Shown here one piece after another: positions 1-64,000 of a stretch of 64,000 nucleotides of DNA. A model generated the notes under the pieces. The model searched no databases. It saw only the letters and a list, made by a program, of their open reading frames with translations, and was not told where the DNA came from. Within the stretch, counting starts at the first letter, position 1; every line of letters starts with the position of its first letter. This stretch comes from a virus: the IMG/VR virus record IMGVR_UViG_3300031851_000004, positions 35,271 to 99,270 of that record. The stretch is one strand, 5' to 3'. The position numbers and the translations under genes are program-made.

Positions 1-1
1 A

Positions 2-400
2 ACGCTTCACGGAAATTTAAAAAGAGTCGCAAAGATAAGAAAATATATAATTGACTGGGAGGCTAAAAGCAAAAGTAAAATACAATTCAGCACAAAGCAA
101 TTTCTTAAAAAATATTGGGAAAACCATGTGGTATTTGAAGAGTTTCCTGTCGCAGGAACTAGACTTAGCTTAGATTTTTATAATGCGACAAAGAAAATAT
201 CTATAGAAGTTCAGGGAGCTCAACACAGGAGATATGTTAAATTTTTTCACGGAGGTCATAAAATGAATTATATGGATCAGCTAAGAAGGGATCAGCAGAA
301 ACGAGAGTTTTGTGAATTAAATGATATTAAGTTGGTCGAAGTTTATGACAACGACACTCTAAGCGAATCTCTTTTTGAAAAGTTTGGAATTAATTTATAG
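2..400 (+). CDS. Vsr/DUF559-like PD-(D/E)XK endonuclease, 5' end outside window
   Basis: Frame is open from position 2 (TLHGNLKRVAKIRKYIIDWEAK...). Motifs LDFY..IEVQGAQH..D..K..FC..NDIKLVEV are typical of DUF559/Vsr. Confidence 0.7.
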   Translation, partial: TLHGNLKRVAKIRKYIIDWEAKSKSKIQFSTKQFLKKYWENHVVFEEFPVAGTRLSLDFYNATKKISIEVQGAQHRRYVKFFHGGHKMNYMDQLRRDQQKREFCELNDIKLVEVYDNDTLSESLFEKFGINL

Positions 401-425
401 TGTATATATTATATAACACTATACA

Positions 426-689
426 ATGAAAGATTCATTCAATCCAGAAAGCGAGTTTAAATTCCAAATCCCTAAAGAATTTCTTGATAAATTATATGAA
501 TTTACAGGAGGTGCGGAAGGAAACTCTGGTTTTGTTTTAAGTTATGTAGACGATCAAGGTAAGGCTATGGTATATTGCAGGGCTAGTTCTCAAATAATAG
601 AAATGGGATTAAGAAAAAGTCTTGAAAAGTATTTAATACAGATGGAAGAAGGTGAAACTTCTTTAGACATCTCAGAAAACCAAGATTGA
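426..689 (+). CDS. hypothetical phage protein
   Basis: 87-aa ORF in the replication operon. Confidence 0.6.
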   Translation: MKDSFNPESEFKFQIPKEFLDKLYEFTGGAEGNSGFVLSYVDDQGKAMVYCRASSQIIEMGLRKSLEKYLIQMEEGETSLDISENQD

Positions 690-691
690 AC

Positions 692-720
692 TTGACTTTT
701 AAGTTCTTATATGTTAGCAT
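692..720 (+). promoter_or_regulatory. sigma70-type promoter, leaderless for helicase
   Basis: TTGACT-17-TAGCAT, then 6 nt to ATG 727. Confidence 0.6.
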
Positions 721-726
721 TAATGA

Positions 727-2247
727 ATGCGATTATATAATTACGACTTAGAAGCACACTTGCTCAGTGGATTAATACAATTTCCAGATATTTTTTTTGA
801 AATATCTGCATTTGTCTCTGAAAAAGATTTTTACTCAGAATATAGTAGTGTTAATAAATCTATATTTTTAATAACAAAGTCTTTCATAGAGGAAGGTAAA
901 CCTTTGGACGAGGTCTTGATAGCGGAAAAAATAAAACTATTGGGAATTAAATTCGAAGAGGGTCTTGACTGCCTTGAATATATACAAGGTCTCGTTATGA
1001 GAAAGATCGGTCAAAAATCAATAATACAAACGGCAAAAGAGCTAAAACTCCTTACTGTTAGAAGAGGCATTTGTGATGTTGGCAAGGATTTAAATAAATC
1101 CATGCAGTCAAGTAATGCCGATTCATATCAAGAGATAGTAGAAATTGCAGACAAAATTTACCACGACAATATTAATGTTTATGAATCAGGAGAAGGTGCT
1201 CCTCAAAACATTTACGAAACAATGGAGGAGATAATTGAAGAAAGGGGAGATAACCCAATTGATGACTTTGGTCTTGAAGGGCCTCACCAAAGACTTCATG
1301 AGATTTATGGATCCTTACTTAGGCCAGGAAATATAACTGTGATTGTCGCTAGATCTGGTATAGGCAAAACTCAATTTTGCATGGATTTCTGCACTAAAGT
1401 CTCAGCTATGAATGATCATGTTCCTGTGCTCCATTTTGATAATGGAGAAATGAGCCTTGAGGAATTAACCATGAGGCAGTGTGCAGCTTTATCTGGAGTT
1501 CAATTAAGCTTGCTTGAAACTGGAAGGTGGAGGCAGGCTGGAGATGAGGTTGTTAATAAAATAAGAAAAGTCTGGAAAACAATAAAATCTATGCAATTTT
1601 ATTATTATAATTGCGGTGGTTTATCAACAGAAGAAATGGTGAATGTAATAAAAAGGTTTTACTATTCAAAAGTCGGAAGAGGAAATCAGATGGTTTTTAG
1701 TTTTGATTACATAAAAACAACTTTCGAAAAACAGTCTAATAAAAACGAATGGCAAATCGTTGGCGAAATGGTAGATAGGTTTAAAAAACTTATATCAAAA
1801 GAGATACTGCAAGACAGCAAGCCTTTAATATCAATGATAACAAGTGTTCAGATGAATAGGACAGGAACAAGTAGAAATAGAAGCTCAGATAACATAGTAG
1901 AGGATGAGACGGTAGTTTCCTTGTCAGATAGAATAACTCAATTCTGTTCTCACATGTTCTTGTTAAGAGGCAAAGAGCCAGCAGAAATAGCTGAACATAG
2001 TAATTTCGGAACACACAAATTGACGAATATAAAATCTAGGCATTTAGGGCAAGACCCAATGGGAGAGATTCAACCAGTTCGAATGGCTGATGGTGGCTTA
2101 AGAAGGAATTATGTAAATTTTGATTTTAATAACTTCAACATAACGGAAAGAGGGGATTTGAGAGATTTGGTTGAGCATTTAAGAGTTGAAGGAATCAGCC
2201 CAGAAGAAGATGGAGAAGATTCCTTACCTTCTTTATTTAACGACTAG
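727..2247 (+). CDS. dnaB: replicative DNA helicase, DnaB family
   Basis: DnaB N-terminal domain, Walker A ARSGIGKT, NGEMS, FDYI and SVQMNR motifs. Confidence 0.9.
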   Translation: MRLYNYDLEAHLLSGLIQFPDIFFEISAFVSEKDFYSEYSSVNKSIFLITKSFIEEGKPLDEVLIAEKIKLLGIKFEEGLDCLEYIQGLVMRKIGQKSIIQTAKELKLLTVRRGICDVGKDLNKSMQSSNADSYQEIVEIADKIYHDNINVYESGEGAPQNIYETMEEIIEERGDNPIDDFGLEGPHQRLHEIYGSLLRPGNITVIVARSGIGKTQFCMDFCTKVSAMNDHVPVLHFDNGEMSLEELTMRQCAALSGVQLSLLETGRWRQAGDEVVNKIRKVWKTIKSMQFYYYNCGGLSTEEMVNVIKRFYYSKVGRGNQMVFSFDYIKTTFEKQSNKNEWQIVGEMVDRFKKLISKEILQDSKPLISMITSVQMNRTGTSRNRSSDNIVEDETVVSLSDRITQFCSHMFLLRGKEPAEIAEHSNFGTHKLTNIKSRHLGQDPMGEIQPVRMADGGLRRNYVNFDFNNFNITERGDLRDLVEHLRVEGISPEEDGEDSLPSLFND

Positions 2248-2255
2248 GAATACTC

Positions 2256-3293
2256 ATGCTTGATATTGAAAACACCCTCTTATCTTTGGGGTATAAACTT
2301 AACGATAGAGGTCCATACTGGCAGACTAATGCGGTATTCAGGCAAGGGGACAATCAAACAGCAATACAAATTTATAAAAATAGCGGGGTTTGGAAAGATT
2401 ATGTAAATCAAACACCATATATGCCTTTTAAGAAGCTTATTCAATTAACAGTGGGCACAAATGATGATGATATAGCGTCTGGATATATAAAAGAAATTAA
2501 TCAATTGGATTTTTCCTCCTACAATCCCCTAAAAGAAAGAGTTACAATGGAAAAAACATATAATAAAGATTGCTTAAATAGGCTTTTACCCCATTATGAT
2601 TTTTATGAGAAGCGCGGCATCTCTAGTAAAACTTTATCTACCTTTCAAGCAGGGTTATGTACTGAGGGGAAAATGTACCAGAGGTTTGTTTTTCCAATAT
2701 ACAACAAGCAGAATAAAATACATGGTTTTTCTGGTAGATACATGGGCGTTAGTGAAAACTCGCCTAAATGGAAACACATGGGAATAAAGAGTAAATGGTT
2801 ATACCCTCATCATATTAGTCAAAAATTCATAACAGACTCGAAAGAAGTTATTCTTGTTGAGAGTATAGGGGATGTTTTATCTTTATATGAGAACGATTAC
2901 AAGAATACGTTATGCTGTTTTGGTGCAGATATATCTCCATCCCTCTGCTCGTACCTTGTTCAATGTAATCCTTCTAAAATTTTCATAAGCTTAAACAATG
3001 ACAATTCTAAAGATTTCAATGTGGGTCTTTTTGGTGCTGTAAAAATATTCTTCAAACTCTTTACTATGTTTGATTATGATAAAATTTTTATATGCTTGCC
3101 AGACAAAAATGATTTTGGAGATATGTCTATGTCCGACTTTGCTTCTTGGGATAAGAAAAGATATAGTATTAAAGGAAGTTCGCATTATAATAACATAGTA
3201 AGGCAAGCGGAAAAATTCTGCGAATCTAGAGATCAACCAGAAAGTTTTATTAAAAAAATTAAAAAATTTAAAAAGGAAATTAATAATGAGTGA
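2256..3293 (+). CDS. dnaG: DNA primase, DnaG-like (Toprim)
   Basis: RFVFPIY..HGFSGR..PKWKH and Toprim ILVESIGD; adjacent to helicase. Confidence 0.85.
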   Translation: MLDIENTLLSLGYKLNDRGPYWQTNAVFRQGDNQTAIQIYKNSGVWKDYVNQTPYMPFKKLIQLTVGTNDDDIASGYIKEINQLDFSSYNPLKERVTMEKTYNKDCLNRLLPHYDFYEKRGISSKTLSTFQAGLCTEGKMYQRFVFPIYNKQNKIHGFSGRYMGVSENSPKWKHMGIKSKWLYPHHISQKFITDSKEVILVESIGDVLSLYENDYKNTLCCFGADISPSLCSYLVQCNPSKIFISLNNDNSKDFNVGLFGAVKIFFKLFTMFDYDKIFICLPDKNDFGDMSMSDFASWDKKRYSIKGSSHYNNIVRQAEKFCESRDQPESFIKKIKKFKKEINNE

Positions 3294-4350
3294 TTTATTC
3301 TTATCAGCTAGTAAAATAAAAACAGCACAGGGCTGCTCTTGGAAGTATTGGGCCAATTATGTATTAAAGTTGCCTCAAACTGGGAACGAAGGATCAAGCA
3401 GGGGGTGGATTTGCCATTTGATTTTTGAGCTATTAGGAGAGAAGAAGCACAAAAAACATTATAATGCAATAATAAAATCTGGAAGCATTAATTCGTCTAA
3501 AGCTGTTTATAGATTAATCAAGTACCATGCTAAAAAATTATTGGTTGCTGATGATGAAAACATGGAGTTGATGGATATGATGATACTGAAAGGTCTTTTG
3601 TATGATTTTTTTGGTGCAAAGAATAAAAAACCGACAAAAGGAATTTCAGAAGAATCTTTTGAGCTTAAAATATCGGAAGGGGGAAAGTCTTATAAGACTA
3701 GGGGTTTCATAGATAAGCTTTTTCTTTATGATAGAGGCAAGAAGGCTGTAATTAGGGATTTTAAAACCAGTAAGCAATTATTTAAAGGAAAAGAAATAAC
3801 TGATAACTTGCAAAACTTAATGTATTGCTTGGCGGTAAGAAAACTTTATCCAAAAGTAAAAGAAATAGAGGTGGAGTTTTTATTTTTAAAATTCAATTTA
3901 GAGGAAGACTTGCTAGGAGTCCCAGGTCCTGGGGTTGTAAAAATGGAAAGAATTTCTGAGCAAGAATTAGAGGGTTTTGAATATCAACTTTCAACAATAC
4001 AAAATTACTTAGAAAATTTTGACGAAAATGATGCAATGGGAGATTATGCAGCTAACCAAGAATACCCTTCCGATAAAACATTCGGAGGGCCTTTGATGTG
4101 CGGCAGAGAGGGGTTCAAGAAATCAAAAGGAGAATATGTGCTTACTGCAGATGGAAGCAAGATTCCTAGTTATATATGCGAACACAGGTTGCCTTTTAAA
4201 TATTATGCAGTTTTGGACTCGGAAAACGAAATATTAAAAACATACAAAACCAAAAGCGATATAAAACTTAAAGAAGGTCAATCTATTGAAGAGAGGGATT
4301 ACGAAGGCTGCCCCCATTTTAACAAAAGCAAACAAAGTTTTTTGGTGTAA
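3286..4350 (+). CDS. PD-(D/E)XK nuclease (RecB/Cas4-like exonuclease)
   Basis: SASKIK..C.WKY, RGFIDKL, DFKTSK, Q..Y motifs; C-terminal Cys. Confidence 0.8.
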   Translation: MSDLFLSASKIKTAQGCSWKYWANYVLKLPQTGNEGSSRGWICHLIFELLGEKKHKKHYNAIIKSGSINSSKAVYRLIKYHAKKLLVADDENMELMDMMILKGLLYDFFGAKNKKPTKGISEESFELKISEGGKSYKTRGFIDKLFLYDRGKKAVIRDFKTSKQLFKGKEITDNLQNLMYCLAVRKLYPKVKEIEVEFLFLKFNLEEDLLGVPGPGVVKMERISEQELEGFEYQLSTIQNYLENFDENDAMGDYAANQEYPSDKTFGGPLMCGREGFKKSKGEYVLTADGSKIPSYICEHRLPFKYYAVLDSENEILKTYKTKSDIKLKEGQSIEERDYEGCPHFNKSKQSFLV

Positions 4351-4358
4351 TTTAATTC
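4345..4358 (+). promoter_or_regulatory. putative late promoter (GTGTA motif)
   Basis: GTGTAA plus 8 AT-rich nt to ATG 4359; same motif precedes two minus-strand genes. Confidence 0.4.
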
Positions 4359-4466
4359 ATGGCGACTTTAAAAGATAAGGATAGCAATAATTTAATTTTT
4401 GTAAAAGGACATTTGCTTTTAAAAAAGAAAAGTAATAAAATAAAATTTAAAACAGTAAAGGTTTAA
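4359..4466 (+). CDS. small basic protein, 35 aa (MATLKDKDSNNLIFVKGHLLLKKKSNKIKFKTVKV)
   Basis: Fills the gap between the GTGTA motif and the 620-aa ORF; stop 1 nt before next ATG. Confidence 0.5.
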   Translation: MATLKDKDSNNLIFVKGHLLLKKKSNKIKFKTVKV

Positions 4467-4467
4467 T

Positions 4468-6330
4468 ATGGGAGCTGGAATTAGACGGAATTTTGGAAGC
4501 AGGCAAGTTGGCAAAATAGGAAATACTACACCTAAAGTATTTTTCTCCAATCCTGCGGGTGAAAATTCGTTTGCTTCAGAGACTTACACAAATAAGTATG
4601 GTCAAAATACATTGCCCGAAAGTTTAAGAAGGCACGGGTATCCTGTTATAAAGAACGAATTAGCTCCCAAGCCTTTTTATGAAAAACAGGAAGTTAGATA
4701 TCCAGCTAAAGACTTCCATGATCTGGGGTTTTTTAACGGATTTCCGTTTTTATTATCTAAAGAAATGGATCATTTGCATTGCCCCATGGATGAAGTTCAA
4801 ATTGGTAGCGATTTTTCCTTTCTCCCAAGCGGTATTTCACAAAGAAACGCAACAAATGTTGTTGTTGATGTGTCTGACAATAATTCAAAGGTCTTGGGTG
4901 GTGGGTTTGACCTAGCTCCAGCAATTAATACTTTCACCCCAGAAACACACCCTAGGGTTGTTGCTAGTAATCATTATTGGAATCTTGCTTGTATAGAAAC
5001 TGATTGGGCTATACATACAACAAATGCTCCAGCGACCTATGAGACAGGTTATTGTTATAATCCAGATGGCACATCAAGTAGCGGCATTCAGCTAGTGACC
5101 CAAGATTTTGAAGTTGTTGAGAGCTACAACGAAGAGAGTTTCCCCCCTCATATGAGGCAATATCTTGACCCAACTGGATCACGTCAAACTCAAAGCATTG
5201 ATGAAGACGGTTTAATAGTTGGTTCTGGCCAGTCTTTTTCTTCTTGTTTTTTTCTTGGAGATAACACGGGTAATTATGCTAATGTTTTCTTCCCGTTAAC
5301 AATACAGCCAGAAAACACAGGAGCTTTTGTTATTACTTTAGACGAGGGTGTGGCTGAGTATTTTGACGGTCACTCAGATTATTCATCAAAAAAAGCTTTT
5401 AATTGTAACATGATGTTTGATTTCAACATTCAAAGTAGAGACGAAGAAGGTTTTGAAAGAAACGCTATTGAATATCACTCATTCCCTACAAAAGCCTATA
5501 TAATACCAGCAGCAGGATGGGACTTTGAAGTTATTTGTTCGAAAGTAAAAGGGATTTATTATCAATATGATTTTAATCCAGCAAAAAGATATGTTGGTGA
5601 CCAAGCTAGTTATCGTAATTATAGACCAAAATCAGATGGGGATTTAAAATTAATACACCCAAGAACTACGACTAGAGATCGTGGGCACAATGACATCATT
5701 TATAATGGAACAAGTTACACACACATGCCTTTTGAGCCTGCTCCTTCTTGGGCTTCAAATGCATCTGATTTTATTTATGGAAATTATTTTAAATTAGAAA
5801 AAGATAAAACTTATTTAGATCCCAAGCAGGGTGAAGATGGAGATGATTCTATATATAGACAATCATTTACAGTATCAGGCTCTTACTCTACAGAAGGTAG
5901 TTACAATCAAACAAAACCTTTTGATGTTGTAACGGCAGAAGGAGCTACTAGAGAAAGGGATACTATTGTTATAGACGATAATGTAATAGTATCTCATTAC
6001 GATAAAGAAAAAGAAATTCCAGTGATGCCTACTGTCTTTAAAATTGTTCCAGCGACTCATTTTACTAATACTCCCTATAAAGGCACTACTCCAAATTCTT
6101 ATCCCAAAGGAGTTAATCCAAGGAAGTTAAAAGATAAGATGGGTAGACTGATAGAGGAGGAGGGGATAACATCGAGCAGAACTCTTAATGTTAAAATAGG
6201 AGATTTGGTAGTTCAAAAAGTTAGTAAAAACCCACAAGTAGGATGTGGTATAAGGAAGGCGGTTCCAGTGTCTGATAGTTTTCCAGGTTTCCAATCGACA
6301 TCGCTTCCTTTTAAACGTCTAATCCGTTAA
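4468..6330 (+). CDS. hypothetical protein, possibly virion-associated
   Basis: 620 aa rich in G/S/T/N/Y/F, Lys-poor compared with neighbours; no enzyme motif recognised. Confidence 0.6.
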   Translation: MGAGIRRNFGSRQVGKIGNTTPKVFFSNPAGENSFASETYTNKYGQNTLPESLRRHGYPVIKNELAPKPFYEKQEVRYPAKDFHDLGFFNGFPFLLSKEMDHLHCPMDEVQIGSDFSFLPSGISQRNATNVVVDVSDNNSKVLGGGFDLAPAINTFTPETHPRVVASNHYWNLACIETDWAIHTTNAPATYETGYCYNPDGTSSSGIQLVTQDFEVVESYNEESFPPHMRQYLDPTGSRQTQSIDEDGLIVGSGQSFSSCFFLGDNTGNYANVFFPLTIQPENTGAFVITLDEGVAEYFDGHSDYSSKKAFNCNMMFDFNIQSRDEEGFERNAIEYHSFPTKAYIIPAAGWDFEVICSKVKGIYYQYDFNPAKRYVGDQASYRNYRPKSDGDLKLIHPRTTTRDRGHNDIIYNGTSYTHMPFEPAPSWASNASDFIYGNYFKLEKDKTYLDPKQGEDGDDSIYRQSFTVSGSYSTEGSYNQTKPFDVVTAEGATRERDTIVIDDNVIVSHYDKEKEIPVMPTVFKIVPATHFTNTPYKGTTPNSYPKGVNPRKLKDKMGRLIEEEGITSSRTLNVKIGDLVVQKVSKNPQVGCGIRKAVPVSDSFPGFQSTSLPFKRLIR

Positions 6331-6378
6331 TCAGATGAAAATAATAAATCAAATTTTAATCAATAGGAGGGGTAAATA

Positions 6379-6927
6379 ATGCCCCCACCACCAGGAGGAC
6401 CAGGAACAGGAGGAGGAGGAGCGGACGCCGCTCCAGAGGACGACGGCAAGGCGCCGTACTACGTGCCATTGCTCATACCCCCAGCCCCCACAACAGCGTC
6501 AGGCGGAGCGGTTCCCGCTTCTTCTGACCAAGACGATGCTACTGGAGATCAATCTGGAAGCTCTACCACCAGCAGTCCAATCTACCAGATTACCCCAACG
6601 CTTAAATTCGGCTCGATGAATCCGAATAACAGTAGAGGTTTTGGAATGAGTCTCGCGTTAATGAAACAAAAACAAATGACCTATAATTGGCAATCATGTA
6701 GTGCTAATAATGCTGGAAACAGAGGTGGCTCTAGCTATACTTACAATAGTCAGACCAGCAGAAAAAGCAACTATGGTATCTGTATTGGTGTTCAATATAG
6801 TTGGGACGATGCAGCTAGGGATATTGACGTAACTCTTTACGGAGAGGTTACCTTAATGCAAGATGAATTCGCGGACCTTGGCTTTGATGTTCCTGCTTTT
6901 GAGGTAGGCGTTGCCATCGGTTTTTAA
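6379..6927 (+). CDS. Pro/Gly/Ser-rich hypothetical protein, possibly virion-associated
   Basis: 182-aa ORF preceded by AGGAGG; low-complexity N-terminus. Confidence 0.6.
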   Translation: MPPPPGGPGTGGGGADAAPEDDGKAPYYVPLLIPPAPTTASGGAVPASSDQDDATGDQSGSSTTSSPIYQITPTLKFGSMNPNNSRGFGMSLALMKQKQMTYNWQSCSANNAGNRGGSSYTYNSQTSRKSNYGICIGVQYSWDDAARDIDVTLYGEVTLMQDEFADLGFDVPAFEVGVAIGF

Positions 6928-6976
6928 TTCTTAGCCATTACTTTAAAATCTAAAGCTCCGATATATTATATAATAT

Positions 6977-7234
6977 ATGCCAGCACCTATAATTAGTGAA
7001 GATGGAACATTTGAAAAAAGCAGCTCTTCTGCAACTCGCGCCAAATCCGTAGAAGATCCGATTGAACCTCCGCCAGTTATCTTTTTTCCAGACAGGGCTA
7101 TAGAAAAATTAAAACAAACTTCTGATCATAGCGAAGGTTTAACCAACCCAACCTTTCATCAAACAGTAATGAGAAGTAAGTATCATAAAGAAACATATGG
7201 GCCTGATACATCACTTATAGTTCCAGAAGAATGA
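6977..7234 (+). CDS. hypothetical protein
   Basis: 85-aa ORF; stop overlaps next start (ATGA). Confidence 0.55.
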
Positions 7235-8769
7235 CATACGCCTTACTACTCTCAGCTCTTTCCTTGTCAGCAATAGCTGCCTATTTTAGTATAATAGGTC
7301 TTTCTAATATATTTCCAGGGTCTATATATTCGATAATTACAATGGCTGTCGCTCTTGAGGTAGCAAAAATAATAGTTGCAGTCTGGGCTCATAGAAACTG
7401 GAAATCTATATCTATATTAACTAAATTTTATTTATGTTTCTCTGTTGTAACTCTAATGGGGATAACTAGTACTGGAATCTTCGGTTTCTTAAGTAAGTCT
7501 CATGTAGAGCATGGTGCTAGTTCTAAATTCATAAAACAAGAAATTTCAGAAATAGAAAGAAAGACTGCTCTCGAAGAAGAAAAGATAACGCGAGAAAGAG
7601 AATCTATTATCAAAAAAAATTCCTCTAAAGAAGAGGATTCAGAAACAAGATTAGAAATTAAAAAAACCTTAACTTCTGATATATCTTTAATATACTCAAG
7701 GTTAGATTTAGAGATAAATAATAACGCACTTGAATTAGAAAAACTAAGAGAAAGATTAAAAGGGTTAGACGGTTCTATGGATGACTTAAGAAATCAAAAA
7801 CAAGGTTTCTTTTCTAGTAGTTCAAAAAAAATACAAGCACTTGAGCTTTCTCAAAAAGAGGAGAGAGATTTTATCTCTAGTGAAATTAAAAAAATAAGTG
7901 AAAGAAATTCTAAATCTAAAGAATCTGCCAATGCTAAAGTGGATTCTTTAAGGTTAAAAATTTCTGAGGCTCAAAACTCAAGACCCGAAACAAGCACTTC
8001 GGATTTAAACTTAATAGCAATTCATGAGAAAAATATAAAAGATGCTCTTTCGGCTATAGAATCCTTAAGTGTCCTTAAGTTTGATTTAGAATCAAAAAAC
8101 ATGGCAATAGAGAATGAGCTTGGCCCAATAAAATATATAGCGGAATTGATAGTTGAATTTGGAGGTCCAGAAGTAGGAACAGATAGGTCGATAAGAATTG
8201 TAATACTTTTAATAGTTCTAGTATTTGATCCTTTAGCTATTGTTATGATTATCTGTGCGTCTTCGGGTTTTATTACAAAGACTCCTAATCCCAAACCTAA
8301 ACCAGAGCCTAAACCAGAGCCTAAGCCTAAACCAGAGCCTAAACCAGAGCCTAAACCAGAGCCTAAACCAGAGCCTAAACCAGAGCCTAAGCCTAAACCT
8401 AAGCCTAAACCAGAGCCTAAGCCTAAACCAAAGCCTAGGCCAGAGCCTAAACCAGAGCCAAAGCCTAAGCCCAAACCAGAGCCTGATCTAGTTTGGATTT
8501 CAAACAGGGATCTTATCATAAAAGCTATCAAGGACAATAGCTACTCAAACGAACAGCTTCAATGGTTCTACAGGTGGGTTTATTCAGGCAAACCAGACAC
8601 TCATAAAAACATGATAAGTGTTAAAAAGTTTAACTCTTTCACGGAAGAAGAAAAGCGAAAAATAATACTTGAATGCAAAGCTGCTATTCTAAAAAATGTT
8701 TATAGGCATAAAGATGGATATCAATATTTGGAAAAAATAATCGTCCCAAATATTGATTTTGACAAATAG
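7231..8769 (+). CDS. membrane protein: three N-terminal TM helices, long coiled coil, fourth TM, PEPK repeat
   Basis: Hydrophobic segments at aa 1-90 and ~320-345 flanking heptad-rich region. Confidence 0.75.
8284..8484 (+). repeat. tandem repeat (CCTAAACCAGAG)n with 6-bp variants encoding (PKPE)n
   Basis: Directly visible 12-bp and 6-bp units over about 200 bp. Confidence 0.95.
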
Positions 8770-8771
8770 GC

Positions 8772-8801
8772 TTGACTTTTATATAGGTTCCATGCTATGA
8801 T
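8772..8801 (+). promoter_or_regulatory. sigma70-type promoter, leaderless
   Basis: TTGACT-18-TATGAT with upstream TG, 6 nt to ATG 8808. Confidence 0.6.
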
Positions 8802-8807
8802 ATATAC

Positions 8808-9551
8808 ATGTTACCTTTATTTAAATCTGATTTTTCTATAGGGAAAAGTATACTTCGCTTGGATTTAAAATCAATTTCCGAAAAACCAGATTCCAGCATT
8901 TTCAATATTTTATCCGAAAACAGTTTATCAAAACTAGTATTGGTTGAAGACTCCATGATCGGATTTATGGAAGCTTTTAGTAACTGCAAAGAGTTAGGTA
9001 TTGATTTAATATATGGCATCAAAATAACCGTGGCAGAAAATTTAGATCCTAAAACATCTCATAAAATTATAATTTTTGCTAAAAACGAATTCGGATGTAA
9101 GTCTTTAAGTAAAATTTATACTTATTCTCAGGTTGATGGTGGAGGTTTTATAGATTATAAAAATTTAAAAAAACTTTGGAGTGATAACCTTTTTTTAGCT
9201 ATACCGTTTTATGATTCTTTTATATTTAATAACATTATGTATTTCAATGAATGTATTCCTGAGTTTTCTTTTGTTGAGCCAACCTTCTTTATAGAGTCGA
9301 ACAATCTTCCTTTTGATGATTTAATAAAGACTCATGTTCTCAATTATTGTGAAGTTAATAAATTTAAAACAAACGATGTTAAAAGTATTTATTATAATAA
9401 AAGATCAGATTTTTCCGCCTATCAGACTTATAAATGTTTGTGCAACAGAGGTCCATCCACAAGATCGCTTAGCTTGGAAACCCCTAATTTGAACCACTGC
9501 TCTAGTGATGAGTTTTGCTTTGAAAGTTATTTAGATCATGAAAGCTCTTAA
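8808..9551 (+). CDS. stand-alone PHP domain of DNA polymerase III alpha (probably catalytically degenerate)
   Basis: S.FS..S at the N-terminus, 'CKELGIDLIYGI' and 'IIFAKNEFGCKSL' match the DnaE PHP domain; His metal ligands missing. Confidence 0.75.
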   Translation: MLPLFKSDFSIGKSILRLDLKSISEKPDSSIFNILSENSLSKLVLVEDSMIGFMEAFSNCKELGIDLIYGIKITVAENLDPKTSHKIIIFAKNEFGCKSLSKIYTYSQVDGGGFIDYKNLKKLWSDNLFLAIPFYDSFIFNNIMYFNECIPEFSFVEPTFFIESNNLPFDDLIKTHVLNYCEVNKFKTNDVKSIYYNKRSDFSAYQTYKCLCNRGPSTRSLSLETPNLNHCSSDEFCFESYLDHESS

Positions 9552-10506
9552 ATACTCAGATATATGCTTAATACCTAATTACAGTGAGGTTCATAGTAGA
9601 GCTGACTGCGATACTTCCATAGATTTATTTGGTAAAAAATATTTACTACCAATTATCCCTGCAAATATGAAATCGGTAATAGATATGAACATTTCTAAGT
9701 GGATGAGTTCTCATGGTTATTTTTATATTATGCATAGATTTGATAGCAACTTGTCGGACGATGTAGCCTTAGCAAATTCTGAAGGCTGGGATACAATATC
9801 TTTTAGTGTTGGTGTAAAACTCAAAGATAAGCTTGAAATAACCAAAATCTCAAAGTGTTCTAATTTAAGAGTTGACTTTATCACTATAGATATAGCTCAT
9901 GGTTATTGTCAAAGAATGAAAGGGATGATTAATCACATAAAAAAACATTTACCTAAGACAAGAATTATTGCTGGTAATGTGGCTAGCTCATGTGCGGTTA
10001 AAGAGTTGGCTAATTGGGGGGCAGACATAGTTAAAGTCGGAATAGGTCAGGGCTCTCCATGTACTACTAAAGATAAAACTGGATTTACTATGCCTATGTT
10101 TACATGCGTTCAAGAATGCTCTAATGTTATATCAGATAATAGAACATTTGTTCCAATAATTGCTGATGGAGGAATAAAATGCAACGGAGATATAGCAAAG
10201 TCTCTAGTTGCTGGAGCTAGGATGGCTATGGCTGGAGGTTTATTTGCCGCTTGTACAGATAGCCCAGCAGTTACAAGTACTATTAATGATGTCCCTCACA
10301 AAGCATACTTTGGTTCTGCGAGTGCAGAAAACAAAGGTCACAGTAATAATATAGAAGGAAGATTAACAAACATTACTTGCAATAGCATGACTATAGGCGA
10401 AAAGTTTGGCGAAATAACTCAAGACTTACAAAGTTCCATAAGTTATGCTGGTGGAAGCTCTTTGAAATCATTAAAAGAAGGGGTTAAATACAGAGAAATA
10501 TTATGA
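9538..10506 (+). CDS. guaC: GMP reductase
   Basis: PANM, YIMHRF, DIAHG, IAGNV, KVGIGQGSPCTTK and IIADGGI motifs; no CBS domains. Confidence 0.9.
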   Translation: MKALKYSDICLIPNYSEVHSRADCDTSIDLFGKKYLLPIIPANMKSVIDMNISKWMSSHGYFYIMHRFDSNLSDDVALANSEGWDTISFSVGVKLKDKLEITKISKCSNLRVDFITIDIAHGYCQRMKGMINHIKKHLPKTRIIAGNVASSCAVKELANWGADIVKVGIGQGSPCTTKDKTGFTMPMFTCVQECSNVISDNRTFVPIIADGGIKCNGDIAKSLVAGARMAMAGGLFAACTDSPAVTSTINDVPHKAYFGSASAENKGHSNNIEGRLTNITCNSMTIGEKFGEITQDLQSSISYAGGSSLKSLKEGVKYREIL

Positions 10507-10676
10507 ATAAGCAAAAAGTATCACAAATAAAAAAGATAATTAACTACGACCCTTCTATAAAAGAACATAAAAGGATGCTAAGAAGACTTAAAAAAGAATA
10601 TCAAAAACTTCCTAAAGGAAGCAAGGTTAATTTAATAGAAGACTTAAAGAAAACTTTTAAAACAGAAGATGAATGA
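10503..10676 (+). CDS. small basic hypothetical protein, 57 aa
   Basis: ORF MNKQKVSQIKK...TEDE overlaps guaC stop and next start; below ORF-track cutoff. Confidence 0.55.
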   Translation: MNKQKVSQIKKIINYDPSIKEHKRMLRRLKKEYQKLPKGSKVNLIEDLKKTFKTEDE

Positions 10677-11310
10677 AGAATTATTAAGATTTAAAAAGAA
10701 TCAAAAGTATTTAATATTTGATTATGAAACATGTAATTTGAACCTTAATCATTACAGTAATAAGCCTTGGCAGTTAGGGTTCATTATTGCAAAGGGCAGT
10801 AAGGTAATAAACAAGTATGATTTCTACTTAAGTTGGGATGATTTAAAAATGTCTAAAGAAGCAGAAAGAATAACTCAATTTTCTAAATCCAAATACGACA
10901 AACTAAAGCAAGACTCAAAAAAATGTTTAAATGAATTTGAAAAATATTTATATGATGAAGAGTATTTAATTGTAGGCCACAATATTCTTGGGTTTGATGT
11001 TTATATGCATAACATACATAGAGCGTTGCTTGGGTTAAAATCAGACTACTCTTATATAAATAGAATTTTAGATACTAATTGTTTGGCTAGAGGCATAAAA
11101 AATGATATTGCTTTCTCTAAAAACGACAGTATAATAAGCTATCAATACAAACTTCATCACTTGAGAACTAGAGGTATAAAAACTAATTTAAAACAACTTT
11201 GCAAAGATTACTCGTTAGAGTTTGATGATAAAAAACTTCACGAAGCTCTTTATGATGTTGAAAAAACTTTTGAAGTATTGAATAAGATATTATGGCAGCT
11301 AGAGATTTAA
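10669..11310 (+). CDS. DEDDh 3'-5' exonuclease (Pol III epsilon-like)
   Basis: FDYET, GHNILGFD, LDT and HEALYDV motifs. Confidence 0.88.
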   Translation: MNEELLRFKKNQKYLIFDYETCNLNLNHYSNKPWQLGFIIAKGSKVINKYDFYLSWDDLKMSKEAERITQFSKSKYDKLKQDSKKCLNEFEKYLYDEEYLIVGHNILGFDVYMHNIHRALLGLKSDYSYINRILDTNCLARGIKNDIAFSKNDSIISYQYKLHHLRTRGIKTNLKQLCKDYSLEFDDKKLHEALYDVEKTFEVLNKILWQLEI

Positions 11311-13859
11311 ACAATAAATTTTACGAAAACTTCTCTTCGTATGAAGGTTGTATTCCTCCAGGAGTTAGATTGCCAGAAATCATAATAGATGATAAGTACT
11401 ATAATGATTTAAAAATAAAACCTAAATCAATATCCAACTTCAATTTTTTAAAAAAAATATGTACAGAAGGTTTTAAGTTAAAAAATATAGATGAAAATAA
11501 TAATATTTATTTAAATAGGCTAAACTCAGAGCTTAATACGTTAAAATCTCTTGGTTTTATAGATTACATCTTACTCAACTGGGATATAATAAATTATTGT
11601 CATATTGAGGGTATTCCAACAGGCCCTGGAAGGGGCTCCGCAGCAGGCTCTCTAGTTTTATTCTTAATAGGTGTAACAAAAGTAGACCCAATTAAGTATG
11701 AACTTTTCTTTGAAAGGTTTGTCTCAAAAAGCAGGGCAAAAAAGACAGAAAAAGATGGAATTGTTTATTTGGATGGAAGCTTGCTGGCTGATATAGATAA
11801 TGACATTGCTTATGAGCATAGGCAAAAAGTTATTGAATATATAGAAAAAAAATACCCATCAAGAACTGCTAAAATTTTAACACTTAATACTCTTAGCGGA
11901 AAGCTTTGCGTTAAAGAATGCGGGAAAATTGCTGGGCAAATGTCTGAACAAGAGGTTAATGTAATTAGCGACATGATCCCTAAAGAGTATGGAGTAGTAA
12001 TGAAGCTAGGTAAAGCGATTAACGAAAGTGAAAAATTTAAAGAATTCTCTCAGAAAAATGAAGCAATATACGATATTTGTTTAAAGATAGAAGGTTTAAA
12101 GAAAAACGTGGGAGTGCATCCTTCTGGAATAGCTATATCCTATGATAAGATTTCGGAAATATGTCCGTTACAAAAAACGAATGATGGCTCCCTCGTTAGC
12201 GGTTATGACATGAATTGGGTCTCTGAGTTAATGGTGAAGTTTGATATATTAGGCTTACGTACTTTATCCGCAATTCATCACACTTGCCGATCTATAAACA
12301 TAGAACCTGGCGATATAGACTTATCTTCCGATAAAATATTTGCTCACTTATCTAAGTTAGAAAATCCTCATGGATTGTTTCAGATAGAAGCTAGTGCAAA
12401 CTATATGGTTTGTAAAAAAATAAAACCAAGGAGCTTGGAAGAGCTTAGCGCTGTAATTGCTATAGCGAGACCAGGAGCTATGGATTTTGTTGACCATTAC
12501 CAGAGATATGTAGAGACTGGTAACTCACAAAGTATTCATCCCTTCTTTGATGATGTTCTGGGCTATACAGGAGGAATACCTCTATACCAAGAGCAGTTGA
12601 TGAAAATGGCTGTAAAAGTCGGCTTCAGTCTGGAAGAGTCAGAAGAATTGAGGCGTATAGTTGGAAAGAAAAAGGTAGATCAAATGCCTAAATGGAAGAA
12701 AAAGATAGATAAAAAAGTAAAAGAAAAAAATCTTGATCAATCTGTGTCTGATATTTTATGGAAGGTAGCTGAAGATAGTGCTAACTATTCATTTAATAAA
12801 AGCCACTCAATATCTTATTCTTTTTTGGCGGCTTGGACTTGTTATTTAAAATTTAATTTCCCACAAGAGTTCTTTTTAAGCTTACTTAGGATGACTAAAT
12901 ACGAACCCAGTCCTCAAGAAGAGATAAGTAAAATAAGCCAAGAGTTATCCTTCTTTGGGATAGAGTTGCTTCCTCCAGATCTAGCTTTATCGGACATGGA
13001 CTTCTCTAAAGAGGGAAAAAACATTAGGTTTGGGCTGAATAGTATAAAAGGCATAAGTGAGAAATCTTTATCTTATTTGAAAGACTTTAGATCATCAAAT
13101 CAACCTAATAAATATGAAACTTTTATGTCGGCAAAAGATTCTGGTTTAAATATAGGAGTTCTTTCTGCGTTGATACAAGCAGGAGCTTTGTCTTCTTTTA
13201 AAACCAATAGACCTAGGTTAGTTCTTGAAGCACAGGTTTTTAACCTTTTAACCGACAGAGAAAAAAGAAATTTCACTTCGATTGGCGATGAGTATAGTTT
13301 TGATATATTAAGCTCTATTGATGTTGCCGTAAAAAATCAAAAGGTAGGTGATGACGGCAAACCTATAATTAAACCTTCAAGATTTGAGACTTTGAAGAAA
13401 AAATACCAGTCTTACAAAAAAATATATGAGCAAAATAAAAAATATGAAGACTTTGCTAATTGGTATTTTGAAAAATCTTTACTTGGATTTAGTTATAGTA
13501 ATGAGTTAAGAAACTGTTTTGGTAATAATAAAAATTTAAAAAATTCGCTAGATGTTTACTCGGCAAGCAAGGGTGATAAGATAAAATGTATAGCTGTTGT
13601 TGAAGATTCCTTTTCTAGAAAAAGTAAAAATGGAAATGATTACTTAAAACTAACATTAAGTGATGAATTCGGGAGGTATGATGCTATATTGGTTGACGGT
13701 AGGTTTAAAAATTTTACTAAATTTAAAAATAAATCTAAGATGCCAGAAAAAACAAGTATAGTTATATTTTTAGGCTCAAAAGGAGAAGATATTATCTTCT
13801 TAGAAGAACTTTCTATTGTCGATGAAAAAATTTATATGAAACTGTCCGATTTAAGATAA
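11292..13859 (+). CDS. dnaE: DNA polymerase III alpha catalytic subunit lacking the PHP domain
   Basis: GPGRGSAAGS, FFERF, DIDND, HPSG, KFDILGL, YQEQ and FNKSH motifs; C-terminal OB fold. Confidence 0.93.
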   Translation: MAARDLNNKFYENFSSYEGCIPPGVRLPEIIIDDKYYNDLKIKPKSISNFNFLKKICTEGFKLKNIDENNNIYLNRLNSELNTLKSLGFIDYILLNWDIINYCHIEGIPTGPGRGSAAGSLVLFLIGVTKVDPIKYELFFERFVSKSRAKKTEKDGIVYLDGSLLADIDNDIAYEHRQKVIEYIEKKYPSRTAKILTLNTLSGKLCVKECGKIAGQMSEQEVNVISDMIPKEYGVVMKLGKAINESEKFKEFSQKNEAIYDICLKIEGLKKNVGVHPSGIAISYDKISEICPLQKTNDGSLVSGYDMNWVSELMVKFDILGLRTLSAIHHTCRSINIEPGDIDLSSDKIFAHLSKLENPHGLFQIEASANYMVCKKIKPRSLEELSAVIAIARPGAMDFVDHYQRYVETGNSQSIHPFFDDVLGYTGGIPLYQEQLMKMAVKVGFSLEESEELRRIVGKKKVDQMPKWKKKIDKKVKEKNLDQSVSDILWKVAEDSANYSFNKSHSISYSFLAAWTCYLKFNFPQEFFLSLLRMTKYEPSPQEEISKISQELSFFGIELLPPDLALSDMDFSKEGKNIRFGLNSIKGISEKSLSYLKDFRSSNQPNKYETFMSAKDSGLNIGVLSALIQAGALSSFKTNRPRLVLEAQVFNLLTDREKRNFTSIGDEYSFDILSSIDVAVKNQKVGDDGKPIIKPSRFETLKKKYQSYKKIYEQNKKYEDFANWYFEKSLLGFSYSNELRNCFGNNKNLKNSLDVYSASKGDKIKCIAVVEDSFSRKSKNGNDYLKLTLSDEFGRYDAILVDGRFKNFTKFKNKSKMPEKTSIVIFLGSKGEDIIFLEELSIVDEKIYMKLSDLR

Positions 13860-16271
13860 ATGAATAAATTCAACTTAACCCCTAGGGTTCAAAAAATAAT
13901 CAACCTGTCCAGAGAAACTTCTCTGAATTTAAACTCAACAAATATTTGTTTAAACCATCTCCTTCATTCTATTTTGGATACGGATCAATCAACTATACTT
14001 AACTTTTTTCAAGATTTAAATATACCACTAGAAGATTTTAAAATTTTTGTATACAACGAAATTGATAATGATTTCGAAGACACCGCTGCTGCAGATAAAA
14101 AACCTTCTGTTTTTTGTTCTGACTTTAAGGAGGTTTTTACTTCAGCTAAGGATTTCTCTGAAGAGTTAGATCACAACTATATAGGGGTTGAACATTTATT
14201 TTATGTCCTACTTACCTTTGATGCTTCTCCTCTACCTGGCTTCTTAAAAACTTTTGATGTTGACCTAAAGAAAGCGATTAAAAAGTTGAGGAATTTTTTC
14301 TCCACTGGGGAGTGGAAACAGAACAGGATTCCTAAAAACTTCGAATCCACCCCTCAAACAAAAGACCCATCCAGTTCAACAAATTTAGAACTTTATGCTA
14401 AAAATTATAATATATTAGCACAACAAGGTGCTTTTGATAAAGTAATAAGTAAGGAACAAGAGATAGAAAAAATATCTGAAATATTATGCAGAAGAAATAA
14501 AAATAATCCCATATTAGTAGGACCTCCAGGTACTGGAAAAACTTCTCTTGTAGAGGGGCTTGCTCAATCAATAGTAAATGGAAGTTGTACTAATTTTTTG
14601 GGAAATAAAACCATTTACGAAATTGATCTTGCTGGAATAATAGCTGGGACAAAATATCGTGGTCAATTTGAAGAAAGAATAAAAGGTATTATCCAAGAGG
14701 TCGAATCAAACCAGAATATTATTTTATTTATAGATGAAATACATACAATAATAGGTGCTGGTGCTGCTGAAGGAAGTATGGATGCTGCAAATATACTTAA
14801 ACCAGCTTTAGCTAGAAGCAGAATAAAGTGCATTGGAGCTACCACCCCTAAAGAATACAAAAAATTTACTACAAAAGACTCTGCCTTAGAAAGAAGGTTT
14901 GAAAGAATAGAGATAAACCAGCCATCACAGACTCAAACATACAAAATTATTAATGGAATCATCGAGCAATATGAAAAATTCCATCATGTTTCTTATAGAA
15001 AAAATTCTATAAAATTAGCTGTTGATATGTCGGTCAGATATATACCAGATAGACAGCTCCCAGATAAAGCTATAGATATAATAGATCAAGCGGGAGCAAA
15101 AGTTAAAATGAAAAACTTCACAAAACCTCAGTCGGCAAAAGATCTAGAGGAACAAATAGAGTTGTTGATGCTGGAGGAGGATAATGCAGAAAGTACTGAT
15201 AATAAATTTGCAATGAAGCAGGATAAGTTGATAGAGAAATATAAATCTGTTTTAGATAAATGGGCTAGTAAATACGAAAAAACAAGATTCTTTGTTACTA
15301 AAGAGGATATCTTTGATGTGATCTCTTCTAGAACTGGAATCCCCGTAGGAAACTTAACCCAAAAAGACTCTGAAAAACTCATAAATTTAAGCAAATCTTT
15401 AAACAAAACAGTCTTCTCTCAGGAAGAAGCTGTGCTAACAATTTCAGATTGCTTAATTAGATCAAAAAGTGGTCTTTCTGATGAGAATAAACCAATGGGT
15501 TCCTTTTTGTTTTTGGGTCGAACAGGTGTAGGTAAAACATATTTAGCAAAAACAATCGCTAAAGAATATTTTGGGAGCGAAGATAATTTAATACATATAG
15601 ATATGTCAGAATACTCTGAAAAGATAAACATATCAAGGCTCATAGGGTCAGCTCCTGGATACGTTGGTTACGATGATGGAGGGCAACTTACAGACAAGAT
15701 AAAATTAAAACCTTACTCAGTTTTATTATTTGATGAGGTTGAAAAAGCTCACCCTGAAGTTTTAAATATATTGCTTCAGTTGCTTGAAGAAGGTAGGTTG
15801 ACTGACAACTTCGGAAGGCTATCTGATTTTAGTAATTGTATAGTTATAATGACTGGAAATATTGGAGCCCTCAACTTATCAAAAGGGGGGTCCTTCGGCT
15901 TCAACCAGACCTCAAGCTCAGATGGAATAAGGTTAAAAATTAGAGAAGAGGCTGAAAAAACATTAACACCAGAGCTTATAAACCGACTAGATGAAATTGT
16001 AGTTTTTAATGATTTCGACAAAGATCAATTAAAGAATGTTTTAAAATTAAAAGTAAAAGCCTTGCAATTAAAACTAAAACAGAGTAAGATAGAATTGATT
16101 GTATCGGAAGAGGCTATGGATTACATGACAGACCTTGCTCTTAAAGAAGAATTAGGAGCCAGACCAGTAAAAAGAATATTGCAAAAAAAAGTTGAAAACA
16201 TAGCATCTAGATGGATTATAATCAATAAAACTGGCACATTAAAAATAAACAAAGAAGATATAAATGACTGA
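13860..16271 (+). CDS. clpC: ClpC/ClpA-type AAA+ unfoldase
   Basis: Clp N domain, two Walker A/B sets (GPPGTGKT, GRTGVGKT), LPDKAID, GSAPGYVG, short middle domain, FGF ClpP-docking loop. Confidence 0.9.
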   Translation: MNKFNLTPRVQKIINLSRETSLNLNSTNICLNHLLHSILDTDQSTILNFFQDLNIPLEDFKIFVYNEIDNDFEDTAAADKKPSVFCSDFKEVFTSAKDFSEELDHNYIGVEHLFYVLLTFDASPLPGFLKTFDVDLKKAIKKLRNFFSTGEWKQNRIPKNFESTPQTKDPSSSTNLELYAKNYNILAQQGAFDKVISKEQEIEKISEILCRRNKNNPILVGPPGTGKTSLVEGLAQSIVNGSCTNFLGNKTIYEIDLAGIIAGTKYRGQFEERIKGIIQEVESNQNIILFIDEIHTIIGAGAAEGSMDAANILKPALARSRIKCIGATTPKEYKKFTTKDSALERRFERIEINQPSQTQTYKIINGIIEQYEKFHHVSYRKNSIKLAVDMSVRYIPDRQLPDKAIDIIDQAGAKVKMKNFTKPQSAKDLEEQIELLMLEEDNAESTDNKFAMKQDKLIEKYKSVLDKWASKYEKTRFFVTKEDIFDVISSRTGIPVGNLTQKDSEKLINLSKSLNKTVFSQEEAVLTISDCLIRSKSGLSDENKPMGSFLFLGRTGVGKTYLAKTIAKEYFGSEDNLIHIDMSEYSEKINISRLIGSAPGYVGYDDGGQLTDKIKLKPYSVLLFDEVEKAHPEVLNILLQLLEEGRLTDNFGRLSDFSNCIVIMTGNIGALNLSKGGSFGFNQTSSSDGIRLKIREEAEKTLTPELINRLDEIVVFNDFDKDQLKNVLKLKVKALQLKLKQSKIELIVSEEAMDYMTDLALKEELGARPVKRILQKKVENIASRWIIINKTGTLKINKEDIND

Positions 16272-16791
16272 AGAAATCAAACAAAATGTAACTGAAAAGT
16301 ATCAACTATCAATTCTTAAAGACCGAATTGTTGAGTATAATAAAATTGACGATTCCTATGTAGCTAGAGAATGGGACATTCATTCAGATGTTGAGAGTCT
16401 TTGTAAATTCCTTAAAAAAAATAAGGTAACTGGCTTTTCGGAATCGAAAATAAGCACTGTAATTCAAAAAGGTAGTAATAAACTGGTTCAACTTGTGTTG
16501 GTTCCAAATTATGCGGATCCTCTGGAGGAGCTTCTTTTTAATTCTCGTAAAGAGGTAGAGGATTACATTAAATCTAAGGGCTTAAAGCCTAGCTCTAGCA
16601 TTGCTCCAGACGAATACAAAGAGCAGTTAAGTAATTTCTTCGAAGGCAAAGAGTGCTTTTTTTCTGGAGCAAAAGATTTGCGTCTTAAGTTTGAGGAGGA
16701 AGCTTCTGAAATAGAACCAGCAGAAGAAGCTCAATTTAACTTGCAAAAAAAGTACGAACATATTATACTAGATATACTTTATAACCTATAA
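16264..16791 (+). CDS. hypothetical protein
   Basis: 175-aa ORF coupled to clpC. Confidence 0.6.
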   Translation: MTEEIKQNVTEKYQLSILKDRIVEYNKIDDSYVAREWDIHSDVESLCKFLKKNKVTGFSESKISTVIQKGSNKLVQLVLVPNYADPLEELLFNSRKEVEDYIKSKGLKPSSSIAPDEYKEQLSNFFEGKECFFSGAKDLRLKFEEEASEIEPAEEAQFNLQKKYEHIILDILYNL

Positions 16792-16796
16792 TTAAA

Positions 16797-17420
16797 ATGT
16801 CACTACAAATATATAAACCTAATAGTAAAAATACTGGATCAGCTTTCACTTTCCAAAAATCAACAGACAAAAAAAGCGGTGCTCCTGTTTTTTACATCAG
16901 CGCAATATCTCAATTTTCATGGGATGATTCAAAAAAGACAGGGTCTTTTTCGGGAAATGCAAAAAACCCGCAAAAAACTATTAATGTAAAAATTAGTGAA
17001 ACTGAAGCTGGCTCTTTTGTTAGTGCCTTCAATTCTAGATATGAGTATACTGCTTTTCATTCCTTTGATGGCAACAGTACGACAATAAAATTTACTCCAT
17101 GGGATAAATCTACAAAAGTTTCTAAATACAACCCTTCCTCAAAGACGTATGAAGAGGATTTTATTAATGTTCCAGCTTTTGGAATTACCCTCTCAAAAGG
17201 AAAAGGCAACTCTATTAAAATTGCTCTGGATCCTGGAGAAGTGGAGGTCGTAAAAAACCTTTTTGAAATTTTCATAAAGAGTTCTTTGGAGAATAAAATA
17301 CAGGAAGCCGCTAATAGTTATGCGGCCTCTAGGCTCAACCCGCCAGAAGCTAAAAGCAAAAAGGAAAAAACTCCCGAAGCTTCCGAAGCTTCCGAAGAAT
17401 TTGAAGATGTACCGTTCTAA
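16797..17420 (+). CDS. putative ssDNA-binding protein, Whirly/PC4-like fold with acidic ...DVPF tail
   Basis: Repeated beta-beta-beta-alpha pattern; SSB-type C-terminus EEFEDVPF. Confidence 0.55.
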   Translation: MSLQIYKPNSKNTGSAFTFQKSTDKKSGAPVFYISAISQFSWDDSKKTGSFSGNAKNPQKTINVKISETEAGSFVSAFNSRYEYTAFHSFDGNSTTIKFTPWDKSTKVSKYNPSSKTYEEDFINVPAFGITLSKGKGNSIKIALDPGEVEVVKNLFEIFIKSSLENKIQEAANSYAASRLNPPEAKSKKEKTPEASEASEEFEDVPF

Positions 17421-19330
17421 TGGGAAAAAAGAAAGTTTTATACCATAGTAATTTTTCTAAAATTTTAAGCGGTTTTGGGAAAAATGCAAAAAATATATTA
17501 AAATATCTTCAGTCAACTGGTAAGTATGATTTAATTGAAGTTAGTAATGGTGTGTCTGAAAACCATAAAGACTTAAAAAAATTACCATGGAAAGCTATAG
17601 GTGGAGTCCCTGAAGATCAAAGTCTTGTAGACAAAATAAATAAAGATCCTAATTTAGCTCGTAGTGCCCAGTATGGTTTTCTTAATATTGATAAAATAGT
17701 AAAAGAAGAAAAGCCAGATGTTTATTTGGGTGTTGAAGATATATGGGGCATATCTCCTTTGACTAAAAAACCTTGGTGGAATAAGATAAACTGTATGGCT
17801 TGGACTACTTTAGATAGTTTGCCGATACTTGCTGACGCAGTAAAATCCGCTCCTAAAATAAAAAATTATTACGTCTGGGCTAGTTTTGCGGAAAAATCTA
17901 TGAAAAAAGATCATGGACTCGATCACATAAAAACTCTGCATGGAGCTGTCGATACTAAAAACTTTTCCAACCTAGGCGATGAAGCAAAAAGCTCGTTAAG
18001 ATCAAAGTTTAATATTGACCCTGAATCATTCATTATAGGTTTTGTTTTTAGAAATCAACTAAGAAAAAGTGTTCCAAATTTAATTGAAGGTTTTAAGCTT
18101 TTTAAAAAAGAGTTTCCTCAAAGCAAAGCCAAACTACTTCTTCATACTAATTTTTCAGAAGGTTGGAGTATACCGTCGTTAGTAGAAGAGAAGGGTATTG
18201 ACCCGTCAGACATTCTTTGTACGTACTATTGCCCTAAGTGCAAGAATTATGAAGTTAAACCCTTTTCTGGTCAAAATCTTACATGCCCATTCTGTAAATC
18301 TGAAAAATCTCAAAACACAGTTTCTATAACTGCAGGAGTAAATGAGACTCAGTTAAATGAAGTGTATAATTTAATGGATGTTTATTGTCATCCGTTTACA
18401 TCTGGAGGTCAAGAGATTCCAATTCAAGAAGCAAAACTTTGCGAGCTTATAACTTTAGTTACAAATTACTCTTGTGGCGAAGATTGTTCTACTTCTGAAA
18501 GCGGCGGGATGCCCTTAGATTGGTCTGAGTATAGAGAGCCAGGAACCCAATTCATAAAGGCTAGCACATATGCTTCTAGCATTTCCAAAAACCTTAAAAA
18601 AGTTTTTAAAATGGATTTGCTTAAAAGAAGCTCTATAGGTAAAAAAGCTAGAGATTTCGTAATAAATAATTATTCAATCGAAGTTATTGGTAAGAAGCTA
18701 GAAGACATAATAGATGCCTTCCCACAAGTTGATTATGATTTCAAATTTGAGCAAGAAAAAAGGAATGAAAATTACAATCCGCCAGAGATAAAAGATGACT
18801 CTTCATGGCTTATTGATATATATAAAGGTGTCCTTAAGGTGGATCTGGACCACAACGATGAAGGGCATAAACATTGGATGTCTTCAATTAAGAATGGTGC
18901 AAAAAGATTGGATATTTTAAATCATTTTAAATCGGTAGCTGTTGGTGAAAATTCTAAAATTGATTCTAGCAAATCTTCTGCTCCAGTTGATTTTAGTGCG
19001 ATCCTAAAAACTTCAAACAAGAAAAAAGCTTTGTTTTGCATAAACTCTGACCCAGAAGACGTCCTACTAGTGACTTCTTTGCTGGGTGATTTTAATAAAA
19101 AAAACCCAGACTTTGATATCTTTTTCGCAACAGATCCTAAGTTCTTTCAAATGGTCTCAACAAATCCTAATATATTTAAGGTAATCCCTTTTCAACCAGA
19201 GATGAACGATGAAAAAATTATGCTTGGTGCGGGGTTAGAAGATAATTACTTTGATGCTTGTTACAACTTCAACAATGTATTATCTAACTATTTAGCTATA
19301 GAAAATAAATCTTTTACTACCTATGAATAA
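17420..19330 (+). CDS. GT-B (GT4-like) glycosyltransferase with Zn-ribbon insert and extra C-terminal domains
   Basis: SGFG, RNQLRK, YNLMDVY..GGQEIPIQEA motifs; CPKC..CPFC insert. Confidence 0.8.
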   Translation: MGKKKVLYHSNFSKILSGFGKNAKNILKYLQSTGKYDLIEVSNGVSENHKDLKKLPWKAIGGVPEDQSLVDKINKDPNLARSAQYGFLNIDKIVKEEKPDVYLGVEDIWGISPLTKKPWWNKINCMAWTTLDSLPILADAVKSAPKIKNYYVWASFAEKSMKKDHGLDHIKTLHGAVDTKNFSNLGDEAKSSLRSKFNIDPESFIIGFVFRNQLRKSVPNLIEGFKLFKKEFPQSKAKLLLHTNFSEGWSIPSLVEEKGIDPSDILCTYYCPKCKNYEVKPFSGQNLTCPFCKSEKSQNTVSITAGVNETQLNEVYNLMDVYCHPFTSGGQEIPIQEAKLCELITLVTNYSCGEDCSTSESGGMPLDWSEYREPGTQFIKASTYASSISKNLKKVFKMDLLKRSSIGKKARDFVINNYSIEVIGKKLEDIIDAFPQVDYDFKFEQEKRNENYNPPEIKDDSSWLIDIYKGVLKVDLDHNDEGHKHWMSSIKNGAKRLDILNHFKSVAVGENSKIDSSKSSAPVDFSAILKTSNKKKALFCINSDPEDVLLVTSLLGDFNKKNPDFDIFFATDPKFFQMVSTNPNIFKVIPFQPEMNDEKIMLGAGLEDNYFDACYNFNNVLSNYLAIENKSFTTYE

Positions 19331-20501
19331 ACTTGAAAGGTTTAGTTTGCACTCAGCTCTTAAAGCTGGAAAACCATTTTTTAATGAGTGTTTTTTTCCC
19401 ATCACTTATGATAAATATATAACCTTTGAGGCTTCAGCTTTAACCCCAGCATTAGATTATAAAAATTGGCAGGAAGTTATTGATTTCATGAAGCCTTTCC
19501 TAGATAGAGCTGGCATAAAAATTATAAGATTAGGTCACGCCAAAAGCCCAGAAATAACTGGAGTCATTGATCATAGAGGAAAAGGGTTCAATCAAGACGC
19601 TTATATTATTAGCAAATCTTCGTTGCACTTAGGTTCAGAAAGGACTCTCTCTCTAACCGCTTATCATTTCAACGTGAAACAAGTCTGCCTTTTTTCCTCT
19701 TTTGAATCTAAACTTTATCCATTTAAGAAAAATAAATCTGATAAATTTATAGACTCAGATAAGAAGGGTAGGTTGCCTAGTTATTCTGAAATGGACACAG
19801 GGGAAACTGTAAACAACATATCGCCTTGTGTAATAGCCGAAAGAACTCTAAGTTCTCTTAAAATAAAAAATGACTTAGGAGAATTAAACCATATTTTCGC
19901 AGGAAAACTTTGTAATACAAAAACCATAGAGTTGGTTCCTGATTTCTCTCCAGATCCTAATTTTCTAAAAGGATCTTTGGTTAATTTGCGAGCTGATTTA
20001 GCCTTTGATGAGCAAAACATTTTTCAGTTTTCGCAGGGCAGGAGGCTGGGAATAATAACAGACAAAACCCTTTCAGTAGAACTTCTTAATGCCATAAAAG
20101 GCTCCGTTTCTAGAGTGTCGATAAATGCAGATGCTGGAATAGAAGAAAGTTTTATAAAAAATCTTAATGATTTGAATATAGCTTACGAAATTTTTGTAAG
20201 TAAAAAGGATATACTCTCTGAAATTAGGCTAAAATTTATAGATGAGATTATCGAGTACTATCCTAAGACAACTAAAAAAGACGTTGATTTTTCTATTGAT
20301 TCGAGTTACTCTAATTTAATCAATTCATCCAAAATATTAATATCTAAGGGAAAAAACTATGCAAGTAAAGCTCACTGGATTACAGGTAAAGAAATTAAAC
20401 CTGGCTTGCAAGAGTTTATAGATACTTCTGATTTTTGGGAAGACATTGATTTTATGAATATATACTCAATAAAACAAAATAATGGAAGTAAAAATAAGTA
20501 A
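19323..20501 (+). CDS. GT9 (heptosyltransferase)-like protein
   Basis: Y.NWQEVI, 'AYIISKSSLHLGSE....A....KQVCLF' resemble the GT9 C-terminal half. Confidence 0.55.
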   Translation: MNKLERFSLHSALKAGKPFFNECFFPITYDKYITFEASALTPALDYKNWQEVIDFMKPFLDRAGIKIIRLGHAKSPEITGVIDHRGKGFNQDAYIISKSSLHLGSERTLSLTAYHFNVKQVCLFSSFESKLYPFKKNKSDKFIDSDKKGRLPSYSEMDTGETVNNISPCVIAERTLSSLKIKNDLGELNHIFAGKLCNTKTIELVPDFSPDPNFLKGSLVNLRADLAFDEQNIFQFSQGRRLGIITDKTLSVELLNAIKGSVSRVSINADAGIEESFIKNLNDLNIAYEIFVSKKDILSEIRLKFIDEIIEYYPKTTKKDVDFSIDSSYSNLINSSKILISKGKNYASKAHWITGKEIKPGLQEFIDTSDFWEDIDFMNIYSIKQNNGSKNK

Positions 20502-21300
20502 AGATATTGAAGCTTCAATGAAAGAAGCTGTCGTAAAAATAAAAAGAAAAGTTAAGGGTTCTGGAGTTGGTCCAGATTTATACAAAAGAGACGAAAACGG
20601 CTTATTAGAAAATGTAGATTACATTTTTAATGATGACGGATCTGTTGATTGGAGGTCAATGATAAAAGATGAACACCTTTTCCCTAACAAAGGTTGGTTT
20701 GAGTCTAGAAAAAAATCAGTACCAAGATCGGTTGAGGGTTTAAAAGATTATCAATTGTTGATAAAATTAAGTGGAATAAAAGAGTTGGCTAGGTTAAGGG
20801 GTTTTGAAAGCGTTAGTTATTATTCTGACAAATGTGAACTCAATCATGTCGCTGTTTGTTGTACCATGACCTTTATAGGTAATTACGAAACAGGTGGCGG
20901 ATCTATTGTTTTTCAAGACATGGCTAATGCAACTCTAGAAAACACAAGCAGTTTTGCTACAAAATTCCTAGAGACAATCGCTTGCAATAGAGCATTCGTT
21001 AGATGCGTTAGAAATTTTCTTAATATACATATTGTTGGAGATGACGAGATAGATAAATCAGATTCGCTTCAGCCTGTGAAATTTGGATCAGAGTCTTTGT
21101 CGCCGCAGGGCATACTCAAAAACGAAGCCGCTTTGTCTGGTATTTCTAATTTTGAATCTTTCATAAATACATTAAGAGGTTGGCATCGTGATGAGGTTTT
21201 TAAGGTTCCTTCTTCGATTGATCCTTCGTCTTGGTCTGGTTATACCGACATACCGCCAAAGTATGCTAGAGAATTTTTAAAAATTTTAAAAAATAATTAA
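20482..21300 (+). CDS. putative Rad52/Sak-like single-strand annealing protein
   Basis: C-terminal helix A.NRA..R..R..L.I preceded by beta strands, typical of the Rad52 superfamily. Confidence 0.45.
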   Translation: MEVKISKDIEASMKEAVVKIKRKVKGSGVGPDLYKRDENGLLENVDYIFNDDGSVDWRSMIKDEHLFPNKGWFESRKKSVPRSVEGLKDYQLLIKLSGIKELARLRGFESVSYYSDKCELNHVAVCCTMTFIGNYETGGGSIVFQDMANATLENTSSFATKFLETIACNRAFVRCVRNFLNIHIVGDDEIDKSDSLQPVKFGSESLSPQGILKNEAALSGISNFESFINTLRGWHRDEVFKVPSSIDPSSWSGYTDIPPKYAREFLKILKNN

Positions 21301-21303
21301 TAC

Positions 21304-21867
21304 ATGTCTAATAATAAGTGTGGAAAAGGTTTTAATTTGTTAAAAAAAACCAAGACCTACTTAGTAGGTCACATGCAATACAAAAGCGGTAGGGATTGGA
21401 GGTCTGAAGTAACTAAAAGCCTTAACCCTATAGGAGTTACTTGCTTTGATCCGTATAAAAAACCATTTGTAAAAGACGTTGAAGAAGATGAAGATTCGAG
21501 GCGAGAGATGGAAATATGGATGGATACAAAACAATACGACAGGGTTTCTGATAAAATGAAAACCGTGAGATCTTATGATCTTAACTTAGTTGACAGATCT
21601 GATTTTATAATAGCTCATTTGGTTCCAGAAGTGGCTTCGTGGGGTTCCGCAGAAGAAATAGTGACTGCGGTTAAGATGAAAAAACCTATTTTCATAAGCA
21701 TGGAGGGTGGAAAATCAAAAACACCTCTTTGGATGCTTGGAATGCTACCGCATAAGTATATCTATAACAGCATAGATGAAATTGTAAAAATGCTTTTCGC
21801 TATAAATGAAGGTAGTAAGCCTATTGATTCTGACCGTTGGAGGTTATTGAGGGCAGAGTATAGATAG
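21304..21867 (+). CDS. nucleoside 2-deoxyribosyltransferase / nucleotide N-hydrolase-like protein
   Basis: YLVG.M..DWR, FDP, DL..VDRSD, S.GS..E..A..KP motifs. Confidence 0.75.
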   Translation: MSNNKCGKGFNLLKKTKTYLVGHMQYKSGRDWRSEVTKSLNPIGVTCFDPYKKPFVKDVEEDEDSRREMEIWMDTKQYDRVSDKMKTVRSYDLNLVDRSDFIIAHLVPEVASWGSAEEIVTAVKMKKPIFISMEGGKSKTPLWMLGMLPHKYIYNSIDEIVKMLFAINEGSKPIDSDRWRLLRAEYR

Positions 21868-22158
21868 CCTACTGATTATATCATTTAAATTATTATAATT
21901 TATAGATTCTATTCGTATGTTTGCTATTTCTTTTTTGGTTCTTATAGATATTCCGTATTCTGATTTGGGTTTTATGAAATCATATACAAAATCATAAGCT
22001 CCTGTATTTTTCAACCACTTATAATAGAAGTCTCTATATTCTTTTTTGCATTCCAAGAGCACTTGGCGACCCAATAAACAATTTGAATATAGAGTAATGT
22101 CTCTAAACAAGACCACCTCGCTAGGCGGTTCGCAAAGCTCTGCTTCTATTATTAACAA
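21844..22158 (-). CDS. hypothetical protein (HAD-like fragment possible)
   Basis: 104-aa ORF downstream of 22162-22359; start uncertain. Confidence 0.5.
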   Translation of the reverse strand: MLIIEAELCEPPSEVVLFRDITLYSNCLLGRQVLLECKKEYRDFYYKWLKNTGAYDFVYDFIKPKSEYGISIRTKKEIANIRIESINYNNLNDIISRLSILCPQ

Positions 22159-22161
22159 AAT

Positions 22162-22359
22162 TTAAACTTTTTGCCAGGTATTGTTTTCTTTCTTGAAATA
22201 TACAGCTTTTAATTCTGCATTTTCGCCTGTTAACGACCCCGAATCACATGTTGCTTTGAACATTTCTATCGCAGTCTCAGGGTTTAAGGCTTTATAATAT
22301 CTGGAGCTATGGGTTATTGATTTTTTGTTTTCTAATAGATAATCTACTTTATACGTCAT
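22162..22359 (-). CDS. small hypothetical protein
   Basis: Preceded by GTGTAA at 22376-22371 on the minus strand. Confidence 0.55.
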   Translation of the reverse strand: MTYKVDYLLENKKSITHSSRYYKALNPETAIEMFKATCDSGSLTGENAELKAVYFKKENNTWQKV

Positions 22360-22452
22360 TATTAATTATATTACACTTCTTATCGTCTTTTAAAAAACTT
22401 ATTGCTTTTTTTTAAAACTACTGTAATCTATATTAGATCTTTGAAAATTTAT

Positions 22453-22873
22453 GGGGGTGTTCTGGATTCGACTAAAGTTAGATTCTTGCACCGCAAGTCG
22501 GAGACGCACTTGGCTCCGCAAAAAAGTGCAACTTGTACATGGCAAGACTAAAAATCGTGTTAGAGCTTTAAGTTTCAAGAGCCGCATCGCTTCCAAGCGT
22601 GTTGGTTTTAGAAGCCGCAAGCTCGCCTTAGCAGCTTAATCTGCTAACCTCTTACCTTTTGACGCAGATATTAAGGATAAGGGGTCATCAATCTGCAAAA
22701 ACAGAAAAAGTTTACCTGTTAATAAACTGTAGTCCGCTGAGTATTCGGAGGCAAATAATTGTAATAGGAAGTTGGATGTTAATATCACAACTTTAAAAAA
22801 AATTAACTAAACTTGTAGACGTGTCTGATTGAAGGCTATTAGGACGCGGGTTCAAATCCCGCCACCTCCACCA
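22453..22873 (+). ncRNA. ssrA: tmRNA (SsrA), tag (A)GKTKNRVRALSFKSRIASKRVGFRSRKLALAA
   Basis: GGGGGTG/CACCTCC-A-CCA acceptor with G3:U; GGATTCGAC 5' motif; T-arm GCGGGTTCAAATCCCGC; PK1 (GGAG/CTCC, GCACTT/AAGTGC); tag ending LALAA-TAA in hairpin TTAGCAG/CTGCTAA; three further pseudoknots. Confidence 0.97.
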
Positions 22874-22876
22874 TTT

Positions 22877-22945
22877 AAAGCAACCAAAAAACAAAACTGA
22901 TAAAAAATTCGGGATTTCTCGTTGAAGTTTCTTGGTTGCTTTTTT
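22877..22945 (+). terminator. inverted repeat plus T-tract after tmRNA
   Basis: AAAGCAACCAA...TTGGTTGCTTT followed by T-run; unusually large loop of about 44 nt. Confidence 0.45.
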
Positions 22946-22969
22946 GTTGCATAATACATATATATAATA

Positions 22970-23149
22970 GTGAAAAATTTTGACAAAAAGTATTTGCTAA
23001 AGATGGCTGAAGAGCTTATAGAACTTGCTTGTAGAATACTACAGCATGTAAATAAAACAAAAGACTATTCTGAAAAAATTTTGGAAGAGGTTGATGATGT
23101 CAAGTTCAGAATTTCCGAATTTGAAAAAAAAATTTCCGAATCAAAGTAA
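22970..23149 (+). CDS. small hypothetical protein, 59 aa
   Basis: GTG-start ORF filling the gap before GT2. Confidence 0.45.
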   Translation: MKNFDKKYLLKMAEELIELACRILQHVNKTKDYSEKILEEVDDVKFRISEFEKKISESK

Positions 23150-23167
23150 ACATAAGTTCGAATCTTC

Positions 23168-24040
23168 ATGACGCACCATAACAGTTCTATAACTATAGCT
23201 ATATGTACGCGCGATAACCCAGAGTACATAAAACATTTGGTTGAAGATTTAAAAAACCAATCAGATAAAGATTTCGAACTAATCATTCAAAATAATGGCT
23301 TAAAGATAGATGTGGATTTGTCTGGATTCAATAATGCAATTTTTTTAAATAAAAAGTGTTTTGGTCTTTCTGAATCAAGGAATTTATGTGTTAATTCGTG
23401 CAAGACAGAATATATTCATTTTCTTGACGATGATTTAACGATTAAAAAAGATTTCACAAGCTCATTAAAAGGCTTTGTGGCGAAAAATCCCAATGTTTCT
23501 GCTGCGGGGGGAAAGGTTCTACCAGATTGGACTTATGTTGATCGACCAAGTTGGGTAACTAATAATTGTTTGGTTTTGCTTTCTATGCTTGATTTTGGTC
23601 CTGAAAAAAAACGCTTAGGAAGCGAGGTGTCTTGGCTTGTTGGAGCTAATCTATTAATAAAAACAAAAAAAATAATAGATTATGGTTTTTTTAAGCCTTA
23701 CTTGGGTAGAATAGGAGGCAACGAATCTCTTCTCGGCTCAGAAGAGAACGAGCTTCTTCATAGAATAGCTAAGGATGAAGACGTGTTTTACTGCCCAGAC
23801 TTCACGGTGCATCATTATGTCTCGCCTAATCAATTAAACAGAAAATGGTTTGTGAAAAGGGTTGCTTGGCAAGCTGTTTCAGACATGTTATCAAATCAAA
23901 ATTGGCTGTCATCTCTTCCAGATCAAGAAGAAAGGTTTTTAAGATCTATAAATTGTATAAAAAATGATAACTCTAATATAGATGAACTTCTACACTCTGT
24001 ACATTTCTTAACTCATAATCTTTTAAAAGGCGATGGTTAA
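23168..24040 (+). CDS. glycosyltransferase family 2
   Basis: IAICT.D, GLSESRN, FLDDD, GANL and EE.EL motifs. Confidence 0.88.
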   Translation: MTHHNSSITIAICTRDNPEYIKHLVEDLKNQSDKDFELIIQNNGLKIDVDLSGFNNAIFLNKKCFGLSESRNLCVNSCKTEYIHFLDDDLTIKKDFTSSLKGFVAKNPNVSAAGGKVLPDWTYVDRPSWVTNNCLVLLSMLDFGPEKKRLGSEVSWLVGANLLIKTKKIIDYGFFKPYLGRIGGNESLLGSEENELLHRIAKDEDVFYCPDFTVHHYVSPNQLNRKWFVKRVAWQAVSDMLSNQNWLSSLPDQEERFLRSINCIKNDNSNIDELLHSVHFLTHNLLKGDG

Positions 24041-24929
24041 AAATTTAATTTTATGTTTTAGGCATGAGGCTTTAGTTAATGGAAGCTTACAGCCCACTTT
24101 TTGTGGCATGGGGGATATTATAAGAGGGTTCGTGCATTGCTTTCTCTTATGCGAGAGTTTGGGGATAAAATTTCATATAAATTTTGACGATCACTCGTTA
24201 AGCAAATTCATGAATCCATCTTGTTTTTCTTTTGAGGGTATTGTCCCTGATGAAATTCTTTTTGTGGAGGGGTCTGAATTAAACACTTTAGTACATAATT
24301 CAACCGAAAAAAACTTATATTTAATGACTAATGGGGATTTTTCATTAAAATTTATAGCAAAAGATAGCCTCTCCTCTGCATTTGAATATATATTTCTTTC
24401 AGACTGTAATGTTTTAAATTTTGTAAAATCTAATTTCAATTTCTCTGGAAAAACCCTTCATGCTAGGTTCGGAGACGGAATGATGGTCGATAGTAAATTT
24501 ATTGACGACTTTTATTTGAAATACTCCACCCACCCTTTTTCGCCTTCTTCTTGGTTTAAAATATTGCCAGATTCAAGCAAATATAAAATAGTTTACAAAG
24601 GTTTTGAGGGTTCAATTTCTAGTTTCGACTTTGTTTCTTCGGATCATTTGAGTTTTAAATATTTTTTAAAAAATAAAATCGATATAGACTTTATAGATTC
24701 ACCGCCTTGTCACTTGGGCATGCAGAACTTAGATCAAGCTGATATTTTTTACACATTATGTGATTTTTATTTAATTTACTATTCTAAAATAGTTGTTAGT
24801 GTCGGGTCATATCCATTTGGAAATAGACCATCTGGCTTCGCTTTTTGGTGCCACTTTTTTAATAAAAACGACTGTTCTTTTTACTCTTTTGACTCCTTCA
24901 GGTCTGAAATAAAGCTTTTAGAACTTTAA
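24033..24929 (+). CDS. fucosyltransferase-like protein (NodZ/GT23/GT11-type)
   Basis: GMGDIIRG, LHARFGD, SSD, DFY..S and SGFA motifs. Confidence 0.6.
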   Translation: MVKNLILCFRHEALVNGSLQPTFCGMGDIIRGFVHCFLLCESLGIKFHINFDDHSLSKFMNPSCFSFEGIVPDEILFVEGSELNTLVHNSTEKNLYLMTNGDFSLKFIAKDSLSSAFEYIFLSDCNVLNFVKSNFNFSGKTLHARFGDGMMVDSKFIDDFYLKYSTHPFSPSSWFKILPDSSKYKIVYKGFEGSISSFDFVSSDHLSFKYFLKNKIDIDFIDSPPCHLGMQNLDQADIFYTLCDFYLIYYSKIVVSVGSYPFGNRPSGFAFWCHFFNKNDCSFYSFDSFRSEIKLLEL

Positions 24930-24951
24930 TGGTTATGTCTTATTATATATA

Positions 24952-25560
24952 ATGTTTGACGAAGGGAAGAAATATATATTTACGCACCCCCCGAAGTGCG
25001 CTGGAGCTAGCATTGCAATAGGGATAGGTTTATGGAAGCATCAGGGTGGTGAAATGTTTAAAAGATATAAAAACTTATTACATAGATCTTTGACTGAAAA
25101 TATAATTGAAATAGAAAAGTTAAACCTAAATTATGAAGATTTTTTTAAGTTTAGTTTGGTTAGAAATCCGTGGGATCGATTCGTTTCTCGATATTTCTTT
25201 GAATTAACTCATAATTTAGATTTTTATAAAAAAAATAATTTAGATACTTTTGATGAATTTGTTAAATCACAGTATGATAAGTTTAAATCTAAAGGCGACA
25301 GGGGTTTTCTAAAAATAGAACCATTCTATTATCATAATGGTAAATATTGCATGGATTTCATAGTGAAACAAGAAAATTTTGAGAATGATTTCCTTCATGT
25401 TTGCGGCAAAATAGATATTAAAGACCCAGAAATAACTCGTTATGATCAGGGAACGAAACGAATTAGCCGTGATTACAAAAACATGTATAATCTGGAAACA
25501 AAAAAAATGATTGAAGACATGGGTTCAGATTCAATAGAGATGTTTGAGTACTCTTTTTAA
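24952..25560 (+). CDS. sulfotransferase family 2
   Basis: HPPKCAGASI (5'-PSB) and VRNPWDRFVS (3'-PB) motifs. Confidence 0.85.
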   Translation: MFDEGKKYIFTHPPKCAGASIAIGIGLWKHQGGEMFKRYKNLLHRSLTENIIEIEKLNLNYEDFFKFSLVRNPWDRFVSRYFFELTHNLDFYKKNNLDTFDEFVKSQYDKFKSKGDRGFLKIEPFYYHNGKYCMDFIVKQENFENDFLHVCGKIDIKDPEITRYDQGTKRISRDYKNMYNLETKKMIEDMGSDSIEMFEYSF

Positions 25561-26414
25561 TGAAAAATATACTTTTTTACGGGAATTGTCAATTAGGAAT
25601 ATTGTGCGAAAGATATTTACTCAAAAACGAAGAGTTTAAATCTAAATATAATGTATTAAAGCCTGAAAGTTTCGGGATTAATCTTGATTATGACTGGGAG
25701 AGATTTCAATTCTTTCCAGAAACAGTATTTAAAAGTAATTTAGTTAATTTTAAGAAGGCTTTAGACTCTTCTGATATTATTATATTTCATGAAATTAAAT
25801 CAGATAATTTTCCAAGAGAGTTGTGTACGGAAAATATTGTTAATGAACATAATAAGAAAAGCTTATGTCTTACTAACTTTTGGTTTGATCCGTACAATCA
25901 AGCCAACGAAATCATAGAACATCTATACGATAATAAAATAGCCGAAACCCCAAGCTCTATATTAGATTTCCTATATAATGGTTTTGATCTTTTTGTTGAA
26001 GACCTCGTGAAAGAAGAGTATAAAAAATCAATAGAAGAGTTAAAAAATAGAGAATCTCGCCAAAACTTTGTATATTCAAAAATTTTAAGTTCTGTAAAAT
26101 TTATTGAGAACAACTGGAAAAAACTTTTATTAACCGAAAATAATTTCCCGCATCCCTCTTTCGAGTATTTTAACAATTTATCTTTATTGGTGTTAAATGA
26201 GTTGGGGATAAACTCTTTTAAACAGCTTCAAGACCCCAGACCTCTTGGTCACAAAAGATGGAATCCATTTAATCTTTATGATTTAAATTATTTCAAAAAA
26301 CTCTTTCCTGATATAAAAAAACATAATAGAATAGATGCCTATAAAGAAGATGTTATCCTTGATTATATATCAAAACAGATTAAAAAAGAGTGGAAACCAA
26401 AAGCTTTTAATTAA
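25560..26414 (+). CDS. WcbI-like polysaccharide modification protein
   Basis: YGNCQ N-terminal motif and later HP motif. Confidence 0.6.
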   Translation: MKNILFYGNCQLGILCERYLLKNEEFKSKYNVLKPESFGINLDYDWERFQFFPETVFKSNLVNFKKALDSSDIIIFHEIKSDNFPRELCTENIVNEHNKKSLCLTNFWFDPYNQANEIIEHLYDNKIAETPSSILDFLYNGFDLFVEDLVKEEYKKSIEELKNRESRQNFVYSKILSSVKFIENNWKKLLLTENNFPHPSFEYFNNLSLLVLNELGINSFKQLQDPRPLGHKRWNPFNLYDLNYFKKLFPDIKKHNRIDAYKEDVILDYISKQIKKEWKPKAFN

Positions 26415-26454
26415 AAACGTTGCTTTATTTAATATTTTTTTTATACTGAAATAA

Positions 26455-26964
26455 ATGTTTACCCATAAATACGACAAAAGGAATGCAGCTTCGATTGGGA
26501 ACAAGGCTGAGAGGATATTTATATGCCTAGCGGGCAACAGGGGATATAGGGTAAAACCATCCACAATACATGAAAATAAAATAAAAAGAGTAGATTATTA
26601 TTTAGAAAAAGATTCTCAAACAAAAGGTTTTGATGTAAAGTCCAGAAAGAAAGTATGCGCATATGATAAAGATTATAACGACGAATGGACTTGGGTTGAA
26701 TTTAAAACTGCTGATGGGTTTCATGGGTGGATGTACGGAGAGTCAGACTACATTGCATTTGAGAAAAAAGATTACTTCCTTGTTGTCAACACAATCTCCT
26801 TGCGTAATTTAGCCGAACACCTTATAGATAGAAATAAAGAATATGTCGGATCTTGCAAATATGCTAAATATAGAATATACCAGCGAAGAGATAATGAAGA
26901 AATATCTTTGATAAAAACTTCCGATATTAAAAAATTAAAAAGAACAGCTATTTGGAAAAAGTAA
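26455..26964 (+). CDS. PD-(D/E)XK-like nuclease
   Basis: G..AE..F, VDY, FDVKS, WVEF and GWMYG motifs. Confidence 0.6.
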   Translation: MFTHKYDKRNAASIGNKAERIFICLAGNRGYRVKPSTIHENKIKRVDYYLEKDSQTKGFDVKSRKKVCAYDKDYNDEWTWVEFKTADGFHGWMYGESDYIAFEKKDYFLVVNTISLRNLAEHLIDRNKEYVGSCKYAKYRIYQRRDNEEISLIKTSDIKKLKRTAIWKK

Positions 26965-27188
26965 TGGATTTTAACGAACAAACAGATGCATTTAGGTTTG
27001 ATTTAGACGATCTTACCAGAAGATATTTAGAAGAGTTTGATATTAACACTTTTACTTTGGTTGGAGCTTTGGAAGAAAAAAAACTAGAAATTCTTAATAT
27101 AATAAACATTATAGAGGACAAAAAGTCAGAATTATTAGGAGAAGACTGCGATTTTGAAGTAGATGACAATTTTTTTGACGAAGAATAA
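26952..27188 (+). CDS. small acidic hypothetical protein
   Basis: D/E-rich ORF; probable start at the second Met. Confidence 0.55.
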   Translation: MEKVMDFNEQTDAFRFDLDDLTRRYLEEFDINTFTLVGALEEKKLEILNIINIIEDKKSELLGEDCDFEVDDNFFDEE

Positions 27189-27210
27189 TTTTTAATTACA
27201 TAATTAAATC

Positions 27211-27858
27211 ATGAAAACAAAAACATACATTACGGCACTTTTGTGTCTAATTTCTAACGTCGCAATAGCAGGTTCTACCTCTATTGGCTATACATCTGAT
27301 TTTTTCAGAAGAGGGGCAATCCTTTCGGGTGAAGCTGTTCAAGCGTCAGCATCAGTCGGAGCAGATGTCGCTGGTTTTGATGCCTCCGTTGGAGCATCAA
27401 CAAACCAATCAGTCTCAGGAGGTTCTGATGCATATACCATTGAATTTGGTGCTTCTAAGCAATTAGGAGAGCTATTAAATGTTTATGTAGGTCTAGAGCA
27501 TTTTGAAGAACCAGCAGGGAATTCAGTTCTTGATGCAAGAGTTTCTCTTGGACTCGATACTGTTTTGTCTCCATCCGCAACTGTTTATAGGAATACTAGC
27601 GATGACCTATATACTTTTGAGTTGTCTGTAAAACACGGTTTAGATCTTGAGATTGCTGACATTTGTGTCCATGGTTTGTATGGCAACACAGATTCAAGTA
27701 CTTCTGTTAATGAAGATTATTACGGAATTGGGGCGATTGCCTCAAGATCTGTTTCTGAAAATGCAGAACTTTCCTTGTCTTACGATTATTATGATTCTGA
27801 TTTGATTGCCGATGGCGATGAATCTGTTGTGGGAATTTCTTTATCGGTTTCTTTCTAA
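27211..27858 (+). CDS. outer-membrane beta-barrel protein
   Basis: Signal peptide, alternating amphipathic strands, terminal ISLSVSF. Confidence 0.75.
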   Translation: MKTKTYITALLCLISNVAIAGSTSIGYTSDFFRRGAILSGEAVQASASVGADVAGFDASVGASTNQSVSGGSDAYTIEFGASKQLGELLNVYVGLEHFEEPAGNSVLDARVSLGLDTVLSPSATVYRNTSDDLYTFELSVKHGLDLEIADICVHGLYGNTDSSTSVNEDYYGIGAIASRSVSENAELSLSYDYYDSDLIADGDESVVGISLSVSF

Positions 27859-27891
27859 TTGATAGAAACTTTAACATAAAAATAAAACAAA

Positions 27892-28143
27892 ATGAACGAA
27901 GTAGTAAATAAAATTAAGTGTGCCGTTTGTGGCATTAGCGCCGTACTGGTTTCCGTAATTGGACTCCTGGTACTATCCCAAGTTGTCTTTGGAGCAGGTT
28001 CAGGTATCGATATAATCGGCAATCTCCAGGCGATTGTTGCTGGATTCGTAGGTCCAGGAGCGAGCCTCGCAGGTATCGTTACCCTTGTCTTGCTTGTTTC
28101 CGTTTTAGGAAAACAGGTTGATGGAAACTGCTCCAAGAAGTAG
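27892..28143 (+). CDS. small two-TM membrane protein
   Basis: Two hydrophobic helices; co-transcribed with the OMP. Confidence 0.7.
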   Translation: MNEVVNKIKCAVCGISAVLVSVIGLLVLSQVVFGAGSGIDIIGNLQAIVAGFVGPGASLAGIVTLVLLVSVLGKQVDGNCSKK

Positions 28144-28200
28144 AATTTCCTGTCGCAAGGTTGAAGGTTAATAGACTTTCTTATGTTCTATTAGCCATCT

Positions 28201-28231
28201 AACCCCCCTCGAAAGAGGGGGGTTTTTGTTT
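28201..28231 (+). terminator. rho-independent terminator
   Basis: AACCCCCCTC-GAAA-GAGGGGGGTT plus T-tract. Confidence 0.9.
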
Positions 28232-28270
28232 GGGTTGATTTTTGGCTGTTTTATTGTCATAATATAGTAT

Positions 28271-28789
28271 ATGAAAAAAGACAAAGATTATTTGTTCATA
28301 ATCTATTTTAGTGTAACTATAGACAAGAAACGCTTTTATAAATCATTAATAAATACAGATTCAAAATCAAAGTCTAAAGAAATTTTTTTAAAAAAAATAA
28401 AAAAAGACCTAAAAGGGTTTTTGATAAAAAACATAAGAATTGAAACAATAAAAAAGTCAAAATATAGAGGGAGAAAAATCACAGACAAACAATGGGAAAG
28501 GCTTTTGGGTCTATCCTACCCCAACACCAGACACAAACTTAGTAAAATCCCCAAAAACCAGTGGTTTAAACCGAAAAAACACAAAAGAAGAAATTTCAAT
28601 GGAACCTTCAAAAAAGGTTTCGTTCCTTGGAATAAAGGTTTAAAGCTAAAAGTTTTCAAGAAAGATGAAAACGGGAGATTCATTAGCAGCAGAGATACAC
28701 TTGGAAGGTTCACCAAAGGTATTCAAGTAGCTACTATTGGAGCTAAGTTCACGATAAATGATGAAAAGCTTAAAACTATTAACGAATAA
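28271..28789 (+). CDS. basic protein: unnamed N-terminal domain (paralog of 32873/33941) plus NUMOD3-like motifs
   Basis: IT.K.W...S(Y/F)PN shared with paralogs; GTFKKGFVPWNKG and two GRF repeats. Confidence 0.55.
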   Translation: MKKDKDYLFIIYFSVTIDKKRFYKSLINTDSKSKSKEIFLKKIKKDLKGFLIKNIRIETIKKSKYRGRKITDKQWERLLGLSYPNTRHKLSKIPKNQWFKPKKHKRRNFNGTFKKGFVPWNKGLKLKVFKKDENGRFISSRDTLGRFTKGIQVATIGAKFTINDEKLKTINE

Positions 28790-29150
28790 ATTCAGTTACA
28801 ATTCTATTTTTAATTCCATATATAAAAATTTTCTAAAACATGATTTTAAAAGCTCCAGTATATCTAATATTTCAGTATTTTTCTTAGAAAAATATGAAGT
28901 CATTAAATCGAGCAAGATTAACAATACAGATTCAGAAGACCATTTGTTAGTTTTTAGAGATGATGAAGGTATATTTCAAATAGGAGTATTCAATTCTGAA
29001 TCTAAAGAAATATGCAGAAATGATATAAATATTGAATATTTAGCAAGTTTAAATATTATAAATAGACACAAGCTATCTGAGAAAAATTTAATATCTTTTG
29101 TGTTTTGGGAACTTTTTAAAAATAATATTGAATGTGAGGAAGCAGAATAA
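28758..29150 (+). CDS. hypothetical protein
   Basis: 130-aa ORF overlapping neighbours. Confidence 0.5.
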   Translation: MMKSLKLLTNKFSYNSIFNSIYKNFLKHDFKSSSISNISVFFLEKYEVIKSSKINNTDSEDHLLVFRDDEGIFQIGVFNSESKEICRNDINIEYLASLNIINRHKLSEKNLISFVFWELFKNNIECEEAE

Positions 29151-29697
29151 TCAGCCCAGAAAGCAAGATATCCTTAAATTAAGAAAGGAAGGGCGGACTT
29201 ACAAAGAAATACAGGACGAGCTTGGTTGTTCTAAGTCGGTCATATCATATCACTGTGGAGAAGGTAAGACAGAACAAAAAAGAGTTAAAAAAAGGAATGC
29301 TTCTGAAGGTCATAAGTTATCAAGAAAAGTAAGCGCTTTTAAATGTAGAGCCTCTAAAGATTTGTTTAGGGGAAAATTGAAAACTTTTAAAAGGAGAAAT
29401 CCTAAAAATAGAACTCATACTATAGTTAATAATTTATCTAAAAACTTTACAACGCAAGATGTTTTAGATAAATTTGGAAAAAATCCTGCTTGTTACTTAA
29501 CTGGAACCCCTATAGACTTAAGCAAACCTGAAACATATCACTTTGACCACATCATTCCCGCGTCAAAGGGAGGTACAAATGATTTATCTAATTTACAAAT
29601 TTGTTTAAAAGAAGCAAATAACGCAAAAAGCGATTTAAGTTTAAAAGATCTTTATGATTTGTGTGAAAAAATATTAAAACATAAAAATTCTGCTTGA
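29134..29697 (+). CDS. HNH endonuclease with N-terminal HTH
   Basis: GRTYKEIQDELGCSKSVISYH (HTH); DHIIPASKGGTNDLSNLQ..N (HNH); start chosen at GTG 29134. Confidence 0.85.
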   Translation: MRKQNNQPRKQDILKLRKEGRTYKEIQDELGCSKSVISYHCGEGKTEQKRVKKRNASEGHKLSRKVSAFKCRASKDLFRGKLKTFKRRNPKNRTHTIVNNLSKNFTTQDVLDKFGKNPACYLTGTPIDLSKPETYHFDHIIPASKGGTNDLSNLQICLKEANNAKSDLSLKDLYDLCEKILKHKNSA

Positions 29698-29730
29698 CAA
29701 ATAGTCTATTTCGCCTTATTATATAAGGCT

Positions 29731-30792
29731 ATGAAAGCTCTTTCTTTATTCTCTAATGTAGGTATAGGTGAAATTTATCTTAACAACATAGGGGTAGATT
29801 TAGTTGTAGCGAATGAGCTGCATGAAGATAGGTGCAATTTATACAGAGAAATGCATCCAGAATGCAGTGTTATTTGTGGCGATATAACAAAGGAAGAGGT
29901 TAAGGAAGAGATTTACAACGCGTGTCCTAATGCGGTAGTTGGTGAGGGAATAGATTTAATTATAGCAACCCCTCCGTGCCAAGGCATGAGTGTCGCTAAT
30001 GCAAAAAGATTGCCAGACGATTGTAGGAATTCATTAATAGTGCATGCGATGGATGTTTTTAACGAATTATTACCCGACTACATGTTAATAGAAAATGTTT
30101 CTGGCATGGCTAATACTTTTATCAATAACAACGGAGAGATAGTTAATATAATAAAATATATTGAATCTCAAATCCCAGAACCTTGGGTTTTAAATTGGGA
30201 CATTTTAAATGCGAAAGACTACAACACTCCTCAATCAAGAAAAAGGTTTATAGGTTTAATATCTAGAGATGGCAGATGGAAACATCCAAAACCTAAAGAA
30301 AAAAATATCAGTGTAAGAGATGCAATTGGTCACTTACCTTCGTTGGAGTCTGGTAGATCAAGCGATCACCCTTGGCATTACGCAAAAAAACATAATTCCA
30401 ACCATGTGATTTGGATGAAAAATACTCCAACAGGTCAAACTGCATTTAACAATAAGATTCATTATCCAAAAAAAGATGGGAGAAGAATAAAGGGCTTTAT
30501 GACTACATACAAGAGGATAGATTGGGATAAGCCATCACCTACTGTAACCATGTGCAATGGGGCAATATCAAGCCAAAACAATGTTCACCCTGGAAGGCTA
30601 TTGTCAGATGGAACTTATTCTGATGCGAGGGTTTTATCGGTCATGGAGTTGGCTATTTTATGCGGAATTCCATGTGATTTATTAAATAAATTTAAAAATA
30701 AATATTCAGAAGGGTTTATTAGAAAAGTCCTAGGAGAATGTTTTCCACCTAGAATGTGTTTTGAGATAATAAAAAGTATTAATGAAGATTAG
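29731..30792 (+). CDS. DNA (cytosine-5)-methyltransferase
   Basis: SLFSNVGIGE, TPPCQG, ENV, PQSRKR and R.LS..E motifs; motif I resembles the M.HgaI group. Confidence 0.92.
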   Translation: MKALSLFSNVGIGEIYLNNIGVDLVVANELHEDRCNLYREMHPECSVICGDITKEEVKEEIYNACPNAVVGEGIDLIIATPPCQGMSVANAKRLPDDCRNSLIVHAMDVFNELLPDYMLIENVSGMANTFINNNGEIVNIIKYIESQIPEPWVLNWDILNAKDYNTPQSRKRFIGLISRDGRWKHPKPKEKNISVRDAIGHLPSLESGRSSDHPWHYAKKHNSNHVIWMKNTPTGQTAFNNKIHYPKKDGRRIKGFMTTYKRIDWDKPSPTVTMCNGAISSQNNVHPGRLLSDGTYSDARVLSVMELAILCGIPCDLLNKFKNKYSEGFIRKVLGECFPPRMCFEIIKSINED

Positions 30793-31021
30793 GAAAAAAT
30801 TAAAAAATGCAGAGTTTGAATACGATGAAGAAACCAAAATTTTTACAATTATGGAAGAGGATGGGTTTCATGGTCATATTCAATTAAATAAAGTATATGC
30901 TTTTGCTTTTGTGCGTTTTGTTGTTCGTATGGCTCAAAGAAATTGGTTAAGAAATAAAAAACAACTTGACAAAGACAGTGAAGACGTGTTAGAATGTAGC
31001 GATCAATTAGAAATGTTTTAA
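30782..31021 (+). CDS. hypothetical protein
   Basis: 79-aa coupled ORF. Confidence 0.55.
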   Translation: MKIRKKLKNAEFEYDEETKIFTIMEEDGFHGHIQLNKVYAFAFVRFVVRMAQRNWLRNKKQLDKDSEDVLECSDQLEMF

Positions 31022-31029
31022 ATTAGCCC

Positions 31030-31623
31030 ATGATCTGTCACAAGCACAAATGTATTTTTATACACATTCCTAGAACAGCAGGAACATCAATAGAGCAGTC
31101 CATTAAGCCCGATTGGAGGTTTGGTAACTTTAAAGATGAAAAACATGTTTTAGCAAGCACTGCGAAACATTTATACAAAGATTATTGGAACGATTATTTT
31201 AAATTCTCTTTCGTGAGAAATCCTTGGAGTAGAATGCTATCAATGTCACAATATAAAAACTTTTATGGCTGTATAATAAAAGGCGGAAAGATCGATGTTA
31301 GTAAATATATTCAGCAATATTCAAGCATAGAAGTAGACCCTAGATCAAAAGGTAATATAGAGAACATTAAGCCAATTAAAAATGCAGTTTATTTAAATAT
31401 TCTAAATGAAGAGCTTAATTTTATTGGACGCTTTGAAAACTTACAGGAGGATTACGGCAAAGTCTGTGCGATCATCAACTGCAAAAACAAGCTATTGCAC
31501 AAAGAGGCTCGTAAGGAAAAAAATAAACACTATACTGAATATTACGATGATGAAACAAAGCAAATCGTTGCAGAGCGATATGCAAAAGACATAGAGCATT
31601 TCGGCTATGAATTTGGAGGGTAA
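31030..31623 (+). CDS. sulfotransferase family 2
   Basis: HIPRTAGTSI, VRNPWSRMLS and GRFENLQED motifs. Confidence 0.88.
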   Translation: MICHKHKCIFIHIPRTAGTSIEQSIKPDWRFGNFKDEKHVLASTAKHLYKDYWNDYFKFSFVRNPWSRMLSMSQYKNFYGCIIKGGKIDVSKYIQQYSSIEVDPRSKGNIENIKPIKNAVYLNILNEELNFIGRFENLQEDYGKVCAIINCKNKLLHKEARKEKNKHYTEYYDDETKQIVAERYAKDIEHFGYEFGG

Positions 31624-31655
31624 CATATTCATAAAAATAAAAAGAAAAAAAAGTC

Positions 31656-31684
31656 TTGACAAATATTGAAAAAATTGGTAAGAT
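31656..31684 (+). promoter_or_regulatory. sigma70-type promoter heading the sigma-factor operon
   Basis: A-tract, then TTGACA-17-TAAGAT. Confidence 0.7.
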
Positions 31685-31709
31685 GATTTAATAACAAAAG
31701 AAAGCAAAT

Positions 31710-31919
31710 ATGAATAAAGAAATAAAATTATGTGAATTGGTAAAATCTTCAGAGTATGAAGAATTTTACTACTCTGACTCCGACTTGCCCGTAGAAGAAG
31801 GTGATCCCGTTGGCGTGGATTTAGAATCAGGAGAGGAAGTTAAATTTATATTATTTAACGGAATATATTGGGGGGAAGAAAATGAAGAGAGAGTCTTATC
31901 CAAAACTTTACGAGTATAG
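31710..31919 (+). CDS. small acidic protein
   Basis: 69-aa ORF after promoter. Confidence 0.55.
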   Translation: MNKEIKLCELVKSSEYEEFYYSDSDLPVEEGDPVGVDLESGEEVKFILFNGIYWGEENEERVLSKTLRV

Positions 31920-32136
31920 AATAAAATATAATGCTACAGCCGACACTATAGCTAATGACAGCTACCATTACTTTATGTCTAAGAACGCAGAAGAAGCATT
32001 CGACTACCATTTAACAATGTTAAAAAATAAAGGTTTAATAACTCAAGACATATCAATAGAAAAATTTAATCCATATTCAAATAAATGGGAAGATGAGACA
32101 TTCTTTAATGCAGGTAGTGAAAATACAACAAATTGA
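31882..32136 (+). CDS. hypothetical protein
   Basis: 84-aa overlapping ORF. Confidence 0.55.
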   Translation: MKRESYPKLYEYRIKYNATADTIANDSYHYFMSKNAEEAFDYHLTMLKNKGLITQDISIEKFNPYSNKWEDETFFNAGSENTTN

Positions 32137-32647
32137 CAGAGCTGAATCTTACGACAGCAAGCTAACATTAATTAGCCCTCACTTATTAAAATTTTGCAAA
32201 AGTAGAATATATAACGAGCAAGATGCTGAAGATGTTTGTCAAAAATCAATTTACATTTTGATAGAAAAAAATAAAGAATATAATAAAAATAAAAGTTTTT
32301 GGAGTTGGGCTTGGAAGATTACAAGATTTCAAATAATGGCTTATTTAACTCGAAGAAAAAGAAATAGAGAAGATGTATCAGGGGATTCGTTTTTACATAG
32401 TTTAGAAAAAACTGATCAAAAAATGCCTTTTTCTGATGTTTTAAAATTAGAATTAAAAAAAGAACGTGATGATCTAGTAAAGAAAGCATTTAAAACACTA
32501 TCATTAAAACAACAACATTTTCTTTCATTATCAATGAGCGGTAAAAGTAAAAATTTTATAATGAGACATATGAACATAACAAATGTTAATTATTATTCCC
32601 TCAAAAGGAGGATGTTAAAAAAACTAAAACAACAAATAAACACATGA
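32093..32647 (+). CDS. ECF-type RNA polymerase sigma factor
   Basis: Region 2 DAEDVCQ..F.SW.WKITRF; region 4 LS.KQQ..L; start may be 32108. Confidence 0.85.
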   Translation: MRHSLMQVVKIQQIDRAESYDSKLTLISPHLLKFCKSRIYNEQDAEDVCQKSIYILIEKNKEYNKNKSFWSWAWKITRFQIMAYLTRRKRNREDVSGDSFLHSLEKTDQKMPFSDVLKLELKKERDDLVKKAFKTLSLKQQHFLSLSMSGKSKNFIMRHMNITNVNYYSLKRRMLKKLKQQINT

Positions 32648-32880
32648 AAGAAGTAGACGCGGCAGCTATAGAATATATCATGAATAAGTTTTTACCTTAT
32701 TCAATCGTATTTATATTATTATTTACTATTCTAGAATTAACTGATTTTAGGTTTTGGGTTATAAGCCTTTCAGTAATATTTATAGATAAGTATTCATTTA
32801 AGATAGGTAGATCTGTCGGTGAGTACGAAAACAATCCAGCATTTAGAAACTCTGTTGACGAAACTTTAGACGATGAATAA
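32644..32880 (+). CDS. small two-TM protein (possible anti-sigma)
   Basis: Hydrophobic helices; ATGA overlap with the ECF gene. Confidence 0.55.
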   Translation: MKEVDAAAIEYIMNKFLPYSIVFILLFTILELTDFRFWVISLSVIFIDKYSFKIGRSVGEYENNPAFRNSVDETLDDE

Positions 32881-33283
32881 TTCCAAATTACAATCAAAAT
32901 TTAGGTTAAAAAGGTTTTCATGCGACCAATATTGGAAATTTACCTATACTATATTTAAAAACAAATCAGCCGAAGATATTTTTGTTTCTGTTGTTAAGGC
33001 AAGGTCTTATGATTTCGCTAAATCGATATTAACTCAAAAATTAAAAGAGGACGATCCAAATATAAACGTGAAGAATATTAATGGGTGGATGTTTCATTCA
33101 AATTTTAATTTTAATAGATCTGCAAATAAAAATTTAAATTTAATTAATATAAAAGATTGGCAAGATATAAGAAAATGCAGTTTTCCAAATGAAAATAATT
33201 ATTTATTTAAGTTTCATATTCAGTATATAACGCCTCAAGAAATAATTAAAAGAAACAAAACCAAGATAGAAAATTTTGTATAA
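32873..33283 (+). CDS. unnamed-domain protein (paralog of 33941 N-terminus)
   Basis: DQYW..Y, KA.SY..AK and SFPNENN.LFK shared with 33941. Confidence 0.65.
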   Translation: MNNSKLQSKFRLKRFSCDQYWKFTYTIFKNKSAEDIFVSVVKARSYDFAKSILTQKLKEDDPNINVKNINGWMFHSNFNFNRSANKNLNLINIKDWQDIRKCSFPNENNYLFKFHIQYITPQEIIKRNKTKIENFV

Positions 33284-33963
33284 TGACTGAATCAGAAGAA
33301 AAAAAATTTTATGAATATTTGGCTTTATTCCAGCCAGATATAAAGAAGATAATAGCCTCAAAGAGAAGGAACACGCACCTTATGTCTCTAGATGAAATTG
33401 TTAGTGACTTCAACTATAATTTAATAAGAAAAGACAAGGAGAAGGTGGTTAACTATAGAGACGAAAGATTTGTTGAATTTTCTTTTGAATCTTTTAAATT
33501 TGTAATTTGTTCTTTTATAAAAAATGCAGTTGGCTGGTATCAGTGCAGAAAAGCGCAAGAAAAATATTTAGTAAGGAGGGATAACTCTGAAGTAAAAACA
33601 GAAGAAGGATACAAGAGTACCTTTGAGATGCTTGAAATAACCAAAGGGGTTGAAGACAAGGGTTTTACTTTTGACGACGATCACAAGCATAAATATTTTT
33701 TAAAATTAATTAAAAATTACAGTGACCACTTAACTCCAAACGATGTTGAATTAATACATTTACTATTGAAAGGGTATAATCAAACTACAATAGCTGACGT
33801 TATGAATGTAACACATCAAGCTATAAGTTTTAATGTTATTCAGTTAGAAAAAAAATTAAGGTGCAGAGTCAAGGAAGATTACTTAAAAGATGAATCTTGG
33901 CATAAAATCCCAGAAGGGAAAGAGGCAATAATGAACCTTTTTGAACATGAGAAAAAAACGTAA
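33283..33963 (+). CDS. sigma70-like factor (divergent region 2 plus region 4 HTH)
   Basis: LTPNDVELIHLLLKGYNQTTIADVMNVTHQAIS; paralog of 34975. Confidence 0.65.
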   Translation: MTESEEKKFYEYLALFQPDIKKIIASKRRNTHLMSLDEIVSDFNYNLIRKDKEKVVNYRDERFVEFSFESFKFVICSFIKNAVGWYQCRKAQEKYLVRRDNSEVKTEEGYKSTFEMLEITKGVEDKGFTFDDDHKHKYFLKLIKNYSDHLTPNDVELIHLLLKGYNQTTIADVMNVTHQAISFNVIQLEKKLRCRVKEDYLKDESWHKIPEGKEAIMNLFEHEKKT

Positions 33964-34978
33964 AAAAGTTAATTGTCAAAAGGTCTACAGGAGTACTCTT
34001 TTTGATTTTGATCAATATTGGAATATAAATTATACAGAATGCTATAAAGATGGTTCTGAAAAAGACTTCAAAACCATTATAAAAGCAAATTCTTATAAAA
34101 ATGCCAAAAAGTTTTTAGCAAAAAGATTAGCTGAAGACTCTGTAAAAATAAAGGCGGTACAAGGCTTCATGCTACATGGAAACTATAAAGGCAATAACAA
34201 CAGAAAATTGACCACCAAATCTTGGGAACTAATAAAAGATGCATCATTTCCAAATGAAAATAATTTTTTATTTAAAAAAGAAATAAAGAGAGAAAAGTGG
34301 AAGAGTAATAGGTTTAATGCTACCAATTACAAACACCTCAAAACAATAGGCTTTAAAAGCGGATCTGAAAGCTACTCAACCATACATAGAAAAGGCAAGC
34401 ATTTACCCCTAAGCGAAAGGGTTGGAAAAAAGTGGACGGGAGCAAAATGGGTTAAATGGGACGAAGACGAAATGAGGGAAACAAAAACTCGAATAAGTTC
34501 AGCGCTTATGGCTTGTGATAATAACAGATTTCACACGGCAAAATATTTAAACATAGGAAGAGGTAATTTGTACAAAATGATGAAAAGAATAGAGGGATTG
34601 GAGTGGTGGAACAAGCACTACCCAATAAAAAGACACCCGCCTCCTAGAGTATCTAAAGAAGAAAGGTCTAAGACTCAATCTAGGGTGATGAAGGAATTAA
34701 TGTCCAAAGGTCATGTTCCCTTTTCTAGCTTATCTTCTTCGCAACAAAAAAAAAGATATGAAAATATGTGTGCAACAAAAAGGCAAAAAAAAGAAATAAG
34801 ACTTGCTTTCTGGAAGCCCAAAATAATTAATGCATTAAAATTATGCGAAAATAGCAGAGTAAATGCCGCTTTTTATTTGGGAATAAAAACCTCGCATCTA
34901 AAAAAATTAATGGTAGAAACTAAACCTGATGTTAATTGGGCTAAAGAATTTCCTACAAAATATTTCAAAGTAAAATGA
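33941..34978 (+). CDS. unnamed domain plus two Fis-type HTH motifs
   Basis: ALMACDNNRFHTAKYLNIGRGNLY and ALKLCENSRVNAAFYLGI. Confidence 0.65.
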   Translation: MNMRKKRKKVNCQKVYRSTLFDFDQYWNINYTECYKDGSEKDFKTIIKANSYKNAKKFLAKRLAEDSVKIKAVQGFMLHGNYKGNNNRKLTTKSWELIKDASFPNENNFLFKKEIKREKWKSNRFNATNYKHLKTIGFKSGSESYSTIHRKGKHLPLSERVGKKWTGAKWVKWDEDEMRETKTRISSALMACDNNRFHTAKYLNIGRGNLYKMMKRIEGLEWWNKHYPIKRHPPPRVSKEERSKTQSRVMKELMSKGHVPFSSLSSSQQKKRYENMCATKRQKKEIRLAFWKPKIINALKLCENSRVNAAFYLGIKTSHLKKLMVETKPDVNWAKEFPTKYFKVK

Positions 34979-36123
34979 AGCTTGAAACATCATACGCACC
35001 AGGAACTCTTCATGAATATTTCGACTTAAACGGAACGCCTAAACCAAACAAAGTAAAAAAATCGAAAGAAGAACTCGGTAATGAAAAAATAGAAACTTCT
35101 TTTGAACCCTCTAATGAACAGGTAAATTGTTTTAATAATTGGTTGGAAGATTACCAAGAAGACTTGAAAAAAATTATAGGCAAATATAGATTCACAATCC
35201 ATTCGCTTACTGCCGAAGAGCTTACTAGTGAAATAAACCTTTCTTTGCTTAAAAAAAGGTCAAAATTAATTGAATATATTTCAAATAAAGGGTTTAATCA
35301 GTCTAATTTCAAACATTCTGCTTTTGTTTATGCTAGAAATTTAATTAAGTGGAGTCATTATTCTATAATAAATAAACCCTACCATAAAAGAAGACAAGAT
35401 GGTTATTTCTATGACGGAGAAGAGTGGAAAACTTCTTTTGATGTTGCGGTCGAATCTGAGGGAGAAGTGGATAAAGAAGTTGAAGAGTCTGATGCTAACG
35501 AAAAGCAAGAATATTTATTAAAAATAATAAAAGAGTATTCAAATGTTTTAACCGATAAAGAAAAGTTAGTTTTCTTATATCTAGAGAAAGGTTTAACACA
35601 CATAGAGATTGCTGAAAAACTAAAAGTGACACATCAAATGATATCAATAATTTATATTGAAATTAAAAACAAAATTAAAAATCACTTTGGCAAAATGTCA
35701 TTAAAAGACAATTCTTATGATAAAATATCAAAAGGCAAAGAGGCGGTTGATCAGTTTTTTACAACTTCAAAAGACTCAATAACAGATAAAGACAGAGAAG
35801 ATTTAAAAAAAATACTACACCTTCATCCTTATCAATTTACATCAAAAGCGGTTGCTGAAATCTTTTTCAAAAACAAATATACTTATAGGCAAATAGTATC
35901 TTCTTCGATTCGATTGGGCATTAGTTCTTTTTTAAGAAAAGAACGCCCTGCAAGCCAAAAATTCAACAGAAAAACTGAGGATTTAATACTTGAAATGTTC
36001 TTGAAGGGTTTCTCTTGTGAGGAGGTCTCTAGAAAAACTAATATATCTATTGGGGCGATAAGATCAAAAAGAGGACATCTTGTCAATAAAAATATATTAA
36101 CGAGAATATCGCGTGAAAAATGA
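34975..36123 (+). CDS. sigma70-like factor with extra C-terminal HTH
   Basis: LTDKEK..GLTHIEIAEKLKVTHQMIS; C-terminal GFSCEEVSRKTNISIGAIRS. Confidence 0.65.
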   Translation: MKLETSYAPGTLHEYFDLNGTPKPNKVKKSKEELGNEKIETSFEPSNEQVNCFNNWLEDYQEDLKKIIGKYRFTIHSLTAEELTSEINLSLLKKRSKLIEYISNKGFNQSNFKHSAFVYARNLIKWSHYSIINKPYHKRRQDGYFYDGEEWKTSFDVAVESEGEVDKEVEESDANEKQEYLLKIIKEYSNVLTDKEKLVFLYLEKGLTHIEIAEKLKVTHQMISIIYIEIKNKIKNHFGKMSLKDNSYDKISKGKEAVDQFFTTSKDSITDKDREDLKKILHLHPYQFTSKAVAEIFFKNKYTYRQIVSSSIRLGISSFLRKERPASQKFNRKTEDLILEMFLKGFSCEEVSRKTNISIGAIRSKRGHLVNKNILTRISREK

Positions 36124-36800
36124 TAGAAAAAGTAAAAATCTTAAAGTCTAATTGTCACTACAGAATAGGTGATATAGTTTTCAGACAAGGCTTCCGATGG
36201 GCGGATGATACTGAGTCTATATTATTAAGCCCTAAATATAGAAAAAGTATTTTATTCAAATACCTCAACCATTTCGATCATCCATCTTTAGATCCTTTTA
36301 AAAACGTTGAATTACCCCATCCAAGAGGTATTTTAAATATTAATGTATTAAGGAATTGCGTAAACATGGATTGTAATCCAAAAAACGACACTCTTTATGT
36401 TACGATAAGATGCGGTGATATTGTACAATTACCAGCAGAAGATAGAAGTAATTTTTGGTTATTTAATAAAGACTCTTTGATATCATGCATAAAAAACAAA
36501 TTAAAAAAGAGCCAAATAAGTAAAGTTGAATTTGTATGCACTATGCACTTTGGAGACTTTAAAGAAAAAAAACTTTTTTTATATTCAGAAAAAGACGTAA
36601 ATGAAAATATAAATTTATTAAATAATATATTTTTAAATGTAAAAAAAATAATTGATTGTGATATTGTTAGTAACAAGGCTGATGAAATAGAAAATATAGA
36701 CCATCATTTTTCAACTTTGATAAAAGCTAAAAACGTCATCCTCGATCAAGGAGGATTTTCTAGTGTGGTATCAATTTTAAGATCCCCCTTCCTAACTTGA
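36120..36800 (+). CDS. GT11/fucosyltransferase-like protein
   Basis: YRIGD, IRCGD, D..F..L..AKN and GGFS motifs. Confidence 0.45.
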   Translation: MIEKVKILKSNCHYRIGDIVFRQGFRWADDTESILLSPKYRKSILFKYLNHFDHPSLDPFKNVELPHPRGILNINVLRNCVNMDCNPKNDTLYVTIRCGDIVQLPAEDRSNFWLFNKDSLISCIKNKLKKSQISKVEFVCTMHFGDFKEKKLFLYSEKDVNENINLLNNIFLNVKKIIDCDIVSNKADEIENIDHHFSTLIKAKNVILDQGGFSSVVSILRSPFLT

Positions 36801-36989
36801 AGCAGGTCGCCAATTAACACACCATTTATAACTCTGAACGCCTATTATAGATTCTTTCTTGTTTTCATCTAATTGAGAAACGGCACTTCTTAAATTGGTT
36901 TGCAAAGTATCAATCAGCACTTTAAGCTCAGAATTTTCATTCTCCAACTTTTTGATTTGCATATTTAATTTTTTTTCTTCTTGGTTCAT
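36792..36989 (-). CDS. small coiled-coil protein
   Basis: 65-aa ORF in a gap with no + strand gene. Confidence 0.45.
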   Translation of the reverse strand: MNQEEKKLNMQIKKLENENSELKVLIDTLQTNLRSAVSQLDENKKESIIGVQSYKWCVNWRPASS

Positions 36990-37042
36990 TTTCTATATTA
37001 AATTTACCTTGCAAAACTTCAAAAAATATTTATAATAAAACT

Positions 37043-37336
37043 ATGGATAATACACACAGCACAGAAACTAAGCCAACGTCCGAATGGAGGAAACGAGAAA
37101 TGGGAGCTTTGTGGAAAAAAGAAGGCAAATCCCAACAATTCTATTCAGGATTTTTAAAAATCAATAAAGACACAGATGAAGAGAAAGAAATTAGGGTAGT
37201 AGTCTTCTTAAATAAGATGAAGTCTAATGAAAAGTCTCCCGATCTAATCATGTATGAATCAACTGAGCAAAGTAGTGCTACTTTTATATCTCACGATGAT
37301 GATAACGACAAGATACCCGATAGCTTTATAGATTAA
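37043..37336 (+). CDS. DUF736-like protein (putative ssDNA binding)
   Basis: EMGALWKK..YSG.L..N..K..SPD; acidic tail. Confidence 0.6.
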   Translation: MDNTHSTETKPTSEWRKREMGALWKKEGKSQQFYSGFLKINKDTDEEKEIRVVVFLNKMKSNEKSPDLIMYESTEQSSATFISHDDDNDKIPDSFID

Positions 37337-37395
37337 TTTTTTTTATTTTTTAAAAAAAACTTGACCTCTATTGCGTTTTATGCGATAGTATTGTC

Positions 37396-37689
37396 ATGAA
37401 GAATAAAAAACAAACATATAACAAAGATGGATCTACTAGAAAATCTGGTAGTGGTAGAAAGAGTGGAGCGACTTCCTTTGTTAGGGTCACTTTCGATGAG
37501 TTAAGCGGTTTCATAGGGTCAAAGACTCCTATGTTAGTTAGTAGGGTTTGGTTAGAAAATTTAGGTTTAAATAACTTGGGAGAATCTCAAGACCCCATAT
37601 CAAAACAAAAACCTAAATTAGACTTGACTAAAGAAGATGAGTCTGATAAGATTCTATTTTCACTTAACAAATTCAACGATGAGGAATAA
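37396..37689 (+). CDS. hypothetical protein with AT-hook-like GRKSG motif
   Basis: Leaderless promoter TTGACC-17-GATAGT upstream. Confidence 0.55.
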   Translation: MKNKKQTYNKDGSTRKSGSGRKSGATSFVRVTFDELSGFIGSKTPMLVSRVWLENLGLNNLGESQDPISKQKPKLDLTKEDESDKILFSLNKFNDEE

Positions 37690-37690
37690 T

Positions 37691-38620
37691 ATGACAGATC
37701 CATTTAAAAATCTAGTAGGACAAAAAAATGTAAAGAAAAAGCTTAATTTTTATTTAAAAGCTTTTCGTAAAACAAGAATGAATCCATTTCTTGGGTTCTT
37801 TGGAGCAAAAGGGTTAGGCAAGACTGAGTTTGCGAATGCTTATGCTAGAAATTTAACTAATATAGATGGAAGCAAAAGAACCATCATGGAAATTAATTGT
37901 TCTACCATTAAGAATAACGATAGTTTTTTCGATCAAATATTTATTCCTTATATTTTAAATAATGAAGTAACTGTTTTGTTCGATGAAGCTCATGCGTTGC
38001 CAAATGACTTAACAATGGCTTTACTATCCATATTAGACACTAGACACTCTCATCTTAGAGATTTTACTTGGAAGGATACAGTCTTCCCATTTAATTTTAA
38101 ACATCAAAGTTTTATTTTTGCGACTACAGAAAGTGATAAATTGTTTCCTCCATTAAAAGACAGACTAACTTCTGTTGATTTTGATTCTTATTCTCCTAAA
38201 GAATTAGGCGAGATTTTATCATTGTCTATTGAGTGTGATGTAAATAAAGATGTTTTAACTCAACTTAGTAGTGTGGTGAGGGGTAATGCTAGAAATGCGA
38301 TCATGAAAGCTAAAGATATAAATCTTTATATAGCTTCTGAAAATGTTAAAAAATTCACAATGTATCATTATAATAAATTTTGTGAGATATTGGGTGTTTT
38401 ACCTTTTGGAATTAGTTGCACAGAGAAACAAATACTTGAAGTTTTAAAGGAAAAAGGTGCTTGCACTTTGTCTATGCTCGCAGCAAAAACAGGATTGAGC
38501 GCTACATCGTTAAGATGCGATCACGAAAAATATCTTTTAAGACAAAACTTAATGGAGATAGATGTAAAAAGAAAGATAACTCCATTAGGTAGGGAAGTTA
38601 TGAAAAAAGTTCCTGCTTAA
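37691..38620 (+). CDS. ruvB: Holliday junction branch-migration ATPase, RuvB-like
   Basis: LVGQ, GAKGLGKT, FDEAH, ATT, PLKDR, RG.AR, E.YL and R.IT motifs. Confidence 0.85.
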   Translation: MTDPFKNLVGQKNVKKKLNFYLKAFRKTRMNPFLGFFGAKGLGKTEFANAYARNLTNIDGSKRTIMEINCSTIKNNDSFFDQIFIPYILNNEVTVLFDEAHALPNDLTMALLSILDTRHSHLRDFTWKDTVFPFNFKHQSFIFATTESDKLFPPLKDRLTSVDFDSYSPKELGEILSLSIECDVNKDVLTQLSSVVRGNARNAIMKAKDINLYIASENVKKFTMYHYNKFCEILGVLPFGISCTEKQILEVLKEKGACTLSMLAAKTGLSATSLRCDHEKYLLRQNLMEIDVKRKITPLGREVMKKVPA

Positions 38621-38862
38621 TTTTTGTTGTTTAATTTTTCAAATATTTTAATTACATCTTCTCTTCTGTCTTCTAGAAGTCTTTGTGTTTGAATCCACCT
38701 CTCGCAGTCTCTAGCTCCATTTTCAGCTAAAGCGATTTCAATGCGTCTTAATTTTTCAGCGATTCTTTCTATTCTAGCGTTCTCTCTTTTCAAGAAAAAA
38801 GCTACAATAGAAATTGTTCCGCCTAAAATAATAAAAATAATATTAGATAACTCTACTTCCAT
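38617..38862 (-). CDS. TM plus coiled-coil protein (holin/hemolysin-like)
   Basis: N-terminal TM; GTGTA motif 10 nt upstream of ATG 38862. Confidence 0.55.
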   Translation of the reverse strand: MEVELSNIIFIILGGTISIVAFFLKRENARIERIAEKLRRIEIALAENGARDCERWIQTQRLLEDRREDVIKIFEKLNNKN

Positions 38863-38884
38863 AACTATATTATACACTTTTTTC

Positions 38885-38913
38885 TTGACAACCCTTTGTG
38901 ATTAAAGTATAAT
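38885..38913 (+). promoter_or_regulatory. perfect sigma70 consensus promoter
   Basis: TTGACA-17-TATAAT, ATG 9 nt downstream. Confidence 0.85.
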
Positions 38914-38922
38914 TCTACAATT

Positions 38923-39972
38923 ATGACAAATACAATATTAGGCTTAACCTGTATCAGTGAAGAACTTAAAGAAAAAGATAAGGCAAAATATTCTTTTAAA
39001 ACTATGACCCGCAAACGTTTTAATGATTTGTGTAATACAATAGGTAGGAATGAAGCTCTTAGTCAATTATCTGAAAGAATTTTGCATAATGTTGTTGTTA
39101 CTCAATATATTATCAATCATTGTGCTAGGACAAATATTAGGCATTATCGTGTTAGTTCTTCTCTTTTCCCTCTCGTTACCGATGAAAGTTTGGAAATATC
39201 TCTTGAAGACCTCTCTGATTACCCTAGGATTAAAGAAGAGTTAAGGCTTGCGGGTTTAATGGCTTTATCATTTAAAATATCAATAAGCACTCATCCCGAT
39301 CAATTTAACGTTCTCGCCTCTACTAATCAAAAATCCGTAGAAAGAACGATAAAGGAATTAAATTTTCAATCTAGTATATTAGATAAGCTAGGTTTACCCC
39401 AAGATCACACTTCCCCTATAAACATTCATCTCAATTGTGGTGTAGGCACTCCAAAAAAACTAGAGATAGATGCCGAATCTCTTAATAATTTTGTTATATC
39501 AGAAGTTGCAGATAGATTTTATAAAAATTTAATGAGATGTGATCAAGGATTAATAAAACGACTAACATTAGAAAATGAAGATAGGGGTCATTGGAATGTA
39601 GATAATATTTTAAAATTTAGTGAATATTTATTTAATAAATATGATTTAAATATACCTATATGTTATGATAATTTGCATGATAATTGCAATCCATCTGAGG
39701 TTCTTAACATAAAATGGCAAGCTGAAAGATGTGCTTATACATGGGTCAAGCAAGGAAATTTAGATTTAATAGAAGGCTCTCATTTTATAGCTCCTGTTTT
39801 TCATTGGTCTGAGGGTAGGAACGATGGGAGTAATAACCCTCGCGCTCATGGAGATTACTTTAGCTTTAAGAATTATCCTCCAATAATCGCTATTGATCCA
39901 AATAATGAAGCTAAGTGGGAATGCGAAGTGAAAGCTAAAGACCTAGCAATTAGAAAATTGATAAATGATTAA
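38923..39972 (+). CDS. uvsE: UV-damage endonuclease
   Basis: RVSS.LFP, HPDQF, LENED, D.LH, HWSE, AH.DY and EVKAKD motifs. Confidence 0.9.
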   Translation: MTNTILGLTCISEELKEKDKAKYSFKTMTRKRFNDLCNTIGRNEALSQLSERILHNVVVTQYIINHCARTNIRHYRVSSSLFPLVTDESLEISLEDLSDYPRIKEELRLAGLMALSFKISISTHPDQFNVLASTNQKSVERTIKELNFQSSILDKLGLPQDHTSPINIHLNCGVGTPKKLEIDAESLNNFVISEVADRFYKNLMRCDQGLIKRLTLENEDRGHWNVDNILKFSEYLFNKYDLNIPICYDNLHDNCNPSEVLNIKWQAERCAYTWVKQGNLDLIEGSHFIAPVFHWSEGRNDGSNNPRAHGDYFSFKNYPPIIAIDPNNEAKWECEVKAKDLAIRKLIND

Positions 39973-41750
39973 TGTTTCATCAAACAAATTTTAATTTTAT
40001 TTCTCCACTTGGCTTGGATGAATATAAAAGTAATAATGAATTACCTTTGTTATCAAGAGAAACATATAAATTTAACAAAAGGGTAAAAGATAAGTTAGAG
40101 ATTGATCCCCTACGAGAGGTATTGCTTTTTCATAATCATTTATTTAGCCTTAAAGGTCATGAATATGCAAATAATAAATCAAATATTATTAATAATTTCA
40201 TAAATTGGATAAAATCTAAAAAAAATTTTAATAAAGAAACTTATATATTAGAGCAAATAACTAAAGAAGATTTAAACTCGTATTCCTCTTACCTTACGAG
40301 AAAAAAATTATCTAATCACCTTATCTATATATATTTCTCTGCGGTTAAGAATTTTTTTTACTATTGTTATTCAAATAAACTTATAAGTACAAAAAGTGTA
40401 TTTTTTGAGCAATTTGATTTTTCGGGAGATAGTGTTATTCAGAATGAGTCGGTTGGTATAATATATAAAATATCTAATCAAATAAGATTTGATCCCACAC
40501 ATCCTTTGTACAAATCCCTAAAGCCTTGGGATACCGATTATGTAGGTCAATCCTCGCAACCGCTTGACAAAAGATACCCCGAAGGCATAGAAGAAACACA
40601 TAATAAGTATTTAAGGGAGTCTATTGAAAAGTTTGGACTAGAAAATTTCTCAATAGAGGAAATACAGACCGAAGTAATTTTAAAAGAGTTAAATAGAGAA
40701 GAATCTAAATGGGTGAATCTGAATGATTGTATATACCCTAGAGGTTATAATATAAATATTCCATCGTTTGACGATTGGAAACCTATTTCTCGCAACGAAA
40801 GATGGATAAGAAATATGGAGACAGGTAAAGTTTTTTCAGTAAATAATTTAAAAACTTTTTGTAAAAATCCACATTTTTATGATCAAGGCTTGAGCAAACC
40901 AAAAGATTATAAAATAAATTATACTCAAATGTCAAATTGCTTGACAGGATACATATCACCAACAGACAGACAAAATGGTATAAATCTTCCCCACAAAGTT
41001 TTTGTTGATATATATTGTCCTGCTAGATATACTACATCTGACCTTGATTCTTTTGCAAATTTTAGGTACAAGAAAAGTGTAATTGATTTTTGTGAGACTT
41101 TAAAGTTTCCAATCGAGCTTGTTAACGCAAGACTTGTGGAGGATTTTGTAATTGATAGCCAGGAAGATGTAATTGATATTATTTGCGAAAAAAAGTTTTG
41201 TCGCTTAGGTGAATTTAAAAAATTATTTCAATGTTATGAATCAAATGAAAAATATCCTTTGGCTTTTCCCATCGCAAGAATAAATGAAAACTACTTTGTC
41301 CACAAAGATAATTTCAAAAATTATTATGCTTGGTGGATGTATGATCTTGAAGGAAAAGAAATTTTACTAAAAATAAATCATCCCAAAATAGGTGATATAG
41401 AATTTTATTGGAATGACTTGGGTAAATTAGCATTAGAATTAAATAAAAACGAAGTGTTTAAGGGGACTAATATACCACAAAATAAAGATATAATTCACTC
41501 AACAATAGGCAGAAGTCTTAGGGGCATAGTCACAGGAAGGAATAGAACTGCTTATGGGATTAAATTCAATCCTTGTGGAGATCATTTCAAACTAGACATA
41601 AAAAGATTTCTTAAAAATAAATATGTTGAAAAAGTTTTAAATCAAGGTTATGATGTCTTATTCCCCATCAACAAATACAAAAAAGAAGAACAATTAATTA
41701 TTAAAAAAATATTTAAATTATTAGAATGTGAATCATATTTGCGAGAGTAG
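39972..41750 (+). CDS. GIY-YIG endonuclease with N-terminal integrase SAM-like domain
   Basis: GIIYKI..YVGQS..KRY..KFG.ENF..E..GYNI; ITKEDL..Y..YL...LS....Y..AVK.FF.Y. Confidence 0.7.
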   Translation: MFHQTNFNFISPLGLDEYKSNNELPLLSRETYKFNKRVKDKLEIDPLREVLLFHNHLFSLKGHEYANNKSNIINNFINWIKSKKNFNKETYILEQITKEDLNSYSSYLTRKKLSNHLIYIYFSAVKNFFYYCYSNKLISTKSVFFEQFDFSGDSVIQNESVGIIYKISNQIRFDPTHPLYKSLKPWDTDYVGQSSQPLDKRYPEGIEETHNKYLRESIEKFGLENFSIEEIQTEVILKELNREESKWVNLNDCIYPRGYNINIPSFDDWKPISRNERWIRNMETGKVFSVNNLKTFCKNPHFYDQGLSKPKDYKINYTQMSNCLTGYISPTDRQNGINLPHKVFVDIYCPARYTTSDLDSFANFRYKKSVIDFCETLKFPIELVNARLVEDFVIDSQEDVIDIICEKKFCRLGEFKKLFQCYESNEKYPLAFPIARINENYFVHKDNFKNYYAWWMYDLEGKEILLKINHPKIGDIEFYWNDLGKLALELNKNEVFKGTNIPQNKDIIHSTIGRSLRGIVTGRNRTAYGIKFNPCGDHFKLDIKRFLKNKYVEKVLNQGYDVLFPINKYKKEEQLIIKKIFKLLECESYLRE

Positions 41751-41817
41751 CTCAGTTGGATAGAGCATCTGCCTTCTAAGCAGAATGTCGTGAGTTCAAG
41801 TCTCACCTCTCGCGCCA
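41741..41817 (+). tRNA. tRNA-Arg (anticodon TCT)
   Basis: GCGAGAG/CTCTCGC acceptor, TCTGC-CTTCTAA-GCAGA anticodon arm, GTTCAA T-loop, encoded CCA. Confidence 0.97.
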
Positions 41818-41858
41818 TTTTTAATTGAATAAACGTTAGCTACAATTTATTATATATA

Positions 41859-42053
41859 ATGATGAAAAAAATATGGTTAATATGGGCGCGCACCTTAGAT
41901 CACCGAGTAGGCAGAACTGATGATGATGAACCCGACATTCCAATCCTCTCCTTAAAAGATGCACAAATAAGTTTGTTAATAAGAACTATTATAATCTTAA
42001 TAAATATTATAACTTGTGGTTTTATAATAGCGAACATAATTAAAAATTGGTAA
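41859..42053 (+). CDS. small membrane protein
   Basis: W.IWA..L motif plus C-terminal TM. Confidence 0.6.
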   Translation: MMKKIWLIWARTLDHRVGRTDDDEPDIPILSLKDAQISLLIRTIIILINIITCGFIIANIIKNW

Positions 42054-42054
42054 C

Positions 42055-42417
42055 ATGAATACTAAAACTAAATTTGTAGAAAAAAGATGGGGGCATGAAA
42101 TATGGTTCGCAAACAATGAAGAAGAAAATTATTGTGGTAAAGAATTATTTATTAAGGAAGAATGTCATACATCTATGCACTTTCACCTTAAAAAGCATGA
42201 AGTGTTTTATATATTAGAGGGTCAGCTTGCACTTGAATTAATTTGCACAAAAATCGGTCAATCAACCCAAATCATCTTAAATAAAGGCGATAAATACGAA
42301 ATAGAGCAAGGTCAACCCCATCAACTTATTGCTCACAATGGATCAGTAAGACTAATTGAAGCAAGCACATTTCATAAAAATTCAGACTCATATAGAGTCT
42401 ATGACGAATTAAGGTAA
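42055..42417 (+). CDS. cupin (mannose-6-phosphate isomerase-like)
   Basis: VEKRWGHE, SMHFH..K.E.F, H and EAST..DSYR motifs. Confidence 0.8.
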   Translation: MNTKTKFVEKRWGHEIWFANNEEENYCGKELFIKEECHTSMHFHLKKHEVFYILEGQLALELICTKIGQSTQIILNKGDKYEIEQGQPHQLIAHNGSVRLIEASTFHKNSDSYRVYDELR

Positions 42418-42641
42418 TGAGTGATAGCTTTAATAAATTTAAAAAAACTATAGAAGAAGAAATAATATTTTTAGAAGATGAAAAAATTTGTGAATATGAC
42501 CCTAGATATGAAAAAAATATGAATTTATTACCTTTAAGCAAGTGGGGCAGGGCAATCTCAGAGCAAGAAGCAAAGATTGATGTCTTAAAAAAAATATTAA
42601 TTAAATTAAAAGAAAATGAGGAAAAAAAATCTGCCCGATAG
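42417..42641 (+). CDS. hypothetical protein
   Basis: Coupled ORF. Confidence 0.5.
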   Translation: MSDSFNKFKKTIEEEIIFLEDEKICEYDPRYEKNMNLLPLSKWGRAISEQEAKIDVLKKILIKLKENEEKKSAR

Positions 42642-43005
42642 TTATGTTCCAAATGCTTATGCCTTACCCTACGGAAGTAATTTATCTGCCCCCGTAATTA
42701 AACCCGATCATAGTCTTGGTGGATGGAAAGTTGGTGCAGTACACTCTGCAAATAAACATTATGAAGATCGATTTAATAAATTAAAAAAAGAATTAGAAGA
42801 ATTAGTGGAAGATGTTAAGTGGAACGAAATAATATTTAATGCAGAAATGAGAATGAAACCTGTCATTGGAAATATATATCACCTTTACAAAAAAGGCAAT
42901 CAAAAGAATTTCATGAGCTTGTTTGCTCCGAATGAATGTTCTTGGGGGGAAACTCATATCGGGAGCTTTAGGTTAAATTACGATAATCGTTGGGAAAAGA
43001 CTTGA
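42616..43005 (+). CDS. DUF2452-like protein
   Basis: LPY..AP.I, PVIG.IYHLY and P.E.W motifs. Confidence 0.6.
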   Translation: MRKKNLPDSYVPNAYALPYGSNLSAPVIKPDHSLGGWKVGAVHSANKHYEDRFNKLKKELEELVEDVKWNEIIFNAEMRMKPVIGNIYHLYKKGNQKNFMSLFAPNECSWGETHIGSFRLNYDNRWEKT

Positions 43006-43036
43006 CCGCCTTCTAGTCTTGTGCTACTATGTAGCG

Positions 43037-43522
43037 ATGAATATAGAAATAATTGATGGCAACTTGTTAAAGATGCACTTTCATGGGTTGGATTACATTG
43101 CTCATTCTTGCAACACAAATAATGTAATGGGCGCAGGTATCGCTCTTGATATAAAACATACTTACCCCCAAGCATATAGTGCCGATTGCCATGCGATGAT
43201 GGAAGGTGAAAATGTTTTGGGTAATTATAGTTTTGCATGGACTGATGCTACTCAAAGCAAAGGCATCTATAATATGTATACTCAAGATAAGGTTGGGGGC
43301 GAAAGAGCAGTTAATTATGAAGCATTTTATGTTGCACTAGAAAATGTCGCAGATCACATTGAATGGCAAAGTAAGCATGATGAAGAAGAAAAGGTTTTAG
43401 GTTTACCCTACGGCATCTCTTGTGGACTTGCGGGAGGCAGTTGGGGTGTTATTTTTTCTATGATAAATAATATTTTAGTTGACAGAAGTTTTAAAACCTA
43501 TATGATTAGATACCATGAATAG
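43037..43522 (+). CDS. macrodomain ADP-ribose hydrolase (TARG1/DarG-like)
   Basis: GNLL, HSCN..MGAGIA, I.CGLAGG.W motifs; start set by leaderless promoter 43002-43030. Confidence 0.85.
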   Translation: MNIEIIDGNLLKMHFHGLDYIAHSCNTNNVMGAGIALDIKHTYPQAYSADCHAMMEGENVLGNYSFAWTDATQSKGIYNMYTQDKVGGERAVNYEAFYVALENVADHIEWQSKHDEEEKVLGLPYGISCGLAGGSWGVIFSMINNILVDRSFKTYMIRYHE

Positions 43523-43766
43523 ATTTGAACTAGAAGACGCGATGAGTGACTTGCACCAAATAGGTGAAGACATAGAAACAATAATATATGCTATTGGAGA
43601 CTCTCCTGTCAAGCATACCGAAGACCAACTATTAAATATGTTGATCGGAATGAAACAACTACATAATACTCGCTATCAAAAAATGTGGAATATATTTGAG
43701 GAATTAATTAAACATAAAATTATATCAGATGAAAATATCAGTTTTCCATCAAACAACAAAAGTTAA
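43515..43766 (+). CDS. hypothetical phage protein
   Basis: Coupled ORF. Confidence 0.55.
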   Translation: MNRFELEDAMSDLHQIGEDIETIIYAIGDSPVKHTEDQLLNMLIGMKQLHNTRYQKMWNIFEELIKHKIISDENISFPSNNKS

Positions 43767-43771
43767 ATAAT

Positions 43772-44032
43772 ATGGATATATCTACCATTGAAATGAGGAT
43801 GTATAATCCCGAAGCTAAAGTTCAATTAATAGATTCAGAAACTCCGTTTGTGTTAAAAAACTCAAATTCTCTTATGGTTGAGGGGGTTTACGATTCATCT
43901 TTTAAGCTCACCCCTTGGGGTGCTGATATGGTTATTTCTGTTACTGACCCATTTGTGATATTAGAGAATGGGGAAAGGCTTATTGCGATAGAATTGTATG
44001 CAAAGCATAGGGACTTTAAATTAATTAGATAA
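43772..44032 (+). CDS. hypothetical protein (paralog of 45044)
   Basis: L.PWGA....(V/I)TDP shared motif. Confidence 0.55.
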   Translation: MDISTIEMRMYNPEAKVQLIDSETPFVLKNSNSLMVEGVYDSSFKLTPWGADMVISVTDPFVILENGERLIAIELYAKHRDFKLIR

Positions 44033-44097
44033 TAAATAGTTATTATTTTTTTATTTATTTCTTGACATACTTATTAATTTTTGGTAATATTTTAATT

Positions 44098-44676
44098 ATG
44101 AGCGGAGAAGGACACACAACAAGTTTCAAAAGAACGACACAGACTAGCAAGTCTAACGAACAACTCTTAGAGGAGTTTAAACGTTTAGTTTATTCTAGCA
44201 AAAAGGTTATGTCTCATATGAAATGGTACGGCAAGGAGCATAGTGTTGAACTTGTAGAGCATGGAGATGAAGAGCAACCAAAATGGAGGCAAGAAAGTGT
44301 TGCAATTAAAGATACTTTTGAATTTTATATTAGCACTTATGAATCTTGGGGTAAGGATTCAAATTATTACGAATGCCATAAAACAGAGGGAAGTTTCGTT
44401 TCTCTTGCTAGGGAATTCGCACATAATAATAAATTAATGTATTTCCCCGATGGTTTTCCTGCTGAATGGATTGAGCAAGAAATAATTGATGGAGAAAAAA
44501 ATTGGAATCATTTTATTGTAAAACCCGATGATAAAAACATTGACAGAATTTGCGAAGTTTGGTATGATTATGGAATACAAAAGTTAAAAGATGATTCCAA
44601 AGAACTTTGGTATCAAGTTAGAGATAAAATCAAGCAATTAATGGAGAATAGATATGAATGTGAATGCACAAGATAG
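44098..44676 (+). CDS. hypothetical protein
   Basis: Start at ATG 7 nt after TTGACA-17-TAATAT. Confidence 0.6.
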   Translation: MSGEGHTTSFKRTTQTSKSNEQLLEEFKRLVYSSKKVMSHMKWYGKEHSVELVEHGDEEQPKWRQESVAIKDTFEFYISTYESWGKDSNYYECHKTEGSFVSLAREFAHNNKLMYFPDGFPAEWIEQEIIDGEKNWNHFIVKPDDKNIDRICEVWYDYGIQKLKDDSKELWYQVRDKIKQLMENRYECECTR

Positions 44677-44860
44677 TAAAATGAATATAGTTCCTAGTAA
44701 TGATCAAGGAGAAGATTTTGAAATGACTAGTCACTTTGCTTGGCTTAAAGTCGGAGATTACTCTCTTCAGATCGTAGACGATGCTGATGAGTTAAGGGTA
44801 AGAGTTTACCCTTATGGAGATGAGCTTGAAGAAATTGACACCTTATACATTGCTAAATGA
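44654..44860 (+). CDS. small acidic protein
   Basis: ORF in early array. Confidence 0.5.
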   Translation: MNVNAQDSKMNIVPSNDQGEDFEMTSHFAWLKVGDYSLQIVDDADELRVRVYPYGDELEEIDTLYIAK

Positions 44861-45042
44861 GCTTTATATCTTACATTGCAGTTGATTGGAATAAAGCGAA
44901 TCCAATTTTACCACAAAGACCAATTCTAATGACGAAGACAGAAGCATTTAAATTAAATAAACAATTGCTTTTAAATGGTGAAAAGAAAAGATATATCAGA
45001 GAAGAACTAGGTTTAAGTTTAAACAATACAAATAAAAAATAA
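44857..45042 (+). CDS. hypothetical protein
   Basis: Coupled ORF. Confidence 0.5.
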   Translation: MSFISYIAVDWNKANPILPQRPILMTKTEAFKLNKQLLLNGEKKRYIREELGLSLNNTNKK

Positions 45043-45043
45043 T

Positions 45044-45322
45044 ATGAGCGTAAAAGATAGTCATTTAACAATTAGAGAAGATTTAGTCGAAGAGGGTTTG
45101 TCTGTACCTGTTTGGTTTCTTGATTACAAAGAAGATATTCATGTAGAAGATACTCCTACATTGAATATTGATTGTGATTACTCTACTGATGGAGAAGAAT
45201 TAAATCCTTGGGGAGCAAATGTCATAGTAAAAATTACCGATCCTAATCAAGTTGATAAATATGGTAAACCTTGGAAAGATAGGTTAGCCTTTGCAATATC
45301 AGCAGATTTTGATTGGAACTAG
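45044..45322 (+). CDS. hypothetical protein (paralog of 43772)
   Basis: LNPWGANVIVKITDP. Confidence 0.55.
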   Translation: MSVKDSHLTIREDLVEEGLSVPVWFLDYKEDIHVEDTPTLNIDCDYSTDGEELNPWGANVIVKITDPNQVDKYGKPWKDRLAFAISADFDWN

Positions 45323-45332
45323 GTATTGAGTT

Positions 45333-45623
45333 ATGTGGAATTATAGAATAATTAAAAATAAAGACAAGTCTTATGGGTTGTATGAAGTAATATATAATGA
45401 TGATGGGCAAATTTCAGCACATTCGGAAAATTCAGAAATTATAGGAGAAAGCCCCGAAGATATAATGCAAACATTAAGATTAATGCTTGACGATGCAAAT
45501 AAAAGTTATTACAATGTACTAGAGTATGATAAAATAAAATTTGCTCCTCTTTGCGATGAGAGTGAAAAATCTGAAGCAATAACCTTGGACGAATTATATG
45601 GGCATGAAGGAGAAATCAAATAA
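45333..45623 (+). CDS. conserved phage hypothetical protein (MWNYRI type)
   Basis: WNYRI..YGLYEV.Y..G pattern. Confidence 0.6.
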   Translation: MWNYRIIKNKDKSYGLYEVIYNDDGQISAHSENSEIIGESPEDIMQTLRLMLDDANKSYYNVLEYDKIKFAPLCDESEKSEAITLDELYGHEGEIK

Positions 45624-45737
45624 AAAAGTTAAAAAAACAAAATCTAAGCCAAAACACAGAAATGGAAAAGGAGATTCTCCTAGAAATATATCTGAAGATT
45701 TTAAGAAAAATTACGAACAAATAAATTGGAAAAAAAA

Positions 45738-46031
45738 ATGATTAATTGGATTAAAATCGAAGATAAAGTTCCCGAAGAGGGAAAGAGATTGCTTTACTTC
45801 TTTGAAGGCACAGGAGTATGGACAGGTTTTTATTATGGTAGAGACGAAGACTACCCCGATTCAAATAACCATGTGTTTGGTAGCAATGCAGGATTCTTAA
45901 CGGGAGATGTCACTCATTATTGCTACATTGATTATCCCGAAGGTGAAGATGCAGAGTGGAGAGTTGACGCAGATAGAGAATTTTTTGAAGAAACTAAATT
46001 TCAAATAAAATCCCGTAGAATCTTTAGATAA
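45738..46031 (+). CDS. DUF551-like protein
   Basis: WIKIEDKVP...VTHY. Confidence 0.6.
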   Translation: MINWIKIEDKVPEEGKRLLYFFEGTGVWTGFYYGRDEDYPDSNNHVFGSNAGFLTGDVTHYCYIDYPEGEDAEWRVDADREFFEETKFQIKSRRIFR

Positions 46032-46324
46032 TGAAAACATTACATAATACTAGAAATTGCAATTACAGAAAATTCTTGCACAAGAAATTAAAGCATGGAA
46101 AAATAAGTGGTAAATTTTATAAGTTTCTTTGTAGGAACTTTCCTTATCGAGTTAATGCAAGAGAGGTGACAATTTGTGTCACTATGGTTCTTGATGGCAG
46201 AATGACAGAAAATAAAGCTATCTCTACCCTACAAGGAGCAGGGAATGAACTTAGGCGACAAAAAGAATTATACAAATCAAATGTGGAGTGCAGAAAGAGA
46301 ACAGGATCGAAACAAATAAATTAA
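46031..46324 (+). CDS. basic hypothetical protein
   Basis: Coupled ORF. Confidence 0.5.
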   Translation: MKTLHNTRNCNYRKFLHKKLKHGKISGKFYKFLCRNFPYRVNAREVTICVTMVLDGRMTENKAISTLQGAGNELRRQKELYKSNVECRKRTGSKQIN

Positions 46325-46329
46325 ATATT

Positions 46330-46548
46330 ATGAATACTAAATTATACAATATGTTAAAATCTGATATTGAAGCTAGAAAGTGCAAGGCTTTATTAACCTT
46401 ACATCTTATGGATGAGAAATCTGTCGGGATAGGAGATCATTCGACTGATGATTTTTATAACAATGCCAAAGATGCCATTTCTGAGCTTGCAACTGCAAAT
46501 GATGAACTTGATGCGTTAAATCAATACGTTGAAGAAGGTATTTCGTAA
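46330..46548 (+). CDS. conserved phage hypothetical protein
   Basis: VGIGDHS motif. Confidence 0.6.
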   Translation: MNTKLYNMLKSDIEARKCKALLTLHLMDEKSVGIGDHSTDDFYNNAKDAISELATANDELDALNQYVEEGIS

Positions 46549-46890
46549 ATTAAATGATCACAATAGAAGATACAAATAACGAAAAATATTACATTAACCC
46601 TTCTCATGTTATTTATGTAAAGAGAAGACCAAATTTGTCTTTGCCTCAATACAAAATACTATTATCTAATGGTGAAATCATTATGACTGATAATAAAGAA
46701 GGTGCTATGGCTATTGTAATGTCAATGAAATGAGAATACTTTTAAGTAAATTACTTTATTATATGGGGCATTTAGTTAGTGTCTTTCTGTATTGTGATTG
46801 GCTTTGTTTTTTATATCCTGTTTATAAGAAATTAATGGTTTGGAGTTCTGCCCTTGACAAAGATGGGAAAGTATGGGATACTACGAATAA

Positions 46891-47151
46891 ATGAACAACC
46901 AAAAAGAAAGGGTTAATTTTATATTAAGTAATTATAGTAATATTAATTACACTAAGCAAATAAAAGGAAAAAGCCTTGAGGGAACTCACAATATATGGGA
47001 TAACAATGGAACATGGTGGATTCACTTCTTTGCGGATAGCACAATTCATTATACATTTAATAAAGAAAGAGTCCGCGTTTCATTAAAAACTAAAAACATT
47101 AAAGAAGCAAAAACAATAAGGAACGAACTATTTAATCAGTTACAAAAATGA
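46891..47151 (+). CDS. arm-type DNA-binding-like small protein
   Basis: HNIWDNNGTWW..RVRVSLKTK..EA..R. Confidence 0.55.
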   Translation: MNNQKERVNFILSNYSNINYTKQIKGKSLEGTHNIWDNNGTWWIHFFADSTIHYTFNKERVRVSLKTKNIKEAKTIRNELFNQLQK

Positions 47152-47339
47152 CAGAGAATATTAATTATACAAAAGGTTATGATAAAGGTTGGGAAGATGC
47201 ACAAGAATATCTAGCTAAAAAGTTTGAGAAAGTTTTGAGTAAAAATTCTAATCAATCATATGATAAGGGTTTTCGAGAGGGGGCAAATCAAAAAAACAAC
47301 AAACCTTGTGTTTGCGGGTTTTGGGGGGATAAGAAATGA
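47148..47339 (+). CDS. hypothetical protein (Y.KG repeats)
   Basis: YTKGYDKGW and YDKGFREG. Confidence 0.5.
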   Translation: MTENINYTKGYDKGWEDAQEYLAKKFEKVLSKNSNQSYDKGFREGANQKNNKPCVCGFWGDKK

Positions 47340-47560
47340 TTTCTAATAATGAATCAAAATTAGTCGAAGGGATAATCAACTTTTCAGAACACATAATTAG
47401 TTATGGAACTGAGGAAAAAATCAGAGAAGTTCACGAAAGACTTTCTTTTTGCATAGAGGACTTTTCTTTTTGGCATGAAATAAATAGAAAAGAAAGGTCT
47501 GTAGAATCTTTAAAAAATTTATTACGTTGGTTGGTTGACACCGCTGAAAATGATTTTTAA
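47336..47560 (+). CDS. hypothetical protein
   Basis: Coupled ORF. Confidence 0.5.
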   Translation: MISNNESKLVEGIINFSEHIISYGTEEKIREVHERLSFCIEDFSFWHEINRKERSVESLKNLLRWLVDTAENDF

Positions 47561-47607
47561 AAAAAAAGAATTGACAATAAATATCAACAATGATAAAGTA
47601 ATATATT

Positions 47608-47724
47608 ATGAATGAAATAAAAGAATTATGGGACTTGTCATGGTCAGATGGCTTTACTTTAACATTTATATTGATGGGGCTTTATACTTATAAAGTTTGG
47701 ATAGATAATAAATTTAAAAAATGA
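47608..47724 (+). CDS. 38-aa single-TM peptide
   Basis: Follows TTGACA-17-TAAAGT at 47571-47599. Confidence 0.5.
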   Translation: MNEIKELWDLSWSDGFTLTFILMGLYTYKVWIDNKFKK

Positions 47725-47818
47725 TAAAATTTATTAATTGTTTCAATGTAATATGTCTCCTCTTGTGCGGCGCTTGGTACTTCACTTGGGCGTATCAAAT
47801 ATTAAAATATATAATCAA

Positions 47819-48079
47819 ATGAAAATACAATTAGGATTACGAGGAAGTACAGATGCCTTCAACCATGTCATCGTTAAAATAGATGACCTCATGCTTATGA
47901 ATACTGAGAATTTATTTTTGGGTGGGCAAGAATATAGAACCAAGACAGGAACAAGTTTGGTTCAATTATTAGATTCTCTATCAAAAGATCACGAAATATC
48001 AATTGGCGAGAAAGTCGCCAAGGAAGTAGAGAGTGAGTTGCATATTGAAGAAGGAACTTTAATTAAATTAAATAATTAA
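47819..48079 (+). CDS. hypothetical protein
   Basis: ATG start inside the longer TTG ORF. Confidence 0.5.
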   Translation: MKIQLGLRGSTDAFNHVIVKIDDLMLMNTENLFLGGQEYRTKTGTSLVQLLDSLSKDHEISIGEKVAKEVESELHIEEGTLIKLNN

Positions 48080-48081
48080 AT

Positions 48082-48294
48082 ATGGCACACGATGAATTTA
48101 ATAGTGGGGCAAGGCATGGATTCAGCATGGCATTGTATGCGGTAAGAGATATTGACAGGCAAATAGAATATCCCGATGAGAGAGGAAAAGAAGACTATAT
48201 AAAATATAATGCTCAGAAAGATTTACTATATAAAATATATGAAGCAATAAAAAAACAAGAAGAGGAAAATACAAATGAAAATAACAATAACTAA
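48082..48294 (+). CDS. hypothetical protein
   Basis: Early array ORF. Confidence 0.5.
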   Translation: MAHDEFNSGARHGFSMALYAVRDIDRQIEYPDERGKEDYIKYNAQKDLLYKIYEAIKKQEEENTNENNNN

Positions 48295-48631
48295 TCATAA
48301 TAAAACTTATAGTGTGGAGACTGATGAAGATGTAGATGCGGAAAGTTTAGCGGATATGTTTAAAGGTTTGATGGTGGGTATGGGATATCATCCAAGTAAT
48401 GTAGACGAATTATTTAATACAGAATATACATGGTTCACTCAAGAAGAAAGAGAAGAGAATATGCAAGGTCATTTAAAAGAAGAGGACTTATCTGTTAGCT
48501 CAAGAGCTTTTGAAACACACAAACAAACGGATGAAGAAAGATTAGAACGTTTATGTAGGGATAGAAAAGTTCAAGAGTTTCAAGATAATATGTACAAACA
48601 AAGCGATATAGAAAATGATATTTTCGCTTAA
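48275..48631 (+). CDS. hypothetical protein
   Basis: Early array ORF. Confidence 0.55.
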   Translation: MKITITNHNKTYSVETDEDVDAESLADMFKGLMVGMGYHPSNVDELFNTEYTWFTQEEREENMQGHLKEEDLSVSSRAFETHKQTDEERLERLCRDRKVQEFQDNMYKQSDIENDIFA

Positions 48632-48643
48632 AAAATATTTACC

Positions 48644-48967
48644 ATGATTTGTTTAAATTCAAAAGAATTACCATCATTAGAAGAGTTAAGAAAATTAAGA
48701 GCAATTACATTAGAAGATATGAATAAAGAAGAATTAAAAGAAACCATTGGAGAACACAACCCTAAAGCATTATTTGCCGATGGGCATGATGACGCAATCA
48801 TGGGGTATTCTAGTGATGGTAGAGTTATTTATTCTGTTAATCAGATTGTGAAAACTCTTGTTGAAAGAGATGGCATGACTCCCGATGAATCAATAGAGTA
48901 TTTTAATTTTAATATTGAATGCGCTTATCTTGGAGAGTATACCCCAATTTATATGTACGAGGAATAA
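48644..48967 (+). CDS. conserved phage hypothetical protein
   Basis: ADG.D.AI.G..YS..M...E..EYF.FNI..AY.GE.TP pattern. Confidence 0.65.
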   Translation: MICLNSKELPSLEELRKLRAITLEDMNKEELKETIGEHNPKALFADGHDDAIMGYSSDGRVIYSVNQIVKTLVERDGMTPDESIEYFNFNIECAYLGEYTPIYMYEE

Positions 48968-49028
48968 AATTTCAAAAAAGTTTTAAAAAAATCTTGACAA
49001 TGCCCAAAAAATATGCGAATATAAGGGC

Positions 49029-49313
49029 ATGGTAAATAAAATAGAAAAACAAATCGTCTGGTCTAAAGGTAGAAAAAAGACAGAGAGGGCAAAGCAAACA
49101 TCTTGGTCTAGCTCAAAAGATTGGAGCGGGCTTAGTGGGCTTGAAATTATGGCTTATGACTTTAATGAGTTTGTTGCTTGTACTGCAATTACGAGTCAAG
49201 GAAGAAGTAATAATAAGTTTTTTCAGATTCCTGTTGACAAGATTGAAGAGTTCTGTCATGCTTTAATGGATGCTAAAAAAATAATGGAAAGTAAAAATAA
49301 TGAAAAAATATAG
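49029..49313 (+). CDS. hypothetical protein
   Basis: Leaderless promoter 48994-49022. Confidence 0.55.
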   Translation: MVNKIEKQIVWSKGRKKTERAKQTSWSSSKDWSGLSGLEIMAYDFNEFVACTAITSQGRSNNKFFQIPVDKIEEFCHALMDAKKIMESKNNEKI

Positions 49314-49509
49314 ATTATCAGTAACAGAAGAAATTGGTGGATACATTGTAGTTGAAGCTAAGAATGAAGAGGAAGCAGAAGAAATTGCAGAAGAATTACT
49401 TAATGAACATGGTTGTCAAGATCTTTTTTACAATCATGATTTAACCAAATATCAAGGCGATCATACTCATGGAGATAGAGAAGTTTTAACTTGCGAGAAA
49501 ATAAAATGA
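49300..49509 (+). CDS. DpnD/PcfM-like small protein
   Basis: Y...V....VVEAKNEEEAEE. Confidence 0.5.
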   Translation: MKKYRLSVTEEIGGYIVVEAKNEEEAEEIAEELLNEHGCQDLFYNHDLTKYQGDHTHGDREVLTCEKIK

Positions 49510-49745
49510 AAACATTTGAAATAGAAATAGCAAGCACAACTTATCGCACTTATTTTATTGATTCAGAATCGAAAGATGATGCAGTCAGCAGAGCTTTTGA
49601 TGAAATGGAAGCTGATTGGGAGATAAGTAAAGCATGGAAACAGAATGCTGAAGTTAATTTCGCAGAAGAGAGAGAAAAAGAATCCAAAGAAGATTCAATG
49701 GAATTAAATGATTCTGATCTTGACAAGCTAAACCAAGACCTATAA
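49506..49745 (+). CDS. DpnD/PcfM-like small protein
   Basis: FEIEI....YFIDSESKDDA. Confidence 0.5.
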   Translation: MKTFEIEIASTTYRTYFIDSESKDDAVSRAFDEMEADWEISKAWKQNAEVNFAEEREKESKEDSMELNDSDLDKLNQDL

Positions 49746-49754
49746 GGTAAAGAT

Positions 49755-50048
49755 ATGAAAGTCACAGAATTAGAGATAAAAGAAAGTTTTGATGGTGAAT
49801 TATATTTTCGTCTACCCGATGATCTTTTAGATAGATTAGGTTGGAAAGAAGGGGATGATTTAAAATTCATACCACAAGACGAAGCATTTATTATTAAAAA
49901 AGTAAAATATGAAACGATTGAGCTTGACTTTGATGACCAAGAGTTGTTAAAGTATATGCAGTTCGCACATGAAAAAAATATTACATTTAATGAACTCTGC
50001 GAGGAAGCAATAAAAGAAAGACTAAAAGAAAATAATTATGACAAATAA
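49755..50048 (+). CDS. AbrB/MazE-like DNA-binding protein with C-terminal RHH-like segment
   Basis: LYFRLPDDLLDRLGWKEGDDLKF. Confidence 0.7.
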   Translation: MKVTELEIKESFDGELYFRLPDDLLDRLGWKEGDDLKFIPQDEAFIIKKVKYETIELDFDDQELLKYMQFAHEKNITFNELCEEAIKERLKENNYDK

Positions 50049-50214
50049 ACAAGTAGCGCAAACATGGTTGGTAACATTAGTTGCCATATTTTTCACGGCA
50101 TTCTTCGGGCAACTAATGGGTATTGCAACAGGGGGGGCAATGACTCTTCTAAGTTTCATATCCCTTGGCGTACAATTTTGGGGAATATCTAGATTATGGA
50201 AATCAAAAGAATAA
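50038..50214 (+). CDS. 58-aa two-TM protein
   Basis: MTNKQVAQTWLVTLVAIFF...; fills gap, below track cutoff. Confidence 0.55.
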   Translation: MTNKQVAQTWLVTLVAIFFTAFFGQLMGIATGGAMTLLSFISLGVQFWGISRLWKSKE

Positions 50215-50220
50215 AATAAA

Positions 50221-50463
50221 ATGAATAAAACAGAAGAAGCACGCAAAATAGATAGTTTATTTGAAGTTGAAAGTGGACTAGACACTCGCCTTTTCGAGTT
50301 AGCAGGTTATCCCCTCATTGACGACTTAGTAAATGAGATGTTTGAATTAAAAGAGAGAATGAACAAAAGATTAAATAAAAGAATTAAAGAACTTGAATTA
50401 ATCGGAGAGTTCGGGGTCAAGCCTATTGGTACTTCTCACATGAACTTTGAAGGAAATGCATAA
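50221..50463 (+). CDS. hypothetical protein
   Basis: Early array ORF. Confidence 0.5.
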   Translation: MNKTEEARKIDSLFEVESGLDTRLFELAGYPLIDDLVNEMFELKERMNKRLNKRIKELELIGEFGVKPIGTSHMNFEGNA

Positions 50464-50465
50464 AA

Positions 50466-50912
50466 ATGATTGATATAATAAAAACTTGGCAAGCGCCTAA
50501 AAAAGTTGCATTAGCAATTATTGATTTAGCTTTAGAGCATATTGAAAAGGTTAAAGCTAATCCCGAAGTTAAAACTGAAGGAGATAATTTCGACTATTGG
50601 AATAGCTATGATTTAAGAGATGGCAATTATGTAGATTATAATATTCATTGTGGTGATGAATGGTGCATACTTAAAGAAGATGGTGCAGGAGAGTATGAAT
50701 ATACTGATCCTAAAACATGGTCTTGGGATGTTTGTGCTTATGCAGTTGACCCGCCAAATGAAGAAAATAAGTATCATCAGATGGATACAGATAGAATGCA
50801 ATATTTATTTAGCTATAATAAGAGTTATGGCGAATTTGAAGTAAATTTTGAAGAAATGAGTATTCACCGACTAATGCAAAACAAAATAGGAGAAAAAATA
50901 TTATGGGATTAG
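50466..50912 (+). CDS. hypothetical protein
   Basis: Early array ORF. Confidence 0.55.
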   Translation: MIDIIKTWQAPKKVALAIIDLALEHIEKVKANPEVKTEGDNFDYWNSYDLRDGNYVDYNIHCGDEWCILKEDGAGEYEYTDPKTWSWDVCAYAVDPPNEENKYHQMDTDRMQYLFSYNKSYGEFEVNFEEMSIHRLMQNKIGEKILWD

Positions 50913-51310
50913 ATATGTATGCTTATGCTCGTCCACCTCGTAAGAGGAATAGTGATGACGATGTACAAATTGGAGAATGGCGCAAACACAATCGTTTGCA
51001 AGGTTGGATGCAACAATTATGGGAATCTAAAGGATGCCCAAATGCTAATGAAGATGGTGATTTTAATTGCGCTGAATTGCAACTTGCCGAAGAAGACATC
51101 AATGCTCTTGAGGATGACATTCTTACGATGACTATGCCCGAATCTAATGGTTTCTTTTGGGGTAGCGATTCTTTCTTTTGGACAGACGAAGATGGTAAGG
51201 ATTATCCCGAAAATAGTTATTATTATTTAGAGAGAGATTTACAATTCATAACGGATGCGAGAAAAATGCTCGATAAGAAACATAGAATTTTTTATTCGTC
51301 TTGGTATTAA
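50903..51310 (+). CDS. conserved phage hypothetical protein (MGLDMY family)
   Basis: MGLDMY, WRKHN.L.GW, GFFWG and YSSWY motifs. Confidence 0.7.
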   Translation: MGLDMYAYARPPRKRNSDDDVQIGEWRKHNRLQGWMQQLWESKGCPNANEDGDFNCAELQLAEEDINALEDDILTMTMPESNGFFWGSDSFFWTDEDGKDYPENSYYYLERDLQFITDARKMLDKKHRIFYSSWY

Positions 51311-51381
51311 TTTAATTAAATTATTAAAAGTTTTTTAAAATTTTTATTGACAAACAGAAAGGAATATGCGAATATATAATT

Positions 51382-51627
51382 ATGAACACATTAGAAGCAT
51401 TTAAAGATAGCATCAAACAATCAATTGCAAACGCAGAAAAGATTGCAAATTCAATACCCAAAAAGGGTCTTAATATTTATTTAGATAAATCAACTATGGT
51501 CATGCAGACTTTTAGTGATCCAAGTGCATTTGAGTATGCCAAGCAAGCAACTGCTCGTAAGGGGCAATCAAGCATTCTTAGGATGCAAATGGATGGGGCG
51601 GGTAGAACACAGGCAAAAGCATTATAA
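51382..51627 (+). CDS. hypothetical protein
   Basis: Leaderless promoter 51347-51375. Confidence 0.55.
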   Translation: MNTLEAFKDSIKQSIANAEKIANSIPKKGLNIYLDKSTMVMQTFSDPSAFEYAKQATARKGQSSILRMQMDGAGRTQAKAL

Positions 51628-51817
51628 AAGATGCAAAATATCAGTTTAACTATATAAATACTAACTTTTTGCCAATATCACAATAAAATGCTTGACATAT
51701 CATGCAATTTCAGTTTTAATTTTTTTTGAATAAAAAAATAATTGCCATACAAATAAAAACTGCTATCGTTAAAAAAATATCCCAAATCATTAAAAAATCC
51801 ATAAAAACAAGATACAC

Positions 51818-52081
51818 ATGAAACAACCAATATACGATGGCACAAATGAAGATGAGTGCGAATATTATGACAATGTAATTATGGAATTACCAACATACGA
51901 ACAATATATAAAAGATATGTCTTTGGCAGATCAAATAAAATTCTATTTTGATGTTGACATTGACAACTATTTAGGTGATCCTTGGGAAATACTCGCAGAA
52001 TGTGCAGTTGATCCACATTGGTTAGAAGAGTTTAAAGTTAATTTTAAAGAATACTTGCAAGAAAGGGAATACATAAAATGA
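51818..52081 (+). CDS. acidic hypothetical protein
   Basis: D/E-rich ORF. Confidence 0.55.
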   Translation: MKQPIYDGTNEDECEYYDNVIMELPTYEQYIKDMSLADQIKFYFDVDIDNYLGDPWEILAECAVDPHWLEEFKVNFKEYLQEREYIK

Positions 52082-52308
52082 AAGAATTAAAAGAAAAATT
52101 AAAAACAAATATCAAATACCATATAGATAGAATAGCTGAAACAGGTTCATCATCATTTTCTACTTGTGATTATAGTGGATGGGATAAAGATATTTGGAGG
52201 CATAGACATTCTATCATGGACAAATTGACTGATGAAGGTTATCGTGTTGAAAGTGCAGTTAATCATGGAGTGCTAGATGTAACAATAACCGCAAATTTAG
52301 AACTATGA
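52078..52308 (+). CDS. hypothetical protein
   Basis: Coupled ORF. Confidence 0.5.
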   Translation: MKELKEKLKTNIKYHIDRIAETGSSSFSTCDYSGWDKDIWRHRHSIMDKLTDEGYRVESAVNHGVLDVTITANLEL

Positions 52309-52505
52309 GTGGAGTAGTAGATACAGAACAATTAAAATGTCAAATATCTAACTTCTTATATGGCATTACCAATGATGAAAATTATAGTGACGAAGTAATA
52401 TTATCGGATGAAGACATTTCAAAATTAACGGACAGAATAGTTTTTAGAAACACAGAATTAAGAGAAATATTAAATAATGAAAGTAACAAAAATAAGATAT
52501 TTTAA
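52305..52505 (+). CDS. hypothetical protein
   Basis: Coupled ORF. Confidence 0.5.
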   Translation: MSGVVDTEQLKCQISNFLYGITNDENYSDEVILSDEDISKLTDRIVFRNTELREILNNESNKNKIF

Positions 52506-52692
52506 TACATTAAATGGAGTTGGTTACGAATGCCACACAAATATAGATGGAGTAAGAATTTGCAATCATGGAACAGGGGGAGCAACCTTTATTGATGGCG
52601 CATTTAAAGATACAAAAAATTTTAGAGAGTTATCCGAATGGGACTTGGAAGATTTAATTGACCAATACGAAAATAAACTCTTGACACAATAA
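52477..52692 (+). CDS. hypothetical protein
   Basis: N.G.GG.T motif. Confidence 0.5.
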   Translation: MKVTKIRYFNTLNGVGYECHTNIDGVRICNHGTGGATFIDGAFKDTKNFRELSEWDLEDLIDQYENKLLTQ

Positions 52693-52716
52693 CAAAACTA
52701 CTATAAGGTTTTAAGT

Positions 52717-52881
52717 ATGAACATAAATTACATATACGAAGACAATACTATCGAAGAAAAATTTTACTACGATAATTTCACAGGCACTTATTTCTTGCAT
52801 GATGAAGAATGGGAAGAACCTATGGAGTTTACAGAAAGCGAGTTAGAGCAAGAAGGAATTTACTTAACAAACAATTCGTAA
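52717..52881 (+). CDS. 54-aa highly acidic peptide
   Basis: MNINYIYEDNTIEENFYYD...; leaderless promoter 52681-52709. Confidence 0.55.
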   Translation: MNINYIYEDNTIEEKFYYDNFTGTYFLHDEEWEEPMEFTESELEQEGIYLTNNS

Positions 52882-53216
52882 TGAAGTATAATGATAAAAA
52901 ATTTCTAGGAGCAAAAATAATCAATATACGAGAGATGACTATTGCCGAATATAATGCTCATTATTGGTCTAAGCATGACCCTGTTTATGTTATCGAATTA
53001 GATAATGGAATATCTATTTATCCAAGTAAAGATGCGGAAGGAAATAGTGGTGGAGTGTTCTTCGGTGTTGATGCTAATTCAAATAAATGTTTTACTATGT
53101 CAAATAGGGAAGAAATAGACACATCAAATTTAAGCAATGATGACTTTGGTGCATATATTAGAGGAGAGATTAGTGTTGATGGCAAGAAAATAAAAACCCC
53201 TTTGACCAATGACTGA
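52881..53216 (+). CDS. conserved phage hypothetical protein
   Basis: IYPSKDAEGNSGG; start coupled (TAATG) to the previous ORF. Confidence 0.6.
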   Translation: MKYNDKKFLGAKIINIREMTIAEYNAHYWSKHDPVYVIELDNGISIYPSKDAEGNSGGVFFGVDANSNKCFTMSNREEIDTSNLSNDDFGAYIRGEISVDGKKIKTPLTND

Positions 53217-53372
53217 TTTTTTAAATGATGAAGAAAAAATGTATGACTTTGACAGGTTGACTAAAGAAGAGTTTTTATTTAGTTATTCCTATTTAAGTGA
53301 AGAAGAATATAATTTAACAAGAATTGCACAAAAAGTCTTGACAGAGATAAAAAAATAGATTAAGATATGAAC

Positions 53373-53822
53373 ATGAAAGAAATTATAGGAGACGATTACC
53401 CAACTTACGAAGATTCAGTCAACATGACTTTAGCTGAAAGAAAAAATAAACCAAGTCATACTTACATGACAGAAGTAGAGCATGAAGTAAATAAACAAAA
53501 TGTCGAAAGATTAATGATGGAAAATCTTCAACTTAGACATCGCTTGGCTTGCATCAAGGATGATATTGAAATTATTGATAGGCATATTTCGTCTTACAAA
53601 AAGTGTCGCAAATGGTTCAAGCAACCAAGTCTCAATAAAGATGGAAGCATTTATGCTGACGAAGCTATTCATAATCTCACCAACATAGAAATTGCTTGTG
53701 ATTTATCTGACGAATCAGTCGATGATTGGGGTTCTGATATGGCAGAAGAATATAGACAACAACACATAAAACACATGGAAGCAGAAGCTGATTTTTTAAA
53801 TAAATATAAAGCAAAAAAATGA
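53373..53822 (+). CDS. hypothetical protein
   Basis: Start 6 nt after TTGACA-17-TAAGAT. Confidence 0.55.
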   Translation: MKEIIGDDYPTYEDSVNMTLAERKNKPSHTYMTEVEHEVNKQNVERLMMENLQLRHRLACIKDDIEIIDRHISSYKKCRKWFKQPSLNKDGSIYADEAIHNLTNIEIACDLSDESVDDWGSDMAEEYRQQHIKHMEAEADFLNKYKAKK

Positions 53823-54037
53823 ATATTGACTACGAGCTTTTAAAAGAACAAAGAGATCACTTGTTATCCATCTTATGGCATGATGACAAAGGGGAAGGTG
53901 TTCATGGACTACTTGACGAAGAAATGGGTTGGGGTATTGTTCATTTACTAGATTCTCTTTTAGACAAAGACTATTACGAACAAAATCTTTCTATGCGAGA
54001 TAAATGTTCCAAGAAGAGGGAGAATCGAACAATTTAA
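53819..54037 (+). CDS. hypothetical protein
   Basis: Coupled ORF. Confidence 0.5.
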   Translation: MNIDYELLKEQRDHLLSILWHDDKGEGVHGLLDEEMGWGIVHLLDSLLDKDYYEQNLSMRDKCSKKRENRTI

Positions 54038-54041
54038 ATAA

Positions 54042-54557
54042 ATGATCGAAGTAAAAGTCTCAGAACATATTCTTGAAGAAGCTAAAATCCGTAATAAACA
54101 ATTTTTTGAAAAATTTGGTGATAATGGGACTCACAGAAAAAATAAAGAACAAAGGATGACAGGATATATAGCAGAGGCTTGCATCCAAAAAACATTTAGC
54201 ATTTTTAAATATAGCGAATCTATTGATGTTGACTTTACTTTAGATAGTCTTACCATTGACTCTAAAGCCCAAGGTTGTAACTCAAAACCTCTCAATAATT
54301 ATAGCGCAACATTATATGAAGACCAAAAAGAAAGAGACACAAATTATTATATTTTCAGTAGGGTAAAAAAAGACTTTACAATAGCATGGATATGTGGTAT
54401 CATTTCAAAGAAAAAGTTTTTAAAAATAGCTAAATTACAACCGAAGGGTACGATAACAAAAAATTTCACATACGATCAATCAAGATACGAAGTACGATAC
54501 AAAGATTTAGCAGATATAAATATTTTCTTAAATTGGTATCATCAAAACAAAAAATAA
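54042..54557 (+). CDS. PD-(D/E)XK-like nuclease
   Basis: G.IAE, DF..IDSK, Y.F..V and W.CG motifs. Confidence 0.55.
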   Translation: MIEVKVSEHILEEAKIRNKQFFEKFGDNGTHRKNKEQRMTGYIAEACIQKTFSIFKYSESIDVDFTLDSLTIDSKAQGCNSKPLNNYSATLYEDQKERDTNYYIFSRVKKDFTIAWICGIISKKKFLKIAKLQPKGTITKNFTYDQSRYEVRYKDLADINIFLNWYHQNKK

Positions 54558-54558
54558 A

Positions 54559-54792
54559 ATGAAAAAAGAATATTGTGTTGGGGTTAAAATAATTAATTGT
54601 TTTTATGTCGAGGCAGAAGATCGAGAGGAAGCAGAACAAATAGTGCGCGAGTATGATCCATATAAAACTCTTGATGATTGTGATTTTAGTATCGAATATG
54701 CTGATCCTACAAATGGAGAAATCGCATGGAAGATAAAAGCGGATGAAGTTAATTGGACTGATTTGCACAACAAGCACGACCAATGGAAATAA
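54559..54792 (+). CDS. DpnD/PcfM-like small protein
   Basis: FYVEAEDREEAEQ. Confidence 0.5.
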   Translation: MKKEYCVGVKIINCFYVEAEDREEAEQIVREYDPYKTLDDCDFSIEYADPTNGEIAWKIKADEVNWTDLHNKHDQWK

Positions 54793-55064
54793 GTGGTAAA
54801 AATTTAAAGTTTAAATACTTAACTGAAGAAGAAACAAATCAAATGAATAAAAAAGCTATGGAAGGTTTGAAAAAAGAAGAAAGTTTATTAAGCGAAATAT
54901 ACGATACAAAAAAGTCTATTAGGCATCTTGAGATTGAGTTAGATTATGAAGATTCTCGAAAAGGAAATGATTATAAATATATAAAATCGCTAGAAGCACA
55001 GATAGATGAGCAATACATTAAATTAGATAGATTATATGAAATTAACAAAATATCAGAAAGCTAG
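54783..55064 (+). CDS. coiled-coil hypothetical protein
   Basis: Early array ORF. Confidence 0.5.
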   Translation: MEISGKNLKFKYLTEEETNQMNKKAMEGLKKEESLLSEIYDTKKSIRHLEIELDYEDSRKGNDYKYIKSLEAQIDEQYIKLDRLYEINKISES

Positions 55065-55239
55065 ATTGCTTGAACACGAATGGGATATAATCCAATCTAA
55101 AGATGAGGGAAATACATCTTGGATTGCCATTCAACCCGAAGATGGTGAAGTTTACCAAGTTGCACTTGATGTTTTTAACTTGACAGACACAGGAAATGAT
55201 ATTAAGCTACTCGTAATTGGAACACAAAACGAAGGATAA
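55036..55239 (+). CDS. hypothetical protein
   Basis: Early array ORF. Confidence 0.5.
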   Translation: MKLTKYQKARLLEHEWDIIQSKDEGNTSWIAIQPEDGEVYQVALDVFNLTDTGNDIKLLVIGTQNEG

Positions 55240-55244
55240 TAAAT

Positions 55245-55442
55245 ATGAGAACAACGGAAAGACAAACAAGAGAAACAGAACCAACAATAGATGAAATGAG
55301 GTATGATCTTGCTGAAGCAGAAGCAATGAATATGCCTGTCAGTCAGATTATAGAATTACTTATTGAAGGATTTGAAGGGTTAGATAATATTGCTGACATC
55401 GAAATAAGAGAAGAATGGGAAAAAATCTTTGGGGAAAATTAA
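55245..55442 (+). CDS. acidic hypothetical protein
   Basis: D/E-rich ORF. Confidence 0.5.
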   Translation: MRTTERQTRETEPTIDEMRYDLAEAEAMNMPVSQIIELLIEGFEGLDNIADIEIREEWEKIFGEN

Positions 55443-55484
55443 AAAAATCTTGACAGGTTTAAATATATTTGCTAAAGTGCTATT

Positions 55485-55709
55485 ATGAAAGTAGAAAAAA
55501 TTTGGAATATTGAGCCACAAAAAATGTTAGATTACATTCTTGAGGCAGACAAGTCAAATGGAAGAGGTTCAGAGGAATATATGCCTACCTTTTATATTGG
55601 CAAGGATGTGGAGTACATTCGTGAAGTTTATGAAGATTACAATGGTCTTGATAGTCTTACCGAAGTAGAGCAAATAGAGAATGGATATTATAGATTGGAG
55701 ATAGCATAA
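55485..55709 (+). CDS. acidic hypothetical protein
   Basis: Leaderless promoter 55450-55478. Confidence 0.55.
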   Translation: MKVEKIWNIEPQKMLDYILEADKSNGRGSEEYMPTFYIGKDVEYIREVYEDYNGLDSLTEVEQIENGYYRLEIA

Positions 55710-55921
55710 TGAAAAAAGCATATAGAGTGCCATGTTCATGGCAAGTTTATGCCCAAGTAGAAGTTGAAGCAGAATCTTGGGAAGAAGCAATTACTAAAGT
55801 CGAAAGTAATAGTGTTCCATTACCAACAGACCCCAATTATGTAGATGCTTCTCTCGAAGTTGATATGGAAATAATTGAAGAGGAGATGGAAAATCCAAAT
55901 ACTTTTGATTTGGTTGATTAA
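55709..55921 (+). CDS. DpnD/PcfM-like small protein
   Basis: VEVEAESWEEAI. Confidence 0.5.
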   Translation: MKKAYRVPCSWQVYAQVEVEAESWEEAITKVESNSVPLPTDPNYVDASLEVDMEIIEEEMENPNTFDLVD

Positions 55922-55960
55922 TTACTTGACATATAAAAATATATTTGCTAAAGTACGATT

Positions 55961-56161
55961 ATGAAAGTCACAGAAGAGTTACAAATAATTATTGACGAAG
56001 CAGAAGTCTCTGCTATGGGAGAAAGCACAGATGAAAACAAAAGAGTTTTAGAGGCTTGCAAAAAAGTTCAGAATTGGCTTGACTCTTTCCCCGAATTGTT
56101 AGATAGTATAAGCGAATTACATTCTCAATCATTAGAGAAAACAAAAATAAACAAAATATAA
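55961..56161 (+). CDS. hypothetical protein
   Basis: Leaderless promoter 55926-55954. Confidence 0.55.
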   Translation: MKVTEELQIIIDEAEVSAMGESTDENKRVLEACKKVQNWLDSFPELLDSISELHSQSLEKTKINKI

Positions 56162-56174
56162 AAAGCGAAAAGTT

Positions 56175-64000: not shown

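What the first reader, a model, noticed from the sequence alone, without database searches (positions are those of the whole stretch)
22453..22873. Phage tmRNA with a 32-residue, purely basic degradation tag
Seen: full tmRNA architecture. The UA at -5/-4 (22536-22537) puts the resume codon at GGC 22541, 11 nt after PK1. This gives GKTKNRVRALSFKSRIASKRVGFRSRKLALAA: 11 K/R, no D/E, a quasi-duplication (SFKSRIA / GFRSRKLA) and an extra hairpin (GCTTC...GAAGC). Known: typical tags are about 10-14 aa, usually with acidic or Asn residues (E. coli ANDENYALAA). Inference: the phage rewrites the outcome of ribosome rescue. It may route tagged proteins to a different protease or adaptor, make them bind nucleic acid or membrane, or slow the ribosome. 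It could also counter mRNA/tRNA-cleaving defence toxins.
Basis: partly seen in the sequence, partly recalled or inferred. Interest (0 to 1): 0.82.

Follow-up and report, generated by a model that had tools for sequence, protein, structure and literature searches.

The report
Marine phage tmRNA, long basic tag
A large uncultured marine phage carries its own ribosome-rescue RNA (tmRNA) that adds a 32-residue, strongly positive tail ending in the usual degradation signal; the tail is kept by selection in a worldwide tmRNA family seen here only on phage DNA, so it matters to the phage, but its function is unknown.

Summary
Window 22453-22873 (+) is a full-length one-piece tmRNA (Rfam RF00023, 133 bits; ARAGORN). 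Its tag reads GKTKNRVRALSFKSRIASKRVGFRSRKLALAA from GGC 22541, with 11 K/R and no D/E.

The record is phage (rIIA/rIIB, DnaE, primase) and there is no integrase at the gene. I found about 50 related tmRNAs on marine viral and metagenome contigs. Nearly every contig with usable flanks shares genes with this phage. All tags are long (19-34 aa), from net +12 to -11. Ten distinct members carry the 31-33-aa basic tag.

The tag is translated and selected: pN/pS is 0.28 in the tag frame against 1.08 and 2.18 in the other frames, the signal also holds in the 5' two-thirds, and indels are whole codons. The long form is a 33-nt in-frame expansion of a 20-aa tag, at the apex of a predicted ORF hairpin.

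About 195 cellular tmRNAs sampled (Bacillales, Bacteroidota, Verrucomicrobiota) have 8-11-aa tags apart from one of 18 aa and one likely ARAGORN miscall, and none is close in scaffold. The host is unidentified. No SmpB or ClpP is encoded.

Phage tmRNAs are known, so this is a new variant. What the basic extension does is untested. This scan met what appears to be the same family before on other DNA (e1-5907783).

The parts
22422..22433 (+). Promoter-like element TGTAATCTATAT. It is the window's version of a GTGTA-type motif conserved about 30 nt upstream of the tmRNA across the family.
   Evidence: Upstream alignment of about 45 family members. Many relatives also have TTGACA about 17 nt further upstream. 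The sigma-70 consensus scan found nothing on the + strand in the window itself. This is an inference.
22434..22452 (+). Conserved 5' leader (TAGATCTTTGAAAATTTAT) abutting the mature 5' end. Presumably it is removed by RNase P.
   Evidence: Near-invariant in most family members. Processing is inferred from general tmRNA biology.
22453..22873 (+). One-piece tmRNA gene (ssrA), 421 nt.
   Evidence: ARAGORN; Rfam RF00023 at 133.3 bits, full length; the only tmRNA in the 99-kb record.
22499..22529 (+). Pseudoknot 1 (CGGAG...CUCCG interleaved with GCACUU...AAGUGC).
   Evidence: Rfam structure alignment; conserved in all family members.
22536..22543 (+). Resume context UACAU followed by the resume codon GGC (22541-22543).
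   Evidence: Rfam aligns it to the consensus UAAuU-GCa. UACAU-GGC is shared by nearly all relatives.
22541..22639 (+). Tag reading frame: 32 codons (GKTKNRVRALSFKSRIASKRVGFRSRKLALAA) plus the TAA stop.
   Evidence: Purifying selection in this frame only: pN/pS 0.28 against 1.08 and 2.18; variable sites by codon position 12/7/23.
22569..22601 (+). 33-nt (11-codon) in-frame expansion relative to the 20-aa form (L135). It produces the SFKSRIA / GFRSRKLA quasi-repeat. The exact gap placement is arbitrary within the repeat.
   Evidence: Alignments.
22563..22625 (+). Predicted long nested hairpin inside the tag ORF (outer GAGCU/AGCUC stem, apical CGCU-UCCA-AGCG).
   Evidence: Predicted in all 10 long-tag members. 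Consensus fold has 28 pairs, almost all maintained but only 1 compensatory. z = -1.9, with 6 of 200 shuffles folding as well. Support is weak to moderate.
22628..22647 (+). Helix 5 hairpin (UUAGCAG-CUUAAU-CUGCUAA) with the stop codon in its loop.
   Evidence: Rfam alignment and folds.
22846..22873 (+). T-arm, 3' acceptor strand (CACCUCC, with U 22867 pairing G3), discriminator A and CCA.
   Evidence: Read from the sequence; Rfam alignment.
13860..16271 (+). Context only: a ClpC/ClpA-class double-AAA+ unfoldase with a Clp_N domain, 6.2 kb upstream. It is a candidate partner, and no link has been shown.
   Evidence: Pfam and PHROG matches. Homologues are present in all 8 related phage records, including those without a tmRNA.

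Best explanation
This is a functional, phage-encoded, one-piece tmRNA. It is transcribed from its own conserved promoter-plus-leader unit. The phage records examined encode no SmpB, so it must use the host's SmpB, alanyl-tRNA synthetase and EF-Tu to enter stalled ribosomes. Translation resumes at GGC 22541 and appends Ala plus 32 residues. The last five residues (LALAA) are the canonical C-terminal degron, so tagged proteins most likely still go to a ClpX-type (or ClpA/ClpC-type) AAA+ protease. The preceding 27 residues are a lineage-specific, strongly basic module. It arose by a 33-nt in-frame expansion (a duplication of the GF[KR]x[RK] unit) at the apex of a hairpin already present in a 20-residue ancestral phage tag, and purifying selection has maintained it since. 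Shown here: the gene, the frame, the phage context, the selection and the origin of the expansion. Inferred: dependence on host SmpB and degradation through LALAA. Speculative: that the basic module acts as a second recognition element (a tether for an adaptor or unfoldase, or polyanion binding) that changes how or where rescued proteins are handled. The general benefit to the phage would be to keep ribosomes free while host and phage mRNAs are being cleaved.
For: - Full tmRNA architecture.
- Phage context: rIIA/rIIB, DnaB, primase, DnaE, no integrase. IMG/VR classes the record as viral at 73% completeness.
- About 50 homologous tmRNAs on marine contigs. Nearly all contigs with usable flanks share phage genes with this record.
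- Ten distinct 31-33-aa basic tags. Third-position-biased variation (12/7/23), whole-codon indels, R/K swaps, and pN/pS 0.28 only in the tag frame, in both the 5' and 3' parts.
- LALAA or ALAA is retained in most family tags; the acidic class ends EMVA and L136 ends ALVA.
- The 20-aa relatives show the 33-nt difference and share the outer stems.
- A conserved upstream element and leader.
- No SmpB in 6 phage records and no ClpP above cut-off.
- Cellular tags sampled are 8-11 aa, apart from one of 18 aa and one likely ARAGORN miscall at 21 aa.
- Precedent that a long tag can accompany altered protease recognition: the 27-aa Mycoplasma tag and Lon (PMC8403727).
Against: - There are no expression or tagging data.
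- The host is unknown, so a host tag of the same kind cannot be excluded.
- The window's own -35 region is degenerate, and the consensus scan found no + strand promoter or terminator.
- The complete 163-kb relative lacks any tmRNA, so the gene is dispensable for this phage group.
- The tag shows no Pfam match and no amphipathic-helix signal, so nothing points to a particular partner.
- The ClpC-like gene also occurs in relatives without a tmRNA, and alongside every tag class.
- Part of the sequence conservation could come from the ORF hairpin.
Confidence: 0.68

Rival explanations
1. Host mimicry. The long basic tag simply copies the tmRNA tag of the unknown host lineage from which the gene was captured, so nothing is rewritten.
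For: Phage tmRNAs are generally thought to derive from host lineages (PMC9004378). The host here is unidentified, and only three phylum-level samples plus one pattern-limited scan were examined. From memory, not tested: cyanobacterial and plastid tags are 15-25 aa with F-[RK] motifs and few acidic residues, and one class of this family starts ANNIVRF.
Against: None of about 195 cellular tmRNAs read has such a tag or a close scaffold. All homologues found in metagenomes that have usable flanks lie beside phage genes. Tag class changes from +12 to -11 net charge between scaffolds that are 80-90% identical, whereas cellular tags are nearly constant across far more divergent scaffolds.
Confidence: 0.1
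2. RNA-level function. The expansion matters as a long hairpin in the mRNA-like domain (stability against RNases, protein binding, or pacing of the ribosome), and the peptide is largely a by-product.
For: The nested hairpin is predicted in all long-tag members. 28 pairs are almost always maintained. z is about -2. The 20-aa form keeps the same outer stems. A 5' mini-hairpin that pairs the resume region with codons 5-7 shows apparently compensatory codon changes in L174.
Against: Only 1 pair has true compensatory change, and the covariation term is -0.65 kcal/mol. The three-base periodicity, the frame-specific pN/pS of 0.28 and the R/K-conserving two-base changes indicate selection on the peptide. 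The two constraints may coexist.
Confidence: 0.12
3. Tolerated length drift. Only the C-terminal ALAA matters, and the upstream residues are a neutral spacer that happened to duplicate.
For: Tag lengths of 19-34 aa and opposite charges within one family show great freedom upstream of ALAA. The tmRNA is dispensable in a complete relative.
Against: Within the long basic class the upstream 22 codons have pN/pS 0.32, the charge is conserved at +10 to +12, and the motif G-F-K-[NS]-R is conserved twice. The acidic class is likewise conserved, with variable sites 5/2/10.
Confidence: 0.08
4. Not phage-encoded: a host ssrA beside an integrated prophage, or a chimeric assembly.
For: ssrA is a common prophage attachment site (PMC11915505, PMC9004378).
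Against: There is no integrase or cellular gene on either side. Phage genes lie on both flanks, co-oriented. The same gene neighbourhood (deoxyribosyltransferase-like gene, then tmRNA) recurs at about 80% identity in about 20 independent contigs. GC content is uniform.
Confidence: 0.02

Closest known systems
Canonical one-piece bacterial tmRNA (SsrA, Rfam RF00023), e.g. E. coli (tag ANDENYALAA) or B. subtilis
   Same: tRNA-like domain with G3:U70 and CCA, PK1, the UA-containing resume context, a stop codon in the helix 5 loop, and a C-terminal ALAA degron. Full-length Rfam match.
   Different: It is encoded by a phage with no SmpB. The tag is about three times the modal length (10 aa, PMC11915505), has net charge +11 and has no acidic or Asn-rich segment. 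A long hairpin lies inside the ORF. No cellular tmRNA sampled is close in sequence.
Known phage tmRNAs: two-piece ssrA of Methylophilales phage Melnitz and pelagimyophages (PMC9004378); one-piece ssrA of Bxz1-like mycobacteriophages and Bacillus phage G (PMC4131195)
   Same: A complete tmRNA carried by a large lytic phage without its own SmpB. The Melnitz group is also marine and globally distributed.
   Different: This one is one-piece, not permuted. It has no detectable sequence relative among 50,697 deposited phage genomes. It belongs to a different phage group (DnaE, ClpC-like, rIIA/B). I found no description of tag class diversity from +12 to -11 or of the 31-33-aa basic tag in the papers searched.
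Mycoplasma 27-residue ssrA tag recognised by Lon (PMC8403727, citing Gur and Sauer 2008)
   Same: An unusually long tag whose extra residues carry recognition information for a protease other than ClpXP. This is a precedent for 'long tag means altered routing'.
   Different: The Mycoplasma tag is hydrophobic and aromatic, is cellular, and evolved in a lineage that lacks ClpXP. The tag here is basic, is phage-borne and keeps ALAA.
Bipartite E. coli ssrA degron (SspB-binding AANDENY plus ClpX-binding LAA)
   Same: The architecture proposed here: an upstream module for a tethering factor plus the C-terminal ALAA for the unfoldase.
   Different: No SspB-like partner has been identified. The upstream module is unrelated in sequence and opposite in charge. 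This is a functional analogy only and has not been tested.

Membership tests
tmRNA (SsrA, Rfam RF00023, one-piece form) | tRNA-like domain: 7-bp acceptor stem with the G3:U70 alanine identity pair, a T-arm, and a 3' CCA | tested here: met
   GGGGGUG pairs with CACCUCC, with G3:U (U at 22867). T-arm GCGGGUUCAAAUCCCGC. ACCA at 22870-22873.
tmRNA (SsrA, Rfam RF00023, one-piece form) | Score above the family's curated threshold over the full model | tested here: met
   133.3 bits against a gathering score of 47; model positions 1-374 of 374.
tmRNA (SsrA, Rfam RF00023, one-piece form) | Pseudoknot 1 shortly upstream of the resume codon, and a conserved UA at -5/-4 | tested here: met
   PK1 at 22499-22529, UA at 22536-22537, resume codon at 22541. 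Conserved across the family.
tmRNA (SsrA, Rfam RF00023, one-piece form) | Open tag reading frame that ends in a hydrophobic xLAA-type C-terminus, with the stop codon in helix 5 | tested here: met
   The tag ends ...KLALAA, and TAA lies in the loop of UUAGCAG/CUGCUAA.
tmRNA (SsrA, Rfam RF00023, one-piece form) | Pseudoknots PK2-PK4 between the ORF and the 3' tRNA-like half | tested here: inconclusive
   The Rfam alignment is confident for PK2 but has low posterior probability and deletions in the PK3 region. Relatives differ by indels there.
tmRNA (SsrA, Rfam RF00023, one-piece form) | Works with SmpB | not testable with these tools
   No SmpB gene in this record or in 5 related phage records. 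Use of the host's SmpB is inferred.
tmRNA (SsrA, Rfam RF00023, one-piece form) | The tag is actually translated (trans-translation) | tested here: met
   The evidence is indirect but strong: frame-specific purifying selection (pN/pS 0.28 against 1.08 and 2.18), whole-codon indels, and third-position bias. No biochemical evidence.
Bipartite adaptor-assisted degron (SspB-type) | An adaptor protein that binds the upstream part of the tag | not tested
   No candidate adaptor was identified. The ClpC-like gene is core to the phage group whichever tag class is present.

The most novel reading that the evidence does not exclude
Marine phages of this group use private, class-specific tag extensions (basic, acidic or neutral) as addresses read by a phage-encoded partner, for example the N-domain of their core ClpC-like unfoldase or an unrecognised adaptor. 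Products of ribosome rescue in the infected cell would then be diverted into a phage-controlled proteolysis or sequestration pathway, away from the host's quality-control route.
Probability: 0.15. Interest if true: 0.85.

Novelty: new variant of a known kind. Interest (0 to 1): 0.6.

Why it matters
tmRNA tags are textbook short degrons, and phage tmRNAs have so far been discussed only as extra ribosome-rescue capacity. Here a globally distributed marine tmRNA family, seen only on phage DNA, keeps the C-terminal degron but has evolved long, selected extensions of opposite charge in sister lineages. That suggests the tag carries information beyond 'degrade me', and that phages tune what happens to rescued proteins. 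It yields a small, directly testable system: a 32-residue peptide, natural 20-residue and acidic variants to serve as controls, and a co-encoded Clp-type unfoldase. It also shows that ARAGORN miscalls or misses tags in this family, so surveys that rely on ARAGORN alone are likely to miss or misread these tags.

Tried and rejected
- **Prophage-flank or host ssrA:** rejected. Phage genes lie on both sides and there is no integrase.
- **Close relatives among deposited phages:** none. Only a 46-nt T-arm match to an Alcaligenes phage. DnaE, ClpC and rIIA protein searches gave 25-41% identity to scattered hosts, which does not identify a host.
- **Exact 23-nt search with the tag end in IMG/VR:** no hit.
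- **Donor lineage through a genome contigs pattern scan:** All have 9-11-aa tags and background scaffold similarity.
- **'Relatives' of a virus record:** not available.
- **Protein atlas on the ClpC-like protein:** mixed phyla, no host signal.
- **Bacteroidota and Verrucomicrobiota samples:** short acidic tags only, apart from one of 18 aa.
- **Consensus promoter and terminator scan:** nothing on the + strand. The conserved upstream element emerged only from the family comparison.
- **Amphipathic-helix hypothesis for the basic tag:** not supported.
- **Pfam scan of the tag:** no hit.
- **Cyanobacterial or plastid origin of the tag type:** could not be tested. The text search was noise and two papers are not held.
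- **ARAGORN tags for relatives:** rejected as miscalls. I read them from the homologous resume codon.

Full report
**1. Observation.**
ARAGORN and Rfam RF00023 (133.3 bits against a threshold of 47, model 1-374 of 374) both place a complete one-piece tmRNA at window 22453-22873 on the + strand. The sequence shows these features:
- an acceptor stem GGGGGUG/CACCUCC with the G3:U70 alanine determinant;
- an encoded ACCA;
- PK1 at 22499-22529;
- UA at 22536-22537;
- resume codon GGC at 22541;
- stop codon TAA at 22637-22639 in the loop of helix 5 (22628-22647).

**2. Phage, not host.**
The window is part of a 99,270-bp IMG/VR record estimated at 73% complete. Phage replication and takeover genes lie on both sides of the tmRNA, almost all co-oriented: DnaE-type polymerase, a ClpC/ClpA-class unfoldase, glycosyltransferases, a nucleoside deoxyribosyltransferase-like gene, DnaB, primase, exonuclease, rIIA and rIIB. 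There is no integrase or cellular gene at the tmRNA, and GC content is even. The prophage-attachment-site explanation is rejected.

**3. A phage tmRNA family.**
- Anchoring on the ClpC-like protein gave six related IMG/VR contigs. Two of them carry tmRNAs. A complete 163-kb relative carries none.
- Pattern scans with invariant tmRNA blocks found two more viral contigs and 50 metagenome contigs, nearly all marine (TARA and coastal samples), the longest 140 kb.
- tblastn of this phage's ORFs against those contigs shows that nearly every one with usable flanks shares several phage genes. Often this is the deoxyribosyltransferase-like gene directly upstream of the tmRNA, at about 80% identity. No cellular context was seen.
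- ARAGORN miscalled or missed the tag in several members. I therefore read all tags from the homologous resume codon.

**4. Tag classes.**
Every tag in the family is long, 19-34 aa:
- **Long basic, 31-33 aa, net +10 to +12, ten distinct peptides.** Examples: GAKNRVRALGFKNRLAAKRRGFKSRRFALAA, and the window's tag.
- **20-21 aa.** GNKSRIKAFGFKKPELALAA, GNKDRVRAFGFKSPKLALAA, GKNKNRVVAFSPKAEQLALAA.
- **19-21 aa starting AKNI/ANNIV.**
- **34 aa, net -11.** GEGYDSIEELLEAAREEYDNLVQFEQAEELEMVA.

Most tags end in LALAA or ALAA. The exceptions are the acidic class (EMVA) and L136 (ALVA). On a tree of the scaffolds with the ORF removed, the long basic class clusters and a single origin is not excluded, but deep branches are unresolved. 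Scaffolds 80-90% identical carry different tag classes, so tags evolve faster than the rest of the RNA.

**5. The long tag is translated and selected.**
In a codon alignment of the ten distinct long basic ORFs:
- variable sites by codon position are 12/7/23 over 34 codons;
- all indels are whole codons;
- basic residues are kept through R/K exchanges that need two base changes;
- median pairwise pN/pS is 0.28.

The frame control gives 0.28 in the tag frame against 1.08 and 2.18 in the other two frames. The signal holds separately for codons 1-22 (0.32) and codons 23-34 (0.21). This rules out a downstream resume point that would give a short tag.

**6. Origin of the extra length.**
Compared with the 20-aa form (L135), the long form has 33 extra nucleotides (window 22569-22601), plus one extra codon near the start in the window itself.

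At the RNA level the long ORF is predicted to form a nested hairpin in all ten members. The 20-aa form has the same outer stems, so the expansion sits at the hairpin apex. Support for the structure is modest: 28 pairs almost always maintained but only one compensatory pair, and z about -1.9 to -2.0.

**7. Expression signals and partners.**
The family shares a GTGTA-type element about 30 nt upstream, often with TTGACA about 17 nt before it. A near-invariant leader of about 20 nt then abuts the mature 5' end. The window's version is TGTAATCTATAT (22422-22433) and TAGATCTTTGAAAATTTAT (22434-22452). The plain consensus scan found nothing on the + strand, so this rests on comparison alone.

No SmpB was found in this record or in five related records. 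No ClpP scored above the cut-off; there was one sub-threshold hit. The ClpC-like unfoldase is present in all eight related records, with or without a tmRNA and with any tag class. Linkage to the tmRNA is therefore not specific.

**8. Cellular comparison.**
| Sample | tmRNAs read | Tag lengths |
|---|---|---|
| Motif-sharing cellular tmRNAs, mostly Bacillales | about 115 | 9-11 aa, plus one 21-aa ARAGORN call that looks like a miscall |
| Bacteroidota | 50 | 8-10 aa |
| Verrucomicrobiota | 30 | 8-10 aa, plus one of 18 aa |

None of these is basic and long, and none is close in scaffold. 'Not found in those searched' is therefore the correct wording. The TTGACA -35-like element is a weak hint against a Bacteroidota host; that rests on established knowledge of Bacteroidota promoters and is an inference.

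**9. Literature.**
- Phage tmRNAs are known. About 2.3% of phage genomes carry one, mostly one-piece outside the sea and two-piece in marine phages such as Melnitz (PMC9004378). They also occur in Bxz1-like mycobacteriophages and Bacillus phage G (PMC4131195) and in huge phages (PMC7162821).
- The modal tag length is 10 aa (PMC11915505).
- The 27-aa Mycoplasma tag is described as adapted to Lon (PMC8403727). This is a precedent for long tags that carry extra recognition information.
- I found no description of this one-piece marine family or of its charged tag classes in the papers searched.
- Earlier notes of this scan (e1-5907783, e1-5342295) report what appears to be the same or a similar family on other DNA. 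They agree with what I derived here independently, but I do not count them as evidence.

**10. Mechanism.**
- **Shown:** the gene, the frame, the phage context, the selection on the peptide, and the origin of the expansion.
- **Inferred:** use of host SmpB, AlaRS and EF-Tu, and degradation through the conserved LALAA.
- **Speculative:** the 27-residue basic module is a second recognition element that alters the handling of rescued proteins.

I found no Pfam match for the tag and no amphipathic-helix signal, so nothing points to a specific partner. Rival readings (host mimicry, an RNA-level role for the hairpin, neutral length drift) are each disfavoured by specific results but are not excluded.

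**11. Verdict.**
This is a new variant of a known kind: a phage tmRNA with a selected, expanded basic tag, within a diverse tag family seen only on phage DNA. Interest is 0.6.

Noticed in passing
L140:4220-4647, L147:303-731, L148:1133-1570, L155:1116-1552, L171:3359-3787: A sister class of the same phage tmRNA family encodes a 34-residue, extremely acidic tag (GEGYDSIEELLEAAREEYDNLVQFEQAEELEMVA, net -11) that ends in MVA, not LAA. Variable sites by codon position are 5/2/10, so it too looks translated.
   Followed up: partly
L008:1501-1897, L009:1501-1896, L132:2150-2547: ARAGORN misreads the tag of two family members (wrong frame or position) and fails to detect a third that Rfam scores at 132 bits. 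Surveys of phage tmRNA tags based on ARAGORN alone would miss or garble this family.
   Followed up: yes
window 22363-22452 and the 90 nt upstream of about 45 family tmRNAs: A conserved GTGTA-type element (often preceded by TTGACA at about 17 nt) and a near-invariant leader of about 20 nt precede the tmRNA. The GTGTA motif resembles the recurrent GTGTAA element that another first-stage note ties to a phage sigma factor.
   Followed up: partly
window 22537-22560; L174:3584-3703: A predicted 6-bp mini-hairpin pairs the resume-codon region (ACAUGG) with codons 5-7 (CCGUGU). In L174 the codon changes CGT>CAT and GTT>GTA keep or extend the pairing. It could mask the resume codon until the tmRNA is loaded.
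   Followed up: partly
window 13860-16271; L002-L007; G200:C1:35760-38108; G201:C1:24237-26618: The ClpC/ClpA-class unfoldase is present in all eight related phage records (42-65% identity), and no ClpP is found. It is a core gene of this phage group and does not depend on the tmRNA.
   Followed up: partly
G002 (IMGVR_UViG_3300028844_007948, 163,424 bp, CheckV 100%): The only complete relative has no tmRNA. Among the relatives that do carry it, the gene sits in at least three different neighbourhoods: beside the deoxyribosyltransferase-like gene, beside homologues of G000 34-40 kb, and beside homologues of G000 72-74 kb. So it is an accessory gene and possibly mobile.
   Followed up: partly
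L136:1047-1456: A divergent family member with a 25-residue tag, GNSKRFKWFGFSFCKEVKRQSALVA, and a non-standard resume context (CAAAC-GGC). It sits on a long branch in the tree.
   Followed up: no
L010:1265-1586 (G005): A related phage carries a cluster of tRNA-Thr(TGT), tRNA-Cys(GCA) and tRNA-Leu(TAA) about 11 kb downstream of its tmRNA. The window has a single tRNA-Arg(TCT) at 41741-41817.
   Followed up: no
G200:C1:48395-48520: A sub-threshold ClpP-family match (E 0.0014, 14.7 bits) inside a 250-aa open frame in the 116-kb long-tag phage contig. It may be chance or a very divergent serine-protease fold.
   Followed up: no

Follow-up and report, generated by a model that had tools for sequence, protein, structure and literature searches.

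An operon of tightly overlapping genes is present on the + strand at positions 31710–36123 of the window (the whole 64,000-nt stretch analysed, from an uncultured marine phage). The gene order is two small open reading frames (u1 and u2), an ECF-type sigma factor (S1), a protein with two hydrophobic segments (2-TM protein), X1, S2, X2 and S3 (Table 1). A preliminary description of this DNA had reported the order from S1 onward (ORF positions 32093–36123), with overlapping stop and start codons. Order and coordinates are as described, and all of the junctions (8/8) overlap, by 1 to 44 nt.

Table 1. Features of the operon and their positions in the window (HTH, helix-turn-helix).
Feature	Position	Strand	Description
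Sigma-70-type promoter-like site	31656..31684	+	TTGACA, 17-nt spacer, TAAGAT, TG preceding −10; consensus match only
u1	31710..31919	+	Conserved 69-aa protein, first operon gene
u2	31882..32136	+	Conserved 84-aa protein
S1	32093..32647	+	ECF-type (group 4) sigma factor, 184 aa (Pfam, PHROG, NCBIfam)
2-TM protein	32644..32880	+	Conserved, 78 aa; two hydrophobic segments, acidic tail
X1	32873..33283	+	Stand-alone X domain, 136 aa
X1, predicted sigma-docking surface	33152..33223	+	Residues 94–117, motif W..IR..SFPNENN.LFK
S2	33283..33963	+	Divergent ECF-like sigma, 226 aa; sigma2-like (about residues 1–97), sigma4/GerE HTH (about 134–200), conserved C-terminal tail
S2, C-terminal tail	33883..33960	+	Predicted X1 docking helix, residues 201–226, LKDESW.KI..GK.A...LF
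X2	33941..34978	+	345 aa; X domain, conserved linker, Fis-type HTH_8, second faint HTH
X2, X domain	33977..34288	+	Residues about 13–116
X2, HTH_8	34490..34588	+	Residues 184–216
S3	34975..36123	+	382 aa; ECF-type sigma core, X-docking-type tail motif, extra C-terminal HTH domain
S3, sigma core	35131..35685	+	ECF-type, residues 53–237
S3, X-docking-type tail motif	35701..35772	+	Residues 243–266; aligns to the S2 tail
S3, HTH of extra C-terminal domain	35986..36069	+	Residues 338–365
ORF overlapping the S3 stop	36120..36800	+	226 aa; no family match

The promoter-like site is placed in the 86-nt gap 5′ of the operon, and position 31656, where the preliminary description begins, is its −35 hexamer. 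With 10 of 12 matches it is the best sigma-70-type match in the region, and a perfect −35 plus TG is found solely here within 31000–37500. The pattern TTGACA-N15-19-TAnnnT has 24 matches record-wide, this site included, mostly 29–130 nt 5′ of gene starts. The total of promoter-like sites in the region shows no excess (28 vs 31.3 in shuffles). A phage-specific promoter motif was sought in the record and none was found, nor is an RNA polymerase gene, including a beta match, seen in the record, which is 73% complete. The lack of a beta match, together with the many sigma-70-type promoters, one of them 5′ of the operon, suggests use of the host polymerase.

The two small open reading frames are conserved; u1 is without a Pfam or PHROG match and u2 has none above noise in either. 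Orthologues of u1 are found 5′ of sigma genes in related loci (L001, L005, L007, L011, L012, L015, L016, L018), and those of u2 either 5′ of S1 (L001, L005, L007, L018) or 3′ of the second pair (L012, L015, L016). Relatives do not conserve the open reading frame that overlaps the S3 stop at this position, and a phmmer search among the loci finds the window copy only.

S1 matches Pfam Sigma70_r2 (E = 5e-9, 36.3 bits, cut-off 24), phrog_1740, annotated as RNA polymerase sigma factor (1e-9), and NCBIfam TIGR02937 (56.1 bits, cut-off 42.9, model positions 10–165 of 165). The 2-TM protein displays a conserved motif, FIDKY.FK.GRSVGEYENNP, and had been suggested as a possible anti-sigma. It has no Pfam, PHROG or NCBIfam match and none to an anti-sigma family, and only about 15–20 residues are N-terminal to its first TM segment. 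Its gene is immediately 5′ of X1 in all two-pair loci and 2–4 kb off in single-pair loci, and it keeps company with X1 where S1 has moved or is missing. An anti-sigma role towards S1 is not supported by these properties.

S2 and S3 show 31% identity over 217 residues (E = 3e-26), far beyond chance, and are true paralogues. Against TIGR02937, S3 gives 51.0 bits (cut-off 42.9) over model positions 3–164 of 165 and its orthologue in L013 gives 57.9 bits; S2 gives 27.7 bits (E = 1.7e-6, model positions 8–162), which is below the cut-off. S3 also matches phrog_1740 (5.4e-13) and the Pfam models Sigma70_r4 (27.6 bits, cut-off 24.1), GerE (35.3) and, at residues 338–365, Sigma70_r4_2 (24.0); its sigma region-4/GerE HTH is at residues 191–235. 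Pfam Sigma70_r2 reaches no better than E = 0.043 with S3 and is found at E ≤ 0.01 in none of 17 S2/3-family members, and searches of the PDB with S2/3 sequences yield LuxR/GerE-type HTH only. Alignment of the S1 and S2/3 family profiles (hhalign) extends over 160 columns with a probability of 95% (E = 4.1e-8). The sigma2-like domain has invariant positions in the S2/3 family where it is aligned to sigma region 2.

The S2 structure model has a mean pLDDT of 66 and middling fold scores. It matches RpoE sigma2 (5uxx_C, rmsd 2.7, 81 residues) with a VIA Z of 9.4, which is near the stated background of 7–8 and under values attainable by helical bundles, and sigma4 of sigma-H (3mzy_A) with a Z of 8.3. 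In Foldseek, 50 of the 50 matches listed are sigma factors, the best having E = 3.8e-3 and none 1e-3 or less. The TIGR02937 matches (S3 above cut-off), the profile–profile link to S1 and the sigma2 and sigma4 folds together indicate, from sequence and modelling, that S2 and S3 belong to the group-4 sigma factors as divergent members. The lack of a sigma2 fold in the two proteins, a possibility raised in the preliminary description, is not what was found: sigma2 plus sigma4 appear to be present in both.

X1 is likewise a true paralogue of the N-terminal part of X2, with 38% identity over 111 residues (BLASTP E = 7e-21), far beyond chance, and the motifs quoted earlier for the X pair and for the S pair are present. 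The X family is small (67 representatives) and restricted to viruses. Searches gave no convincing fold or sequence match for X and recognised no known fold; the AF2 model of X1 is alpha/beta (pLDDT 70.5), at moderate confidence only, from a 9-row alignment. As to the two Fis-type HTHs described in X2, one is a clear HTH_8 (31 bits, Pfam cut-off 22) and the second is faint, at about residues 292–323 (NCBIfam Fis model, E = 0.04). Two HTH stretches are scored in relatives, e.g. P0027, P0058, P0074 and P0078. Of the 38 longer or N-terminally offset X members scanned, 27 carry HTH_8 (E ≤ 0.01), and the X2 form is the commonest architecture. A third, divergent X-type gene (28271–28789) has an HNH nuclease gene as its neighbour in the pair and no sigma; X thus does not partner sigmas exclusively.

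Canonical X genes whose downstream DNA can be seen have an S2/3-family gene immediately 3′ on the same strand in 23 of 23 cases (16 records; L006, a near-copy of L005, was omitted). Viewed from the sigma side, all 33 metagenome loci that could be assessed have an X-family open reading frame immediately 5′; 34 were found, the 34th having just 109 nt upstream. Thus X co-occurs with S everywhere examined, and the pairing persists although the sequences diverge widely, to identities as low as about 30%. A branch with support 95/88 sets the S2-type proteins apart from the others, and the duplication of an X plus sigma pair that had been proposed is supported, as one event. The accompanying proposal, that each copy gained DNA-binding domains, is not supported. 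HTH_8-fused X is found on either side of the division between S2 and S3 (the L018 X and all S3-side partners), and the scanned members with HTH_8 include the X partner of the S2-clade sister. Loss of the HTH from X1 is more probable.

The idea that X is a sigma partner agrees with a model of the X1–S2 complex (0.80 vs 0.00 in controls). The scores are 0.77, 0.80 and 0.83, and the best of three controls is 0.00; of 157 solved complexes 116 attain this mark, and of 215 mismatched pairs 2 do so, counts that hold only roughly here since the alignments used were made for this analysis. The runs share at least 72% of contacts, with a partner pLDDT of at least 81. The score is unlikely to reflect a memorised structure since no like complex is known. 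In the model X1 touches the S2 tail only, with S2 contacts at positions 205–206, 208–209, 211–220 and 222–226; when S2 is modelled as a monomer, its tail has a pLDDT below 50. D203, S205, I209, G212 and F220 of the tail are invariant or nearly so in 17 sequences, and the predicted interface consists of the most conserved motif of the X family and that of the S2/3 family. S2-type tails read ..W..LF in 8 of 8, with ..VS(V/I).K / C.FPN in the partner X, and S3-side tails read ..Y/F..FF in 14 of 14, with ..KTF.K / A.FPN in the partner. Because of these consistent differences the X1/S2 and X2/S3 pairs may be orthogonal. The co-variation tracks the single paralogue split and therefore represents one event, not independent evidence.

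The system had been compared with T4 gp55/gp33 and SPO1 gp33/gp34, highly divergent phage sigma-type factors with a small co-activator. T4 gp55 is without sigma4 and gp33 takes its place on the beta flap; S2 and S3 in contrast retain the sigma4 HTH, and X is predicted to be on the sigma and not on the flap. T4 MotA and phiEco32 gp79/gp36 are closer. MotA is a phage activator of two domains: the N-terminal one has a groove that takes up helix S5, the last of sigma region 4, and the C-terminal one binds upstream promoter DNA (PMC6755090). Similarly, the N-terminal domain of X2 is predicted on the helix after sigma4 (modelled for the X1/S2 paralogues) and its HTHs are C-terminal. However, none of the searches matched X to MotA by sequence or fold, the DNA-binding part of X2 is a Fis-type HTH and not the MotA C-terminal domain, and the target of X is a phage ECF-like sigma with a purpose-built tail, whereas that of MotA is AsiA-remodelled host sigma-70; no AsiA-like gene was identified.

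In phiEco32, gp36 is described as a phage two-domain ECF-like sigma whose C-terminal domain is contacted by gp79, a four-helix protein on the beta-prime clamp with an N-terminal helix that reaches gp36; gp79 stabilises the open complex (PMC12276001). This also is a phage-encoded two-domain sigma with a small partner at its C-terminal region, and the Foldseek matches obtained with the S2 model include a chain of the gp79-dependent complex (9m7y_F, E = 1.5e-2). X, however, is alpha/beta, is predicted to clasp a helix that the sigma itself provides, is usually HTH-fused and has no sequence relation to gp79. ECF41, ECF42, ECF238 and others resemble S2 and S3 in having a group-4 core and a conserved extension, which in them modulates activity, and are usually without an anti-sigma, according to an ECF classification which by its own statement does not capture phage ECFs (PMC7826278). 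Their extension acts in cis, whereas the S2/S3 helix is predicted to dock a separately encoded partner. No matching system was found in the literature searched.

The probability that X is a dedicated sigma partner, with its HTH-fused form working like MotA, is put at about one half. X may instead be an unconventional anti-sigma that grips the sigma tail and keeps the holoenzyme from forming, or the −35 from being recognised, until a signal, or a phage protein made later, releases it; HTH-bearing X may then also repress the operon. Typically, a sigma gene shares a transcript with its anti-sigma gene and the two are coupled in translation; the X and S genes are tightly coupled. The predicted site immediately after sigma4 would also suit such a role, as would X1, which without a DNA-binding domain fits a pure protein–protein regulator. 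This explanation is nevertheless unlikely. X matches no anti-sigma family or fold, and the usual gene order, sigma and then anti-sigma, is reversed here. Known anti-sigmas are typically wedged between sigma2 and sigma4, whereas the modelled X1 contacts the tail only, and a conserved dedicated docking helix with HTHs on most X proteins fits a positive partner better.

It is quite improbable that S2 and S3 have ceased to be sigma subunits and, as LuxR-like transcription factors of sigma descent or as mimics of a sigma, form DNA-binding heteromers with X-HTH and regulate genes read with host sigma-70 or S1: S3 and an orthologue pass the curated sigma70-ECF model at full length, the family as a whole conserves the sigma2-like domain well, and the fold matches of this domain are mostly true sigma factors. 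These points are set against the GerE/LuxR-type HTH as the only robust sequence match in the PDB and Pfam, the S2 score under the TIGR02937 cut-off, the extra HTH domain of S3, and the existence of repurposed sigma-like domains, with PhyR among the fold matches (3t0y_C, Z 6.5). Finally, X and S may never touch, the X-HTH proteins being independent Fis-type regulators with an N-terminal dimerisation or ligand domain and the adjacency reflecting co-regulation only. Adjacency by itself is weak evidence for binding, the divergent X-type gene adjoins an HNH gene, and the complex model is a prediction from shallow alignments. The separation of the complex score from three controls, the match of the predicted interface to the most conserved segments of both families, the paralogue-specific changes on both of its faces and the constancy of the pairing over wide divergence make this very improbable. 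Overall, the observation in the preliminary description is confirmed and its interpretation is partly supported.

With X as a dedicated sigma partner, the host sigma-70 holoenzyme would read the operon from the promoter at 31656, and the three phage ECF-like two-domain sigmas would redirect the host RNA polymerase core. S2 and S3 have an extra conserved helix right after sigma4, to which the X domain encoded immediately 5′ is predicted to bind via its W..IR..SFPN..N.LFK surface; translational coupling would give roughly equal amounts within each X/S pair. The form that is commonest and probably ancestral, represented here by X2 and S3, has X fused to one or two Fis-type HTHs, and would hang extra DNA-binding modules on the sigma beside the −35 reader, which may add upstream promoter specificity or activation. 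X1 would be a derived, HTH-less copy serving S2. This is the weakest step, as MotA-like logic fails to explain a pair in which X1 has no DNA-binding domain; X1 may be a stabiliser or adaptor. The X domain, clamping an extra helix at the end of a sigma factor as modelled, is likely to represent a novel means by which a phage steers the RNA polymerase of its host.

The preliminary description gave this locus as a set of overlapping genes in which sigma-like factors alternate with copies of a paralogous domain, here termed X, and that account is correct. Every junction in the operon overlaps, by 1 to 44 nt (features are listed in the table). The stand-alone X domain protein, X1, displays 38% identity to the first third of X2 (E = 7e-21), S2 displays 31% identity to S3 over 217 residues (E = 3e-26), and the motifs quoted for both sets of paralogs are present. 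Two small conserved proteins without a family match, u1 and u2, open the operon. The u2 gene is found relocated, downstream of the second sigma pair, at three related loci (L012, L015 and L016).

Positions of features in the window
Feature	Positions	Strand	Details
ORF with repeat	7231-8769		512 aa, no Pfam match
Tandem repeat within this ORF	8299-8484		12 nt, about ten copies
PHP-domain gene	8808-9551
Pol III alpha gene	11292-13859		begins at the NTPase domain
Sugar-nucleotide/glycan genes	17420-25560 and 31030-31623
tmRNA gene	22453-22873		Rfam RF00023, 133.3 bits (gathering score 47), model 1-374
X-type gene with HNH gene (module)	28271-29697
Third, divergent X-type gene	28271-28789
Possible 130-aa ORF	28758-29150
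HTH-HNH nuclease gene	29098-29697
Sigma-70-type promoter match	31656-31684		TTGACA, 17 nt, TAAGAT; TG upstream of the -10
Operon	31710-36123	+
u1 and u2	31710-32136	+
S1	32093-32647	+	sigma
X1	32873-33283	+	stand-alone X domain
S2	33283-33963	+	sigma-like
X2	33941-34978	+	X domain with Fis-type HTH
S3	34975-36123	+	sigma-like, extra HTH domain
tRNA-Arg(TCT) gene	41741-41817
Region densest in host-type promoters	43400-64000		many small ORFs

S1 matches Pfam Sigma70_r2 with 36.3 bits (cut-off 24) and TIGR02937, NCBI's curated sigma70-ECF model, with 56.1 bits (cut-off 42.9) at model positions 10–165 of 165. By these matches it is a plain ECF-type (group 4) sigma. S3 is matched over the full sigma70-ECF model, from sigma2 through sigma4: residues 53–237 align with positions 3–164 of 165 of TIGR02937 at 51.0 bits, and an S3-type ortholog on another contig gives 57.9 bits. 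Pfam Sigma70_r4 also detects S3 (27.6 bits, cut-off 24.1), with Sigma70_r2 reaching only E = 0.043. S2 is under the TIGR02937 cut-off, at 27.7 bits (E = 1.7e-6, model 8–162).

The relationship of S1 to S2 and S3 is seen only when family is compared with family. Direct BLASTP of S1 against S2 and S3 gives nothing, nor does the single S1 sequence against the A2 profile. Alignment of eight S1 orthologs with 17 S2/3-family proteins by hhalign gives a probability of 95% (E = 4.1e-8) over 160 columns, sigma2 to sigma4. Pfam Sigma70_r2 is found in none of the 17 S2/3-family members at E ≤ 0.01, and only LuxR/GerE-type HTH was seen in PDB sequence searches with this family.

The AlphaFold model of S2 has a mean pLDDT of 66, with about 78–93 in the N-terminal 88 residues. 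This N-terminal domain superposes on the sigma2 domain of an ECF sigma (5uxx_C, Z = 9.4, rmsd 2.7, 81 residues) and also on sigma2 of 2mao, 2o7g, 5wuq and 8b3z; the second domain superposes on sigma4 (3mzy_A, Z = 8.3). Sigma factors make up all 50 of the matches listed by Foldseek for S2, none of these reaching E = 1e-3. The preliminary description named the lack of a sigma2 fold as a refutation, and the S2 model does not show such a lack; there is good support for reading the S proteins as sigmas. From the sequence matches and the S2 model, S2 and S3 are taken to be very divergent group-4 sigmas.

The X domain has no match in Pfam, PHROGs or NCBIfam. A search of 1.84 billion representative proteins with an X profile yielded 67 family members at E ≤ 1e-3, 61 of them at E ≤ 1e-10. 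Three motifs, F..DQYW..YT, IKA.S...AK and W..IR..(S/A)(F/Y)PN..N.LFK, together with a gene position directly upstream of an S2/3-type sigma gene, define the family, and both X1 and X2 have all of these. A Fis-type HTH_8 motif lies behind the X domain in 27 of 38 scanned members (chosen for greater length or an N-terminal offset), and several have two. Thus X with HTH is the usual form and the stand-alone X is the minority. In X2 the HTH_8 motif is at residues 184–216 and passes the gathering score (31.0 bits, Pfam cut-off 22).

The model of X, which is moderately confident (pLDDT 70.5), shows an alpha/beta domain. Foldseek against the PDB shows no row at E ≤ 1e-3, the sequence profile gives nothing in the PDB under E = 0.4, the best BFVD hit has E = 2e-2 with all hits uncharacterised, and the best score in the ESM Atlas is 0.78, short of the level for a lead. 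Chains of the ribosomal protein eL20/LX were considered as a fold relative and rejected, as their best Z of 6.9 (VIA-align, wide) is within the stated background of the tool.

A third and divergent X-type gene is also present in the window. It aligns with the X profile by hhalign (probability 84%, E = 7e-6) and retains W..L...SYPN. It is followed by a possible 130-aa ORF and then by an HTH-HNH nuclease gene, with no sigma; the 130-aa ORF was considered as a sigma at this place and is not sigma-like. The same adjacency to an HNH gene is repeated at L015 (455–1021, then 1002–1598) and L012 (132–461, then 445–1032). X may be a general adaptor domain.

The pairing of X with sigma genes was followed from both sides. 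Starting from X (14 further viral contigs, one MAG contig and the window), downstream sequence is available for 23 canonical X genes, and in all 23 cases the next gene belongs to the S2/3 family and has the same orientation. The count omits L006, which nearly duplicates L005; in L011 the contig ends within the second X gene. Starting from sigma, an X-family ORF lies directly upstream of the sigma gene in 33 of 34 loci on metagenome contigs. In six of the 33 only the C-terminal part of the X ORF is on the contig, and the 34th locus has 109 nt of upstream DNA. Co-occurrence of X and sigma, on which the preliminary description had staked its proposal, is thus seen in 23 of 23 and in 33 of 33 assessable cases. 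A sigma-side scan of viral contigs gave only five contigs, all known from the X side.

The number of pairs varies; there are either two pairs, as in the window, or a single pair of X-HTH and a long sigma. The position of S1 shifts. It is before the TM gene in the window, between the pairs in L011, L012 and L016, tens of kilobases away on single-pair contigs, and absent from one record rated 100% complete. Because S1 moves about or is absent, the constant unit is the X–sigma pair, not the three-sigma operon.

Binding of X to its sigma is predicted from structure models of X1 with S2. Complex predictions gave scores of 0.77, 0.80 and 0.83, and three controls were all 0.00. Of 157 solved complexes, 116 reach this mark, as do 2 of 215 mismatched pairs; both counts apply only approximately here because alignments prepared for this analysis were used. 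The runs have at least 72% of contacts in common and the partner pLDDT is at least 81. Memory of a solved structure is an unlikely cause of the score, since no similar complex is known.

The S2 side of the predicted interface is residues 205–226, the tail after sigma4, which is disordered in the monomer model. The invariant residues D203, G212 and F220 of the sigma family are in this tail. S3 has this tail motif at residues 243–266, between sigma4 and the extra HTH domain. The X1 side consists of residues 38–40, 80–83 and 94–117, the last being the W..IR..SFPNENN.LFK block, where conservation within the X family is highest. The two sides of the predicted interface are motifs that had been picked out by eye in the preliminary description.

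Across the 23 pairs, S2-type tails (..W....LF, 8 of 8) and S3-side tails (..Y/F....FF, 14 of 14) each go with their own set of X interface residues. This pattern fits cognate specificity, but it is not independent evidence of it because one ancient duplication underlies the pattern; the S2-type proteins form one side of a branch with support 95/88.

In the mechanism proposed here, X would be a dedicated sigma partner that clasps a docking helix following sigma4. A fusion of X to Fis-type HTHs, as in X2 with S3, would bring additional DNA-reading modules to a position immediately upstream of the -35 reader. A partner of this kind could also inhibit. The HTH fusions and the purpose-built docking helix kept by the sigma argue for activation over inhibition by X, and neither X1 nor X2 matches an anti-sigma family, be it of the anti-sigma-domain, zinc-finger or RskA type, in Pfam, PHROGs or NCBIfam. 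The role of X1 for S2 is the least firm part of this mechanism. X1 is without an HTH, whereas the X partner in the sister lineage (L018) bears one; X1 has thus probably lost its HTH, judging from these sequences, and the earlier proposal that each copy gained DNA-binding domains does not fit this case.

An anti-sigma function had also been proposed for the 2-TM protein, with S1 as its target. This protein is conserved and its gene is directly before X1 in all two-pair phages. It shows no anti-sigma family match in Pfam, PHROGs or NCBIfam, has about 15–20 residues ahead of the first hydrophobic segment, which is short compared with a usual anti-sigma domain, and its gene keeps its place when S1 moves or is missing. 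The proposal thus finds no support.

The closest known systems are in phages T4 and phiEco32. T4 MotA grips the final helix of region 4 of sigma-70 with one domain and binds the MotA box with its second domain (PMC6755090). A like arrangement is suggested in silico for X2 with S3 by the predicted docking of X1 on the S2 tail (0.80 versus 0.00 for a control) and by the HTH_8 in X2, the modelled pair being X1 with S2. MotA families and chains are absent from the matches of X in Pfam, PHROGs, NCBIfam and PDB sequences and from its fold matches, although a relationship may exist even without a fold match. Another near case is phiEco32, where gp79 is described as stabilising the phage's own ECF-like sigma gp36 by contacting the gp36 C-terminal domain (PMC12276001). 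The ECF reclassification states that it did not capture phage ECFs, and in the passages considered here it presents C-terminal extensions only as cis-acting modules (PMC7826278). A literature search turned up no publication that deals with an X-like domain or with partners of the sigmas of these phages. We class the system with the phage sigma factors that have accessory factors, a known kind, the new element being an undescribed partner domain.

The 86-nt gap ahead of the operon holds the region's best sigma-70-type promoter match. The pattern TTGACA-N15-19-TAnnnT has 24 matches across the record, mostly 29–130 nt upstream of gene starts. Since the site ahead of the operon matches a promoter type that recurs through the record, the operon looks like one read by the host holoenzyme. 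The canonical -35/-10 elements suggest a host with an ordinary sigma-70 consensus, not one of Bacteroidota type, which differs. The family (C)TTGACA-N17-TAAG(A/G)T is found in the whole record, often with an A-tract (TTAAAAAAAT) directly upstream. Where it is densest it precedes many small ORFs, and that part of the window looks like an early-gene region.

Neither intergenic word enrichment nor order-4 Markov over-representation gave promoter motifs for the phage sigmas; the searches returned only host-type TTGACA/TAAGAT elements, A-tracts and one coding tandem repeat. Late promoters may be absent from the record, as most structural genes seem to be missing from it. One metatranscriptome library has a 704-nt contig over positions 31600–32170 (~99% identity) and only scraps of the rest of the operon. 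This contig starts upstream of the predicted promoter, and DNA carry-over is possible; it is uninformative on transcription either way.

The window covers bases 35271–99270 of the IMG/VR record, which is 99,270 bases long. This record, estimated to be 73% complete, is from a large phage with ~31% G+C and nearly all genes on the + strand. It encodes a DnaB-type helicase, primase, Pol III alpha, a ClpB-like ATPase, ribonucleotide reductase, RecA, UvdE, a C5 methylase and many sugar-modifying enzymes, and no RNA polymerase beta-type gene was found in it. The PHP-domain gene stands apart, upstream of the Pol III alpha gene, in what looks like a split replicase; between the two are genes for a GMP reductase-like protein and an RNase T-type exonuclease. 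The tmRNA gene is full-length and is also called by ARAGORN, with a tag ending in ..LALAA. The 12-nt repeat would give a four-residue peptide repeat. The sugar-nucleotide/glycan gene set is unusually large and extends to the DNA upstream of the window (G000, 5761–26240). It includes several glycosyltransferases, a GDP-mannose dehydratase, epimerases, aminotransferases, a formyltransferase, a WbqC-like protein, a TylF-type methyltransferase and two sulfotransferases.

Near-identical DNA is present in marine and seawater metagenomes from several studies. Among 50,697 GenBank phage records there is no cultured relative by blastn of the operon or tblastn of S1, X2 and S3, and all GenBank phage matches to the Pol III alpha gene are below 31% identity. 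A pattern scan of 185,579 species genomes gave a single locus, L026 (PBIO01000024.1), on a 47-kb MAG contig with a TM gene and an X-HTH gene followed by a sigma gene. L026 is probably a phage contig. Its binning into a Halobacteriovorax MAG may point to the host or may be an error of binning, and is not taken as a host assignment.

Taken as a whole, these marine phages may use modular, orthogonal promoter-recognition units, a reading to which we give roughly three chances in ten. Each unit would pair an ECF-like sigma, bearing a short docking helix C-terminally, with its cognate X-domain plug-in, which brings Fis-type DNA readers, so that specificity is split between the sigma and a detachable partner. 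The timing of middle and late gene classes would fall to two non-cross-reacting pairs together with a plain ECF sigma, and X would serve again as the adaptor of at least one further DNA enzyme, in the HNH module.

What is known of how phages control host RNA polymerase comes from a few model phages, and the mechanisms of MotA/AsiA, gp33/gp55 and gp79/gp36 were each informative on how sigma factors work. The prediction made here is directly testable with four small proteins and core polymerase. If true, it would reveal sigma co-factors of a new class, with a new fold that grips sigma, as well as a testable example of promoter recognition divided between a sigma and a DNA-binding partner, and compact, possibly orthogonal sigma/partner pairs of interest for synthetic gene circuits. 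An entire lineage of marine phages, abundant and uncultured, seems to have a solution of its own: divergent ECF-like sigmas, outside the standard ECF classification, with a dedicated partner domain, which has no known fold relative and is predicted to clasp a purpose-built helix behind sigma4.
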